Shown one piece after another: positions 1 to 64,000 of a stretch of DNA of 64,000 bases. Source of the DNA: Flaccisagitta enflata. Its lineage: Eukaryota. The stretch is from assembly GCA_965153355.1 (NCBI GenBank), contig OZ231126.1, positions 47,988,001-48,052,000 of the forward strand, read 5' to 3'. Within the stretch, counting starts at the first letter, position 1. Each line of letters opens with the position of its first letter. The position numbers and the translations under genes were made by a program. Under the pieces are notes generated by a model, which was given only the letters and a program-made list of their open reading frames with translations, searched no databases and was not told where the DNA came from.

Positions 1-200
1 TCACATCAATGAGCTCCTTCAACCCAGACATATGGAGGGGAAACGTTTTGTAATCAACACAGTGAGAAACATAAAGGGAATAGGAAATTGTTTTACTGAA
101 AATTGAGTGATAAAAATTGCAAGGAGGTTCCGCAAAAAAATTCTTAATCCGCTTCCAGATGAACTTTTTTTGCATTTCCAAGAACACGGCTTCCTATGCA

Positions 201-703
201 CTGTGCTTTTAAAATAATTCTGAGTGGAAAATCATATAACTGTGGGTTTTTCTGCAGTTTTGAGTATCATTGGGGTGTAAAAACATGTAGCTAGCAAAAA
301 TAAAATCATTCACCGAGCACTTTTTAAGAAATCTTCAAAAAAGAAAAAAATGAAATCCTTTTTTAATGCATATTCTATGGAGTCGTATTGACTTATTTTT
401 TGATTATATATAATTAATCCTTAAATTTTATTTTTTTATGAAACCACACAGTGCGACCTATCAAATGAAAGGAAATTTTGCAAGGATTAACAATATCTTA
501 TCAAATAATGAGTCAGTGCAAATCCTCAGAATCTGTTTTGAAAATGAACCTAATTTTTTTCCATATTGCAGATTTCTCAAAAAGCGCTCGATAAAAGATT
601 TTTTTTTTGCAAGTTATATGTTATTACACCCCAATACTACTCAAAACTGTAGAAAAACCCACAGTTATATGATTTTTCACTCAGAATTATTTTAAAAGCA
701 CAG
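201..703. mobile_element. MITE-like element with ~140-bp imperfect terminal inverted repeats
   Basis: ctgtgcttttaaaataattctgagtggaaaatcatataactgtgggtttttct... (201-340) is the reverse complement of ...agaaaaacccacagttatatgatttttcactcagaattattttaaaagcacag (566-703); no coding capacity. Confidence 0.7.
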
Positions 704-1151
704 CGTATGTACATGTTTTTTGAAGAGGGCCATGTTTTTAGTTTTTTGAGTAAGTCATTTTCTATGCAAATTAAGAATTTTTTGTTAGGCTTGTCCAGTG
801 AGAAAAGAGAATTTTCTTTAAAAAAGTTGTATTCTTATCCCCATATTGATATCTTTTACACTATTTAAGTCATCCCTATGAGGTTTCCATGCAAATGCTC
901 CATGAATGTGCACCTGCCTATGTCGAGGTGCAAACGAAGATCAAAATTCATAAGTCAATCCAATTTTTTCAATATTGTAAATCTTACCAATTTAGATTTT
1001 TTTTATCAAAAAATATAATTATTATGTTGTATTAATTTTAGTTTTGCATGGAAAAGCTTTGGTAGAAAAAACAAGAGCCCTGAGAAAGCAAAAAGGGGGG
1101 AAAATATGAAGGAATTCTAAAAAGAAATGATTTTGCAACTTGACTTGTCTT

Positions 1152-1291
1152 AGGGAAAATTCTAAGACTCTCTCTGAATGTAAAATTTTGCATTTTCAAA
1201 AACATGGCCTCATTCTAAGAATATATAAGATGAGAGCCATGTTTTTAGAAATGCAAAATTGTTCAATTTGTAAAAGTCTTAGAATTTTCCC
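1152..1291. repeat. Imperfect palindrome (probable centre of a foldback element)
   Basis: gggaaaattctaagact...ttttgcattttcaaaaacatggc pairs with gccatgtttttagaaatgcaaaatt...agtcttagaattttccc around ~1220. Confidence 0.6.
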
Positions 1292-2026
1292 CTCACAGGT
1301 TTTGAATTTTTGCTCTATCATTTTGAAAGAATCTATCACTTTGAGTGATCATTTCTTGTCTTTATCAATAAAACAAAGCAATGCCTTTATCATAACAGAT
1401 TTTTGTTTTACTAATAAGATAATTCTAGATAACAAAAATATGAATTTTATTAAGAAATTATAATCGGGTCATTAATATAGTTATAGAAAGAGTCTGAAAC
1501 CAAAACTTGTCCTTCGTTTGCACCCCGACATATGTTCTGGGAAGCTCAGTGAAAGTGTCTGATCGAATTATCTGCATATCGGTAAACAAGGGCCGGAACA
1601 TGATCGCCTTACTTTTGATGCTTGTGCAATTATTTCGGTCCGCCAGGACGCGCGAATATTTTTTTATTTTTTTTTCTCAAGTAAATAATTGCTCCAGAAT
1701 TCTCCTGTTAAGACTCCCGCATTCTACAGCAAACAAACTTTACTTATACACCATCGCATTTGGCTCAATCGGCATTTAGAAGAAGAAAGTCGCATCGAAG
1801 GGACATTGACTCTCTGGCCAACCATGGATTGACGGAACCGAAAACTAATTTGACTGTTTCTGCAGCTTTTAACTGTAATCTTGGCCCGCGTAAGTCATCG
1901 GAAATCATCACCACCAGTTACGTTGCTACGTCGACGCTTGAATGAAAGTATCTTGTCAAAACCGCGATTACGTACAAAAGGGAAAACATGATAAGAAACT
2001 GGATAGGAACGCCACAAGAGAAAAGT

Positions 2027-2031
<5 letters not shown>

Positions 2032-2088
<57 letters not shown>
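2032..2088. repeat. (AG)n microsatellite; others at 2906-2940, 8432-8509, 23660-23719
   Basis: Directly visible. Confidence 0.95.
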
Positions 2089-2090
<2 letters not shown>

Positions 2091-2901
2091 CAATAGTGTG
2101 CACAACACCAGTCAGATCTGAGGCGCGATACAATTTTTGTGTATATGAGACTTTTGTATAAGAGACATGAGCCTGAGATTTATCTAAATTTTAAGAACAA
2201 AATAAGAAAATGCCCAGGCTGAGATTCAGTTTTGGCCATTTTTTTCAAAAAATTTACCCTAGTATAATACAAAAAACAAAAAAAAAAAAATTTATTGAGA
2301 TTTTTAAAAAATATAGGTATTCTATCTTAAAAAGTAACTTTTTCTTTTAGTTTCTCTTTGAAATCAGGCATTATATTCAAATATCTATAATGTTGATCAA
2401 GTTTAAGATGCGATTGTTTTAAATAGGGTATTTTTATACAATTTAAATATTTATGAACATTAAAGAAATTAAGAACACTTTAAGAGAATTTCAGGCTCAA
2501 AACGGCCAAAAATTTAAGAACGCCCAGGCTGAGTTAAAAAAAGTTGTCTCTTATGAAAAAAAAAGTGTAGACATTCTGTTTTTACATTTTCTTCTATAGC
2601 TTTTGTAATGCTATATTGTCATCTGCATTGTCGGCATCGTCAAAATACAGGATTACTCAGCGCAATAGCTTGGCTTACGGAAGTTATCGGGAATCATCAC
2701 CATCTTTGCCCAACAGCGTGGGACATCAGTTTCGTCCGTTTTGTCGCTTCCTTGACACACAAAATCATCTCGTCGCACTAGCAGTTACAAACGGAAATCA
2801 CGATAAGAGACCGGCAAGGGAGCGCAACAAGAGAAAAGTATATCTGATATATTCTGAAAGAACAGAAAGGGTGAGAGTAAATGAGCGCGTAAATGAATAA
2901 G

Positions 2902-2944
<43 letters not shown>

Positions 2945-3664
2945 CGTGGCTGGACGATTGGGCAGGGCGTAATGCAATAATCGCGGAATTTAAAATTCGT
3001 AATGGACCGTCGTACCGTCTGATACGCGAGAGTAGAGCTACGCGTATCCGCGACTAAAAAACGGACATCGTCTGGAAACACTCACTCGCAGAAAAATATT
3101 AAAACAGGCAAATAGGCAATAAGGTACGGCGTGTGGATGGTCAAGACGAAATGCGTTACCGACTGACCAGCGACCGATAACCAACCGACGAACCAGCTGA
3201 CGAAATTGCCTTTTGCCTGGGTGAATATCTATAAGCGCCATCATTCGGTTGCAAGGCATTTTTGTCATTTCTCCGTGAACATTTTCATTTGTAAGTACAG
3301 CGATCGTATTATCAGGTATCCTATTGGCTTTAAATGCATTCAGCATTGAATCGTAAGCATCGCATCAGCCAGTACGTGTAAGCGACCACAGCTATTCGTG
3401 AAAAGACGGTGTGCCCTAATGTTTTTCTCATTTCAGAAGCAAATTTTAGAGGTTAAGCAACGGACGAATTGTTATGATTACGTAATGGAGATCGGCGAGG
3501 AAAAAGTTGCAAAATCGTCGTGGACATAGGGAAGAGGCGTTCACCCCGCCTCTCCACACATACAGAAAACATCAACAGATAGACGGACAACGCATCTAGT
3601 CTACAACTGTAAACTTATTTTCTTTGAGTGCTTTCCCGTTAAATCCATACTTTAGGCGTATCAT

Positions 3665-4177
3665 TCGGGTGCTTCACATAGCAAAAGTTGGTTTTTTCCT
3701 TTCGCTCTGTTTACCTATTGTGGAGTGGTCAATTTTAAGAATCTTAACATTTTTTTTATCAAAAATTGTTCATCTTCCTTTTTTTAGACAATTGTTTTTG
3801 AGGACCTACTTTGCATAATGAAGTGGGATAAAACAATATGCAGACATTATATGAATTAGCTTTTACAAATTTCTACTTTACATAGAATTATAATTCTGCT
3901 TTTTTACAAGCTCTTTCATAGCTTATGTTCTAATATTTTAGTTATTTGTTACAAATATTGTAATTTTCTAAAACAAATAAATGTCCTTTTTGTAATAAAA
4001 CTACACAGGATTTTGCTGAATTCAGGGAAATCTGTGGGAAGTTTAAGGCCAAAACAAAAACGGAAGACGGAGGAATTATGAAAAAAGGAAAATGATCATC
4101 TTCATGATTTTTGCTCCTCCACATTACCCAAGTAGGGTGAAGGGATACTCGCAGCTTTTGCTATGTGAAGCACCCTA
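3665..4177. mobile_element. Non-autonomous DNA transposon, ~26-bp TIRs and 9-bp TSD (hATm/MULE-like)
   Basis: Left end tcgggtgcttcacatagcaaaagttg, right end cagcttttgctatgtgaagcacccta; gcgtatcat is duplicated at 3656-3664 and 4178-4186. Confidence 0.8.
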
Positions 4178-4267
4178 GCGTATCATACACTTGAAAGCTT
4201 AAAAATTTCATGAAAAATTGCATTTTGAAACAGGTGAGGTTGTCATTTTAAAACTCATGACTTATAT

Positions 4268-4563
4268 ATCTCTCCGTATCTGTCTCCTCGTGTCTATCTC
4301 TCAGTCTCTCTCCATCTTTGTCTCTCCGTCTTTGTCTCTCCGTCTCTGTCTCTCCGTCTCTGTCTCTCCGTCTCAGTCTCTCCGTCTCAGTCTCTCCGTC
4401 TCAGTCTCTCTGTCTCAGTCTCTCTATCTCAGTCGCTCCATTTCTGTCTCTCCGTCTCTGTCTCTCCGTCTGTCTCTACGTCTCTCTTTCACTCTCTGTC
4501 TCTCCGTCTCTCTTTCTCTTTCTCTCTCTGTCTCTTTCTCTCTCTCTGTCTCTCTCTCACACA

Positions 4564-4657
<94 letters not shown>
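4268..4657. repeat. Degenerate tctctg/tctccg repeat grading into pure (TC)n
   Basis: Directly visible; explains the spurious SLSL/RERE ORFs. Confidence 0.95.
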
Positions 4658-4659
<2 letters not shown>

Positions 4660-5739
4660 GTTTATTTTGGTGGTCTTTGTTTTCACTTGAAATAAATGGA
4701 AGCAGTTGCATTCTTTTATTTTCTCGTTTACTGCTGGTTAACATATAACATGACGTATCCTTGGTCAAAGAGGCCCGCCTTTCATGTGCATCAGAATAAA
4801 TGGTCTAGTTAGTCGTAACTAGCAGGAAATTTCAGTATTTCAGCCCGCTAGTTAGTTAGACGCGAATTGTCGCGAGAATGCCGAAATCTACAAAGAAGTT
4901 GATTTTCTGATTAGAGAACGGTATGATCGAAAACCGTCCTATGATGTAAACCGTCTTGTTTACAAACCGTTTTGGGGCCCCGCACCAGAAATTGTGTAAT
5001 GTACATGGTGAAAAACTGGCTGTGGCAGTGAAATTCTCGTATTTATAAAAACCGAGTCTTATTTGAGCTAAAACAGAAGATAATGGTGAACTATAGATAT
5101 TAACAAGCCCAACAGGCCAACAGTCACTCGCTTCGTTTTACAGTAACGCACACTACATAATCCTCCCTTCCTTCCCTCCCTTCCCTCCTTCCTTCCCACC
5201 TTCCTTCCTTCCTTCCATTCTTTCTTTTGTTCATTCTTCCCTACCTCCCTCCCCTCCCCTCCAGGGCCGTGCGTTATGTACTGGGTATTGTATCGATACA
5301 ATATTGATATGATATTGATACAATATCAATACAATATCGAATACAATATCGTGTATTCATCACCCAATACCCAACACTTTCTTCTTCACTAATCTTACAC
5401 TAGACCCAACTTATTGGACCTTAAAGTACGCAAAAAAGTCAAAATTTAAAATGTTACGGACTGAGGGAACGACGGACCATCCAACCAACAGAGCAAGGTG
5501 TGTAGAGTCGCACGCACGCGACTAAAAAAAGGTTCAGGATCATGTAACAATCATGGAATTTTACCAACCCGCACTACATATACAACAATTTTGAACCCAG
5601 GAATCCAAATCTGCACTCTGCAGTCAAAAATAGTCTCAGGTCGGCATTCAGATTCCTGGGTTCAATATTGGTCTAGTACAGGGTGGGTGGAAAAATCCCA
5701 CAATTCTTACATGTTCCTGAACGTTTTAACTTTAGAAAT

Positions 5740-7831
5740 CTTCGACATTTACAAAATCGGCCACGCGTTATGCTCTCGCCTGCGTCACCTGTCGGTATTG
5801 TTGTGGTGTAGCCAGGGGCAGGTGAAGATGGCGATGAGGAGATACGCGAAGAAGCCGGGAGTGTGTACGGCGTATGGGCTGTGGGAGCCGGAGATGAGGG
5901 AGCCGCCGCGGTGGCCGTGCTTGTGCGGTGACTCGGCGATGGAGGAGACGGAGGCGGTGTTGAGGTTCAAGGAGGCGGTGGCGACGGAAGACGCGAAGAA
6001 GAGGAAGGGGAAGTTGAGGATTCCGGAGTTGGAGGGGCTGTTGACGGCGGAGATGGACAGGTGGAAGAAGGTGGATACGAGGTGGAATTCGAGGGGTGAC
6101 GTGGGGCCTGAGAGAGCGGTTAGGATGCCTAACCAGTTGTGGGGTTGCCCTCTCCTTCCAGAGTGGCGTGGTGCTGGGGCAGTGGCAGTGGTGGGGCCGG
6201 AGCCGAGGGACTTGGAAGCGGATGAGGTGGTGGTGCGGAGACAGGGGGAGGGGGGAGGAGGAGGAAGAGGAGGCGCGGGGGAGATGACGAAGAAGCAGGA
6301 GAGGCAGAGGAAGAAGAACTTGAAGTTTAGGGAGAATAGGAGAAAAAGGCAGTTGGAGTATAAGGAGGAGAGAGATGGGCTGAAGGAAAAGATAGAGGAG
6401 AAGAAGAGGCAGATGGATGAGGTGAAGGCAGAGGTGGAGCGGGAGAAGAAGGAAAGGTTAGAGGAAATGCAGCGGGAAATGGAGGAGATGGAGAAGGAGA
6501 TGAAGGAGAAGGCAAAGGAGAGGAAGGAGAAGGTGAACCCCTCAAAGAGGAAGAGGAAGCAGGAGGAGGAGGGTGCAGCCGGGGGTGCTCCTGTTACCAC
6601 TCCAAAGGCTGACCCACCGACGTCGTCGTCTTCATCCTCTTCTAAGAAGAATAAGGGGAAGCACGCGGAGGGGGGGAAGGCGATGGCTGCTGCTTCGGCG
6701 GCAGATTCATCCATCCCCCCACCGGTGCCGTCCCCCAACCCTTCCAACAATGCTCGACAGACTGGCCGTGGATCTGGGTAGGTAATGGTGCGGCGCCGCG
6801 ACCACGGCAGATTTTGGTCAAATCAAACTCTGGATGAGGAGGATCTGTCGCGGCGCTACAGGGAGGCGACCCCCTTCCTCCCCAACGCGTCCTTTTTGGC
6901 ACCCTCATCGAGCTTTGAAGATTTTTTTCGCGGGGTTTGTCTTCTTGGGCAGACTGCGGCATCGGCGGCGATGGCACCTGTTGCCACATCATCGCCATCA
7001 GCGTCTCGCCCTCGACACCACGGACGCGGTGGTCAGTGTCAAGGGTATCAGCAGCGGCAGCGTCAGCAGAGACCTCCTACCGCCGATCCTGACGCGCAGC
7101 GCGCTCCGCAGCCACAAGGACAGCGTGGCGCGGCGCCTTCGCGTCGCCAGGCGCGTTTCGCGCCGCCCCTTTCGCTGTCCATTCGTCCGCTCATTCAGGT
7201 GACTTGATCCTTGGTTCTTCCTCTGTTTTTTGAGGCGGGACGGTGTGACTAGGTTGGAATGGGATTCCAACGGGGGGACTGTGGAATATCGTTGATATTT
7301 TGGCATTTTTGGCGCCTTTGTACTGCGATCTATTTCATTGTCCTTTCGTTGGCATTGCTATTTATTTGCTTGTGATGATATATTTGATTATCTGGATGCA
7401 TTCTTTCTTTCAGTTAATCAGTGTATTTTAACAAGCAATTCAACCTGGAAGCACTTTGGGGATTACAGTGGAACCTGTGGTGAGTGTACTTGGCTACATT
7501 TGTTGACAATTGCTTGAATTGGTTAAGATAGTTATGATGATGCACTAGCTAGTTAGAAGTAGGTTTTAACCAATCCCTTTTCCCCCCCTCTCTTTTGTTT
7601 CTTTCTCTTTCTCTTCCTGTATATAATAGTTTAAATACACTTTCTTACCTAGATATCAGTGATAGTATCCACAGACTGACGATGGGAACAACGCCACCGG
7701 AAGTGACGTTATCAGCGCAATTGGCGTGGTGATGGCGTTGTCAGACCGGACGTGGCGTCTTCAACCGGAAGTTGCGTGGACGACGAGATCCTGATGACGG
7801 TACGAGACAGTATTTTCTACGGTTCTTTACA
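5740..7831 (+). mobile_element. Bel/Pao family A, copy 1: 3' fragment (partial extra ORF, PPT, 3' LTR)
   Basis: Near-identical to 20983-23068; PPT ggggggac precedes the LTR; TSD ctctg follows at 7832-7836. Confidence 0.9.
7280..7831 (+). repeat. 3' LTR of family A (copy 1), ~550 bp
   Basis: Starts tgtggaatatcg, ends ggttctttaca; same sequence at 22520-23068 and, interrupted, at 40585-42026. Confidence 0.92.
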
Positions 7832-8229
7832 CTCTGTGTCCCTCTGTGTCCCTCCATGTCCCTCTGTGTCCCTCCGTGTCCCTCTGTGTCTCTATAAGAG
7901 GGCCCGTCCCACCGTCTCCAGGTTGACGCACAAAATGAATTTTCGGCTTCCAGATACTTTTCCGCAAAAGTGATAGTCATTAAATTTGTTGGGTACAGTG
8001 AAAAATAAAGAAAGAATAAACTCCGCCAATTTTTTAACTTTTTTTCTTTTCCTTTTTATCTAATTATCAATTTTTATCAATTGAACGTCATTCAATATGT
8101 GTCTACAAGACGAGATGACAAAAGCTGCTGATGCTACCCCTTTCAACAACCCTTGGACCGCAGTTGATGAACTATGCCGAGCGACGCGCCATCGACGTGG
8201 TTTTGGAATGCAACTTATTTGAAGGATAA

Positions 8230-8428
8230 TAGTCGCAAAAGCGTTAGATGTTCAGCGGTACCCATTGCCCCTATGTGAGTATATGTAGGTGTGTGATGGT
8301 GAGAGGGGCAGCGGCCCCAAAGGGGCCGATGACCTACACATAGTAAGTTTTGAAGCTCAGACAGACAGACAGGCAGACAGACAGACAGACAGACAGAGAG
8401 GAAACAAAGTTGGGGAGAGAGCGAGCGC

Positions 8429-8504
<76 letters not shown>

Positions 8505-8510
8505 GAGAGC
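8230..8510. mobile_element. Helentron/HINE-like non-autonomous repeat (relatives at ~10570-10620, 23455-23720, 25780-25829, 52248-52716)
   Basis: Recurrent module aatagtcgcaaaagcgttagatg...gggcagcggcccc(aaa)ggggccgatgacc hairpin plus (caga)n microsatellite. Family assignment is inferred from architecture only. Confidence 0.5.
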
Positions 8511-8775
8511 TTGCTGTTGAAATGATATCATTCATATGATGTGTTTTTAGGTGCGCCAAAGCACCTCCATAATCGGCATTGTTGCTTGGTCGGTCGGTTG
8601 GTTGGTCTGTTGGTCGGTTGGTCTGTTGGTTGGTCGTTCGACGATCCACACGGCGTACCTTTTTGGCCTACTTGGCATTGTTTGTTGATATGTTCATATG
8701 CATTTTCCGCAATGAGAAATGTCACCCTCCATTAAAAAATAAATCGGAAATTTTCTTCCAGGGAAAAACCCATTT

Positions 8776-9237
8776 TTGGAGAAATACATGCATCGCGATT
8801 CGCCTTTTTACGAAACTATCTTTGAGCCTAACAAAGAATTGGACACGGGCACGCTAACAATTTTCCAGGTGATGTGCACCGCTCTCGCCAAATTCTTCCG
8901 AGTCGCTGTCAAAGAATTCCTCCCGGGTGGAGAGTTCGAGAATTTGGACGCCAATGACGTCAAAGGTGTGCCGACGCACAGTAAATTCCCGGAGTGGATG
9001 TTTGGATACTGGAGGATGCTCATGAACTACATGCCTAACGTCGGCACACTTACGGCGGAGGCGTTCACGCTGTTTGTCCGCAACAACACTTACGAATGGA
9101 TCAAAGCAAAGGGAGATGAGGAACGCCATGCAATCATCCGGCAATGTCAATGTTCCAATGCTTCGGAAGAAGTACAAAGAACGTCAAGTAACAAAAAAAG
9201 GGCCGGATACACGGCTCCTAAAGAAGCATGCAGTTAG
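8776..9237 (+). pseudogene. Degenerate fragment resembling a DNA transposase C-terminus (second copy 23986-24447)
   Basis: Normal-complexity peptide LPGGEF...VPTHSKFPEWMFGYW...PNVGTLTAEAFTLFVRNNTYEWI, reminiscent of the P-x-T/S-N...ER-x-F-G region of hAT-like transposases; frameshifted near 9145. Confidence 0.35.
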
Positions 9238-9699
9238 GCAGGGTCTAACAACACATATAGGTTGGGGCATTTGTGCTAAAACCGCCCGTAAATGCTAAAA
9301 CTGCCCGTAAATGCCAAAACACTAGGCGTGATGGATCGATGGACCGACGGACCAATGGACATGGGGGGATATAAATTTTCGTGCACGCGACTAAAAATAG
9401 AAAACTATAGTGTCCCTAACATGTTCCACTGTCAAAAAATTAGTGCAAGTGAAATATACATATATGGATGACCATACATTGATGAGTGAACATACAGTTG
9501 AATAGAGGCAATTTTTGTTTGATGAATGAATGATAAATGAATAAAGAAATGACCCAACTAATTAACAAACAAATGTATTTACAAATGAACAATCAAACAA
9601 ACATGAACGATTGAAGAAAAGAATAAATGAATGAGGGAAAATAATGACCAATTTTAAGCAATGCAGTAATTTGATTTTTAGGCGGAGGTGCTGCGAATT

Positions 9700-10492
9700 T
9701 GTCAGGACAATCTACAAAAAGAATGCCAACAATTCTCTCTCGAGGATCCATTGCGTACGCCATCTCCTGGCTCCTCTTCCTCGTAAAGAAATCTGTGGCC
9801 TCATCTGCCATTTTCCTAGAAAACAATTTTTTCCATGGAATTGCAGACCCGTCTGGTGCGTATATCCTTCCATCCAAAAACCTTTCGTACTTACATATGG
9901 GCTTGTCATCCGTTGAGCAGCGCGTCGCCCAATCTGACAAATTTAACCGCGTTTCTATGAATAGAACCCGAAAGTTAAACTTTTGCAGCCCCATGACACG
10001 TCTTGCCAAATTTTTAGGCACCGCCTCCAACGAACTCCATTGTCGTACTGTAGAATTATCTACCAATGAATACCAACAGTGTCCCGACAAATAGTGCTCA
10101 AATTTGCGCGTGGTCTCTTAGAGAGCCACGAGCTCAAAGAGCCATATTGGCCACGCGCTCATTGAATCATCAATACGTCTACTCCAACATGCCACAATAT
10201 GCAAATATCTCTTTGTTGGGTCAAGCTTTGAGCTTGGCAGAGGATACAATGCCTGTGTAATTATGCCAGAAATGCTTGTAGTGCTCGAGTCCGTCCATAC
10301 AAGTGTCACGGCTTTTGGGTTGTTTGTTATAGTGCGTATTACGCCCACTGTATCGTCCAACAGATAGGCCTTCAATTCCTCGAAAGCTTTTGTATCCACG
10401 GGTGACGGCTTAAATAGCACAGTGGGGTGCCCAAGCCTTCTGAGGTGCGATAACTTTTCTGATAATAACAGGGCCACGGGCATAAAATACAA
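9700..10492 (-). pseudogene. Ty3/Gypsy RT connection/RNase H relic (second copy ~24910-25702)
   Basis: KAFEELKAYL, VWTDSS, VACWSR, FELVAL then an in-frame stop, KFEHYLSGH, VDNS, LQKFNFRV, LSDWATR: the order of Gypsy RNase H motifs. Confidence 0.8.
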
Positions 10493-10892
10493 AAAAAACG
10501 CTGCCCTGACACCCTCACGTCATAATCGAGCAAATGAGCAAGCCGTGAAAAAAGTTGTATTGTTTCTCCTTTTTTTGGGCAGCGGCCCCAAAGGGGTCGA
10601 TGACCTATGCTTTCACACATATAAATTACGCCCCGAGTTTCAACTGGCACTGTCTATGAACGTCTATCTGACTCGCCTGAGCCACTTATGCCCAGCGATC
10701 TCAGTGCTGTTGCCTTACGCTGAAATGGAAATCCTAGTCTTGTTTATTCAATCCCATTTCAAACCTTCAGAGAGCCTCCCAAATTCCTTGAGGCTTGAAT
10801 TTGGGCCTCGGGGTGGGGATTTAGGCCTGGAGGTTGGGATTTGAGTCTCAAGACTAGGATTTGGGCCTCGAGGCTGGGATATGGATTTTTAT

Positions 10893-11583
10893 GCTTTGAT
10901 TTTTAATTGCGTATACATTGTCATGGCATCACTTCTTAACGGAACGAGTGACATTTTGCTTGATTTTCATGATGTGTGCCCTTGGAATTTCATGTCTTTC
11001 ATAAGTCTCTCATCTCTTTTTACTTCAGAGACATATGAACGGACATCTGACCTTGATGATGATTATGACGCCGGTGGGGAACCACAGAAATTGGGCCTAA
11101 AGTAAGTTTTATCATTTTAGTGTTTTAGTGTTTTATCGTTGTTTTTGTCCTCTGGCTTTTTATTGTTTTATTGTCTGTTTTTATTGTTTTATCGTCTGTT
11201 CTTATCGTCTGTCCGGTCAACTGATTATTGGGGTGACATGGGTGAATTTAGTGGGATGGGCAGGGCGGGGGCAGTGTACTGATCTGGCTTCATGGCCTCT
11301 GCATAAGATGTACATGTTGTTATTGGCTGTTTCTGTTCATTGTCTATCCTGATCTCATGTTGTTTTCATGAATTGGTTGACCAATATTCATGCCCAATTT
11401 CCTTTTCTTTTTGTCCCCCTCTCAGATTGTTGAAATTTGTCCTGAAGAACAAGACCATCGTCAAGCCATTTTCCAATCTACGCCTAATTTCCTTTGCGTC
11501 TACCATCGTCAGACAGTCAGAGATTTCTACAAGACAAAGCTATCCCAGAGTCGAAACTAACGTTTACGTGGGCTAAATATAAT
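10893..11583 (+). repeat. Truncated solo LTR related to the family B LTR (second copy ~39120-39810)
   Basis: Shares gcccttggaatt, atgaacggaca, gggcctaaa(a)gtaagttttat and cgtgggc..aa blocks, in order, with the reverse complement of 37941-38853. Confidence 0.6.
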
Positions 11584-12361
11584 GTCCCTCCGTGTCATCG
11601 TGTGTCCCTCCGTGTCCCTCTGTGTCCCTCTGGTCCCTCCAAAGTCCCTCAACAAAAGAAGGCCCGTCCATCCGTCTGTCCAGCGCGTCCCGTGTCCCTC
11701 TGTGTCCCTCCGAGTCCCTCCTTGTCCCTCCGTGTCCCTCCTTGTCCCTCCATGTCACTAAAAGAGGGCTTCACTGTCCGTCCGTTGGCTGCCCGCCCCT
11801 CCTGTCCTTCCGTGTCCTTCTGGCTCTATAAGAGGGCCCGTCCAACCGTCCGTCGGGCCCTCAGTGTTCCTCTGTGTCCCTCCGTTCCCTCTATGTCCCT
11901 CTGTGTCCCTCCGTGTCCCTCGGTGTCCCTCCATGTCCCTCCGTGTCCCTCCGTGTCCCTCTGTGTCTCTATAAGAGGGCCCATCCGTCCATTCATTGGG
12001 CCTGCCCGTCCCTCCATGTCCCTCCCTGTCCCTATGTGTCCCTCTGTGTTCTTCCCTGTCCCTCCATCTCCCTCCAGGTCCCTCCATGTCCCTCCGTGTC
12101 TCTATAAGAGGGCCCGTCCGTCCGTCTATTGGGCCCGCCCATCCCTCCGTGTTCCTCCATGTCCCTCTGTGTCCCTCTGTGTCCCTCCGTGTCCCTCTGT
12201 GTCCCTCTGTGTCCCTCTGTGTCCCTCCATGTCTCTAATAGATGGCCCGTCCGTCCGTCCTGCCCGCCCATCCCTCCCTGTCCCTCCGTGTCCCTCCTTG
12301 TCTCTATAAGAGGGCCTGTCCATCTGTCCATCCGGCCCGCCCGTCCCTCTGTGTCCCTCTG
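11583..12361. repeat. 10-bp minisatellite gtccctc(c/t)gt with higher-order ctataagagggcccgtcc units (also 39810-40584, 7832-7910, 23069-23135)
   Basis: Directly visible; it is the insertion target of element A. Confidence 0.92.
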
Positions 12362-12574
12362 TGTGGAATATCGTTGATATTTTGGCATTTTTGGCGCCTT
12401 TGTACTGCGATCTATTCAGGTAGTCCGCCAGCGAATTTGGGTGCGTTCAGCAACGGGGAATGAACGCCTGTTCAGCAACAATACTATACAGGTGTTGATG
12501 AACACAATGAAAAAGACCTTTGCCCAACGATTTTGTTCAGAGAGGGCCATAAAAAGCGCGTTCATGAATGGCTA

Positions 12575-15500
12575 AAAAGAAAAATGATTCAGATTTGAGA
12601 TTTGCTGATTTTCTTGAATTCATTGATGAAGAGCAAACCATTTCTGAAATGTTATCAGGATACCATCGCAACAACAATCAAAACAAACCTGCTGCATCAG
12701 CCAAAATTTCCGCGACGACCGCCAACGCTGCCGCAAAGAAGGATACGATGCCGACGCCAATCCCAAAAACGGCTGCGACAGAAAACACGGTCTAGCGAAT
12801 TGCCCCACTTACGGCGAGATGAACGCGTCGGACCGCCGGAAGATCAATAAAAACTTAGGCATTTGCTTCAGATGTCTCGAAGGAGGCCATCTTGCCAAGG
12901 CGTGTCTGTCGACGATCACTTGCGACAAATGCAACGGCTTCCACCACCCTCTGGCGCATCCGGAACCCAACCCGGCGGGAAAACAACCTGATGACAACAA
13001 GAACGCCGGCGAGAAGGGATCCGAATCTGCGTGACATGAGGCGCCTTCGACCAACTCCGTCTTCAAAGTCGGCGGCGACGACGGAGCGTGGAGGTTGATA
13101 CTGCCGCTGTACATAACTAACGGTGAAAGAAAAATAAAGACTTTTGCGTTGATGGATGGCGGCGCCAACCGACACGTTGTGTCGAAGGACTTGTGTAAAA
13201 GTGGGAGGAAAACAGCGATGACGATAACCACCCTTGAGAAAATGGTGGAAGGGGAGAGGGAAGTGGCAGATGTGGTGGTTGAAGGCACCAACGGCTACAG
13301 CATCACTCTCAACAACGCCATTTTTGGGGAGATTGTCGCATCAAAGGACAACAGACCGCCACGCGCTGAGGATGTCACTGGGATGGAACATCTCGCCGAC
13401 CTGGAATTCCCTTCGTTTCCAGAAGGCGACGACGGTTGCTCCATCGGCGTGATAATTGGCGCGGAACATGCCCGAATTTGGATCGGCGGAGAAACCCACA
13501 AAGGCGCCGAGGGCTTACCCATGGGAATTTCCACGCCACTTGGCGCCGGTCTGATTGGCCCCAGAAACAATACTGACTCGCGATATTTTGTTTGCAATTT
13601 TGCTTCCTTTCACAGCATTGATTCAGATTTGGTTAAAACTATAAAAAGAATAAATGCCGGTGAATTCAAAAAAAGTGGACAAAAATAAGCAAGAAATGGC
13701 GCTCCGCGACAAATTTGCAATCCGCCAAATGAAGGAAGGCATCAGGTGGGATCCCATAACGGAACACTACCGTACTCCAGTCCTTCATAAAGGCGGAAGA
13801 CAAGCAACAGCTGATGCACTAAACAATTTGGATTCCCCAACGATGGCCCTGGACCGCTTATTTTGCTCTGAAAAAACAATTAATGCGGGACCCAGAAAGA
13901 CGCCGAATAACATTCGAGACTATGGCAAAATTCTGGGAAAAAGGGCGCGTGAGGAAAATAGATCCAAATGAGCACGCCAACATGCCGCCAGATCAGCCTA
14001 GATGGACAATACCAATCCATGTGGCTGATAAACCTGGCAAACCAGGTCAAGTACGTATCTGCCACGATTGTAAGGCAGCAGTGGGAGGATCAAGCCTTAA
14101 CAACCAGCTCCTGGACGGGCCACAACTTGCCAACGACTTCAGAGGTGTGTTGATGCGCTTCCGGTGTGAAGGCCCCGTCGCTGTGGGCGCGGACATTAAG
14201 GATTACTTCCACGAGATTTATGTCACCGAAGAGGACGCAGGTGTCTTCCGTTATTACTGGTTTCGCGACGAGAAAATGGAAGAAATTGAATTGAATGAGT
14301 TCCTCGGCCACGTCTTCGGTGCAAAATCATCAAATTGTGTGGCAATTTTCACACTGCAACACCATGTGGAACAGCATTTGGCTGAATATGGTCCCCTCGT
14401 GATTCAAGCAGTGATGAGAAACATGTATATTGATGATTTGATAAAATCACTGCGCAACACCAAAGTGGCAAAAGACTTTCGCGTGGGCATCACAGCTGCC
14501 CTCGAGGACGCCGGAATGAATCTGTGCAAATGGAGATCAAGCCCATGGAAGTCCTAGAAGGCGATAAAGGATCGGCGAGGGTGCAAAAAAAGTGATTTCT
14601 ATGTAAAATTGCATCAGGAATCCATTTTTGATGTTTTAGGGCCCACGAGGGGCCTCAGAAACGCACTGTAAAAGCCAAAAATAGTCTACGGCTATTTTTG
14701 TTGAAAATTTTTTAATGAGACCCCAAACCCCAAATTTTTTTGGTGGTAATACTTGTGATGTAAGAGACTGAAAAAATGATCATCATGGTAAGTGATGGTT
14801 GGGGTACCTAAACCCAAAAGGGCCTGTAAACATAAAAATATCACTTTTTTATTTCACAAAGCGCCTAAATGTTGATTCCTTGTAACTTGAATGAACTTCT
14901 ATTTATGCAAAGTTTCCTGCAAAGCTTTGGCCACTTTGAACAGCTTCATGTTGAAATTATGCTAAAAAAAAAAATAAAATTCGACAAAAACTAATTTTTG
15001 AGTTTTCTTACATGAAAACACTATTGCAAGGTCCCTGAATCCAATTTTTTTTTTGAAAATGGTTAGTCATGCATGTTGGGAGATCCCAGGTGCATTTCAG
15101 CAGATATTTCCAAAAAATGGCTGAGTTATTACGGTTCAAAATGACCTAGTAAATGAAAAAAAAACACAATTTTGTAACTTCAAGGCTGTAGTACTGAAAA
15201 TCATACTAAAAGTACCTGGAAAATAGACATATTAAAAAGAAAATGCATGGGGAATCCATTACTGTGGTTTGGGGGCTCTATAAGGGGGCCCCTGGAAACA
15301 CCCCCCCAAAAAAAGCTAAAAATGACCTATTTTGGCTTTTTTTTGTAAAAATTTCTTGTTCAAAGAGACCCAATCCTTCCAAATTTTTTTGGGCTATACT
15401 TCTTGATGTAAGAGACTGATGGAAAGAGAATCATGTGCCTCCACGCGGACACCCCTGGGCAACTGGGCCACATGAAAAACAATGAAACTGTTTTAAAAAA

Positions 15501-18500
15501 GAAAATGGTATTCTTTGTTTGCCAGTAAGTGAATCAAAAATGCTTTGGTGCACTTAAAGGTTCTAAGCATGTGGTCCAGGCTGAGTCATACCGGTGCTGT
15601 AAAGTTGATCATCTTTCTGTTTACTGTTCACATGCAGGAACAACTATTTTTTAAATAACACTGGTTTAAATGAAAATGAAAATTGAATTTACAGAGGTGG
15701 GGGGGGGGGCAATTTTGTGGATTTCTATTTTTTTTTCATGAAATACTCCAATTAAGGAACCAAAAATTAACAGTGAGCTTTTTGCATTAAATGCAAAGTT
15801 CTATTTCAATTTTTTTAAGAAATCCAAGCATTTTTAAAGCACAATGAATAAGAAATTTGTATCATTGTTTTATCACCCGTTTTTAGGCCTTTCAGGTACC
15901 CCAAACATCACCTACCATCATGATTCTTTTTTTCAGTCTCTTTCATCAAGAAGTATTCTTACCTTAAATTCTAGAAGGTTGGAGTCTCATTGATAAATTT
16001 CTTTTTACCAAATATAGCAAAAACAGGGCATTTATGGAAAGTCTTTTTGGTGCGTTTCTTGGGGCCCCCTTATAGGACCCTTAAACCATCTGAAATAGAT
16101 TCACCATGCATTTTTAAATACATTTAACTTTTTTCCAGTTACTCTTTGTAGAATTTTTCATGCAAACAGCCTCTTTACTTTTTTCTAAAAATATCTGCTT
16201 AAATTTTTTCTGGGACCTTTTAAGATACATGAGAAACCATTTAGAAAAAACAAGGCCAACACCTATAAGTCGCGTGCGAGACATAGATAACTTATGATGA
16301 CTCAAATTGACTTAAAATGACTTAAGATGACTGAAAATAACTTAAAAAGACATAAAATGATGATAAATGACTTATACGACTAAATTGACCAAATTGACAT
16401 AAGCGACTTGATATAATGTAAAATGACTCAAAATGACTTACAATGACTTACGATAACTTAGAATGACTTAGAATGACTAAAAATGGCCTAAAATGACTAA
16501 GAATAACTAAAAGTAATAAAAAGAATGTTTGACCAACGGACTGATGGACGGATAGAGGGACGGACAAAGCGGGTTGTAGAGTCGCGTGCACGCGACGAAA
16601 ATTGGATTCCATGACCTTGAAATAGTGTCTACATGTGAGAAAACTAAAAAATTGGCTTATTTTGGGGCGAATTTTGTTTTTTTGAGTATAATTTTACCAT
16701 GAATCTGTTCAAAAGCTTTTTACATAAAATGAGAATCTCCATTTCAAATTTTTTTTGAATCCAAGCATTTTTGGACGCGCAGTGAATAAAAAAATGATAT
16801 CTTTATGTTTACAGGCCCTTTCGGCCTTTTTAGGTACCCCAACCATCATCTACCATCATGATTCTCTTTCCATCAGTCTCTTACATCAAGAAGTATAGCC
16901 CAAAAAATTTGGAAGGATTGGGTCTCTTTAAACAAGACAATTTCTCAAAAAATAGCCAAATAGGCCATTTTTAGCTTTTTTGAGTGTGCTCCAGGCCTCA
17001 GAGCCCCAAACCACCAATGAATTTCCCATGCATTTTCTTTTAATTTGTCTATTTTCCAGGTACTTTAGTATAATTTCAGTCCTTGAAGTTACAAAATTGT
17101 GTTTTTTTTTTCATTTACCAGGTCATTTTGAACCGTAATAACTCGGCCATTTTTGAATATTCAAGGAAATTTTTTCTCAGATCTTCCAAGATGCATGACT
17201 AACCATTTTCAAAAAAGATTGGATTCAGGGACCTTGAAATAGTGTTTTCAGTAAGAATACTCAAAAATTGGCTTTTTTGGCTGAATTTTTTTTTGAGCAT
17301 AATTTCAACATGAAGCTGTTCAATAGTGGCCACAAAACTTTGCAGGAAGATTGTTGCATAAAATGAGAAGTTCCATTTCAACTTTTGTAGGAATCCAAGC
17401 ATTTTTAGACGCAATGAATAAAAAAGTGATATTTATGTTTTAGGCCCTTTTGGGCCTTTTTGAGGTACCCCAACCATCACTTACCATCATGATCATTTTT
17501 TTTTCAGTCTCTTACATCAAGAACTATTACCACCAAAAAAATTTGGGGGTTGGGGTCTCATAAAGCAAAAAATTTTCAACAAAAATAACCAAAATAAGCT
17601 ATTTTTGGCTGTTTTTTTTTGGTGAGTTTCTAGGGGCCCCCTCGTAGGGCCCTAAAAACATCAAAAATGGAATCCTGATGCAATTTTACATAGAAATCAC
17701 TTTTTTTTTGCCACCCTCAACGATTTTTTTTTTCTTACAAGAAATAACGCAGCTAGCTGAAGATATGCATGTGAGGGAAGCCACCCGGAAGTCCTTGAAG
17801 GCGATACAACGGATCCGGCGCCGGCGGCGCCAGTAGATGTATCCGGCGCCACCGAAGACACGACGAAATTGTTAGGCCTTAGATACTCTTTTTCTGCCGA
17901 TGCCTTTTCCTTTTTGCCAGATAAAGCGAAAGCTGAAATGAATGTGCAAACCAAAAGAAAAATGCTCAAACTGATCGTGTCAATATTTGACCCGTTGGGT
18001 TTTTTGGAACCATTTGTCATTTGGGCAAGGCTGATCTTGCAAAAAGTGTTACGCGTTGTCGAGAATTGGGATAGCAAAGACATTCCAAATGAGTCCCTCG
18101 CCGAATTTGTGGAATGGTAGATGAGCCTCAAATCCTTAGTCATTCCGCATATCGAGATGGACGGCGACGCTGGAGACGCAGGACGGCAGAAAAGTTCTCC
18201 ACGGCCATTCGGACGCGAGTGGATGGGCGTATGGAGCCGTGTACTACGTCCGCTATGAAGGTCCAAATGGTGAGATTCACGTGTCCATCGTCTGCTCCAA
18301 ATCCCACGTTGTCCCGCTAAAGGATGTGGTGGCTGGCCACATGGAATCAACGCCGCGCTTGGAGCTTCAAGCAGCCCGTCTCGCGGCCAGAATGCGCGCC
18401 ACCATAATTGAAGAAACAGGGAGTTATGATGGTTATGTAAACTGGACCGATTCAGAGTGTGTGATTAAGCAGCTGAATGATACTGAAACAAGGTTTAAAG

Positions 18501-20267
18501 TTTACTTTGCAAATTGTCTCTCTGAAATTCAGGCACTCACGGAAGTCAAGGAGTGGAGGTGGGTCCCCACCCACCTCAACCCAGCCGACTATTTGTCCAA
18601 AGGGATGCTCGCTCAAGATCCGAATTGGGGCAAGTTCCACAACGGCCTGATTATTTTGGCGAGGTGAAACGGTCCTTAAAAGCAGATCGTGACACGCCCG
18701 CCTCGCCACATTCCTCGCAACGACAGCGACGCCGAGTGAACGCTCAGCCGCGGGTGAGATCCGTCAGGTGCGGTGGCGACGTGATTGGGAGCTGAGGCGC
18801 ATCGCACTGCTGAAACGCACGATCATGGAATGCATCGTCCGCAACCGACGCCGGGCGTTATACAACAAGGCCAACAAAGTTGGGGCGCCCACCGGCGCCG
18901 AATTGGCCGACGCCGAAAACTTGACCGTCAGTGCCATTCAATCCCAAGCCTTTCACGCGGAAATTAAGTCCCTGCATCGAAGTGATCCGGATGAAATAAA
19001 AAAGGTTGCCGCAAAATCACCCTTGGCGGCTCTCTGTCCCTTCGTTGACGACGCCGGTTTGCTGCGATGCAGAGGACGACTTCAGCGCGATGAGGAGCTG
19101 GACTTTGATGCTAAAAACCCGATGATACTCCCACACAACAACGAAGCTGTCTTGTGTTTGATCCGGTCGATCCATTTCCGGCATATGCATGCCGGCATTG
19201 AGCAAGTGTTGGGCGAATCACGACGCCGCTTCTGGATCACGAAAGGACGCCGGACTGTAACGCGTGTAGTGCGCGCGTGTCAAAAACTGTTCAAGCGCCC
19301 AGAAAGTCAGCTTATGGCGCCACTGCCGGAAGTAAGGACTAAAAAGAGTCTGCCGTTCGAAAATACGGGGGTGGACATATTTGGACCTGCTTCTTGCAAA
19401 ATCGCCGGGAGAGCGTCTCACAAAATATACGTCGCGCTATTCACCTGCCTTGCGTGCCGCGCTGTGCATTTTGAACTGTTGCGATCCATGAGCGCTTCCT
19501 GCTTTATTGACGCCCTCTTGTGATTCCAAGCTCGTCGCCCAGCGATCCGCCGGTTGTATTCGGACAACGGCACCAATTTCACCGCTTCCGACAAAGAACT
19601 ACGCGCGGAAATGGAGGCGTGGAATCTGTCTGCGACGCCAGAATTGAGGCTGACGGGTGTACAATGGACTTTCAACCCTCCTGTTGCACCACACCGAGGT
19701 GGAGTATGGGAACGTTTGGTTCAATCTTCAAAAAAACATTTGGCGTTCGTTTTGAACCAAGACAATCTCCACATCGAGACTTTTGCAACAGTATTGGCCC
19801 AAGCAGAGCTGGCCATGAATTTGCGGCGGATTACCCATGTGAGTGATGAGCCGGGGATCCAGGCTTTGCGGCCAATAGACTTTCTTTGCCCTGGAGTATA
19901 CGCGTCTTCCGGTTGCGACCTTGTGCCCCCCTCGCCTCCAAATGCAGAAGCACTTCGTTATACTTGGCGCCAATCACGCGCAATTGCCGATGCTTTTTGG
20001 AGAAGGTGGAAAAGAGACTATGTCTCGGCCTTGCAGGCGCGACCAAAATGGCGCAGGGTGGAGAAAGACTTGGAAGTTGACGACGTCGTTCTCTTGGTGG
20101 ATGATCAATGTCGACGAGGAGATTGGCGTACTGGCGTCATCACAGAGGTCGATGGGGACGACGTCGTGCGGACTGTGGTTGTGAAAACGGCAAATGGGAG
20201 GAGCTTTACACGAGATAGGAGCAAAGTGGTCCGATTGGAACTTGACCCGGCACGCATGTCGGCGTGA
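12575..20267 (+). pseudogene. Disrupted gag-end/pol of family A copy 2 (zinc knuckles, protease, RT, RNase H, integrase)
   Basis: CFRCLEGGHLAKAC, LMDGGAN, ADIKDYFHEI, YIDD, PRLELQAA, WTDSECV, NPADYLSKG, GVDIFGP, SDNGTNF, GGVWERLV, FWRRWKRDY; several stops and frameshifts. Confidence 0.92.
14577..17777. mobile_element. ~3.2-kb non-coding foldback-type insertion in pol, with long inverted arms
   Basis: gagggtgcaaaaaaagtgatttctatgtaaaattgcatcagg... is mirrored by ...cctgatgcaattttacatagaaatcactttttttttgccaccctc (ends 17718); arms extend ~800 bp; absent from copy 3 (~46340-46380); contains an aaatgactt satellite at ~16295-16520. Confidence 0.85.
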
Positions 20268-20563
20268 CTATGCCGAGAATATTGCTTCAATTGGTCTTTA
20301 AAATTTTGTTCATTTTGCCCGTTTCTCCTTAGGTGTGATTCCCTCATGCCCCCCATCCCGTCCCAGTCCCCATGTTCTTGATATTTGATTTTGAAATTGC
20401 TTTTGATTTTGCTTTGCCCCCTTTGTTGAAGTTCAAGGAGATAAATTCAAAGACAATTGTCAATAACATCAACAACAGTAACAATTACAATATCAGCAGT
20501 TGTTGTAAGACCTGCCATCCGGAGAAGCTGTCATCCCACCATGTCGGAGTATCTGGGGAGGAG

Positions 20564-22447
20564 ATGGAGGAAGGGTTTGGCGGTGGATATGAGTTAGATT
20601 TGGAGGTGTTGGAGGATGAAGCGATGGCGCCGAGGAGGGTGGAGTCGGAGGAGGTGCCGGTAGGGTATATGAATAAGGATTTGGTGTTGCCGGGAGGTCC
20701 GCAGGTGTTGGCGGCAGTGGAGAAGGATGAGGAGAGGAAGAAGAAGAGTAAGACGGAAGTGGCAGACATGGTGGGATCCTTCCGGATGTGTAGAGGTCCC
20801 AACGCTCTGACGGAAGAATTTGATGAGTGGCAATTTTCAACCGAAGCGCAGAGGAACATCATGGCCTCCAATCTGGCTGCCTTGGTGTTCTTCCATATCG
20901 GTCCTAAGCGCTACCCAAATGTATACGTGGCCCAACTGATAAAAGTCGATGGCGAGATGGACTGGGTTTTGATCAAGGACGCCTTTGACATTTACAAAAT
21001 CGGCCATGCATTATGCTCTCGCCTGCGTCACCTGTCGGTATTGTTGTGGTGTAGCCAGGGGCAGGTGAAGATGGCGATGAGGAGATACGCGAAGAAGCCG
21101 GGAGTGTGTACGGCGTATGGGCTGTGGGAGCCGGAGATGAGGGAGCCGCCGCGGTGGCCGTGCTTGCGCGGTGACTCGGCAATGGAGGAGACGGAGGCGG
21201 TGTTGAGGTTCAAGGAGGCAAAAAGACGCGAAGAGAAGGAAGAGGATTCCGGAGTTGGAGGCTACGGCGGAGATGGACAGGTGGAAGAAGTGTGGAGTAT
21301 GAGGTGAACGAGGGGTGACGGGGCCTGAGAGAGCGGTTAGGATGCCTAACCAGTTGTGGGGTTGCCCTCTCCTTCCAGAGTGGCGTGGTGCTGGGGCAGT
21401 GGCAGTGGTGGGGCCGGTGCCGAGGGACTTGGAAGCGGATGAGGTGGTGGTGCGGAGACAGGGGGAGGGGGGAGGAGTCGAGGAGGAGGAAGCGGAGGCG
21501 CAGGGGAGATGACGAAGAAGCAGGAGAGGCAGAGGAAGAAGAACTTGAAGTTTAGGGAGAATAGGAGAAAAAGGCAGTTGGAGTATAAGGAGGAGAGAGA
21601 TGGGCTGAAGGAAAAGATAGAGGAGAAGAAGAGGCAGATGGATGAGGTGAAGGCAGAGGTGGAGCGGGAGAAGAAGGAAAGGTTAGAGGAAATGCAGCGG
21701 GAAATGGAGGAGATGGAGAAGGAGATGAAGGAGAAGGCAAAGGAGAGGAAGGAGAAGGTGAACCCCTCAAAGAGGAAGAGGAAGCAGGAGGAGGAGGGTG
21801 CAGCCGGGGGTGCTCCTGTTACCACTCCAAAGGCTGACCCACCGACGTCGTCGTCTTCATCCTCTTCTAAGAAGAATAAGGGGAAGCACGCGGAGGGGGG
21901 GAAGGCGATGGCTGCTGCTTCGGCGGCAGATTCATCCATCCCCCCACCGGTGCCGTCCCCCAACCCTTCCAACAATGCTCGACAGACTGGCCGTGGATCT
22001 GGCCATGGTAATGGCCGCGGCCGTGGTGGCTGGCGCCGCGACCACGGCAGATTTTGGTCAAATCAAACTCTGGATGAGGAGGATCTGTCGCGGCGCTACA
22101 GGGAGGCGACCCCCTTCCTCCCCAACGCATCCTTTTTGGCACCCTCATCGAGCTTTGAAGATTTTTTTCGCGGGGTTTGTCTTCTTGGGCAGACTGCGGC
22201 ATCGGCGGCGATGGCACCTGTTGCCACATCATCGCCATCAGCGTCTCGCCCTCGACACCACGGACGCGGTGGTCAGTGTCAAGGGTATCAGCAGCAGCAG
22301 CGTCAGCAGAGACCTCCTACCGCCGATCCTGACGCGCAGCGCGCTCCGCAGCCACAAGGACAGCGTGGCGCGGCGCCTTCGCGTCGCCAGGCGCGTTTCG
22401 CGCCGCCCCTTTCGCTGTCCATTCGTCCGCTCATTCAGGTGACTTGA
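20564..22447 (+). CDS. Extra ORF of family A between integrase and 3' LTR (unknown function, acidic N-terminus, K/E coiled coil); frameshifted in this copy
   Basis: ORF pieces 20372-21307, 21315-21512 and 21509-22447 join into one frame when compared with the continuous frame of copy 1 (5740-6781). Confidence 0.65.
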
Positions 22448-23656
22448 TCCTTGGTTCTTCCTCTGTTTTTTGAGGCGGGACGGTGTGACTAGGTTGGAAT
22501 GGGATTCCAACGGGGGGACTGTGGAATATCGTTGATATTTTGGCATTTTTGGCGCCTTTGTACTGCGATCTACTTCATTGTCCTTTCGTTGGCATTGCTA
22601 TTTATTTGCTTGTGATGATATATTTGATTATCTGGATGCATTCTTTCTTTCAGTTAATCAGTGTATTTTAACAGCAATTCAACCTGGAAGCACTTAGATT
22701 TACAGTGGAACCTGTGGTGAGTGTACTTGGCTACATTTGTTGACAATTGCTTGAATTGGTTAAGATAGTTATGATGATGCATTAGCTAGTTAGAAGTAGG
22801 TATTAACCAATCCCTTTTCCCCCCCTCTCTTTTGTTTCTTTCTCTTTCTCTTCCTGTATATAATAGTTTAAATACACTTTCTTACCTAGATATCAGTGAT
22901 AGTATCCACAGACTGACGATGGGAACAACGCCACTGGAAGTGACGTTATCAGCGCAATTGGCGTGGTGATGGCGTTGTCAGACCGGACGTGGCGTCTTCA
23001 ACCGGAAGTTGCGTGGACGACAAGATCCTGATGACGGTACGAGACAGTATTTTCTACGGTTCTTTACACTCTGTGTCCCTCTGTGTCCCTCCGTGTCCCT
23101 CTGTGTCCCTCTGTGTCTCTACAAGAGGGCCCGTCCCACCGTCTCCAGGTTGACGCACAAAATGAATTTTCGGCTTCCAGATAATTTTCCGCAAAAGTGA
23201 TAGTCATTAAATTTGTTGGGTACAGTGAAAAATAAAGAAAGAATAAACTCCGCCAATTTTTTAATTTTTTTTCTTTTCCTTTTTATCTCATTATCGATTT
23301 TTATAAATTGAACGACATTCAATATGTGTCTACAAGACGAGATGACAAAAGCTGAGGATGCAACACCTTTCAACAACCCTTGGACCGCAGTTGATGAACT
23401 ATGCCGAGCGACGTGCTATCGACGTGGTTTTAGAATGCAACTTATTCGAAGGATAATATTCGCAAAAGTGTTAGATGTTCAGCGGTACCCCTTGCCCCTA
23501 TGTGAGTATATGTAGGTGTGTGTTTGTGAGAGGGGCAGCGGCCCCAAAGGGGCTGATGACCTACACATAGTAAGTTTTGAAGCTCAGACAGACAGACAGG
23601 CAGACAGACAGACAGACAGACAGAAGAGGAAACAAAGTTGGGGAGAGAGCGAGCGC

Positions 23657-23723
<67 letters not shown>

Positions 23724-26700
23724 CTGTTGAAATGATATCATTCATATGATGTGTTTTTAGGTGCGCCAAAGCACCTCCATAATCGGCATTGTTGCTTGGT
23801 CGGTCGGTTGGTTGGTCTGTTGGTCGGTTGGTCTGTTGGTTGGTCGTTCGACGATCCACACGGCGTACCTTTTTGGCCTACTTGGCATTGTTTGTTGATA
23901 TGTTCATATGCATTTTCCGCAATGAGAAATGTCACCCTCCATTAAAGAATAAATCGGAAATTTTCTTCCAGGGAAAAACCCATTTTTGGAGAAATACATG
24001 CATCGCGATTCGCCTTTTTACGAAACTATCTTTGAGCCTAACAAAGAATTGGACACGGGCACGCTAACAATTTTCCAGGTGATGTGCACCGCTCTCGCCA
24101 AATTCTTCCGAGTCGCTGTCAAAGAATTCCTCCCGGGTGGAGAGTTCGAGAATTTGAACGCCAATGACGTCAAAGGTGTGCCGACGCACAGTAAATTCCC
24201 GGAGTGGATGTTTGGATACTGGAGGATGCTCATGAACTACATGCCTAACGTCGGCACACTTACGGCGGAGGCGTTCACGCTGTTTGTCCGCAACAACACT
24301 TACGAATGGATCAAAGCAAAGGGAGATGAGGAATGCCATGCAATCATCCGGCAATGTCAATGTTCCAATGCTTCGGAAGAAGTACAAAGAACGTCAAGTA
24401 ACAAAAAAGGGCCGGATACACGGCTCCTAAAGGAAGCATGCAGTTAGGCAGGGTCTAACAACACATATAGGTTGGGGCATTTGTGCTAAAACCGCCCGTA
24501 AATGCTAAAACTGCCCGTAAATGCCAAAACACTAGGCGTGATGGATCGATGGACCGACGGACCAATGGACATGGGGGGATACAAATTTTCGTGCGCGCGA
24601 CTAAAAATAGAAAACTATAGTGTCCCTAACATGTTCCACTGTCAAAAAATTAGTGCAAGTGAAATATACATATATGGATGACCATACATTGATGAGTGAA
24701 CATACAGTTGAATAGAGGCAATTTTTGTTTGATGAATGAATGATAAATGAATAAAGAAATGACCCAACTAATTAACAAACAAATGTATTTACAAATGAAC
24801 AATCAAACAAACATGAACGATTGAAGAAAAGAATAAATGAATGAGGGAAAATAATGACCAATTTTAAGCAATGCAGTAATTTGATTTTTAGGCGGAGGTG
24901 CTGCGAATTTGTCGGGACAATCTACAAAAAGAACGCCAACTATTCTCTCTCGAGGATCCATTGCGTACGCCATCTCCTGGCTCCTCTTCCTCGTAAAGAA
25001 ATCTGTGGCCTCATCTGCCATTTTCCTAGAAAACAAATTTTTCCATGGAATTGCAGACCCGTCTGGTGCGTATATCCTTCCATCCAAAAACCTTTCGTAC
25101 TTACATATGGGCTTGTCATCCGTTGAGCAGCGCGTCGCCCAATCTGACAAATTTAACCGCGTTTCTATGAATAGAACCCGAAAGTTAAACTTTTGCAGCC
25201 CCATGACACGTCTTGCCAAATTTTTAGGCACCGCCTCCAACAAACTCCATTGTCGTACTGTAGAATTATCTACCAATGAATACCAACAGTGTCCCGACAA
25301 ATAGTGCTCAAATTTGCGCGTGGTCTCTTAGAGAGCCACGAGCTCAAAGAGCCATATTGGCCACGCGCTCATTGAATCATCAATACGTCTACTCCAACAT
25401 GCCACAATATGCAAATATCTCTTTGTTGGGTTAAGCTTTGAGCTTGGCAGAGGATACAATGCCTGTGTAATTATGCCAGAAATGCTTGTAGTGCTCGAGT
25501 CTGTCCATACAAGTGTCACTGCTTTTGGGTTGTTTGTTATAGTGCGTATTACGCCCACTGTATCATCCAACAGATAGGCCTTCAATTCCTCGAAAGCTTT
25601 TGTATACACAGGTGACGGCTTAAATAGCACAGTGGGGTGCCCAAGCCTTCTGAGGTGCGATAACTTTTCTGATAATAACGGGGCCACGGGCATAAAATAC
25701 AAAAAAAACGCCGCCCCAACACCCTCACGTCATAATCGAGCAAATGAGCAAGCCGTGAAAAAAGTTGTATTGTTTCTCCTTTTTTTGGGCAGCGGCCCCA
25801 AAGGGGTCGATGACCTATGCTTTCACACATATAAATTACGCCCACGAGTTTCAACTGGCACTGTCTATGAGCGTCTATCTGACTGACGACTTGTGGTGAA
25901 AGAAAGTTGGCCGATTGGAAAATAGGAAGGCGATCGTCTCGTTTATTCCATAAAAATTTCAACAACTGAAGAGAGGGGGAAAAATGAAAGGGAAAGTGGG
26001 CGTTAATTGTGATCAGCAAACGCAAAAGATAACATGAAATCGAGATAGGACACAATAAAGGACAGAAACAGCACATGACAACATGTTCATCTTCTTCAGA
26101 GCCCATGCCACCTGATAATACACTGCTCTCTGCCCCGGCCCATCCCATTAAATTCATCCATATCATCCTATAGCAAGCTGATCGGATGTGCTATAAAAAC
26201 CATACTAAACCCGGTGATAAAAATGCAAAGGGCAAAAAACAGACAACAGACCGGAAGACAAGATAAAAACAACGTTAATAAAAGCAGAAACGCGTCTATA
26301 AAACTTACTTTTAGGCCCACTTTCGTTGGTTTCAACCTACAGTCTGTCGATGTCAAATTAACGTTAATTGTCCGTTCATTAGTTTATCTGCAATAAAAGG
26401 AGAGATTATTGAAATTAGTGAATTCCAAGGGCGCATTCAAACGATCATAAAAATCAATCAATCACTCTAAAAGCGACACAAATAAATAAAATCAATCAAT
26501 CCAAAATTGGATGATACGAAAGACGAGTTACGTATATCTGCCTACGTAGTAAAAACAAATGGCACAAAATCAAGGCGCAACCATATGGTTACCCATCTAG
26601 CGTTCAATATAAAAAATGGCAAGAAACAAAAGACACGGGCATCGAATAGTAGAGAAAGAGAAAAAGCCAAAAGCACGCAAAAGAGACAGAAGGCACACAC

Positions 26701-27754
26701 ACCTAAGAGACGGACAGACATACATTTCTAACATTCTGCCCCATTTTTGGAATTTCACGAATTCAAAATCCGACACCTGTTTCCAGTCGGGGAAACCCTA
26801 CTAAAAAACGATACTATTCGTTAAAAAAAATTTACATAGACACAACCCCTGCCCCTCCTCCATCAGCTTATACATCCCCACCTAACTATCAACAGATCGA
26901 CGACTGCACGAATGGTGATTCCGGTCCGGAAAGGATCCACCACCAGCAAATTTGCAACGATCAATGACGACGCGGATGGAGACGAGGCGGCGACGAGGAG
27001 GTTGAGGCGCCCGTTCTGGAAAGTTAAAGGGAAGGGGGGGGATGAACTGGTCTAGGAGCACCTAAGCCTGGGATTTGACTTGAGAGTGGAAAATGATAAG
27101 TAGGGGCATACTTAAAACATGTCATACTAAAGTATTCGTAATAATGACTAAAAAGACAATGTCTAAAACAAACACAACAAAAATGTACATGTTCCAAAGA
27201 ACCAAACAAAACAAGACAAAATTAAATAAATTACTAACTATATAATAAAAACGAATCTGTTAAATGAAAGAAAAATTAGTAAGCATCATGGAACGACCAC
27301 ATCACCTGCGCCTTCTCCATTACAGAGACGAGCGGGTCATTCCGGCTCCAACATCTCGTCAACTCGTGGGCGAAAGGCGATGAGTGATGTCGTCGACGGC
27401 GACCGCATCGAAAGGCGCAGGTGGTGCAGCCGTCTGAGAGTGAATCCTCCCGAAGGGAAGAAAAAGAAAGAAAGAACAGGGGCAGATTGATTAGTGTTCT
27501 TATCGACACAGATTCAAATTTACAACAAAACTCAACCTCAACCTTCCCAAACCATGATACTTACGCGGGCGTTTACCGCTTGGCCCCGGGCGGACGTCAT
27601 TCCCACGCCCCGGGTAGCGCCCCCGACTTGGCCGGCCTGTCCATCGATGGGATGAGGATGTGATGGTGGAATACGATCCTCAGCGAATGGCGGCGCTCTC
27701 CACGCCATGTTGCAAATTAGGTAGTTAAATTGAACAGCAACTGGGCGCAACCAA

Positions 27755-29397
27755 TCAGCGTTTAGCTGGCGGTCTGATTTTTCCAAGGCCTGGTTCGATT
27801 TTTCTTATTCCCAGGCTTGGGAGCGTCTTTTTGCGACGGGATCTGCTGACCGACTTTTTCTGCTGGAGAAGACGCAGGAGGTGGAGATGCTGCATCGCAA
27901 TTCGGCGCCAGTCGAAATTTCGGACGTACAGCGGACGCAGTTTTAAGTCGACGGCCATAGCCGCTTTTACGCTCCACCGCTTCCTCTTCTTCTTAGCCTT
28001 CATCGCACAGGCCTGCTTCTCCTTTTCAAGCTGCTTCTCCAGTTCCACGACTCGCTTATTGCCTTTGACCACCTCATTGTCCGCAGCCATTGCTGCTCGA
28101 CGAGCATCGTCTCTCTCCTTTTGGATGTTGCGACGAATCCTCTCGTCTAAGACTTGACGAGCCGCTCAACTCGTTGACGCGGCGGAAGACGCGAAGAAGT
28201 CTTTTGGAAGCCTTGATGCTAAATTCTTCACCACCCCAATGGAGCATTTGAGGTCAGTAAAGAGGCTTCTCGTAGCAATGACTCGGCGATGTGGTGTCCA
28301 TGCGCAGGATCAAAGGCTGGATCCGATGGGGGAGGCGGGTTTTGCACTTGCTGCAGACCTTGGGCAGACTCAGCTTACTGACGAGGCGCTACACCAGCTT
28401 TAACAGATGCTGAAGCACCGCCAACTAGTTCGCTTCCTACCGCTGCTTTTGATGGCTGCGAGTGAAAGGAAGACGCTCCCGTCTGCTGACCAGAGACTTG
28501 AGGTTTACCAAGGACGTACACCGCAAGTAGAACCTCCCTTGGTTGCTGCTTTCGGTGCTTCTTCCAGCTCTCTTGGTCTTCTTCCCCTTTGCTGCCGCTG
28601 CCCCAGGCGCCTGATTCTGCTTCTGGGTTGCTGCCAACGTTGCCAGCTTGACAACCGCTGAAGCTTCCCTTCCTTGGCCTTTGGGCTGCATTGTTGCAGG
28701 GGGCGCGCGAGGCGCTTGAAGGGGGCCTTTGCTTTTGGAATTTGGCCCTTTTGTTACCCGCACATTGCGCGCTTTGTGAGTTCTTTCCCACGGATCTCTT
28801 CGACTGTTGTGAGGGAGTGACGTCACGAGGACCCTGTTGCTGCTGATTTAGGGGATGAACCAACTTGTGGCGCCATTGACGACTTCCTGATGCTGTAGAG
28901 TGAATTGCCGCTGATGTAGCTGAGGCTGCGTCAAGCACGAATACCGCTGCAGGAGTTGATGAAGCGTCGACGGAAGCTGCACCAGGAGGCTTCTGAGCCG
29001 CATTCTTCCTCTTCGTCGCCTGGACCATGCGACGAACCTCCTTATCATGCTCCCTCCTTCTTATTGCTTCTGGGATTTGCGCTCCAGAGTCTCCCAGAGC
29101 TGCTCTGCTCTTTTGATTAGCCGATGAGCGCATGAGAGTTTGTTTGTTGCAGCACACCGAAAGTTTTTCAAACTCTTTGAAGAGGAGAGATACTACGACG
29201 TCCGGGCTGATGATACGACACCACCAACGCGCCTGCATCCGTTGGTGTTTCTCTTCCGGCGTCGCAGTGTCCATTTCCGGGTCAATGTCCTTCTCCACCA
29301 CCTCCCCATTCACCAACACCTCCTCCTCTATTTCCATCCCCTCCTCCTCCACTCTTGCTCCATCATTGACCACTCTCTCTCTCTTCGCCCCCGCCAT
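27755..29397 (-). CDS. Extra ORF(s) of family B downstream of integrase (acidic N-terminus, K/E-rich segment), unknown function
   Basis: Sense-strand ORFs 29397-28375 (340 aa) and 28090-27755 lie in the ~3.4 kb between integrase end and 3' LTR. Confidence 0.5.
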
Positions 29398-30203
29398 GCT
29401 GACGTGTGCAGCTGCAGACGCTTGATCACGAGACGCTGGGCCCCATCAAATCAATACAGACCTGGCAGCGATGGGGGCAAATCCATAACGACGACCGCCA
29501 CGGAAGTGGTGGATAAGTCCGTCGGCGGCTGATTGATCGAGATCCGCCTCGAACCTCCATCTCTGATGACCACCAACGAGGAAGACGCGGGACTGAACGG
29601 CGCGGATGGCTGTTGACGATTTACCAACGCATCATCTTGTTGACGCTTTTTATTCGCCATTTTGCGTCTACGATGAAACCAAGGTCGCCATTGAAGGCTG
29701 CCAACGCGACAGCCACCTCCTCCGCCCCAAACGACGTCGCGGATGCAGATCCCTCTCGAGTCGAGACATCGCTGAAGAGTCGGTGAAGATCCAAGGATCC
29801 GTACGACGTTACACGTCGGCTTCTGCCTCGAGACGCTGCTGACGGGACATCTTGACTCCGACGAGCGACTACAAGATGCGAACTGACTTCGTAGATGGAA
29901 TGACGTCGTCAGCGGAAGCTTTGAAATGTTCGGGTAGAAGAACTGATAAAGGTAAGAACGGATTTGGTACAACAATATGTGCATATATACAGAGCTAATG
30001 AATCAGTGTTTTTGATGTGTAAGTGGAAATGGACAACATAATTGATAAGAGGAAAGATGAAAGCATGGATAATCAGAACCAAATATGAATAATGACAACT
30101 CTCTGTAAATATAATAAGTCAGAGTATCAACCACTCATATCTATAGTTACTAATGGATAGGCCCATGCGTTTTTCTCTCTCTCTCTCAAAACTTAGCGTT
30201 TTT

Positions 30204-33200
30204 TTAAGAAAAATGTCCAATTCCAGCCGCACAAGCTTCGTGCGGTCTTTCGTCACGATCTTTCCATCTTGGCGCTGGATGTGAGCCCTCCGGACATGGG
30301 CTGATGAACCCTCGACGCCCATGACACGTCCTAAGCTCCACCAGACGCAGGTAGTGCTTGTCCATGACGATGACCATGTCATCAACCGCAGTTCTCTCAT
30401 CCACCATTTGCTTCGCGCATGAAGAAGCTTATAAATATTCGACCCTCCACGATTTCCAAAATGCATCCACACGCGATTGCGCACGCCTCCATTGAATTTT
30501 CGGAGCTAGCGCCAGAACGACGCCTGAGCACCAGATCCAGAGGGTGGCTGGATGTTGATGGATTGAGGATATGATTCGGGGTAAGGGCCTCAGAGTTTGA
30601 CGTGGATCATCGCTGAGCGCTGTTAGATAGGACGCACAGAATTTTCAACTTCGAATGACGGCAGTGTTGGGAAGGCGTCGACGGGAGGATGCGCCAGTGC
30701 TGAGATGGAAGCAAGATGGCGCTTAAAGAGAGCTACGATTCTCTCCCACACCCCTCCATAGTGGGGTGTTCTCGGCGTGATAAAATCCCACCGAAGGCCG
30801 CGCCGCCACCGGGAGTTGACGACGCTGTTCCAAGCTCATTTTCTTGAGGATATTGTTATGCCGACTAGATTCGCCTCCACAATCTGATGTGAAACGGCGG
30901 ATTCCTGGCGCCCGTAAAGTTGATGGGATTGCATTTACCATCGCATCGGCTGACATGTTGAAGAGCACTATGGACGGCGCCGTGACACAAAAAACAGGTG
31001 AACACTCAGCATCCACACCTTGTGATCAGCACGCTCTGCTCATTTTTACCATGAAATGGCCCCATGACGCTTCAATCCAGTTCCCTACAGTAAAGACAGG
31101 CTACCGGATTGACGCGATTTGATGAAGATGCCATTTGTTGATTTGCGTTCTTTTTAAAGTTCTTCTGGCATCTAAAGCACGTGTTGACGACGCTCTTGAC
31201 GGCCTGAAGACCTTTTGTAATCCACACAATTGGCGTACCAGCACAATGTGCTTTGCACCCACGTGAAAATCATTGTGATGATAACGATGAGTCAATGATT
31301 TCACATTCTCATCTTTTTACGGCAGGATAAAGGGAAATTTAGCGTCGAGAGAGATGTCGGCATTCTCCAATCGACTGCCGACGCGAAGGATACCGTCGTC
31401 GTCGACGAAAGGGTTCAACTTCCGCATCTCCTTGCTCTTTATGATAAAGTCACGACGGCTCTCTGGCTTGAACAAGACTTTTCCCATTCCAATTAAGTTC
31501 AAGATCACAGAACATGTTTCGCTACTGACTTGACGAGCCGCTTGCGCGCTCCTCCAACACGTCTGGTGTCACTTCCGGTTTAGGAAGAAGATCCTTTGTT
31601 GCTCGTGTCTTCGCCCTTGGATACGCTCTCCACCTTTTGACTGCGATGAGAACCATGCCGATGATCCGCACCTTGTGCATCCATTTTCCCCGAGAAGCTG
31701 CTGCAAGAAGTATCGCGTCAGCCACTTGTTTCTTTTCACTCTCAGTCAAAGATAGGCAAGAGCGGCGACTCTGTAGCAGAAATAGGCAACACGCTTGCCA
31801 TGTCTGCCTTTAGCCATTGATTCCGGAAGACGCAAAATGCAGGGCCTTTGATGGAATTGGACGATTTTTCGGCTTCATAAATAAATGTTCTGGTTACAGT
31901 GGTCCGCCGGTTGTTTGACGAGCGTCAACCCAGCGCTACTGTTGAGGACTTCAGACCACTTGAGGATCTTGGAGATGAACGAAGAATACAGGCCTTGCTG
32001 CTTGGATTAGAATCATATTCAGTGCAGATTCAGAATCGGACCAAAATCTGACGACGAGATTGTCCAAGTTGATGGTCCTTCCGACGAAGCGTTTGAGCTG
32101 TACTGCTTTTTCTGCGGATACACCGACGCTGCACGCTGTTGTGATGAGGCACGTTTTGATTTGAGAGGAATGACGTGAGATTTGGAGGCGAAATGAATGA
32201 AATGTGAACATCTCCATCTCGGTTGACTTGACGCCGATATGCAACTGCTCCATATCCGCCCTTTGGAGCTGCATCGCAAAATAACTCGATTGTTACTTCC
32301 GCAATGTCGCTATTGTCAACCCCGCCATTCCACCAGCGTTCAATCTTTCGATATTGTTGTAGAAGAGGCCAAGATGAAGGATAGCGGAAGAAAGATTCCT
32401 CAACGCTCTCTCTTCCAAGGGCTAATCCCATCCCATCCTGTGGACGACAGAGCTGAAGATGACGTCTGCGATGTATGCAAGCTTGACTCCAAAAACCCAA
32501 TGGATCGTAAAGTTTCGCTTGCATAGAGACCAATTGACGAGGTGTTTTGCTTCTAAGAGTTTTGAATTCTTCTGCCGCAGATGAAAATAAAGACGTCTTT
32601 CCGTCGAGGCTATGAGATTTTCAACACCTTCTGCCAAGGCATCATCTCATGACAGAAATGGGGATTGGCAATACTTGGGATCTCCATCCATCAATTGCCG
32701 CATTGCTCTTCCACTGCTGTCCATCCCCTTCCGCCATCGCTGCCACTGAATCCACCTTAGTTGTGAAAGCTATTGACCAATTCCCCACCTCACTCCGTCG
32801 CGAACGTAAAACCATAGGCGAATAAGATCAGACGTTGTAGGGGATACTTGGGCCGGATTACTTCAGCATGCTTCCTGACGGTGAAAGATGTGACGAATGA
32901 GCTTGATTGGCTGCCGAAGACGTAGGGATATAGAAACAGATTCAAAATTGCTTCTAAGAGTGTCCTTGGAACCAAAAGACCCAATAAACGCCGCCAGGAT
33001 GGACGCGGCTCAGGGAAAAACGCCTATATCACACATAAAGGCGATTTCGTACTGATCAAAACGCACGCGATATCCAACGTTATTCACCTCCGACGAGCAA
33101 ATCATTGAGTGAGATCCCGTCGGTCGCCGCACGCGCATCGTGACATACAAGCGTTTTGCCTCGCAATTCAACAATATGAAGCGGCAAGTACCAGTTCGGC

Positions 33201-34174
33201 TTCTCAATGCCGTCGTCGTCGTCGACGTTGTCAATCTCAATCGCCACTCCCGTCTGGTGAAACTTCTCGTTCTCACGGAAGACTCTTTCTTTGAAGGCTG
33301 GATCACGCCTGCTGGAAATCGCTGCCACACGGAGTCGTTCATCGCAGTCGGTCGTGATTTCACTCTTTTCAGAATCTCCATGATTTTTTCATGATGAAAT
33401 TTCCATGTGACAGGAGCAAAGTACTTTTTCGCAACTGGGCAAAAATATGTCTTTTCCTCTAACGCTTTTGGTACGCTTCGACATTTTAGGAATCACCCAT
33501 CTCCTCTAAGTAGACATTGATGATGCAAAGTCATGCAGAAGATGCGGTCATGCCACAGCGGAGGACGCTATTGTCGGTGATATCGGCGAGCGGTCATGAG
33601 ACGCTATCATCCGTCATGATACGCGATCACGAAGACCCGCCCTTCTTTTGCCCGTTTTTTACATACAGCCCAACCCGGTCAGATTCGAAGCAAGTCAGAT
33701 CCTGAAGGCTCCTCGACGGATTTCTGCTGACGGGCGTGCATCGCATGCGCCGCCCGATGATCATCATCATACCGCCTTCAGCTTCTGGAAATTTTACGCC
33801 TCTGACGTGAGGTTGGTCGGATAGGTCGCGGAGAAAAGGAGGAATGTCGCGAACACTCGCTAACAAATCACCCACCAATGCGTCGCTGATGTCGACGACG
33901 CATTCCTCGTCGACCGATTGCATAGTGAATGATGCGATGAAATGATCCTCAACAACATGACTTCCCACAGTAATCAATGTCATTTGTACTGTTTTTGTTG
34001 GAATCAGAAGATCATAATGACGCTGGTACTCACCACGCTAGTGATCAGCGCCATTTATCATAGCATATATCGTCCTTCTGCACCCGAAGAATTGTTTAAG
34101 ATAGTCACTGAACGACTCGGACGGACAACGCCATCTAATGAAGAGACTGACCGCGACGTTGCTGGCGCCGCCAG
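30204..34174 (-). pseudogene. Frameshifted Bel/Pao pol of family B
   Basis: [86 protein letters not shown]. Confidence 0.88.
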
Positions 34175-37100
34175 TCAAGCCGTGGCGTTAGGAGAGATGA
34201 TTTCCGTCGGATTGGCTGCCTCCGTAGTCGACGGAGCTGCTGGTGCTACTGCGGCCGCATCCTCTGACTTTTGGAATGGAGCAAGTGGTTTTTTATTTCC
34301 CTGCTTGTTTTCTCCCTTCTTCTCTTCCTTTTCTTCTTTCTTGTAGGTGCGCCCGTGGAGAATCGTCGCATGCCGCTTCTTGCAGGTTTGGCAAGTCGGT
34401 CTGTTCGCACGCATCCTTGGCGTTGTGTCCTGGCGTGAGACAGTGGAAGCAAAGATGACGAGACATGATCTTTTGAACTCTCATGTCCACTTCCAACTCT
34501 AATAGTTGATGACAGTTTTCCGTTTGATGCATTCCACTGCAGATGTTGCAGCGGTCCGTCGACTGCGTTCTTTTGCTTGCCATTGGTCAAAGCATCTTCA
34601 TATGACGATATGCTTCTTTCTGTAGTTACACTGCTGCCACTGATGCTGTCTTGCAGCTTGCGCCTTTGTTGCGCTGAATCACCGCCCATGTCTCGATCAT
34701 ATTGACCAAGTTGTCGAATGAAACAATTGTCCATTTAGGCTGCTTCATGTTGCTTTTCCCAGAATTTATCTGCAAGATGAGGGACCCTCTTGTTGAGGAT
34801 CTCCTGCAGCAGTTTGTCATTATAGCATTGTTGCACTTCTCCACAGGTCCTCGTAATCTTCTTTGCTCCTTGCAACCTTGCTGACAAATTGAAATGCCTT
34901 GCATGGTCGGGCTTCCATCGATCTTTCGCTCGATGATTCGCTGGGAACAGCGCCGCACGCAGCGCCCACATAAAGACGACAGCCCATTTGCGATGCCAAT
35001 CTCCTTGCTGTCGCTCAGTTGTGACCAATAATCGTCGCAGTTTCATCGATCTCTTTGCGACCAGCAAACCACTTAGGTAATTCCAATAAGATGTCCATTT
35101 GCGTCAAGCCTTCATGCTTTTCAGCATCTTAAACTTCCTTCTTCTGGCACATCATAAAGCTGTGTGGATGAAAGCCTCCTAAGAGGCTTCTCAGGTCTTG
35201 CTCTCTCCAACGCTTTGAGGCCTAATTCCTCCCTGTTCGCACGTAGACTGGCTGTACGCCGGCTTCTTCCAAAACTCGTCCAGAGCCGATTGCTGGGGCA
35301 TTCGAACGGACTGGGGTTGACGGGCTACTTGATGATGCTCCACTTGATGATACGCTGGGAGTTGTTGAGAAAACGCGTATTGACCTCCGACTTTCACCGG
35401 AGATCTCTTTTTGGTGGTTTTAACGCCCCACCCCACTTCCTCTTGCTGATTCACTTGTTGTTGACGATCATCTTGAGGGAATCGGGGATCATCGTAATCA
35501 TGACGGACGTATTGTCGCTGTTGTTGTTCCTCTTGACGTTGTTTTTCTTCTGCTCACACTGCAGCAAGGTCAAAGTCTCTCTGTTGAATATGCATTTTCA
35601 AACCATTCACTTCCCGCTGCAAACGCGATTCTGCTGATGACCTCCGCTTGAGGCGTTACTAGAGGCGCTTGCGCTACTTGCTTCTTCTGGCTGCAATCCA
35701 TTCATATCTCTTTAGAGCCGACCTTTCTTTCTTTCTTATCTTGCAGCTGCCAGGTTAACTGCCAGCGGCCTCCTGCTTCTGCCTCCTGCGCATCGCTTCC
35801 GCCGCATCACCTCCGCTTCCGGCTGTGTTGAAGACCTTTTCCTCTTGATGGGGAAAACCAGTCTCTCTTCTAGCAGAACCAATCTGCTCGAAGATCACTT
35901 CCAAAAGCGGTAGGAGAATCGTTGCTGCTGGGGGGGGCTGATGATGCTGATCCTGATGCTGTTGCTGTTGCTGAAGCTGTTGCTGCTGCCACTGTTGATG
36001 CTGAAGTTGCTGTTGCTGGTCTGGACGCTGTTGTTGTTCATTCTGCCGCGGCAGTTGACGCTGACGTTGTCCTTGCTGCCGCTGCTGCTCGACTGTTGCT
36101 GCCGCATCGGCTGCTTGACGGACGCTTCCACTGACTGCACATGACGTTGCTGTATATTCAATGCACAATCCCGGATTGAAGTTTCGGAAGATAGATCGAC
36201 GGTCTTTTGGCGGATGCTGCGGCTGCTGCTGTCCCAGCTCAGACAGTTGCCTAAGCTTCACATCCCGCTGCTCTAAAGCCCCACCAATGCCGCCGTCGCC
36301 CAGGCTATTCCCATGCTTTCATTGCATTTCTGCCGCATTGTTGAATATTCCCGCCTTCTATCTTCGTATCGTTGCTGCTGCTGCCTAAAGTTACACATTC
36401 TGTCGTAGAATTCTTTGTCTTCTTGTGATGAGCTTCGCCATGGGAATCCCAATGGCACCGCGATCGGCGCCTTTTGGGCTGTTGCTGCACCACCACCTTC
36501 ACCTTCACAGGCCATCGCAGCCGCTGATCTGCAAGGTTGCTGCTCTCTCTCTTCTTCTGTCTCCTCACTGACGCTTCGCGCTCGGCAAGATGGTCATTTC
36601 TGAAGCTGAGGATTCACCACCACCGCTTGCTGGGATCAGCGCGGAGGTTGCTGTTGCTGCTGCCGTTGCTGTTGCGTATTTTCCCCTGCATCGCTGTTGC
36701 TGTTGTTGTTGTTGTTGCTGCCGTTAAGCGCTGCTGGATCGCGGTTGTTGTTGTTGTTGCGCTTGTTGGGCCAGGGCGCCGCTGCAGACCTGATGTTGCT
36801 GCTGATCTGCTGAAAAAATTGTTGGAGTTGCTGCAACTGTTGCCAAGCGCAACAGCCCTTGCTGCTGCCATGAGCTGTCGTTTGCTGCTGCTCCTGTGGT
36901 CGGTGGAGTTGACGTTGCTGCTGGAGCTGCTGCTGCTGCATCTGCAATTGATGCTGCTGCTGCTCCTGCAGTTGCTGTCGCTTTTCCTCCTCCTGTTGAA
37001 GCTAAGGCATATCAAGAATCAGCCGACGGCCTTGTCGCATTTCCTCCTCCAACTGCCTTCCATCTGTCTCTCTCATAGCACTCCTAAGCTGATTTGCTGC

Positions 37101-37930
37101 CGTCATTCTCTCCTGCGTGTCAATCCGTTGATAGATCCTGCGTCTTGGTGAGCGTCAAGGTTGCCGAGATCCGCAAGCATGTCGTCAGCTTGCTCCATTG
37201 GAGACGCACGCGCAGGTTCAATTTCCGAGACCAAATCTGATACCCATTGATTGACGGCATCTCCTCTTTGGATCGGCGGCAGATTTAAAAATTGGCCGCC
37301 AGTTGGAGATTGCGCACCATGTCGCCGGGCCGGAAGTGGTAGATACTCGGATCCGTCGGGCTTAAGACGTCGCATCCTTGGTTGGAGCGCCGGTAACATT
37401 GTCGGCGAGTGTCGTTGGGAGACTGTTCCATGAGAATTACGACGGGTCTTTTTGCGATTCCTCAATGTCGTTGTGCACTGCGTTCACGATGTCGGCGTTG
37501 GAAGGAAAACCTCTGGGATAGTTTTCACGATCAAAGAAACGCATGGAGTCCCATTCGCGCCGGATTCGACGCAAAGAAGACGCCGCGAATCGAAGAGGGT
37601 CGCCGGGCATCGAGTCGAGCGCCATTTGCCTTGCATACGATATGAAGTCGTAGACCATGTCCCGAAGGCCGTGTCGAGCGCCATCCGATTCAGGCGGCGT
37701 CGCCGAAGTTGCTCTTGGTGCAAGTAGAAACGCGCGAAAGGCGCCGGCATCCTTCCATTTCCGCAGTGATGTCGTTCCTCATTGCGCGCAAACGATTCGA
37801 CCTCGGACACTGATTCAAACCGAAGCGAGATACACGATGACGTTGAAGCGGTCGAGACGGTGTCGTGCTACGCGCAGGCTGCCATTGTCCAATTTTCGCT
37901 TTCGGAGGTCGAAGATGAAAAGAATCGAGT
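34175..37930 (-). pseudogene. Frameshifted Q-rich gag of family B
   Basis: Three Cys/His knuckles CNICSGMHQTENC, CFHCLTPGHNAKDAC, CQTCKKRHATILH before the stop at 34175-34177; start position approximate. Confidence 0.8.
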
Positions 37931-40639
37931 CGTTTTAAATTGTTGAAATATAAATTACGCCCACGAGTTTCAACTGGCACTGTCTATGAGCGTCTATCTG
38001 ACTGACGACTTGTGGTGAAAGAAAGTTGGCCGATTGGAAAATAGGAAGATCGTCTCGTTTATTCCATAAAAATTTCAACAACTGAAGAGAGGGGGAAAAT
38101 GAAAGGAAAGTATGCGTTAATTGTGATCAGCAAACGCAAAAGATAACATGAAATCGAGATAGGACACAATAAAGGACAGAAACAGCACATGACAACATGT
38201 TCATCTTCTTCAGAGCCCATGCCACCTGATAATACCTGCCCCTGCCCCGGCCCATCCCATTAAATTCATCCATATCATCCCTATAGCAAGCTGATCGGAC
38301 AAGCGATAAAACCATACTAAAATCCGGCATAAAATGCAAAGGGCAAAAGACAAAATAACAGACCGGAAGACAAGATAAAAACAACGTTAATAAAAGCAGA
38401 AACGCGTCTATAAAACTTACTTTTAGGCCCACTTTCGTTGGTTTCAACCCACAGTCTGTCGATGTCAAATTAACGTTAATTGTCCGTTCATTAGTTTATC
38501 TGCAATAAAAAGATGAGAGATTATTGAAATTAGTGAATTCCAAGGGCGCATTCAAACGATCATAAAAATCAATCAATCACTCTAAGAAGCGATGCCGTAA
38601 ATAAATAAAATCAATCAATCCAAAAATTGGATGATACGAAAGACGAGTTACGTATATCTGCCTACGTAGTAAAAACAAATGGCACAAAATCAAGGCGCAA
38701 CCATATGGTTACCCATCTAGCGTTTAATATAAAAAATGGCAAGAAACAAAAGACACGGGCATCGAATAGTAGAGAAAGAGAAAAAGCCAAAAGCACGCAA
38801 AAGAGACAGAAGGCACACACACCTAAGAGACGGACAGACATACATTTCTAACAACACATATGGGAGATTTTCTCCTTCTTCTCCTCCTCCTTCTTCTTCA
38901 ACACACCCCTCCCCTCCCCCCAGCCACGAGGCCCATATCTCAGCCTCAAGGCCCATATCCCAGCCTCGAGGCCCAAATCCTAGTCTTGAGGCTCAAATCC
39001 CAACCTCCAGGCCTAAATCCCAGTCTTGAAGCCCAAATTCCTTGAGGCTGGAATTTGGGCCTTGGGGTGGGGATTTAGGCCTGGAGGTTGGGATTTTAGT
39101 CTCAAGACTAGGATTTGGGCTTTGATTTTTAATTGCGTATACATTGTCATGGCATCACTTCTTAACGGAACGAGTGACATTTTGCTTGATTTTCATGATG
39201 TGTGCCCTTGGAATTTCATGTCTTTCATAAGTCTCTCATCTCTTTTTACTTCAGAGACATATGAACGGACATCTGACCTTGATGATGATTATGACGCCGG
39301 TGGGGAACCACAGAAATTGGGCCTAAAGTAAGTTTTATCATTTTAGTGTTTTAGTGTTTTATCGTTGTTTTTGTCCTCTGGCTTTTTATTGTTTTATTGT
39401 CTGTTTTTATTGTTTTATCGTCTGTTCTTATCGTCTGTCCGGTCAACTGATTATTGGGGTGACATGGGTGAATTTAGTGGGATGGGCAGGGCGGGGGCAG
39501 TGTACTGATCTGGCTTCATGGCCTCTGCATAAGATGTACATGTTGTTATTGGCTGTTTCTGTTCATTGTCTATCCTGATCTCATGTTGTTTTCATGAATT
39601 GGTTGACCAATATTCATGCCCAATTTCCTTTTCTTTTTGTCCCCCTCTCAGATTGTTGAAATTTGTCCTGAAGAACAAGACCATCGTCAAGCCATTTTCC
39701 AATCTACGCCTAATTTCCTTTGCGTCTACCATCGTCAGACAGTCAGAGATTTCTACAAGACAAAGCTATCCCAGAGTCGAAACTAACGTTTACGTGGGCT
39801 AAATATAATGTCCCTCCGTGTCATATTGTGTCCCTCCGTGTCCCTCCGTGTCCCTCTGTGTCCCTCCATGTCTCTATAAGAAGGCCCGTCCATCCGTCCA
39901 TCAAGCCCGCCCGTCCCTCCATGTCCCTCCGTGTCCCTCCTTGTCCCTCCGTGTCCCTCTGTGTCCCTCCATGTCACTAAAAGAGGGCCTGTCTGTCCGT
40001 CCGTTGGGCCTGCCCGTCCCTCCGTGTCCTTCCGTGTCCTTCGTGTCTCTATAAGAGGGCCCGTCCAACCATCCGTCGGGCCCTCAGTGTTCCTCTGTGT
40101 CCCTCCGTTCCCTCTATGTCCCTCTGTGTCCCTCCGTGTCCCTCGGTGTCCCTCCATGTCCCTCCGTGTCCCTCCGTGTCCCTCTGTGTCTCTATAAGAG
40201 GGCCCATCCGTCCATTCATTGGGCCTGCCCGTCCCTCCATGTCCCTCCCTGTCCCTTTGTGTCCCTCTGTGTTCTTCCCTGTCCCTCCATCTCCCTCCAG
40301 GTCCCTCCGTGTCCCTCCGTGTCTCTATAAGAGGGCCCGTCCGTCCGTCCATTGGGCCCGCCCATCCCTCCGTGTTCCTCCATGTCCCTCTGTGTCCCTC
40401 TGTGTCCCTCCGTGTCCCTCTGTGTCCCTCTGTGTCCCTCTGTGTCCCTCCATGTCTCTAATAGATGGCCCGTCCGTCCGTCCTGCCCGCCCATCCCTCC
40501 CTGTCCCTCCGTGTCCCTCCTTGTCTCTATAAGAGGGCCTGTCCATCTGTCCATCGGGCCCGCCCGTCCCTCTGTGTCCCTCTGTGTGGAATATCGTTGA
40601 TATTTTGTCATTTTTGGCGCCTTTGTACTGCGATCTATT

Positions 40640-41525
40640 CAGGTAGTCCGCCAGCGAATTTGGGTGCGTTCAGCAACGGGGAATGAACGCCTGTTCAGCA
40701 ACAATACTATACAGGTGTTGATGAACACAATGAAAAAGACCTTTGCCCAACGATTTTGTTCAGAGAGGGCCATAAAAAGCGCGTTCATGAATGGCTAAAA
40801 AATCCACTCCACTAATAATTTTGTCTTCATACCCAATGTATATTATCTTCAGTCTTCACTGTAACATTTATCTACTTAATGAACAAAACTGTTCATCAAA
40901 AGATAAAATTTGGTATTCCATGAACAGCCAGATAAGCAACATTTATGGTTTAAGAATCATGAAGCTAGTGTCAAGTCTAATCCATTTATGGCAAAAAAAT
41001 CTCTTTCATATGTGCCCATAAAAGGTTCACTCAATCACTGGATTTTTTATCCACTCAATGAAATTTTGATATTCATGAACAGCCAAAAAGCAGTATTGAT
41101 GAACATAGTCTCAAGATCACTTCATCTCTAACAAAATATCTTTAAACCCAGCCATTCATGAAGAGTCAAAAAAGTTTCTTTAATAAACTCTTTGTTAGAT
41201 TAAACTAGATGCTCAAAACTGTTATCAAAAAACTTTTTTTTTGCTGTTCTTTAACAGCCAGATGAGCATGTGTCATGAACAGGTAAAAAATCCACTCCAC
41301 CAACAAAACCATTGGTGGAGTGTTTTTTTTACCTGTTCAGCAACGGCTTTTTTTACCCCTCAATGAACGGTCGTTCATGAACAGGTCTTTTTGGGCCCTC
41401 CATGAACAAAATCGTTTGCCAAGAGCCTCTTTTTAGTCGTTCATGAACAGCTCTATGGCATTGTTCAGCAACATGCGTTCATTCCCCGTTGATGAACACC
41501 CCCAAATTCGCTGGCGGACTATCTC
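40640..41525. mobile_element. 886-bp MITE with 8-bp TSD inserted in the 5' LTR of element A (hAT or P superfamily)
   Basis: TIRs caggtagtccgccagcgaatttggg / cccaaattcgctggcggactatctc; gatctatt duplicated at 40632-40639 and 41526-41533; many atgaac/gttcat subterminal motifs; the uninterrupted site is visible in the 3' LTRs. Confidence 0.9.
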
Positions 41526-42121
41526 GATCTATTTCATTGTCCTTTCGTTGGCATTGCTATTTATTTGCTTGTGATGATATATTTGATTATCTGGATGCAT
41601 TCTTTCTTTCAGTTAATCAGTGTATTTTAACAAGCAATTCAACCTGGAAGCACTTTGGGGATTACGGTGGAACCTGTGGTGAGTGTACTTGGCTACATTT
41701 GTTGACAATTGCTTGAATTGGTTAAGTTATGATGATGCACTAGCTAGTTAGAAGTAGGTATTAACCAATCCCTTTTCCCCCCCTCTCTTTTGTTTCTTTC
41801 TCTTTCTCTTCCTGTATATAATAGTTTAAATACACTTTCTTACCTAGATATCAGTGATAGTATCCACAGACTGACGATGGGAACAACGCCACTGGAAGTG
41901 ACGTTATCAGCGCAATTGGCGTGGTGATGGCGTTGTCAGACCGGACGTGGCGTCTTCAACCGGAAGTTGCGTGGACGACGAGATCCTGATGACGGTACGA
42001 GACAGTATTTTCTACGGTTCTTTACAGTATTTAAACACCAAAGCCGCTGGTGAAAATTGCTAACCCTATATCATTTCTCCCTACCATACATGAGCACAAC
42101 ACGTAGGTACCACCAGATACA

Positions 42122-44836
42122 ATGGCGAATATCAAACCGATCGAAGCCGCTGTATGGGACCTACGTATCATTTCGTTCGTGGGGCGAGAATTGGAGAAAA
42201 GCTTTAATTCAATGACGCTCGCCTTCGACCACGCAACCAAAACGCCGTCGGAGGAAGCGCAGATTGAATTAAACTCTAAAAGCAACTCCTTCTGTGACCT
42301 CTACGAGAAACGATTAAGCAAATACAATGCCTGCGCAATTGAGGATGAACCCAATGCCAAAGAGGTCGCCGGACAGTTGATGCAGGACATGGTTCGCTAC
42401 AAACTGACGCTCGAGGCTCACTTCAAGACGCAGTTGGCAGGGAACGTCGACGAAGTAGTTGACGACCCGGCCGAAGACGTCGGAGTGTTGGGGAGACTAT
42501 CGCTTCTGCACGAAAGCAGGACAAGCGGAAAAGGTGAAGGCGAGAAGGAAGGAAAGGAGAAACCGGAAGTGACAAAGGAAACGGCGCCTCCAAAGGAAAC
42601 ACCACCGGCGTCGATGCTAAACTCATTGAGGAAAAAAGTGTCGTTGACGATGACTGCCGGAAAGAAAGCGCTCGAGAATGTCGTCAGCAGTCAGACGCCG
42701 GAAAAACGCCAACCCCCGTCACATCCTCCCCCTCCTCCTCCTCCAGCAACACCCCCCGCGGCGGCGGCAGCGCCCACAACAGAAGATTCCACGCGGTCAC
42801 GACCACTTCCACCCAGTTTTCAGTGGTTTGAAGACAAACGGCGGAAAGCGGAAGAGGCCAAAGAGAAAGACAAGGGGGCTGAAAAGCCTCAAAGCGTGAC
42901 CACCTCCGCAGCTCCTCGTGCTGATCCTGAACGTAAAGACGATCCGGAAAAAGCCAAGTCGACAGCATCATCGACAAAGTCATCAAAGAAGGGATCTCAG
43001 AGGAGTAAAATGTCGACGGTGATGTCACAACAGGTGGAAAAAGAGAGACAGAGAAAAAGGGAAGCAGAAGAGGAACGAATTAAGTCCAGCGACGCACAGG
43101 CAGATGCGGATATTGCTTACCATCAAAGCATAATCCAAGATCTGCAAAGGCAAAAAGATCTCGACAAAACCCTCCACAAAAAAGAATTGGAAAATATAGA
43201 CAAAAATGCGGCGGATTTGCAGGCATTAATAACAGCCGCCGAAGACGACCAATCGACGGCAAGCGGCGCCGCCGACGATGGAGAGAAGTCGAGAAATGCC
43301 GGCGCCGGACTGGAAATGACCGCCGCAGGTGCAGCATTTGGTGGCGAAACTCCGGACGCATTGACGAGCGCTTGGGTAAACGGCGTGATGTCGAGGCCGA
43401 CGTCGAGGGCCAAAAAAGAAGTGAGAACAAAAACGCCGTCAATCCCGGAGAGATCGCTACAGGATCCCCAGCGGAAGTCAAAAAAGAAGCTGAACATCGA
43501 AGACCCAAAAAAGGAAAACACGGCAAAAAAGGAGGACAAAAAACCACCGACAATGCCATTCCGCAAATTGGGTGATGTGAAGCCGAAAAAAGAGAGAACA
43601 GGAGAAACAGAAAAAACAAAGGGGAAAATCAAGACGAAAGACAAGAAGCCGGGGGTAAAGGTGGATGCATCCGCACCCGCGCATCCGCAAAGATCAAGAA
43701 GCCCCAGTCACTCGTCAATTGTGTCGAGATCGTCATCAACCCCCTCCAAGGCGCCGTCAATAGCTTCCAGCAGCACGAGCAGCTGCGCTTCAAGTGCTTC
43801 AAACACGTTAATGACGAGCATCTTGAGGCTACAGCGGCAACAGTTGGAAGCAGCTCTGAAGCAAACAGCCATCCAACAGCTGAAGGAAGCTAGACCCGCC
43901 AAAAAATTCTCCGGAAGCACTACTAAAAGAATGGACTTTGAAAAGCACATGAAAATCTTCAACGAGGCGATGGAGATCCCGGGCGTGTCCAAAAGACAGA
44001 TGCTGAATGAGATGCAGCATTGGTTTGAAGGATCCGCCTTCAAACTAATCGAGGCGGAAACGCTGAGGAAGTCGGAATCGGCCGTCGACGAGGCGATAAC
44101 AAAGCTGACGAAGAAGTTCGGGATGCGCCAAGAAACCGCGTTGGAGATGCTTGACGAGGTGCTGCAGGGAAAAGCAGTCGACGAGAAAGATCACAACGGG
44201 ATGCTCGATTTTTACGCACGATTGGTGAGCGTCCATTCATTCGCAGTCAAGACCAAAAAAGCGGACGACTTTGAGAACAAGTTGGTGGTCAAGACGATCG
44301 TCGAGAAGAAGCTTCCCTTCCTAAAAGATAAGTGGGCAAAGAAAGTTGTGAGGTATAGAAAGAAAAATGATTCAGATTTGAGATTTGCTGATTTTCTTGA
44401 ATTCATTGATGAAGAGCAAACCATTTCTGAAATGTTATCAGGATACCATCGCAACAACAATCAAAACAAACCTGCTGCATCAGCCAAAATTTCCGCGACG
44501 ACCGCCAACGCCGCCGCAAAGAAGGATACGATGCCGACGCCGGTCCCAAAAACGGCGCCGGGCCTCTGTCCCCGCTGCGACGGAAAACACGGTCTAGCGA
44601 ATTGCCCCACTTACGGCGAGATGAACGCGTCGGACCGCCGGAAGTTCAATAGAAACTTAGGCATTTGCTTCAGATGTCTCGAAGGAGGCCATCTTGCCAA
44701 GGCGTGTCCGTCGACGATCACTTGCGACAAATGCAACGGCTTCCACCACCCTCTGGCGCATCCGGAACCCAACCCGGCGGGAAAACAACCTGATGACAAC
44801 AAGAACGCCGGCGAGAAGGGATCCGAATCTGCGTGA
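42122..44836 (+). CDS. gag: Bel/Pao Gag, 904 aa
   Basis: Starts 96 bp after the LTR; KKFSG capsid-like region; triple knuckle CPRCDGKHGLANC / CFRCLEGGHLAKAC / CDKCNGFHHPLAH. Confidence 0.92.
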   Translation: MANIKPIEAAVWDLRIISFVGRELEKSFNSMTLAFDHATKTPSEEAQIELNSKSNSFCDLYEKRLSKYNACAIEDEPNAKEVAGQLMQDMVRYKLTLEAHFKTQLAGNVDEVVDDPAEDVGVLGRLSLLHESRTSGKGEGEKEGKEKPEVTKETAPPKETPPASMLNSLRKKVSLTMTAGKKALENVVSSQTPEKRQPPSHPPPPPPPATPPAAAAAPTTEDSTRSRPLPPSFQWFEDKRRKAEEAKEKDKGAEKPQSVTTSAAPRADPERKDDPEKAKSTASSTKSSKKGSQRSKMSTVMSQQVEKERQRKREAEEERIKSSDAQADADIAYHQSIIQDLQRQKDLDKTLHKKELENIDKNAADLQALITAAEDDQSTASGAADDGEKSRNAGAGLEMTAAGAAFGGETPDALTSAWVNGVMSRPTSRAKKEVRTKTPSIPERSLQDPQRKSKKKLNIEDPKKENTAKKEDKKPPTMPFRKLGDVKPKKERTGETEKTKGKIKTKDKKPGVKVDASAPAHPQRSRSPSHSSIVSRSSSTPSKAPSIASSSTSSCASSASNTLMTSILRLQRQQLEAALKQTAIQQLKEARPAKKFSGSTTKRMDFEKHMKIFNEAMEIPGVSKRQMLNEMQHWFEGSAFKLIEAETLRKSESAVDEAITKLTKKFGMRQETALEMLDEVLQGKAVDEKDHNGMLDFYARLVSVHSFAVKTKKADDFENKLVVKTIVEKKLPFLKDKWAKKVVRYRKKNDSDLRFADFLEFIDEEQTISEMLSGYHRNNNQNKPAASAKISATTANAAAKKDTMPTPVPKTAPGLCPRCDGKHGLANCPTYGEMNASDRRKFNRNLGICFRCLEGGHLAKACPSTITCDKCNGFHHPLAHPEPNPAGKQPDDNKNAGEKGSESA

Positions 44837-47036
44837 CATGAGGCGCCTTCGACCAACTCCGTCTTCAAAGTCGGCGGCGACGACGGAGCGTGGAGGTTGA
44901 TACTGCCGCTGTACATAACAAACGGTGAAAGAAAAATAAAGACTTTTGCGTTGATGGATGGCGGCGCCAACCGACACGTTGTGTCAAAGGACTTGTGTAA
45001 AAAGCTAAAACTAAGTGGGAGGAAAACAGCGATGACGATAACCACCCTTGAGAAAATGGTGGAAGGGGAGAGGGAAGTGGCAGATGTGGTGGTTGAAGGC
45101 ACCAACGGCTACAGCATCACTCTCAACAACGCCATTTTTGGGGAGATTGTCGCATCAAAGGACAACAGACCGCCACGCGCTGAGGATGTCACTGGGATGG
45201 AACATCTCGCCGACCTGGAATTCCCTTCGTTTCCAGATGGCGACGACGGTTGCTCCATCGGCGTGATAATTGGCGCGGAACATGCCCGAATTTGGATCGG
45301 CGGAGAAACCCACAAAGGCGCCGAGGGCTTACCCATGGGAATTTCCACGCCGCTTGGCGCCGGTCTGATCGGCCCCAGAAACAATACTGACTCGCGATAT
45401 TTTGTTTGCAATTTTGCTTCCTTTCACAGCATTGATTCAGATCTGGTTAAAACCATAAAAAGAATAGATGCCGGTGAATTTGAAAAAGTGGACGAAAATA
45501 AGCGAGAAATGTCGCTCAGCGACAAATTTGCAATCCGCCAAATGAAGGAAGGCATCAGGTGGGATCCCATAACGGAACACTACCGTACTCCAGTCCTTCA
45601 TAAAGGCGGAAGGCAAGCAACAGCTGATGCACTAAACAATTTGGATTCCCCAACGATGGCCCTGGACCGCTTATTTTGCCTGAAAAAACAATTAATGCGG
45701 GACCCAGAAAGACGCCGAATAACATTCGAGACTATGGCAAAATTCTGGGAAAAAGGGCGCGTGAGGAAAATAGATCCAAATGAGCACGCCAACATGCCGC
45801 CAGATCAGCCTAGATGGACAATACCAATCCATGTGGCTGATAAACCTGGCAAACCAGGTCAAGTACGTATCTGCCACGATTGTAAGGCAGCAGTGGGAGG
45901 ATCAAGCCTTAACAACCAGCTCCTGGACGGGCCACAACTTGCCAACGACATCAGAGGTGTGTTGATGCGCTTCCGGTGTGAAGGCCCCGTCGCTGTGGGC
46001 GCGGACATTAAGGATTACTTCCACGTGATTTATGTCACCGAAGAGGACGCAGGTGTCTTCCGTTATTACTGGTTTCGCGACGAGAAAATGGAAGAAATTG
46101 AATTGAATGAGTTCCTTGGCCACATCTTCGGTGCAAAATCATCAAATTGTGTGGCAATTTTCACACTGCAACACCACGTGGAACAGCATTTGGCTGAATA
46201 TGGTCCCCTCGTGGTTCAAGCAGTGATGAGAAACATGTATATTGATGATTTGATAAAATCACTGCGCAACACCAAAGTGGCGTGGGCATCACGGCTGCCC
46301 TCGAGGACGCCGGAATGAATCTGTGCAAATGGAGATCAAGCCACCCGGAAGTCCTTGAAGGCGATACAACGGATCCGGCGCCGGCGGCGCCAGTAGATGT
46401 ATCCGGCGCCACCGAAGACACGACGAAATTGTTAGGCCTTAGATACTCTTTTTCTGCCGATGCCTTTTCCTTTTTGCCAGATAAAGCGAAAGCTGAAATG
46501 AATGTGCAAACCAAAAGACAAATGCTCAAACTGATCGCGTCAATATTTGACCCGTTGGGTTTTTTGGAACCATTTGTCATTTGGGCAAGGCTGATCTTGC
46601 AAAAAGTGTTACGCGTTGTCGAGAATTGGGATAGCAAAGACATTCCAAATGAGTCCCTCGCCGAATTTGTGGAATGGCAGATGAGCCTCAAATCCTTAGA
46701 GTCATTCCGCATATCGAGATGGACGGCGACGCTGGAGACGCAGGACGGCAGAAAAGTTCTCCACGGCTATTCGGACGCGAGTGGATGGGCGTATGGAGCC
46801 ATGTACTACGTCCGCTACGAAGGTCCAAATGGTGAGATTCACGTGTCCATCGTCTGCTCCAAATCCCACGTTGTCCCGCTAAAGGATGTGGTGGCTGGCC
46901 ACATGGAATCAACGCCGCGCTTGGAGCTTCAAGCAGCCCGTCTCGCGGCCAGAATGCGCGCCACCATAATTGAAGAAACAGGGAGTTATGATGGTTATGT
47001 AAACTGGACCGATTCAGAGTGTGTGATTAAGCAGCT
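44837..47036 (+). pseudogene. pol: Bel/Pao pol (protease, RT, partial RNase H), in frame with gag after one TGA; one frameshift near 46280
   Basis: LMDGGAN, ADIKDYF, YIDD, FDPLGF, YSDASGWAYGA, PRLELQAA, WTDSECV; 10-bp deletion relative to copy 2. Confidence 0.92.
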
Positions 47037-50000
47037 GTTTTTGAATGGCTGGTATGTCTGTCTGGTCTGTAATTAAATTAATAGCTACCTCTGATCCTGT
47101 CGCAAATGTGCTCATCATTGGAAGCCATGAGCGACTTGGGTCGACGTCATCTTGTCCATACTGCGCCAGTGCTTCTGACGCCGATAAATCCGGATGTGCT
47201 GCTGCTGCTGCTGCTGGTGATGGTAGTGCCGCTGCTGCGGCTGATGTCGATGCAGCAGAGTGATTTCCTCCAATCCACGGAGCAACGACTGCAGTCGCCG
47301 TTGGTGCCATCAAGGTGGCGTTTTTCATGGTCTTCAACTTTGGAGCCCTTTTTGTCCACGTGGTCTTTTTCGCCCGCCACCACTCTTTTCTTTTTTCGTT
47401 CGCGGTCATTTTGCCTGAAATTGAAAGAATGGTGGACAAGTCAGTATTTTCCCCCTTTTTAAGAGTAGGTTCTTCCGAAACTACATTGCACAGCGGGGAG
47501 ATTTTTTCTGCTTCTGTAGGCAAAATGCGTTTTCTAATATTTTCCCATGTTTCAGCTGAATGGCGTGATAAACTGTCAACTGGTTTCATATAATTAGAGC
47601 TACCTTTTTTATATATCACAGTAGTATTTTCTTTGTCTAAGACTGAATCTAAAAACTCAATGAGCCTATGCTGCCTTAGATATTTGCCACTAAAACCTAA
47701 TTTTAAAGACGTTAATGCCTGGCAATCAATTCTAATTATTACCTTTGTAAACCTAAGATAGTAATAAAATTTGCGAATTGCATAGTACAAACCTAATAAC
47801 TCCCTCTCTGAGCTTCCTGCCTTCCGTTCTGTTTCATTGAAAGCTCTACTTCCAAATGCAATTGGTACCTCTAGCCTTTTTATCTTTTTACTAGGAAATT
47901 CTATATCTTTTATTTGTGATAGGGAGTAGCCTACGCCCTCACCAGAAGAATCACAGGTCACTATCATTTCAGTATCATAAGTTGGGTGAGCTAATTGGGT
48001 AGCATTAACTATTTGACCTCTGACCTTATCAAAGGCCTTTGTATGTTCTTCTGTCCAGTAACTTTCAATTCTTTCGGGAAATTCTTTTTTAAGTAGATTA
48101 TACAAGCATTTTACTGTTAAGCCGTATCCTTCACAAAAATTTCTATAGTAATTAGTAAACCCCAAAAATCTCATTATTTCCTTTTTTGTTTTAAGTGGCC
48201 TGTGCCAATTTTCTAGTACAGCAGTTTTAGATTTTTCTATGCTTATAAAGCTCTTGTCGGTATATAAGCCTAAAACCATAGTTCCATGTGTAAAAAGTTC
48301 TAGTTTATCTAAACGTATTTTAACATTGTATTTAACTAGTTTTGAAAAAACTACCTTAAGTACTTTCCAATGAAAATCTGACCCGCCTTCAAAAGTGAAA
48401 ACGAACCAGTCGTCTACATACACGGCGACAAATTCTCTCACCTTTTTGCCATCAATGACCTCATCAATGCTTTCTACAATTTTGTTCATGCAGACCTGAA
48501 AGCTATTTGCACTACAGTACAAACCTTGCACAGTTCTCACATAAGCTAGATTACCTACATCGTTTGCCGTCGTGGTATGTAGGTACTTAATGCAATCACG
48601 ATTGACTGCTACTGAGAAAAAACCTTGATTTATATCAAATTTTGATAGGAACTCAAATCCTTGCATTTTATTTCTTAGTGTTTCTATAAATGGTAAGTTA
48701 GAAGACTGTGGTTTGCATATGGAATTAATCAATCTTGCGTCAGAAACAAGACGATATCCTTTTAAAGAAGAATAATCATTTTTACCTGGTTTCTTGACTA
48801 AAAAATTGCACATTCTGAATGCGCTTGCTTCCTCAGCCTTAATAAAAACTCCTGCACGGAGCAAATGCTCCTCCATTCTAGCTAATAGTTTTTGTTCCGG
48901 TAGGCTTTTCTTATAATTATTCTGGTAGGCACGCTTATTTTCATGAACCTCGAATTTTGTATTATGGAATTCGTACGGCACGCTGCCGATATCGTAGTTA
49001 TGACGCGAAAAGCATGGCCTATATTCTTGAATCTCTTTTCTAACTCTACTTTGTAAGTTTTTGTCACACATATTTAAATTTAGATCCTTTGAGTCGAGAT
49101 TGAAAAATTCATAGTCATGGAACTCGTCTATAGGTCTTTCTACTTCATCTAAAATCCTATAAATTGTTTCTGCTTCATCATCTGAGGGTCTTTCCCACAA
49201 AAATTCAAATTTAGGTTCCATGCATACGTCCTCATTATTAATGAATAACTCGGCTAAATTGAACAGTTTCTCACCTTTTCCGCGCTGTTGGGAGCCGCCT
49301 TTGAAACGCTGATTGGTCGCTGAACTTGCTTGCGTGATTGGCATCACCGCCATCGGCGATGCAGACATCGTCGTCGCGTTATTCGTCATCGGCATCGTCG
49401 TCGTCGGCATCCTCGTCATCGTTGTCCCCGCTGCGATTGGCCTCGTCGACATTGTTGATGTTATTGCCGGCGCTACCGGCGCTACCGGCGCTACCGGCGC
49501 TACCGGCGTCATCGGCGCCACCACTGTTGTCGGCGGCGTCGCCGTTACTGTCGTTGACTTCGCTGTTGTTGCCGCTGTTTCTGCTTCTGTTTCTAATGTG
49601 TCGAGAAAGTCTTCTATTTCGCGGAAGAGAGTGCTGTCCGGCGTTGCGATTGGCGAACCCAAAAGCCTTTCTTCATCCTGTATTAGGGGTTTTGGGGGAA
49701 ATGATTCTTTAATCAATTTGATATGGTCAGAAGAAGGAGATTTGTTTACAAATTTTGTATATTTTATTTCACTTTTCCCTGATGGAGCATAAATGGTTAA
49801 TGTTTTTGACTCCATGTCGATTTTTGTTTTTAGTTTTTCCATGAGACTCAAACCTATAATAGGATAGTCCCAAGCTAGATCTGCATTTACAACGAAAAAG
49901 TCAGTTTTTAGATCTATGTCTCCTATTCTAAGTCCAAACAAACCTATTCCTGCCCCTGGGATGCTATTTCCAGTTGCACCAACTAAATTTATCTCATTAT

Positions 50001-50238
50001 TTAACGGTTTCAAATCAATTGCAAAATGTTTCTCTTTTTCAGAAATAAGTGACCAATTTGAGCCAGTATCTGCTAAAGCAGTTATTATTTTATCCTTAAA
50101 TCCTGTCTTTCTAAGGGTGATCTTTATAAAGATCCCCTTTTTACCCAATTTATTAATATTATCTTGATTATTTCTGTCTTTTACTTCTGCCCAGAGTCTT
50201 TGAAGTTCTGGCCTCGATAGTTTAAAGAATTTGGGCAT
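47037..50238 (-). CDS. pol: Ty3/Gypsy Pol (aspartic protease, RT, RNase H), truncated before integrase
   Basis: ALADTGS, RLVSDARLIN, KFDINQGFF, YVDDW, RFLGFTNYYRNF, TCDSSGEGVG, SERELLG, RIDCQAL, VDSLSR; open for over 1000 codons. Confidence 0.95.
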
Positions 50239-52247
50239 CTAGCCTTGATATGACCTAATTTACCACACCGGTAACATTTAGTGTTTGATAAGTCCACAGC
50301 TGAAACCTTTTCTTGGGTTTTCTCTTGTTTTTGTAATTCTCTGTCCTGAGTACCAGCATTATTTCTCCTTTCTTGCCTATCTGGATTGTACATTCTAACT
50401 ACTGGCAACTTTCCTTTGTAAGGAGTCAAACGTTGTTCTCTTTTTGAAACATTATGTGGTTGTTGGTTTCTAATGTTATTCATAGTAATATCATTTCTAG
50501 GTTGAGCTTCTAAGATTAGCGAGTTGGACATCGCTTCCTCCATATTTTTTGGCATGGAAAGCCTTAAATTAGCTTTTAAAGGATGTGCTAGTCCATCTAA
50601 AAACCTAAACAGGACTAGGTTATCAATTGTATTTGGTGGTAGGCCTACAAAGCACTGAGTACTTAGTCTTTTTAACTCTAGACCATATTCAAAAGCCTTT
50701 TCTCCACTTCGTTGCCTTCTTGCATTGAACAATTGTAAGGCTGTGGTCTGATTGGTTGAACTTACTGCTTTAATGAACAAATCAATAATCTGATTTAGGG
50801 TTAGATTTGTATTTTTTGTTTCATCTTCTGTCATAATTGAATCCAAAGTACTATAGTAAGGCTCAATTACACTTGTACTAAGTCTGGCTAGTCCCTTTGC
50901 CTTTTTGACTTCTCCTGCGCTAAAAGCGCGTTTTACTATTTTGCCCCATGTCTCCACTGGGAGAGACGCTGAACCAGTATACTTAGGAATCTGAATAGCA
51001 CTGGGTGACTCTACTTTTACGGACACTTCGTCTCCTTCTACTTCTATTTCTTGAGCTTGAGCTGCTTGTTTTGCGTTATTTCCACTATTGTTGCTACTAC
51101 TATTGCCACTACTGCTGCTACTATTGCCACTATTGTTGCTACTATTAGCAGCAGGGCTTTCTACAGTAACTGACCTTCTGCTTCTAGATTTAGGAATTTT
51201 ACTCATCAGATCCTGATTTTCTAACTTTAACCTCGCTATTTCAGCTTTCATTTTTTCTATCTCACTACCGCTATTGTTATTAGTCGCTACTCTCACCTCT
51301 TCAGTCATGCTGTTGCTTGATGGACTACTTGACGGATTGCTCGATGTTTCTTCCACGGCCAAGATTTTGTCATCTGAGAATAGAACAGTTGGTTCAAAGT
51401 TTATTTCCTCTTTAATGGGGAATATTTTTTCTTCATATCTTTTATTTTTGTTTCCCACATTCACAACCAAATCGAAGTGATCTTCTTTCATTTCTTCAAG
51501 TTTTAAGAATGTGATTAACCTATTTATATTGTACATCTCATCGTGACTTATGTCCAAATAGGAAGCTCCACTCAATATCTCAGAGAATTCACTAGCACCA
51601 AGATCTCTGAAGATTATTTTTTCTTCATGGATTCCCTTTTGCAGGTCTAAATAGCCTGGGAAACCGTCATTTGGTGATTTATACCCTTTTCTGTAGGCCT
51701 CAATTGTGTTCATGATTGGTTTGTCTTGTTTTTGAAAGATATTATCTAAGTCGGTTACCTTGGTCATTTTTTCGTTAAAATCTAATCTAATTATTTGCAT
51801 ATTATGGTCATCATTGCATTTTCGATGACAACAGCTAACCATTTTGTTTTTTATGATAAAACGTATGTCATCTTCTCCACACACTTTAAAATTGAAAGCT
51901 GTGACATGTTCTCCTTCGTTACATTTATCGAAACAGTAGCAAGTTTTCACAGTTTTGATATTGTTTTTTATTTTATATAAAAGAATGCCATCTCCTGGTC
52001 TTATGTATTTTCTTATTTCTTTGATCACTCCGTTTTTGTCAAATGTTAGTCCTAGTTTTATGTCATAATGAGAGTTAGAAAATGACAGATACTCATTTTG
52101 GTGTGTGTCGGCAATTTCTGCCATTTCCTTAAAACCCAGGGTAAACACATCACCATCTCCAGTAAAACTCGTCACACTTCTTTTCATCTTACTAAAAGGG
52201 TGTTTTTTAGAAACTAAAGGAAAATTCTTCAGCTCTAATATATGTCC
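50181..52247 (-). CDS. gag: C-terminal part of giant ORF1: Cys-rich region, Gag capsid and CCHC zinc knuckle
   Basis: IPKYTGS..VETW, RRQRSGEKAFEYGLEL, FRFLDGL, PKNMEEA, CYRCGKLGHIKARC. The first ~70 aa of the tracked ORF (52460-52248) come from an inserted repeat. Confidence 0.9.
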   Translation of the reverse strand, partial: GHILELKNFPLVSKKHPFSKMKRSVTSFTGDGDVFTLGFKEMAEIADTHQNEYLSFSNSHYDIKLGLTFDKNGVIKEIRKYIRPGDGILLYKIKNNIKTVKTCYCFDKCNEGEHVTAFNFKVCGEDDIRFIIKNKMVSCCHRKCNDDHNMQIIRLDFNEKMTKVTDLDNIFQKQDKPIMNTIEAYRKGYKSPNDGFPGYLDLQKGIHEEKIIFRDLGASEFSEILSGASYLDISHDEMYNINRLITFLKLEEMKEDHFDLVVNVGNKNKRYEEKIFPIKEEINFEPTVLFSDDKILAVEETSSNPSSSPSSNSMTEEVRVATNNNSGSEIEKMKAEIARLKLENQDLMSKIPKSRSRRSVTVESPAANSSNNSGNSSSSSGNSSSNNSGNNAKQAAQAQEIEVEGDEVSVKVESPSAIQIPKYTGSASLPVETWGKIVKRAFSAGEVKKAKGLARLSTSVIEPYYSTLDSIMTEDETKNTNLTLNQIIDLFIKAVSSTNQTTALQLFNARRQRSGEKAFEYGLELKRLSTQCFVGLPPNTIDNLVLFRFLDGLAHPLKANLRLSMPKNMEEAMSNSLILEAQPRNDITMNNIRNQQPHNVSKREQRLTPYKGKLPVVRMYNPDRQERRNNAGTQDRELQKQEKTQEKVSAVDLSNTKCYRCGKLGHIKARCPNSLNYRGQNFKDSGQK
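50220..50226 (-). promoter_or_regulatory. -1 ribosomal frameshift slippery heptamer U UUA AAC
   Basis: Lies in the gag/pol overlap, phased X XXY YYZ in the gag frame; pol is in the -1 frame. Confidence 0.8.
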
Positions 52248-52716
52248 TTTTGGGCAGCGGCCCCGAAGGGGCCGATGACCTATGCTTTCACACAGGGGAA
52301 TTTTCTCCTCCTTCTTCTCCTTCTCCTCCTTCGTACCCCCCCTACCACTTCGAGACCTAAATCTTAACCTCAAGGTGTAAATCCCAGCCTTGAGGCCCAA
52401 ATCCCAGCCTTGAGGCCCAAATCCCAGCCTCAAGGCCCAAATCCCAGCCTCAAGGCCCAAATCCCAGCCTCAAGGCCCAAATCCCAGCCTCAGGCCCAAA
52501 TTTCAGCCCCAAGACCCAAATCCCAATCTAAGGGCTAAAATCCAAGCCTCCAGGCTCAAATCCCAGCCTCCAGACTCAAATCCAAGCCTCCCGGCCCTAA
52601 TCCCAGCCTTTAGGCTCAAATAAAATCAGCATAGGTCATCGGTCCCTTCACCTCACACCCACATACACTCATAGGGGCAACGGGTACCGCTGACCATCTA
52701 ACGCTTTTGCGACTAT
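52248..52716. mobile_element. Helentron/HINE-like insertion with 21-bp tandem repeat (aggcccaaatcccagcctc..) splitting ORF1
   Basis: Both ends match the dispersed module at 8230-8340 and 25780-25829; T runs at both junctions, no TSD. Confidence 0.8.
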
Positions 52717-55700
52717 TTCAGTTGCCTTGAACCCTAACATCATCAAATCAAAACTGTCCTCATATATAGTTGGCAATTTCTCAGCTAATTGAGGTTCCGG
52801 TCTTTCATGATAGAATGTTTCCTTCTTCCCAACGGGACTTTTGTTTTTTCTAGTTCCTTCGATCCTTTTAACACGCCCTCTCTGGTTTCTATACACAACT
52901 ATGCGATTGTTGTCTCTTATATGGTCGTAATGGTAATCACCACTTTTCTTTATACTTTTGGACGTTCTATCCAAGTATTGTTCTATTGTCTCTTTTGAGT
53001 TCAGTGTCTCTATTTTTCCTCTTTCAATTTCATCACAAATCACACTGATAACTTCATCTTTACCATAGTCCTCCTCTCTTCCCCTCTGATCTTGATCACT
53101 GACCCTATCTTTTCCCCTCTGATCTTGATCACTGCTCTTATCAAGATCTGCGATATGATTTATTTGACTCAAATAACTTTTATTTTCTATTGGTTTAACA
53201 CAATCACAGGTTCGAGTGATACATTTTGAAATATCAGTGTCTTGAGATTTGATTTCCTCAGGTTTCATTTTTTCAGCTCCTGTCATTGAACGGAAAAAGA
53301 TTTCTTGATCTAGATCATTGGTTAAATCCGTGATTTTATGAAATTTTCCCCTAAAAAAGTCGTAATTAGGCGAGAGGTCAGGGGTCATTGACCTTGAGGG
53401 AAAGATTTTGAAATCAGCAGGTTCAAGTTTCAGTTGTTTCATTGGTTGATTAATGAAATATATATTTATATCTCCACCTTTGCTCTTTTCCACGACCAAA
53501 AACATTTCATGAACAACATTGCTTTTACCATCTATCTGAAATTGCTCATAAAATTGATGATACTTAACTAGTTTATCATTTACAAAAATGTGTTGTAATA
53601 GACCATTACGGAAAAATTTCATAGTGATATCCATAGTCTTTAACCAAGTCTTATCGATTTTTATTTGGGTTTTATAGCTGTACTTATTTGTTATAATATC
53701 CTTGAAGTCATTCGTTTCATTATTTTCTTCCCATTTTTTAATCAGGTTTTCTGTCACAACTGGTCTAACTTGACCCTCTTTCTCATAAATCTCAATTTTT
53801 ACCCCCTTTCCATCATTAGCAGTTTTTGCAGTGTAACGGAAAGGCTTGTAGATGTCTTCAGTAGCTCGTGTTTTGTATAAATATTCATTTTTATGATTTT
53901 TAGATGTAAAAGTGTAATCTGTTATTCCTAACCTTTCTTGGCCCTTAATGATAAACACGTCTGAAATGCTATCCTTAACCTTTTGTTTTAAGACCTCCCA
54001 GTCGTCTTCTGGGTCCCCGCTTTGTTCTACAAAAATATTATCTTTGGTCAAACAAATTAAGTCCTTTTGATCGAGGTTGGTTTCCATTTTAGAATTGAAC
54101 TTATTGATTAATTTTAGGTCCTCATGAAACTTATAATCAAACACGATTTGGGGTCTCATTTTAGGAAGTTTTGCGAATTTCCAATTTAATTGTCCTTTAA
54201 ATGCGTCTAAAAATAGCTCCGCGCAGTCATTTTTTCCAGAGTTCGGTTCTTTTGTTTTTTGTCTTATGATTTTTTCACAGATTGGTTTTTGTTCAAATTC
54301 CATATTTTCGTCGTCTCGATATTCGTTCACATCTTTTATTGCCATGACTTCTAGGTCATGGTTTAGAGATTCATTGATTTCCATTTCTTCCCTTTTTTTG
54401 TTCTCTTGTTTACCGTGATTATGATTATTGATATTTTCATTTGGACTGACTTCATTTTTATCATTGTTTTTATTTTCAAGCTCCTCATTATCACAATTAT
54501 CATCATGATTTTTGTCGTAATCAAGTCCATCATCATGATCGGCTTCATACTCACGCTCGTCACAATGATCACCGCCGTTATCATTTACAGTGTCATTTCC
54601 ACGATCTTCACTATCATTGCCAGGACTGTCATCACCTCCATTGCCACATTCATCTTGATCATCATCATGGTTATCACCATCATAGCCGTGACTGTCATCA
54701 TGATCATCACCATCATCATTGTGATTATCATCATAATCATCACCGTCATAGCTGTGACTATCATCATGATTATCATCACGACCACTATCATCATTTCCAT
54801 CATCCTGGTCACTGTCATCATCTCCATCATTTTCACTATCATCACTTTCACCGGAATAATCATCATCATCCCAATCATCATCCTCTGAGTAGTAAGTATC
54901 TGAGTCATAACTCTCATTGACTCCTTCTACAATGGCTTCCTCATTGATAGTGTGTAGCAATCTGTAGTCTAAACTGGATAACGGGATTTCCTCACTTCTT
55001 TCTTGTGCGTTCATGACTACGTATCTGCAATTCAAATTCCATTTAGCATGTTCTGTGAATGGGTCATCATCTGCCTTCCAACAGCTAAGACGAAGCTTGC
55101 AACCTACACACACTACTTTGTCTTCTATATAATTTAAGGAGGAACAAAAACAGTTAGGCTCATGGTTAATTAAACTTGGTGGGTAATAGGTTTTCAAAAA
55201 ACCCATGGATGCTAAAGTTACTGGGTTAGAGAGTTTTCCTGCGGGCCATTTACTCTTTTGAAAGCTCTTTATCCTTCGGGCCCTGTTGAAGAGTTCTGTT
55301 GTTTTATTCCCAAATGTCACAAACTTAGTCCTTCTTTTCTTCCCTTCTAAACATGCCCATATCTCAACGGGATGAGTGAAAAAACCTTGACTTACAGTCA
55401 TTCCGTCCTCATATCTTTTTATCGCGTCAACCCATTCCTTCCTAGGCTTTTCAGGGACATGAGTCAGAAATCTTGATACTAACTCTGCTGCTTCCCCACA
55501 TGCAAGAGCCTCATCCTCTTTGTCAGGATAATTATCAATTTGATGTTCACAGAACTTCGTTCCAATATTCTCAACTTCATTCTCATAGATACATTCATTC
55601 TCACACAGCATTCCTTCCACGTGATTCGCGCAGTATACGTGTTCTGCACAGTACTTTTCTGACGCAATGATGTCTGCTATCTGGTTTGTTAGTTTGTTTA

Positions 55701-56770
55701 TTTCGTCTTCCTTCTTTACGTAAGGGAGTAAATATTTTGGGAAATCATCTTGAAATTCACTTTTTATCTTTTGTAAATGTCTTAATACTTTTGTCATGAC
55801 TGGCCTTGGGTCGGCTGGAATGGCCATGTCCTCGATAATAGGTAATGTTAAACCTGGGATCCCAAGATGCAATCCAGATAAAAAGAAAACCCCATAGTAA
55901 GAGCCAAGTTGTTGGCGCCTGATGCGTACTATCTGAGTCGGTTCAAAGAAACCCTTAGCAGATAGGCTATCTTTTTTCAAACTTGGATTTAGGTACCAAA
56001 ATTCTCCTAAGTGATCGACATAAGAACCTACGTTTAGAGTAGGCAAAAATGTTGGCTCTTGACAAACAAAACATCGACATTCCTTTGCATGTATTTTTTC
56101 CCCATAGACTATCCTCTTGTCTTCCATGCCTTTTGCTAAACCAGCCAGCTCGAGGGCTCTTGATATGTTATATTGAGTTAAGGTTTGGTTTCTTTTTTTC
56201 TCACTAATTGGGATATTTTCATAAATTTCTTCAAAATTATTGGCAGAGCCACTAGAGCGATATTCTACTCTGCCCATATTCCAATTATTCCCGTTGCTAA
56301 ATTCATATAATTCCTGCAACTCTTTGCTGTCTAGAAGTAAAGGCATTACTAACCGTTTAGGTTTGATTCCATGCTGGATCCTGAAAATTTTTTCTTGCGG
56401 GATGTTAGTTGTACTTTCGTTGGTCTTAGTTTGATTTTGATTTTCACAATTGTTTTCACTTAAATTTCGTTCGTTGCAGTTGATTTCATTTATTATTGTT
56501 TTTAATTTAGAAATGATTTTAAGCGTAATTGCGATCAAGTCCTTCGTTTTTATTTCTTTAACGCCCTTAACGCATTCTGATATGAGATTCACTTCTTTAG
56601 CATCATTCGAGGTCAGGTCGTCTCCTTCAGACATCGTTAAAATCTTAATCTCTAACTTTTGTAAGTCAGTAAAAATCTCGTCTGGATTTGGGTTTTGTGA
56701 TTCCCAGTGATGCGGAACATTAGAACACGAGTCCTCTGAATGCGTTGTATACGGCTGTTGTTGTTCATGC

Positions 56771-56851
<81 letters not shown>

Positions 56852-57981
56852 AACAAAACAATTAATCGATTCACATTTTGAAAATTTGGTTCATCGGCGA
56901 AAATCGTTGATATTGTTTGTATTGTTGTAGTCACTACTTCTTGAGCGTATTGGCTGCAAGATTGCATTTGCAGCTCAGTGGCTTTTGCGTCTGCCACTCT
57001 TTGAAGAAGCTCCAGACTTTTCTCTTGCCACTCACCTTTCAGTCTCATTCTCTCATTCAGACTTTCAGTCGTAATAGACGGATCATCGATCGGTGGCTGA
57101 TTTTGCAGCTCTGAATTTATGTTAATGAGAGCCAAAATTGTTTCATATATTTCATTTCTATTCATACCAATGCTAGACCTCGTCTGAATGCCATTTGCGT
57201 CATTCATCTCAATTGCATCTTTTATTTGAAATGCTACATTCTCAGTTAGCGAGTTCGCAGAGAGCAAATTCTCGCCTTCTATCCTTTTTCCTTCCATGTA
57301 AAGTTCATGGAACTGATTTTTATCAAAAGTTTTAGGCTCAGGAGCCCCGTAGAGATACCAATCCCTAGCTTCTGCCCCTTTCACCTCCTCTATCGTGAAC
57401 ACTTTGTTTTGTTTTGTCTTAATTTCCATAGGTTTTTTCATTTTATGATACAAATGGCTCAATCTTTCTGCTATTTTGTCCTTTGAATTGTCACATACAT
57501 GCCTGTTGGCCTTTGCCTTAAAGGCTGGACGAGAAATTTCAAGAATATCAAAAATGTTTTTTATTTCTTTTATTTTCTCTGTTTCTAGGAATTTTAGTAT
57601 TCTAGCCTCAGATCTTTTCTGCATCTCCCTTGATACGATTTTAGTTGGATCGGAACACCCACAGTCGATCTCAGATACACCCTCAATAATGGTTTCCTTT
57701 TTGGTTGTTATTGCCTCCTGCAATTCAGTCACAATTTTGTCAATCAGTTCGAGATAAATCAGATGATTAAAGCCTTGAGAGTTCTCTAATTCTTCTCCCC
57801 CCATCACAGCAGCTTCCATCATAGAGGTGAGTAAGTAAATGCGATCTCTAACAAAAAGCGGTACCTTTGGCTCGATTTTCATGCATTCATCTAACAGTTG
57901 TGTCATAGATTGGTGAAACTTTACTTCTAGTTTGCCTTCTCTATTGATCTCTATTGTCGCGTTATTGCAACGGGATTCCAT
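52717..57981 (-). CDS. N-terminal part of giant ORF1: polyQ, BIR domain, Asp-rich tract, unknown domains
   Basis: 1755 open codons; (CAA)n at 56770-56850; BIR motif RIKSF..KWP..LASMGF..VVCVGC..W..DDPFTEH..C at ~55018-55278; D-rich 54480-54890. Confidence 0.88.
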
Positions 57982-58110
57982 GAAACATTCTTTCTTTGAT
58001 ACTTCAACCTTACCATTCGAAGTGCTGTAATCCGGGTTTACAGGTCCTAACGTCGTTGATGGGGTCCTTTCACCGACGTTAGCAGGGTCTTGACCCTTCG
58101 TGGAATCGTG

Positions 58111-58437
58111 TCAATCCATTGGCGTCTTTTCACTTACCTGTCTTTTATGTAAAGATATGTCTGACTCTTTTCTCTCAAAGATGCCCAAGTCCATTTGTAA
58201 GACTGGTGGGAGAGTCTCGGACATTCCAGGAAAGATTCTATGCCTGTCTATGTGATTCACTGTGGTGATCAGCCTAGCAAACCGCACAAGGCACAGAAAA
58301 AGATATAAAGATAAAAGAATCAAGAATTTAAACAAATAAAGGACTGGACTCGGATTGTAGGCGATTAAGAGAAGTCCTATCCCTCCGAGCTGAATCGATA
58401 ATACAGTGAAAATTGATTCACTTGTCACGCTATTCAT
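58111..58437 (-). CDS. Hydrophobic 108-aa ORF in the same frame as ORF1, separated by one TGA
   Basis: Two hydrophobic stretches; the frame stays open from 58110 to the ATG at 57981 (HDSTKGQDPA...KKECF). Confidence 0.55.
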   Translation of the reverse strand: MNSVTSESIFTVLSIQLGGIGLLLIAYNPSPVLYLFKFLILLSLYLFLCLVRFARLITTVNHIDRHRIFPGMSETLPPVLQMDLGIFERKESDISLHKRQVSEKTPMD

Positions 58438-58579
58438 AAACGTCTCTGATGTCTACAAATGAACTGGTAGCAACATAAAGTTAAATAAATGAATATGATT
58501 GCTAACACGAATGTTATCAAGGCTGTCTCTATTACCGTTGATCTTTCTTTTTCCAGTCTATGAGTCACATTCAAGTTCA

Positions 58580-58846
58580 TTAATAATCCTCGTCCTCAAA
58601 AACTATTTGCCTAAACCACTTAAATATTAATCTACCGTTTACTTCTTCCAAGCTAAGCAGCTTTTTTATTACCCTTGGTTTACTTCTTAGGACAGGTACA
58701 AAGAACGTAGACAGAAACTTACGAATTATACTAGAGATGAGTGTATTCCCAAAAGAAATAATCTCACATTTATCTTTTCTTCTTACATGCACGTCTGTCT
58801 CAGTACAGATGACTTCTATATTACCGAGTTCAACAACTTTACTCAT
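58580..58846 (-). CDS. 88-aa accessory ORF in the retroelement leader, unknown function
   Basis: ATG-initiated, normal complexity, ~190 bp downstream of the PBS. Confidence 0.4.
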   Translation of the reverse strand: MSKVVELGNIEVICTETDVHVRRKDKCEIISFGNTLISSIIRKFLSTFFVPVLRSKPRVIKKLLSLEEVNGRLIFKWFRQIVFEDEDY

Positions 58847-59033
58847 CGCCTAGGAACTGGCAATAAATGTCGTCCTAAAAGGCGATAAAATCTAGGAAAA
58901 AGCACTCTTTAGTTTAGCTACGACCTTAGGGTGTTTCACTCTAGATGATCAGGATAAGTCCTTTGATTAGTGTTTATTAAGATTCATCAAATTGCTATTA
59001 GGTTGTGTTAATTTATTTAAGCTATACAGTAGC

Positions 59034-59046
59034 ACCGCTGCCACCA
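59034..59046 (-). promoter_or_regulatory. Primer-binding site complementary to a tRNA-Leu 3' end
   Basis: TGGTGGCAGCGGT, 5 nt downstream of an LTR end in CA. Confidence 0.85.
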
Positions 59047-59051
59047 TAAAT

Positions 59052-59522
59052 TGTGAAATTATATAAACTTGATCTTACTTAGTTTAATAGGTTCTAGTAT
59101 AGCTAAAATTTAGTTCAACCTAGTTGTCATAGGGCAGCAATTATAAGATGTTTTTAAATGCTACAATATGAATTTATTGAATTAAGAAGTTAAGTGTATT
59201 TAGCATATGATGAATCTTGGTTGTGGTAATAAGTAGTTTTGAGTTGCTACTAAAGACTAAGACAGAATTTAATTCTGAAGTCTGTCCTAAGGAGAATGGA
59301 AGATATAAGAAAAGACAACCTTACTATTTAGACTTTATCTAGTCTTAGCCAAGATGAATATCTGCTGGCTATAAAGACTGATGGTCTCACAACTTAGTCT
59401 ATATGAAAACTCAAGACTTGTGATACACCTTAGTCTCTTTCCTCGAAAGCTCAAGATGAAATTTCTTCCGTCTAGTAGAGCTCAAATCCAGGAAGGATCC
59501 AGATTATTTAACAGCCTTCACA
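59052..59522 (-). repeat. Probable 5' LTR of the Gypsy-type element (471 bp)
   Basis: Bounded by a perfect inverted repeat TGTGAA...TTCACA and adjacent to the PBS; no second copy in the window, so the outer end is inferred. Confidence 0.7.
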
Positions 59523-60018
59523 TTTATTCTCTCTAAGTTCTGCTGTGCTTGATAAAAGTAACTGAATAGACAGTTAGCCATTAAACTATCAAATTGGACT
59601 AAAATTTGTGAAAAATGTTAAGATTTTGGTCATTTTTGCCTATTTTGTGACTTTCGGGGCCCCGCAGATGGGACCCACAGGGGCCCCTAACCTTTCCTTT
59701 TGTTTTGCTACACTAGATGATAGTATCTTGAAATAAAATTTTGTTCCTCAATGACATTTAAGATGAACCATCAACAAAAACTCTTTTTTTTTGGCCATTT
59801 TCACCTATTTTGGCCATTTGGGGGCCCCATACGAACCCCTAGAGAGCCCCATGGGGGCGCCTGTCTGCGAGTTCTCCTTATTTTATATCATGCGACTACC
59901 TGGCCTTCAAAAAAGACCAGCCCCAAGGTTTTTTACCAATCTGTTGAGAAAAAGTGAAGAATACAAGGTTAATAGTCACAAATTTGGCCTTTTTTCGATG
60001 GTGCCACACACCCCTTAA
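59523..60018. mobile_element. Partial MITE/foldback arm ending at ccccttaa
   Basis: AT-rich with ggggccc and tttggccattt motifs like other local foldback elements; TTAA-type terminus; partner arm not seen. Confidence 0.4.
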
Positions 60019-60162
60019 AGAGGGGTTCACTAAAATCACTCCTGGGAAGGTAGAATTGGGAAATAAGGCTCAAACTTTATTTTATCTCAAAGTACACATA
60101 AAAAGTAAACTTTTCACCGATGCCATTCTTTCTAGGACAAAAAAAAAGTTTTATTGTCCCAT

Positions 60163-60561
60163 CTATTCAACGATAAAGGTGCAAGTTGGGGAGTATTTTT
60201 CATGCTCGTACATTGCAACATCTCCTGGCTCCCAATCTCTCAGTTCAAGTTTACAACAGAAGCATCTAACCAACCCTCTGTACATTTCGATCATATAGAA
60301 ACCTGCACTCGCAAGAAGCAATGGGGTTTGGGAACGATTACAAGGCCAGTCACGGAAAGAGTTAAGACGGTGTCTTAGAATCGAATAATCGGGATCGTTA
60401 AGAGAATAAGCAGGGAAGTCTTGAAAAGGGTGCTCTTCATTCTCAGCCATATTTACATTTGATGGTATAGAAACTTTTCTTCTTTTAAAAACAATGTTCT
60501 TAATTCTTCTTTTTTTCAAAAAGGCTTTTAATCTTTGTTTTTTACTACTTCCAGTAACCAT
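60163..60561 (-). CDS. Single-BIR inhibitor-of-apoptosis-like protein with basic N-terminus
   Basis: RLNSFRDWP..LASAGFY..VRCFCC..LRDWEPGD..EHEKYSPTCTF; AATAAA on the coding strand at ~60149-60154 and ~60077-60082. Confidence 0.9.
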   Translation of the reverse strand: MVTGSSKKQRLKAFLKKRRIKNIVFKRRKVSIPSNVNMAENEEHPFQDFPAYSLNDPDYSILRHRLNSFRDWPCNRSQTPLLLASAGFYMIEMYRGLVRCFCCKLELRDWEPGDVAMYEHEKYSPTCTFIVE

Positions 60562-60567
60562 ATATCT

Positions 60568-60625
60568 AATCAGTGACGCCAGATATCAGTGACATCAATC
60601 AGTGACGCCAGATATCAGTGACATC
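60568..60625. repeat. Perfect 29-bp tandem duplication just upstream of the BIR gene
   Basis: aatcagtgacgccagatatcagtgacatc occurs twice. Confidence 0.9.
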
Positions 60626-61092
60626 AATCATCAACTTGCATAGAATTTTTTTGTTTTTCGTCTCTGTCTTCGCCGTTTAACTATAGTTCTTTTCACTCCA
60701 CGTAACGCGTCTTTGCGTGCGCCGGCACCCTGGGACAAAATAGGAAAAAATACAATGTTTATTTCTATGCATGTAGAAAAAGGAGGTGTCATATTATGTC
60801 TGTATGTATGTGATATAGGACATGTATATGTACTTTTGTTCTGCGTCTGCGTCTACGTCGTCTATTTCTGTTTCCTTTTCGTTTTCTTCTTCTACGTCTC
60901 ATTTTAGTTTTGTTGTTCCCTTTTTTTCGTGAATGAATGAGTTCTCTAATAAAAGATTTAAAAAAATAACAAATGATTTCGTTGATTGCTTATTTAGTGG
61001 TTTAAGCTGTTCATAACGATGATTAGACAACGGTTTGGAATGAGTTTTACCTGTTCAATACCTTTAATTGAAGGTCTTGTGCCTCCATGCAA

Positions 61093-61557
61093 TTATCCTC
61101 CAAAGCCACACGTGTCCAAATTAAGATATCTCAGCGAATATTGCCGAGTTTTGGCGTTTTTGCAGATCAGAGTCAGAGTTTTTGTTTTATTGTTGACTAC
61201 GCAGGTCGCGATTGATTGTTGTGCAGTCGGATATTCGTGACGCGATTCAATTTCAATGAGGTCTGAGAAGTACTTGGTTTGCGCGATGTTGGATGCAAAC
61301 TGGGTGGTCAGCAATATTAGCAAAACGGCAAAGAAGACAAAGCCAACTTTCCTGGGGCGTAATGGCATGTTAGGGTCAGGGTGGTCAGGGAAATGAGTTG
61401 GCGGGACAGTTTCAGTTCCACTACTGGGATTTGTGTGTGGGATTAAAAGAAATCTTGGCGGTGTTGGTCTTGGACATTCTGATTCAACTTTTTTTGGTTC
61501 AGTTGATTCAGGATTTGCTTGCTTTCCACTTTCCATCTGCGAAATTAGATAAATCAA
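61093..61557 (-). CDS. Small putative type II membrane protein, unknown function
   Basis: Pro-rich N-terminus, RPRK followed by VGFVFFAVLLILLTT, C-terminal domain with three Cys. Confidence 0.6.
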   Translation of the reverse strand: MIYLISQMESGKQANPESTEPKKVESECPRPTPPRFLLIPHTNPSSGTETVPPTHFPDHPDPNMPLRPRKVGFVFFAVLLILLTTQFASNIAQTKYFSDLIEIESRHEYPTAQQSIATCVVNNKTKTLTLICKNAKTRQYSLRYLNLDTCGFGG

Positions 61558-61786
61558 ATCATAGGCGTGGCGTGGTATAAAAGGATGTACTATGTATTCT
61601 AATAACTATGAAAGCGTAAAGCAACATATGATTCATGCGAGATAATTGATCTAGGCGATGTTAAGTCATTTAAGACACTTAAGGTCATGTTCAATACTAA
61701 GATGACATTGCAAAATATGATTATGTTTAACTGTAAGCATTTTAAGCGTTTAACTGTAAGCGTTTAAATGCAAGCACTGTAAGCAC

Positions 61787-62668
61787 TTAAGTGTAAGTGT
61801 CTTTTTTCCTAAACGCAAGCGTGAAAGTGAAAGGCTTCATGAAGTCCAGTTGGTCTGGACTGGCAGTTAACAAATGAAGAAAAAGAGGAATAGAAGTAAC
61901 AAATAGAAAAAATTTTCGATCTTTAAGAAAGTCCTTATTTTCCCTAAATGCAACTTGAAGAGCATGGATCTCTTTTTCTCGCACACTTTTTTCACGCAAA
62001 TGAGGAGGCATCTCTTCTCTAAATGTGTTTACAATGATACGAAAGCCAGATCGCAATTCAACAAACAGAAGATGAGCTATTTCGGATTCTGACGTGTCAA
62101 CGAAGAGGATTAAGGTTCTTCCAGGTCCGGTTGAGAGAATGTTGTCATCAGCAGAGACAGATCCTAGAACGTCTGCGGCGGAGATAGGTCCACCAGGCCC
62201 ACCAGGTCCACCAGGTCCAAAAGGTCCTCCAGAGGCGGAGCCAGCTCCTTTAACGTCAGAGGCGGAGTCGGGTTCTTGAACGTCAGAGGCGAAGCCGTGT
62301 CCTTGAACGTCAGAGGCGGAGCCGGAGCCGGAGCCGAAGCTGGAGCTAGAGGCAGAGGCAGAGCCAGAGCCAGAGCCAGAGCCTCTGAAAGAGCCGAAAG
62401 CCTCCAAAAGCTTTTGAAAGAGATCTTCGGGTTCAACAGATGGAATCTCATCAGGAATGTCATCTTGTGATTTATTCTCTTCGATGTTTTCTTGTGGTTC
62501 TCCACTTTCATCTATATCGTTTTCTCGTGGTTTATCCATATCGATGCCTTCATCAACATCAATTAGAGAGTGTGTCGGACACTCTGAGAAAAGTTTGTTG
62601 TAAAAGTTGGACAAAGTTTTTGCAATGTGAAGAATTGGCAACCAAAGAAGGGAAACAATAGTTGCCAT
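61787..62668 (-). CDS. 293-aa protein with a C-terminal divergent Ty3/Gypsy-type RNase H-like domain
   Basis: LILFVDTS...KSVREKEIHALQVAF...FLKDRKFFLFVTSIPL...FTFTLAFRK follows the Gypsy RNase H motif order. Confidence 0.65.
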   Translation of the reverse strand: MATIVSLLWLPILHIAKTLSNFYNKLFSECPTHSLIDVDEGIDMDKPRENDIDESGEPQENIEENKSQDDIPDEIPSVEPEDLFQKLLEAFGSFRGSGSGSGSASASSSSFGSGSGSASDVQGHGFASDVQEPDSASDVKGAGSASGGPFGPGGPGGPGGPISAADVLGSVSADDNILSTGPGRTLILFVDTSESEIAHLLFVELRSGFRIIVNTFREEMPPHLREKSVREKEIHALQVAFRENKDFLKDRKFFLFVTSIPLFLHLLTASPDQLDFMKPFTFTLAFRKKDTYT

Positions 62669-63234
62669 AACTCAGATTTCACTACATTAAGACAGAAACC
62701 CAAATTCACATAATTTATAAGCACGGCGAAGGATGTATTTTTCTCGTTCCAATAATTCTTTAAAAGCTGTTTTAATTTAACAAAATGCGGGATGTTGTGT
62801 ACTGTAAAAAATCGCAAATTAAAAATAAAAAAATAACCGCAGCCTAAATTTTTTCGAGATTGTGTAACCAGATTAAAATGCGACAATGAAAGATGACGAG
62901 TGCTACAAAATGTGTCAATAGTATTTCTTATATCCTTTTTATCTTTATAAACACTTGCTAAACTATCGATAAGTAAACAATGTCTATTTTGGTCCCGTAG
63001 GTCTAAGGCCAGAAGGAGCCAATGACCAGTGGTCTGATAGATTTCCTGTGAATGTGAAGAATTGAGCACTATGGCCATTTTCCTCTTTTTTGAAAAGATA
63101 TTATGTTTTAATGTTAAAAGTTTGTCATAAGGAATGATAAGGGCGCCATTACCAATAAATTTCAACGCTTTAGGAATCTTTTTTAAATATCTGATTAAGT
63201 CTTTGTCCGTGGTTATGAGTTCTTTCGATGACAT
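62563..63234 (-). CDS. Adenain-like (C5/Ulp1 clan) cysteine protease of Polinton type
   Basis: IVLNS..GHWLLL..LIDSLA..TQ..GCGYF gives His/Asp/Gln/Cys in the expected order; likely start MSSKELI at 63234; C-terminus uncertain. Confidence 0.85.
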   Translation of the reverse strand: MSSKELITTDKDLIRYLKKIPKALKFIGNGALIIPYDKLLTLKHNIFSKKRKMAIVLNSSHSQEIYQTTGHWLLLALDLRDQNRHCLLIDSLASVYKDKKDIRNTIDTFCSTRHLSLSHFNLVTQSRKNLGCGYFFIFNLRFFTVHNIPHFVKLKQLLKNYWNEKNTSFAVLINYVNLGFCLNVVKSELWQLLFPFFGCQFFTLQKLCPTFTTNFSQSVRHTL

Positions 63235-63449
63235 TTTGTTACTGTTGTTTGTTGCTGCTGTTACTGTTGTTGTTGCTGTCGTGTTATTGGTCGTGCTCAA
63301 AATTTCTAATACACGTGCGATCACTCAGTACACCCATAGACCGAGATTGAAAATAAATAACTATCACGTGAATCACGCTATGAAAAAGAGAAAAAAAAAG
63401 AAATTAACCACAAAAAAAAAAAAAACAAGAAAAAAAAAACTGGTATCCA

Positions 63450-63735
63450 TCGTCAGTGACAGTAGTACCTTGTAGTTGATGTCTTCCAGCGGAGATAGAG
63501 TGAGTAATCATTGGCCGTTGCAATAGGACGGAAAGTGATTCTTCTTTTTTCTGGATTAGCAATAGAGTCCTCGCCCAAAAGATTAAATGGTAGTAGAAAT
63601 CTATGGCTTTCCAGGAATCAAAAGAGAAATCCTTTGATCCTGTGCTACTTGCCAATTTGCCAAAGGTATTGAGGCAATACCAATAGCTAGCTTTCAAAGA
63701 TCTTGAACTCGTAAAATTGTATCCTGTATGAATTT
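63450..63735 (-). pseudogene. Possible frameshifted relic of a Polinton major capsid protein
   Basis: ASYWYCLNTFGK..G..FSFDSWK..FYY / FNLLGED loosely resembles the AY..LF..GK..G..I..F..FDL..D pattern I recall for Polinton capsids; weak. Confidence 0.3.
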
Positions 63736-63828
63736 TTTTACAAAAAAAAAAAAAAAAAAGAAATTGGTCCTGTCAGTTGATCGGTTGGTGTTTTTTTTTT
63801 TTTTTTTGGTATTATTGCATTCTGCTTT

Positions 63829-63999
63829 TTAATCACCCGCTTGTTGTCCGCCAATGGTAGGGATTGGTAAAGACGGAATTCGGCAATCAGCAGCACTGCA
63901 TGTTACATAAGCGTTTTGAATACCACATCTGGTATACTCAAAATAATTTTTTTGATAGTGTCCGCAATGACAGACATTTTCTTGGAATGCACAAATGAT
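63829..63999 (-). CDS. C-terminus of a Cys-rich ORF entering from beyond the window
   Basis: Open frame IICAFQENVCHCGHYQKNYFEYTRCGIQNAYVTCSAADCRIP...GD then TAA. Confidence 0.35.
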   Translation of the reverse strand: MICAFQENVCHCGHYQKNYFEYTRCGIQNAYVTCSAADCRIPSLPIPTIGGQQAGD

Positions 64000-64000
64000 A

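What the first reader, a model, noticed from the sequence alone, without database searches (positions are those of the whole stretch)
47037..59522. Gypsy-type retroelement whose Gag is fused to a giant BIR-containing polyprotein
Seen: between an LTR/tRNA-Leu PBS and a normal PR-RT-RH pol lies ~8 kb of almost continuous frame. Removing the repeat at 52248-52716 (469 bp, leaving TT) joins ...KATE to GHIL... in frame, giving a 2443-aa ORF1 that ends in Gag capsid plus CCHC and contains a complete BIR zinc site, polyQ and an Asp-rich tract. Established: Gypsy Gags are usually a few hundred residues, and BIR domains are known from cellular IAPs and large DNA viruses. Inference: an LTR element lineage carrying an anti-apoptotic or host-modulating domain plus over 1000 aa of unknown cargo in its Gag polyprotein. 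I do not know of a described example. The exact insertion ends sit in T runs, so the in-frame join is likely but not proven.
Basis: partly seen in the sequence, partly recalled or inferred. Interest (0 to 1): 0.95.

Follow-up and report, generated by a model that had tools for sequence, protein, structure and literature searches.

The report
Gypsy-like retroelement with giant BIR-bearing Gag
A damaged copy of a rare Gypsy-type jumping gene from a marine organism makes its coat protein as the tail of a huge protein that also carries a cell-death-inhibitor domain, a layout related to, but arranged differently from, the giant Burro elements of flatworms.

Summary
On the minus strand lie an LTR with inverted ends, a primer-binding site, two long open frames split by a repeat insertion, a CCHC knuckle, a TTTAAAC slippery site and PR-RT-RNase H.

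- **BIR domain:** it is real (Pfam E 1.2e-12, full zinc site).
- **The insertion:** it is a dispersed SINE-like repeat. A marine-metagenome contig lacks it, skipping 52250-52715 (466 nt), which leaves one continuous frame.
- **A conserved layout:** a 1385-aa protein about 30% identical runs unbroken from the pre-BIR module through BIR and across that junction to the knuckle. The fusion therefore belongs to a lineage and is not an accident of this copy. Three shorter relatives cover other cargo blocks.
- **Selection:** pol differences between the window and three data sets are 21 synonymous of 25 (P about 1e-8).
- **Damage:** the copy has the insertion, an in-frame TGA after an N-terminal hydrophobic segment, no integrase and no 3' LTR. 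It abuts a truncated BEL/Pao element.
- **Expression:** no RNA reads lie on it in one poly(A) library.
- **Precedent:** planarian Burro/GYPSM1 elements carry BIR in a giant Gypsy ORF1, but with Gag at the N-terminus. This is a new variant of a known kind.
- **Function:** untested.

The parts
59052..59522 (-). 5' LTR, 471 nt. It starts TGTGAA and ends TTCACA, a 6-nt inverted terminal repeat.
   Evidence: Sequence. There is no second copy in the window. Contig depth in this bin is about 1.7 to 3.5 times that of the interior (table 2).
59033..59046 (-). Primer-binding site TGGTGGCAGCGGTG, 5 nt after the LTR.
   Evidence: Sequence. The match to the 3' end of a tRNA-Leu is recalled, not tested; no tRNA gene lies in the window.
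58114..58437 (-). 108-codon segment with two hydrophobic stretches. It lies in the same frame as ORF1 and ends at a single TGA (58111-58113).
   Evidence: Relative P0010 has two N-terminal hydrophobic stretches continuous with the homologous cargo. The two segments show no significant sequence match.
52717..57981 (-). ORF1 part A, 1755 codons from the first ATG after the TGA: the N-terminal cargo.
   Evidence: Blocks are conserved with P0010 (aa 75-330, 29%, and aa 590-855, 30%), P0008, P0009 and weakly P0141.
56752..56856 (-). polyQ tract.
55261..56343 (-). Conserved pre-BIR module, with shared C-x-C-x2-C, EH-x-YC and C-I-Y motifs.
   Evidence: Alignment A1 of 4 sequences. It has no relative among solved structures by sequence.
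55009..55272 (-). BIR domain with a complete zinc site and a lineage-specific insert bearing H-x3-C-x-C.
   Evidence: Pfam E 1.2e-12. Nearest solved BIRs are cIAP1/2 BIR3, ML-IAP and XIAP BIR3. The insert is shared by 3 of 3 BIR-bearing rows of A1.
54475..54912 (-). Asp-rich tract, 56 D in 138 aa.
   Evidence: A natural 12-nt length variant lies at 54427 (table 4).
52250..52715 (-). SINE-like dispersed repeat with a 20-nt tandem core, inserted in ORF1. It is absent from a natural contig.
   Evidence: X3 record 19 skips exactly this stretch (table 8). Depth in the repeat bins is in the millions (table 2).
50184..52247 (-). ORF1 part B, 688 codons: a conserved post-junction block, a Ser/Asn-rich linker, a capsid-like region and the knuckle.
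   Evidence: It aligns end to end with P0009 residues 662-1385 (30%, E 1e-88). With composition adjustment only aa 77-350 was reported, at E 1e-16.
50496..50996 (-). Capsid-like region of Gag.
   Evidence: 43% identical to P0009 over the gag part. ESM Atlas look-alikes are Retrotrans_gag and Ty3_capsid clusters at 0.95-0.96. There is no Pfam match at E<=1.
50226..50276 (-). CCHC zinc knuckle (nucleocapsid).
   Evidence: Pfam. A profile search of solved structures hits retroviral nucleocapsid knuckles.
50220..50226 (-). TTTAAAC heptamer, phased T_TTA_AAC in the gag frame. Pol is in the -1 frame.
   Evidence: The residues L-N-Y over the site are conserved in P0009. No significant downstream RNA structure was found (z 0.05).
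47647..50238 (-). Pol: protease (DTG at 50062-50070), RT (YVDD at 48409-48420) and RNase H.
   Evidence: Pfam; the protease hit is weak (E 1.1e-3, below the cut-off). Best solved relatives are Ty3 Gag-Pol 7q5b (E 2.6e-20) and Ty3 RT 4ol8. Differences are 21 synonymous of 25.
47037..47646 (-). Tail of the pol frame with no family match. No integrase. It ends against a truncated BEL/Pao element on the other strand.
   Evidence: Differences at aa 879-970 are still mostly synonymous, 6 of 8.

Best explanation
This is a defective, 3'-truncated copy of a rare Ty3/Gypsy-like LTR retroelement lineage. In this lineage Gag (capsid-like region plus one CCHC knuckle) is only the last ~300 residues of a giant first reading frame.

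That frame has about 2,440 residues from the ATG at 57981. It has about 2,600 if the in-frame hydrophobic N-terminal segment upstream of a single TGA belongs to it.

The ~2,150-residue part ahead of Gag is conserved cargo. In order it holds an N-terminal helical block, a Cys/His-rich pre-BIR module, a variant IAP-type BIR domain, an Asp-rich tract and further conserved blocks.

Shown:
- the frame is continuous in natural alleles;
- the architecture recurs in a relative about 30% identical;
- pol lies in the -1 frame behind a TTTAAAC site;
- pol evolves under purifying selection.

Inferred:
- the frame is translated as Gag and, by -1 frameshifting, as Gag-Pol;
- the element's protease then releases the cargo;
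- the BIR module binds host proteins that carry IAP-binding motifs (caspases or their regulators), delaying cell death or immune signalling in cells where the element replicates;
- the hydrophobic N-terminus anchors the precursor to membranes.
For: - **Anatomy in retroelement order:** LTR with inverted ends, primer-binding site, ORF1, CCHC knuckle, slippery heptamer, PR-RT-RNase H.
- **RT-RNase H:** nearest solved relative is Ty3.
- **BIR domain:** Pfam E 1.2e-12. It is nearest to cIAP/XIAP BIR3.
- **Continuous frame in nature:** contig X3 record 19 (1795 nt, no gaps) joins 52716 to 52249, a 466-nt skip that keeps the frame. X2 record 11 probably does the same; this is inferred from its equal depth, 138.6, at 52858.
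- **Relatives:** an exhaustive phmmer of 1.84 billion representatives gave 260 hits at E<=1e-3. Of the 150 listed, 146 match only around the BIR and 4 match beyond it: P0008 (E 1.3e-52), P0009 (2.1e-39), P0010 (1.1e-26) and P0141 (8.2e-5).
- **Same architecture elsewhere:** P0009 carries BIR and zf-CCHC in one 1385-aa protein. It is collinear with both halves of ORF1 and crosses the junction.
- **Hydrophobic N-terminus in a relative:** P0010 joins a hydrophobic N-terminus to the N-terminal cargo.
- **Selection on pol:** 21 of 25 differences in pol between the window and X1/X2/X3 are synonymous, against 28% expected (P 1e-8). Read in the other two frames, 2 and 1 of 25 are synonymous.
- **Indels in ORF1:** natural indels in ORF1 outside the insertion are 6 nt, 12 nt and 2+1 nt. 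Three 4-nt inserts seen only in X2 all sit at GATC sites and look like library artefacts.
- **Composition:** base composition is even across cargo, gag and pol.
Against: - The window holds no integrase, no 3' LTR and no target-site duplication, so full retroelement membership is not shown for this copy.
- The capsid region has no Pfam match at E<=1. A profile search of solved structures finds only the knuckle.
- This copy is broken by the insertion and, if the hydrophobic segment belongs to ORF1, by a TGA.
- No relative is shown linked to a pol.
- Only 4 relatives were found among 1.84 billion representatives. Word-based searches found none.
- At 90% likeness each interior place is covered by one contig per run, so this is not a high-copy family.
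- In 12.2 million poly(A) RNA reads (about 6% of run X10), 21 of 30 bins have depth 0. Only the repeat bins get real coverage.
- No RNA structure follows the slippery site.
- The function of the BIR and of the cargo is untested. Both structure models were poor (pLDDT 32.9 and 44.8).
Confidence: 0.75

Rival explanations
1. A domesticated locus: a once-mobile element of this lineage that now serves the host as a low-copy gene. It keeps its Gag-BIR frame and PR-RT-RNase H under selection but no longer transposes.
For: - One contig per place and even depth in three data sets.
- Strong excess of synonymous differences in pol, continuing into the unmatched tail.
- No integrase or 3' LTR in the window.
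- An insertion polymorphism of the kind seen at an ordinary locus.
Against: - The LTR, the primer-binding site and the slippery site are all retained.
- LTR depth is about 1.7-3.5 times the interior. That fits a second LTR or further copies elsewhere.
- Purifying selection is equally expected among copies descended from active elements.
- No RNA reads were seen in the one library laid.
- No single-copy gene was laid for calibration, so copy number was not measured.
Confidence: 0.17
2. An accidental chimera of this copy only. In this reading a host BIR gene, or another element, lies upstream of a normal short gag and happens to fall in frame.
For: - A typical gag could begin near 51300, where there is a Met followed by a coiled-coil-like stretch.
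- Removing any stretch of length 1 mod 3 would join the two frames, a one-in-three chance.
- A second, canonical BIR frame lies 650 nt upstream of the LTR.
Against: - P0009, about 30% identical and from another source, has the same continuous order from the pre-BIR module to the knuckle.
- The empty-site contig is in frame.
- The cargo lies between the primer-binding site and gag, inside the element.
- The neighbouring BIR is only 30% identical and lacks the lineage-specific insert.
Confidence: 0.03
3. An assembly artefact: the long frame, or its link to pol or to the LTR, was created by mis-joining repeats.
For: - The 3' junction with the BEL/Pao element sits beside a low-complexity repeat (47188-47252).
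- X1 record 1 (3614 nt) has 1876 nt beyond 47253 that are not listed as lying on the window.
Against: Independent contigs from three runs tile 47253-59499 with 0.1-2% differences in all but one listed piece; X3 record 21, beside the polyQ tract, differs by about 5% with 18 gap letters. They include pieces of 4026 nt across the cargo and 1525 nt across the gag-pol boundary (table 8). This argues against an artefact for everything except the 3' end.
Confidence: 0.05

Closest known systems
Burro / GYPSM1 giant Gypsy-like LTR retrotransposons of planarians (PMC6431247, section 7 read in full)
   Same: Both are Gypsy-like LTR elements whose first reading frame is a giant polyprotein. In both, that frame combines Gag with a BIR domain and much unassigned sequence. 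The review's authors also suggest meddling with host apoptosis and ubiquitin systems.
   Different: - In Burro, Gag is at the N-terminus and the cargo follows it. Here the cargo precedes Gag.
- Burro's ORF1 is 4,873 aa within elements of more than 30 kb, present in thousands of copies. Here ORF1 is about 2,440 aa and the element is low-copy.
- Burro's MATH/TRAF, ankyrin, BCL2-like, Smc and env-like motifs were not found here by Pfam.
- Sequence kinship could not be tested, because no Burro sequence is held by the tools.
Canonical Ty3/Gypsy elements (Ty3 of yeast; solved structures 7q5b and 4ol8)
   Same: The RT-RNase H is most like Ty3's. Both have a CCHC knuckle at the end of gag, and pol starts with the protease in another frame (here the -1 frame behind a TTTAAAC site).
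   Different: Gag in canonical elements is a few hundred residues (general knowledge). Here about 2,150 conserved residues precede it, and this copy lacks an integrase.
Cellular and baculoviral IAPs (cIAP1/2, XIAP, ML-IAP)
   Same: The BIR fold signature and the C-x2-C-x16-H-x6-C zinc site are present. Sequence is closest to BIR3 of cIAP1/2 (E 1.6e-9 to 1e-8).
   Different: - There is a single BIR and no RING, CARD or UBC domain.
- A roughly 13-residue insert with a conserved H-x3-C-x-C sits before the CxxC.
- The domain is embedded in a retroelement polyprotein.
LTR retrotransposons with extra domains or ORFs (plant additional ORFs PMC7264820, orchid demethylase domain PMC9289625, bdelloid rotifer elements PMC5408684; search listing only)
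   Same: In each case an LTR element has fixed an additional host-like domain.
   Different: None of those listings mentions BIR, and I did not read the papers. The extra part here is fused to the N-terminus of Gag and is much longer.

Membership tests
Ty3/Gypsy (Metaviridae) LTR retrotransposon | Two long terminal repeats flanking the element | tested here: inconclusive
   One LTR lies at 59052-59522, with TG..CA ends and 6-nt inverted termini. The window holds no second copy. LTR depth about 1.7-3.5 times the interior hints at more copies elsewhere.
Ty3/Gypsy (Metaviridae) LTR retrotransposon | tRNA primer-binding site next to the 5' LTR | tested here: inconclusive
   TGGTGGCAGCGGTG lies 5 nt after the LTR. 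Its complementarity to a tRNA-Leu 3' end is recalled and was not checked against a tRNA sequence.
Ty3/Gypsy (Metaviridae) LTR retrotransposon | Gag with a capsid domain and a CCHC nucleocapsid knuckle | tested here: inconclusive
   The knuckle is met (Pfam 21.8-23.6 bits against a cut-off of 20.8). The capsid has no Pfam hit at E<=1. It is supported only by ESM Atlas look-alikes, Retrotrans_gag and Ty3_capsid clusters at 0.95-0.96, and by its position.
Ty3/Gypsy (Metaviridae) LTR retrotransposon | Pol with the order PR-RT-RNase H-integrase | tested here: not met
   PR is present but weak (DTG; gag-asp_proteas E 1.1e-3, below the cut-off). RT and RNase H are present in that order. No integrase was found: the tail 47037-47646 matches nothing. 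The copy is cut by a BEL/Pao element.
Ty3/Gypsy (Metaviridae) LTR retrotransposon | RT-RNase H of the Ty3/Gypsy type | tested here: met
   Pfam RT_RNaseH_2 E 6e-22. The best solved relatives are Ty3 Gag-Pol 7q5b (E 2.6e-20) and Ty3 RT 4ol8. No RT tree was built, because no reference set was at hand.
Burro/GYPSM1 giant Gypsy-like elements | Gag at the N-terminus of the giant ORF1, with cargo downstream | tested here: not met
   Here the cargo is N-terminal and Gag C-terminal. The Burro layout is taken from PMC6431247 section 7.
Burro/GYPSM1 giant Gypsy-like elements | BIR inside the polyprotein | tested here: met
   Pfam BIR E 1.2e-12.
Burro/GYPSM1 giant Gypsy-like elements | Companion motifs (MATH/TRAF, ankyrin, BCL2-like, Smc, env-like) | tested here: not met
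   None appears in the Pfam scans of all ORF1 parts. Remote-homology tools of the HHpred kind were not available against a domain library.
Burro/GYPSM1 giant Gypsy-like elements | Sequence relatedness of RT or cargo to Burro | not testable with these tools
   The tools hold no Burro or GYPSM1 sequence. No hit longer than 1412 aa appeared among the 150 listed.
IAP family (BIR-containing inhibitors of apoptosis) | BIR domain with an intact zinc site | tested here: met
IAP family (BIR-containing inhibitors of apoptosis) | Binding to caspases or IAP-binding motifs; anti-apoptotic activity | not testable with these tools
   This needs a binding or cell-death assay. The closeness to BIR3-type domains is only a lead.

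The most novel reading that the evidence does not exclude
A lineage of retrovirus-like Gypsy elements living at low copy number in a marine planktonic organism has, independently of planarian Burro elements, recruited an IAP-type BIR domain together with about 2,000 residues of otherwise unknown conserved protein. It expresses them as a membrane-anchored N-terminal extension of Gag. If so, element-encoded control of host cell death would be a recurrent strategy of Metaviridae rather than a planarian curiosity.
Probability: 0.3. Interest if true: 0.75.

Novelty: new variant of a known kind. Interest (0 to 1): 0.55.

Why it matters
Retroelements are usually pictured as gag-pol minimalists. Until now the described case of a Gypsy-like element carrying an apoptosis-regulator domain is the planarian Burro family.

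A second lineage would suggest that retroelements repeatedly acquire host cell-death modules, as large DNA viruses do. This one has a different arrangement (cargo ahead of Gag), sits in a marine organism, and is conserved across relatives only about 30% identical.

It also offers more than 1,500 residues of conserved protein with no known family. That includes a Cys/His-rich module always found next to the BIR, which can be studied as a set of candidate host-interaction domains.

Tried and rejected
**Searches that found nothing**
- Word-based homologue searches of the 1813-aa frame, at near and shorter lengths: no hit.
- The same search with P0009 found only itself: 1 member on 1 contig of 6965 nt.
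- Scans of metagenome contigs with the frame and with alignment A1: none confirmed, from 596 and 53 pattern matches.
- Scans of viral contigs with A1 and A2: none, from 12 and 107 pattern matches.
- Rfam over 46000-61000 at E<=0.1: nothing.
- tRNA scan of the window: none.

**Analyses that gave no useful result**
- Structure prediction of the C-terminal cargo alone gave pLDDT 32.9. The pre-BIR plus BIR module with 4 sequences gave pLDDT 44.8. Both are too poor for a fold search, so none was run.
- Profile searches of solved structures found only BIR domains for the pre-BIR module and only knuckles for gag.
- RNA fold after the slippery site: z 0.05, no support for a stimulatory structure.
- Internal repeats within ORF1: none.

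**Ideas rejected**
- A CAG|GTAAGT ... TTACAG intron might remove the in-frame TGA. Reading, such an intron would be 113 nt, which is not a multiple of three, so it would break the frame.
- The neighbouring BIR frame at 60163-60585 might be the source of the element's BIR. It is 30% identical and has no insert.

**RNA holders**
- No RNA holder was listed by the look-up of sequencing runs.

**Not used**
- Supplementary files of papers were not seen. Burro domain tables there might refine the comparison.
Full report
**1. What is there**

The feature reads on the minus strand. Stop-to-stop frames are 52669-58110 (1813 aa), 50181-52469 (762 aa) and 47014-50238 (1074 aa).

Pfam finds the following:
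- A BIR domain at residues 946-1031 of the first frame (E 1.2e-12, 48.6 bits against a cut-off of 22.9).
- A CCHC knuckle at the end of the second frame.
- RVT_1 and the Ty3/Gypsy-type RNase H families in the third frame.
- A weak aspartyl-protease match around a DTG motif.

Upstream lies a 471-nt unit (59052-59522) that begins TGTGAA and ends TTCACA. Five bases later comes TGGTGGCAGCGGTG. I recall this as complementary to the 3' end of a tRNA-Leu, but I did not test that.

Frames this long are not chance. About 10^-60 is expected for 1755 codons at this composition, and the longest open frame in 200 shuffles of the element was 203 aa.

**2. The insertion and the frame**

The stretch between the two ORF1 frames is a dispersed repeat with a 20-nt tandem core.
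- Its two ends match other copies in the window, at 10573-10619, 25783-25829, 8228-8293 and 23455-23520.
- Its core recurs at 10786-10884 and 38919-39096.
- Contig depth in its bins runs to millions.

From this copy alone the exact empty site is ambiguous, because both ends sit in A/T runs. Only one join length in three keeps the frame.

Laying public contigs settled the question. Record 19 of a marine-metagenome run (X3; 1795 nt, no gaps) passes directly from 52716 to 52249. It skips 466 nt (1 mod 3), so the two frames are one (table 8).

A contig of a second DNA run of the host organism (X2 record 11) very probably does the same. Its unlisted 179 nt share their depth, 138.6, with a contig covering 52858. 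That is my inference.

In the first run (X1) the contigs stop at both ends of the repeat. The insertion therefore looks like a recent polymorphism.

**3. The architecture belongs to a lineage**

Word-based homologue searches found nothing. An exhaustive phmmer of residues 614-1813 against 1.84 billion cluster representatives gave 260 hits at E<=1e-3. Of the 150 listed, 146 match only around the BIR. Four match beyond it:

| Protein | Length | E-value |
|---|---|---|
| P0008 | 342 aa | 1.3e-52 |
| P0009 | 1385 aa | 2.1e-39 |
| P0010 | 1067 aa | 1.1e-26 |
| P0141 | 300 aa | 8.2e-5 |

P0009 carries both BIR and zf-CCHC and is collinear with both halves of ORF1:
- Its residues 3-352 align with residues 678-1032 of the first frame (28%).
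- Its residues 539-614 align with 1689-1759.
- Its residues 662-1385 align with residues 78-760 of the second frame. Without composition adjustment this is 30% identity at E 1e-88. The composition-adjusted BLASTP reported only 77-350, at E 1e-16.
- The gag part alone is 43% identical.

P0009 reads straight across the place where our copy is interrupted.

P0010 matches the N-terminal cargo (residues 75-330, 29%) and the pre-BIR module (590-855, 30%). It begins with two hydrophobic stretches.

In our copy a 108-codon segment with two hydrophobic stretches lies in the same frame as ORF1, separated from it by a single TGA at 58111-58113. The hydrophobic parts do not align significantly, so this correspondence is positional only.

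All three BIR-bearing rows of alignment A1 share a roughly 13-residue insert with H-x3-C-x-C before the CxxC. They also share pre-BIR motifs C-x-C-x2-C, EH-x-YC and C-I-Y. Conservation at about 30% identity over well above 1,000 residues means the cargo has been kept as protein for a long time.

**4. Pol, frameshift and selection**

Pol is in the -1 frame relative to gag. A TTTAAAC heptamer sits in the overlap, phased T_TTA_AAC in the gag frame (50220-50226). The residues L-N-Y over it are conserved in P0009. No significant RNA structure follows it (z 0.05).

The best solved relatives of the RT-RNase H are Ty3 Gag-Pol (7q5b, E 2.6e-20) and Ty3 RT (4ol8).

The 25 differences between the window and contigs of X1, X2 and X3 that the tool listed in 47329-49048 cover nearly all 25 differences of X1 record 1. 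Of these, 21 are synonymous, against 28% expected for the same mutation types (P 1e-8). Read in the other two minus-strand frames, 2 and 1 of 25 are synonymous.

The tool left 399 further rows unshown, so the cargo could not be scored the same way. Indels listed inside ORF1 outside the insertion are 6 nt, 12 nt and an adjacent 2+1 nt. Three 4-nt inserts occur only in X2, and each sits at a GATC site. I read these as library ligation artefacts, from my own knowledge of such libraries.

**5. What is missing or broken**

- No integrase is found. After RNase H the frame runs on for about 200 codons without any family match.
- At about 47040 the frame meets, tail to tail, a BEL/Pao element on the plus strand that is itself cut within its RNase H-like region.
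- No second LTR lies in the window.
- Contig depth over the LTR is about 1.7 to 3.5 times that of the interior, so other LTR copies exist somewhere.
- X1 record 1 (3614 nt) has 1876 nt beyond 47253 that are not listed as lying on the window. The natural element may continue differently there. I could not follow this.
- The interior is covered by one contig per place at even depth (X1 about 160-380, X2 about 74-330, X3 about 4-12, leaving out the two insertion bins, the repeat-rich bin 49388-49871 and, in X3, the bin 50840-51323). The flanks reach thousands. This is not a high-copy family, but no single-copy gene was laid, so copy number is unmeasured.
- In 12.2 million poly(A) RNA reads (about 6% of run X10), 21 of 30 bins have depth 0. 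Only the repeat bins get real coverage.

**6. How it probably works**

Shown: a single frame from cargo to knuckle; -1 frame pol behind a slippery site; purifying selection on pol; long-term conservation of the cargo.

Inferred:
- Translation gives a giant Gag and, by frameshifting, Gag-Pol. The protease then cuts the precursor and frees the cargo modules.
- The BIR is closest to BIR3 of cIAP1/2, ML-IAP and XIAP (E 1.6e-9 to 1e-5). Survivin is weaker. These are the BIRs known, from general knowledge, to bind IAP-binding motifs of caspases and their antagonists.
- The most likely role is therefore element-encoded interference with host cell death or related signalling. I put this at about 35-40%.
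- A hydrophobic N-terminus would hold the precursor at membranes.

No tool result bears on these functions. Both structure models were poor.

**7. Comparison with what is known**

Four literature searches on BIR and retroelements found one relevant description. The review PMC6431247 (passages, section 7 in full) reports that planarian Burro/GYPSM1 Gypsy-like elements carry BIR in a 4,873-aa ORF1. They also carry MATH/TRAF, ankyrin, BCL2-like, Smc and env-like motifs. Gag is at the N-terminus, and the authors suggest meddling with apoptosis.

The present element differs in these ways:
- Cargo precedes Gag.
- None of the companion motifs is detectable by Pfam.
- ORF1 is half the size.
- Copy number is low.

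Kinship to Burro could not be tested. PMC13524379 (passages only) and PMC8905726 (passages only) add nothing on BIR in retroelements. Other papers were seen only as search listings. Supplementary files were not seen.

**8. Verdict**

It is a new variant of a known kind. Interest is moderate to good (0.55).

Noticed in passing
window 60163-60585 (-): A second, canonical BIR-encoding open frame lies about 650 nt upstream of the LTR on the same strand. It is 140 aa and begins at a Met about 45 residues in. It is 30% identical to the element's BIR and lacks the lineage-specific insert. It may be an exon of a host IAP gene into or beside which the element inserted.
   Followed up: partly
window 42107-47050 (+): A BEL/Pao retroelement with a roughly 900-aa, largely low-complexity stretch ahead of its CCHC fingers, then protease and RT (YIDD). 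One in-frame stop lies at 44834-44836. The element is cut within the Peptidase_A17 region and meets the Gypsy-like element tail to tail.
   Followed up: partly
window 52250-52715; also 10573-10904, 38855-39125, 8228-8336, 23455-23563, 25783-25829: An extremely abundant SINE- or MITE-like repeat family with a 20-nt tandem core (CCTCAAGGCCCAAATCCCAG), an internal 22-nt inverted repeat and an A/T run at one end. Depth in its bins runs to millions. Reads from a poly(A) RNA library lie on it.
   Followed up: partly
window 6475-9320 vs 21700-24530; 11157-12364 vs 39383-40587; 7733, 22970, 41928: The same sets of tandem-repeat arrays recur at about 15.2 kb and about 28.2 kb spacing. This points to large segmental duplications or repeated composite elements in the window.
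   Followed up: no
window 61787-63324 (-): Weak RNase H-like matches (E 4e-3) and a weak Ulp1/C48 peptidase match (E 9e-4), both below Pfam cut-offs, in two overlapping frames upstream of the element. They are probably remains of other mobile elements.
   Followed up: no
window 51601, 52858, 54068, 60286 (run X2): Four 4-nt inserts (GATC or TCGA) seen only in run X2, each in a single contig. All four sit at GATC sites in the window, as ligation junctions of a proximity-ligation library would.
   Followed up: yes
window 47188-47347: X1's 3614-nt contig stops matching the window at 47253, next to a masked low-complexity repeat. It shows 5 differences within 47329-47347 and has 1876 nt unaccounted for. 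X2's contig is window-like there. The 3' end of the element may differ between haplotypes, or it may be mis-joined in the window.
   Followed up: no

Follow-up and report, generated by a model that had tools for sequence, protein, structure and literature searches.

RT of Ty3/Gypsy (Metaviridae) and of Caulimoviridae carry RNase H domains (PF17917/PF17919; 4ol8, 8r0s) that are the closest described counterparts of a domain encoded by ORF293, a gene in the window (the whole 64,000-nucleotide stretch of Flaccisagitta enflata contig OZ231126.1 analyzed here). The modeled ORF293 domain has the same fold and the same order of elements, and the DAS motif in b1 and the Glu on helix A are common features. 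The C-terminal (D/N)xLS(R) is common only to distant members of the ORF293 family. Unlike the RT-borne domains, the ORF293 domain lies outside pol and is without an RT, lacks the third and fourth Asp, scores below the Pfam thresholds, and is fused to a hydrophobic helix and an acidic linker. Inside pol, degenerate Gypsy-type RNase H domains persist as the connection ("tether") domain of retroviruses and as the gRNH of plant Tat elements (PMC4408406). Like the ORF293 domain, they keep the Gypsy-type fold, have lost the DEDD residues and presumably serve a structural or binding role, but they sit inside pol beside an active second RNase H (PMC4408406), whereas ORF293 has its own start and stop. 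Tat gRNH also keeps the last Asp (PMC4408406), and the ORF293 clade is without that segment.

Two types of mobile element resemble the gene array around ORF293. Adintoviruses and Polintons have an adenain-like protease, an IAP/BIR gene nearby, packed intronless ORFs and endogenized, degraded copies, as found here (PMC8502044). The window differs from them in having no PolB, no rve integrase of that type, no FtsK ATPase and no capsid, and the part of PMC8502044 considered here mentions no RNase H-like accessory gene that would correspond to ORF293. Planarian Burro elements combine a Ty3-type gag-pol with giant BIR-bearing ORFs and upstream apoptosis, ubiquitin and SUMO accessory ORFs, again as here (PMC6431247). 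The Burro gag is the N terminus of the giant ORF1, whereas the window has gag as an ORF of its own after the BIR ORF, and in the part of PMC6431247 considered here neither an Ulp1-like protease nor a stand-alone RNase H is described (PMC6431247). Also unlike Burro, no LTRs were found in the window at 40-64 kb. The window holds one feature of each type: the Ty3-type gag-pol with BIR-bearing ORFs on one strand that is typical of Burro and, at the level of clan CE, the adenain/Ulp1-like maturation protease that is typical of Polintons. A stand-alone RNase H gene, in a DNA virus or in a giant retroelement, is not described in the open-access literature and preprints searched. ORF293 is read here, with a probability of roughly 60%, as an intact gene, from a family that is small, lineage-restricted and multi-copy, for a Ty3/Gypsy-type RNase H-derived, catalytically dead, stand-alone domain in a virus-like mobile element.

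ORF293 and its family

The interval 61787..62120 singled out in the initial annotation corresponds to residues ~184-293 of ORF293. The gene, its parts and its nearest neighbors are as follows.

62563..63324, minus strand: protease-containing ORF, 253 aa
62752..63234, minus strand: conserved in-frame part (M31-Y191) of an Ulp1/adenain-like (clan CE) cysteine protease
62687..62755, minus strand: conserved final 22 codons of the protease, with its stop, shifted into the frame of ORF293 in this copy
62669..62686, minus strand: 18-nt spacer from the conserved protease stop to the ATG of ORF293
61787..62668, minus strand: ORF293, complete, stop codon included, 293 aa
62588..62668, minus strand: ORF293 residues 1-27, conserved hydrophobic/amphipathic N terminus (MATIVSLLWLPILHIAKTLSNFYNKLF)
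62120..62587, minus strand: ORF293 residues 28-183, acidic Gly/Ser/Pro-rich linker of variable length, partly 27-nt repeats
61811..62119, minus strand: ORF293 residues 184-286, RNase H-like fold (AF2, Foldseek, sub-threshold Pfam matches and residue mapping)
61093..61557, minus strand: downstream ORF, 154 aa, with one hydrophobic segment and without a Pfam match
60163..60561, minus strand: BIR (IAP-repeat) ORF, 132 aa (BIR E 5e-19)

The ORF293 translation contains VDTS, SVREKEIHAL, FLKDRKFFLFVTSIPL and FTFTLAFRK, all the motifs that were first quoted for it. The acidic Gly/Ser-rich linker with a hydrophobic start that was described together with these motifs is real; residues 31-180 have a net charge of -23 and consist of Gly, Ser, Ala and Pro to 49%. 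The family alignment shows M1, A2, S6, L8 and L19 of the N terminus to be invariant and F22, Y23 and N24 to be nearly so, and residues 1-27 may form a membrane or particle anchor. The linker is not alignable between clades in the same alignment and differs in length. Four copies of repeat family D6 lie within it at 27-nt spacing (62146-62325). SGG-type motifs recur just ahead of the domain in several clades, which could be chance in a Gly/Ser-rich sequence.

The start MATI(I/V)SLLW... and the end of ORF293 are common to 37 close homologues, and one of these (P0002) is 91% identical to ORF293 over 100% of the query. A search of 1.84 billion proteins gave 14 family representatives (50% identity) with lengths of 107-483 aa, 0 of which have an RT, and one clade comprises 16 clusters at 90% identity. 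Unlike the unalignable linker, the RNase H-like domain retains 47-96% identity across clades. The distant relatives are small stand-alone proteins without the N-terminal motif. Relatives of the domain were also sought among proteins of 514-2000 aa and none were found. The early description of the domain as stand-alone agrees with the size of the longest representative (483 aa), with the 0 relatives at 514-2000 aa and with the absence of RT from the flanks.

Fold and ancestry of the C-terminal domain

The C-terminal ~105 residues were modeled with AF2 from a 37-row alignment, which gave a model with RNase H topology (pLDDT 84.2, pTM 0.76). The modeled order of elements is b1-b2-b3-aA-b4-aB-aD-b5, with b1 at residues 184-192, b2 at 196-205, b3 at 210-219, aA at 229-243, b4 at 252-257, aB at 260-268, aD at 271-277 and b5 at 281-286. 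The five-stranded mixed sheet and the helices of the RNase H-like superfamily are both present in this model. Foldseek comparison to the PDB gave 20 matches at E<=0.001, headed by CaMV RT (8r0s_A, E 1.8e-6, TMq 0.65) and then Ty3 RT (4ol8, E 6.7e-6). Comparison to BFVD gave 58 matches at E<=0.001, where RT/pol proteins from a metavirus-like virus and from Caulimoviridae rank first (E 1.8e-8, TMq 0.73). The agreement goes beyond what chance would give. The initial annotation had named the domain as Gypsy-type RNase H and proposed Foldseek as a check; the RNase H matches in both databases bear the name out, and the modeled fold is nearest to the Ty3/Gypsy-Caulimovirus RT type. The nearest ESM Atlas clusters to the domain are RT_RNaseH (0.86), which is taken as a lead only.

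Homology between the ORF293 domain and RT RNase H is weakly indicated by sequence comparison. The matches to Pfam RT_RNaseH_2 (E 0.0042, 17.5 bits against a cut-off of 29.8; residues 182-254 on profile positions 27-99 of 100) and to RT_RNaseH (E 0.0077, 16.8 bits against a cut-off of 24.8; residues 183-257 on profile positions 3-77 of 105) both fall under the gathering threshold. These are the sole recurrent Pfam families, found at E<=1 in 18/21 and 17/21 of the aligned members, many of which are near-identical. A set of 12 more distant members was compared to the RT_RNaseH families; 5 match, 7 do not, and the best of them (P0043) reaches 24.0 bits against the cut-off of 24.8 (E 4.6e-5). In distant members b1 carries VDAS(E) and the C-terminal tail reads (P/A)(D/N)ILS(R); this tail matches PVDSLSR, the RNase H end of the Ty3-type pol in the window.

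Direct comparison to the neighboring Ty3-type pol gave little. BLASTP of ORF293 against it returned no meaningful match. The family HMM was run against 836 six-frame pieces of the window and found ORF293 alone; the next hit had E 0.4 and the RNase H of the pol was missed. Alignment of the family to this pol by hhalign fell on the correct RNase H region (793-829) at E 0.27, and a second hhalign run gave E 0.18 with the alignment outside the RNase H region; neither value is significant. The family profile matched the PDB through linker junk only and found no RT, and a domain-centered profile found nothing there (best E 0.51). The RNase H fold is widespread, and the domain could therefore also have arisen by convergence or by descent from another RNase H-like lineage.

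Catalytic residues and possible role

The DEDD tetrad of the ORF293 domain is incomplete. The domain still has D191 and E233, but T258/S259 occupy the third position and the fourth is absent. T258 is in ungapped register with the third Asp of the Ty3-type pol in the window (FVTSIPL versus RIDCQAL), which agrees with the replacement of the third acidic residue by Thr that had been proposed at the outset. This position holds T/P/S followed by S in 17/17 of the representatives aligned. ORF293 stops just past strand b5, short of the fourth Asp position, and the claim that the ORF ends before the fourth acidic residue is therefore correct. Distant members still carry the tail to which the fourth Asp belongs, with N or D at this position, and the clade of ORF293 has lost that tail. 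The description of the domain as inactivated also fits, because every member seen has another residue in place of the third Asp and the ORF293 clade lacks the fourth. The ORF293 domain probably no longer cuts RNA. It may have residual or altered metal-dependent activity because D191 and E233 are conserved.

With the catalytic residues lost and no RT attached, the domain is most likely a binding module and not an enzyme, and a non-catalytic binding role is suggested by analogy with the degenerate Gypsy-type RNase H of the retroviral tether (PMC4408406). The proposed ORF293 product would consist of a hydrophobic N-terminal helix, a fast-evolving disordered acidic Gly/Ser linker and the C-terminal domain. 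This domain would be descended from a Ty3/Gypsy-type RT RNase H that kept the first Asp and the Glu and lost the third and fourth Asp. The gene would sit in an array of intronless genes on one strand that belongs to a virus-like mobile element, which could be either a DNA virus of the Polinton/adintovirus kind or a giant retroelement of the Gypsy-like kind. The domain would bind an RNA/DNA hybrid, duplex nucleic acid or a protein partner as a non-catalytic module, and the N-terminal helix would hold it at a membrane or particle by way of the flexible acidic linker. A conserved stand-alone gene made from a degenerate Gypsy-type RNase H, equipped with an anchor and linker and lying next to a virus-type protease, would be a new re-use of a retroelement enzyme fold.

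A more specific and rather improbable proposal is that the dead RNase H of the virus-like element is a pseudo-enzyme decoy directed against competing Ty3/Gypsy elements or host sensing. The helix-tethered domain, together with a linker whose acidity would mimic DNA, would bind RNA/DNA hybrids or RT. It would then interfere with rival Ty3/Gypsy retroelements, or hide replication intermediates from host sensing. Cleavage by the adjacent protease where the linker ends in a Gly-Gly-rich stretch might free the domain from its anchor. If true, this would be the first case of a retroelement RNase H that stands alone and has been co-opted for a non-catalytic effector role.

Gene neighborhood and host element

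The minus strand holds all of the large ORFs from 63324 to 47014. The array consists of the protease, ORF293, the BIR ORF, a 1770-aa BIR protein, a gag that has a CCHC knuckle, and a pol of the Ty3 type with PR, RT and RNase H, with the 1770-aa BIR protein and the Ty3-type gag-pol lying 3.8-16 kb downstream of ORF293. The pol matches Ty3 Gag-Pol at E 2.6e-20, and the whole block is AT-rich (GC 0.36-0.39). The array is broken by ~1.2 kb without ORFs at 58.9-60.1 kb and by a ~470-bp repeat insertion at 52248-52717. A Pao fragment cuts the Ty3-type pol at 47037, and the 3' LTR of the Ty3-type element is missing for this reason. The N terminus of the gag has no significant similarity to the 1770-aa ORF. 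No RT, IN or gag remnants were found at 58-64 kb at E<=10 (best E 0.068), in keeping with the original remark that no RT accompanies ORF293.

The protease has the invariant residues H101-W102, D120, Q155 and C162-G163. The window copy matches Peptidase_C48 at E 9.2e-4 (19.5 bits against a cut-off of 20.7), and 9/9 members of the protease family match C48 with a best E of 1e-5. ESM Atlas look-alikes at 0.94 are clusters mostly of DNA viruses; those at 0.91-0.94 are clusters of Nucleocytoviricota and Preplasmiviricota, some of which carry Peptidase_C5. The reading frame is broken at about 62752 in the window copy. Homologues end in ...KNYSLLEREKYIL..YKLCKFG.LS, whereas the window reads ...KNY, changes frame and runs on to 62563. 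The position of ORF293 directly after a viral protease, as initially reported, is confirmed by a virus-type CE-clan cysteine protease upstream of the 18-nt spacer. AF2 on a shallow 9-row alignment gave a poor protease model (pLDDT 52.1). In BFVD this model matched one protein at E<=0.001, the Ulp-like protein of an entomopoxvirus (TMq 0.37); Sputnik V9 (8.6e-3) and an adintovirus Adenain (E 0.5) came next, and the search with this model is uninformative beyond clan CE. The protease profile found nothing relevant in the PDB. Contigs with protease homologues and contigs with ORF293 homologues were compared by length as a stand-in for co-location; none agreed in length, a result that is neutral on linkage.

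The name "Polinton-like gene cluster" given to this neighborhood is not supported, since Pfam detects no PolB, capsid, FtsK-type ATPase or Polinton integrase in the window. Protein-primed PolB (PF03175-type) has no Pfam match among window ORFs of at least 100 aa. FtsK-type ATPase and jelly-roll capsids have no Pfam match in the window, and Pfam covers such capsids poorly. Integrase-type matches (Integrase_H2C2, DUF5641) occur only at 18.7-20.3 kb, in a Pao element. No terminal inverted repeats were found at 40-64 kb, where at most one end could fall inside the window, and no LTR-type direct repeats were found at 40-64 kb.

The host element of ORF293 can be read in two ways. It is possible, though less likely than not, that a Polinton/Maverick (adintovirus-like) or another mid-size DNA virus captured a retrotransposon RNase H and that the rest of the virus lies beyond position 64000. 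Only 676 nt of the window lie upstream of the protease, and a Polinton or adintovirus could therefore extend past this point. Capture by a DNA virus agrees with the adenain/Ulp1-like protease 18 nt upstream, with its Nucleocytoviricota, Preplasmiviricota and Peptidase_C5-bearing look-alikes, and with a BIR gene 1.2 kb downstream of ORF293; adintoviruses are reported to carry Adenain with IAP and Bcl2 homologues and to have arrays of ORFs that nearly overlap (PMC8502044). The break in the protease frame is consistent with an endogenized copy. It is the absence of PolB, FtsK-type ATPase and capsid from 64 kb, the confinement of integrase-type matches to the Pao element and the lack of an inverted terminal repeat at 40-64 kb that speak against a DNA virus, as do the poor protease model (pLDDT 52), in which the adintovirus Adenain reached only E 0.5, and the 0 occurrences of RNase H in the part of the adintovirus paper considered here (PMC8502044). 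A DNA virus as host element would document gene flow from retroelement to DNA virus. A less probable reading makes ORF293 an accessory ORF in the upstream part of a giant Ty3/Gypsy-like element, comparable to planarian Burro, with ORF293 derived from a retroelement RNase H by duplication and decay; the protease and the BIR genes would then be further accessory genes. The common strand of every large ORF from the protease through pol, the lack of an LTR between the array genes and the AT-richness of the whole block favor such an element, and Burro types have BIR, BCL2 and SUMO-like domains together with upstream accessory ORFs (PMC6431247). However, no LTR was found, although a pair would not be visible in any case with the 3' part cut by Pao; the domain does not detectably resemble the RNase H of the neighboring pol; the array is interrupted by the ORF-free stretch and the repeat; and the protease resembles DNA-virus proteins. 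A giant Gypsy-like host would mean that a retroelement made an accessory gene by duplicating the RNase H that it already had.

A reading without a mobile element is that ORF293 belongs to a host gene family, a domesticated retroelement RNase H with no current mobile-element link and with coincidental neighbors. Its intact frame next to the broken protease frame, the strong conservation of the domain and the small distant stand-alone relatives without the N-terminal motif are consistent with domestication. Near-identical variants suggest a multi-copy family instead (16 clusters at 90% in one clade), the 18-nt gap to the protease is atypical of independent eukaryotic genes, and the family is tiny (14 representatives), all of which make a host gene quite unlikely. 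That ORF293 is a chance ORF, or what is left of a decayed LTR-retrotransposon pol, is scarcely credible. The window is full of retroelement debris and the linker has simple repeats, but the start, domain and stop are conserved full-length in 37 homologues, the fold is confident (pLDDT 84.2) and the flanks lack RT, IN and gag remnants (best E 0.068). The decayed pol fragment is ruled out because 58-64 kb is without such remnants and the N and C termini are conserved across the family. The preferred reading of ORF293 as a dead, stand-alone RNase H-derived gene of a virus-like element accommodates either type of host element.

The window gave no matches when scanned with Rfam and for tRNAs. A ~29-nt motif, repeated twice, precedes the 132-aa BIR ORF.

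ORF293, its family and the upstream protease

ORF293 carries the candidate RNase H domain at its C-terminal end and lies among the following minus-strand features.

Features around ORF293 (window positions)
62563..63324 (-): Ulp1/adenain-like protease ORF directly upstream of ORF293; weak Peptidase_C48 match, E 9.2e-4
61787..62668 (-): ORF293, 293 aa; the domain initially annotated at 61787-62120 is its 3' third
62146-62325: 27-nt repeats inside the ORF293 linker
61093..61557 (-): 154-aa ORF downstream of ORF293; its N-terminal part is rich in Pro and it has a single strongly hydrophobic segment (GFVFFAVLLILLTTQFA)
60163..60561 (-): 132-aa BIR ORF, BIR E 5e-19
52669..57981 (-): 1770-aa intronless ORF directly upstream of the Ty3-type gag; one BIR domain, residues 903-988, E 1.2e-12
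50181..52187 (-): Ty3-type gag, 668 aa; one CCHC knuckle and an unusual 400-aa N-terminal extension
47014..50238 (-): Ty3-type PR-RT-RNase H pol, 1074 aa; E 2.6e-20 to Ty3 Gag-Pol

In a word-seeded search through 5.8 billion proteins, limited to sizes of 161-513 aa, 37 ORF293 homologues reached E ≤ 0.001. They are all from ENA records, on contigs 1.3-4.2 kb long, and the nearest is 91% identical over the full length of ORF293. Judged by these relatives, ORF293 is no chance ORF. The family alignment has three parts: a conserved hydrophobic N-terminus (MATI(I/V)SLLWSPL...LSNFYNKLF), an acidic, Gly/Ser-rich linker of variable length that is unalignable across clades, and a C-terminal block of ~115 residues with 47-96% identity to the window protein. 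The linker of ORF293 itself has a net charge of -23 and is 49% G/S/A/P, in line with the hydrophobic start and acidic G/S-rich linker described initially. A profile of the N-terminus plus domain retrieved only 14 proteins at E ≤ 0.001 from 1.84 billion representatives, all of 107-483 aa, and a size-restricted search found no relatives among proteins of 514-2000 aa. The domain therefore stands alone throughout the family, which is small by these searches. Directly 3' of the ORF293 stop, at 61700-61790, a ~9-nt motif (GCTTACAGT-like, minus strand) occurs in four copies within 90 nt, and there is no canonical AATAAA between the stop and the next ORF.

The protease has eight homologues of 133-216 aa. 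Pfam matches C48 in 9/9 sequences of this family (best E 1e-5) and ElaD/SseL-like in 4/9, and the invariant residues are H-W, D, Q and C-G. In the ESM Atlas the protease adjoins clusters composed mostly of viral proteins at 0.94 (Nucleocytoviricota) and, at 0.91, Preplasmiviricota clusters with Peptidase_C5 in some members. The homologues end in ...KNYSLLEREKYIL..YKLCKFG.LS. Compared with them, the window protease frame is broken after ...LLKNY (~62752; affected stretch 62687-62760, -), and the conserved final 22 codons are displaced into the frame of ORF293. The conserved stop lies at 62687-62689, with the ORF293 ATG 18 nt further on. The apparent overlap between the two ORFs (106 nt) is therefore an artefact of the broken frame in this copy; ancestrally, ORF293 starts 18 nt after the protease stop. 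This spacing and the viral ESM Atlas look-alikes bear out the placement of ORF293 directly after a virus-type protease.

Fold and catalytic residues of the C-terminal domain

AlphaFold2 was used to model ORF293 residues 165-293 from a 37-row alignment. The model (pLDDT 84.2, pTM 0.76) has the topology b1-b2-b3-aA-b4-aB-aD-b5 (b, strands; a, helices). Foldseek against the PDB placed CaMV RT first (8r0s_A, E 1.8e-6, TMq 0.65), with Ty3 RT (4ol8, E 6.7e-6) and MMLV RT also among the top matches; cellular RNase H1 enzymes rank after the RTs, from E 1.7e-4. Against BFVD there were 58 matches at E ≤ 0.001 (best E 1.8e-8, TMq 0.73), headed by the RT/pol of a metavirus-like insect virus and many Caulimoviridae. 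These matches agree with the RNase H fold proposed in the initial annotation, and the structural identification of the predicted domain as an RNase H fold is solid.

Only two Pfam families match ORF293, RT_RNaseH_2 (E 0.0042, 17.5 bits, below the cut-off of 29.8) and RT_RNaseH (E 0.0077, 16.8 bits, below the cut-off of 24.8), both over residues 182-257, the initial three quarters of the models. These weak matches recur in 18/21 and 17/21 aligned members, respectively (E ≤ 1; many members are closely related), and no other family is recurrent there. The distant member P0043 reaches 24.0 bits against RT_RNaseH (E 4.6e-5; cut-off 24.8), and the RT_RNaseH match is absent in 7 of the 12 more distant members. 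The closest ESM Atlas clusters are RT_RNaseH families; their scores of 0.85-0.86 are low enough to count as a lead only. BLASTP of ORF293 against the window's Ty3-type pol, 12 kb away, gave no match, and the family HMM did not retrieve the RNase H of this pol from the six-frame window translation. In one hhalign run of the family against this pol (E 0.27) the alignment coincided with the helix-A region (pol 793-829), and in another (E 0.18) it fell elsewhere in pol. The PDB searched with family profiles yielded no RT. Given these sequence-level nulls, the RNase H assignment draws mainly on the predicted structure, the weak but recurrent Pfam matches and the motifs.

The four catalytic acidic residues of RNase H (DEDD) were mapped against the window's pol and over 17 representatives. 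The first Asp is D191, kept in 13 representatives and replaced by T in P0037 and P0038; its segment is missing in two N-terminally truncated representatives. The Glu is E233; most representatives share it, three have D instead and two have N or Q. The third Asp position is T258, in ungapped register with the window's pol; it is acidic in no member, and the adjacent S259 is invariant in the 17 representatives. The fourth position falls in the tail, where three distant members have D and others have N, K, G or Q; the tail is wholly absent in the window's clade, whose proteins end 7 residues past b5. Distant members P0036-38 and P0041-47 have VD(A/T)(S/T)E on b1 and a post-b5 tail with (P/A)(D/N)ILS(R), such as ANILSR in P0044 and PDILS in P0037, P0038 and P0041. 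The pol RNase H of the window starts with CDSS and closes with PVDSLSR, which corresponds to the ADALSR signature closing Gypsy RNase H. The mapping therefore upholds the initial statements that the third acidic residue is replaced by Thr and that the ORF ends before the fourth. Loss of the third carboxylate abolishes hydrolysis in RNase H enzymes. With D191 and E233 retained, some binding of metal or substrate may persist.

Carrier element and proposed role

Pfam was used to scan selected stop-to-stop ORFs of at least 100 aa (69 of 136 listed; nested overlapping ORFs were left out, and some ORFs were covered by a separate scan), plus large ORFs in segments. In the scanned window ORFs, PolB of the protein-primed type, packaging ATPases and capsids were all absent, and integrase-type domains occurred only in a Pao element. 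A repeat search at 40-64 kb revealed neither inverted nor LTR-type repeats. The Polinton-like gene cluster proposed initially is thus not borne out in the window, which includes only 676 nt upstream of the protease. No trace of RT, IN or gag was detected at 58-64 kb (best E 0.068). ORF293 as a fragment of a decayed pol is therefore ruled out, and the initial report of a domain with no RT beside it stands.

Two kinds of carrier fit the window observations. In adintoviruses (animal Polintons), Adenain occurs together with IAP and Bcl2 homologues, the ORFs are closely packed, and copies are frequently endogenised and degraded (PMC8502044); the term 'RNase H' does not appear in that paper. Planarian Burro elements are giant and Gypsy-like; alongside gag-pol they have accessory ORFs upstream and encode BIR, BCL2 and SUMO-like domains (PMC6431247). 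The BIR ORFs and the Ty3-type gag-pol, downstream on the strand of ORF293, would fit a Burro-type carrier; the DNA-virus type of the protease and its 18-nt spacing to ORF293 make an adintovirus/Polinton-type carrier slightly the likelier of the two.

The ORF293 product is probably a tethered RNase H fold without catalytic activity. The hydrophobic N-terminal helix would anchor the protein to a membrane or a particle; the linker, acidic and disordered, would provide reach; and the ligand of the putative pseudo-RNase H domain would be a nucleic acid duplex or hybrid, or else a protein. Gypsy-type RNase H in degenerate form is already known. According to PMC4408406, it persists without DEDD as the connection (tether) domain of retroviruses and the gRNH of Tat elements, the closest precedent for ORF293 in that the RNase H fold is kept and the DEDD residues are lost; these domains lie inside pol, whereas that of ORF293 is a stand-alone gene. 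What would be new is a conserved stand-alone gene built from such a domain, with anchor and linker, coupled to a virus-type protease, and no earlier description of one was found in the open-access papers and preprints searched.

Other features of the window

The 154-aa ORF has no Pfam family match. Two tandem copies of a ~29-nt motif (TGATGTCACTGATATCTGGCGTCACTGAT-like) at 60570-60630 (-), just 5' of the ATG of the 132-aa BIR ORF, may be a promoter element. The 1770-aa ORF contains a long run of poly-Gln, a long low-complexity stretch rich in Asp, and no recognisable domain in its remaining ~1600 residues. In a ~470-bp insert at 52248-52717, between this ORF and gag, a 20-bp unit is repeated ~17 times. 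Arrays related to it occur at 10786-10902 and 38855-39125, and the insert flanks recur at 8228-8336 and 23455-23563. The left flank covers the final 16 codons of the 1770-aa ORF, so the end of that ORF may not be original.

The 211 residues beyond the pol RNase H have no integrase match, and the Ty3-type element (47014-52187) is cut at 47037 by the start of a Pao fragment. A short ORF at 10121-10519 (-) with a sub-threshold RT_RNaseH_2 match (E 7.8e-4) is probably left over from a different retroelement and unrelated to ORF293. At 40000-40600 lies a GC-rich array whose 10-bp units (GTCCCTC-type) are embedded in a higher-order repeat of ~133 bp. A 506-bp segment is present in three copies that are 97-99% identical (7326-7831, 22566-23068 and 41525-42026), and their position suggests Pao/BEL LTRs. 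Pao coding sequence at 12.6-18.5 kb shares 96-99% identity with that at 44.4-47.0 kb, and the insertions therefore look recent.
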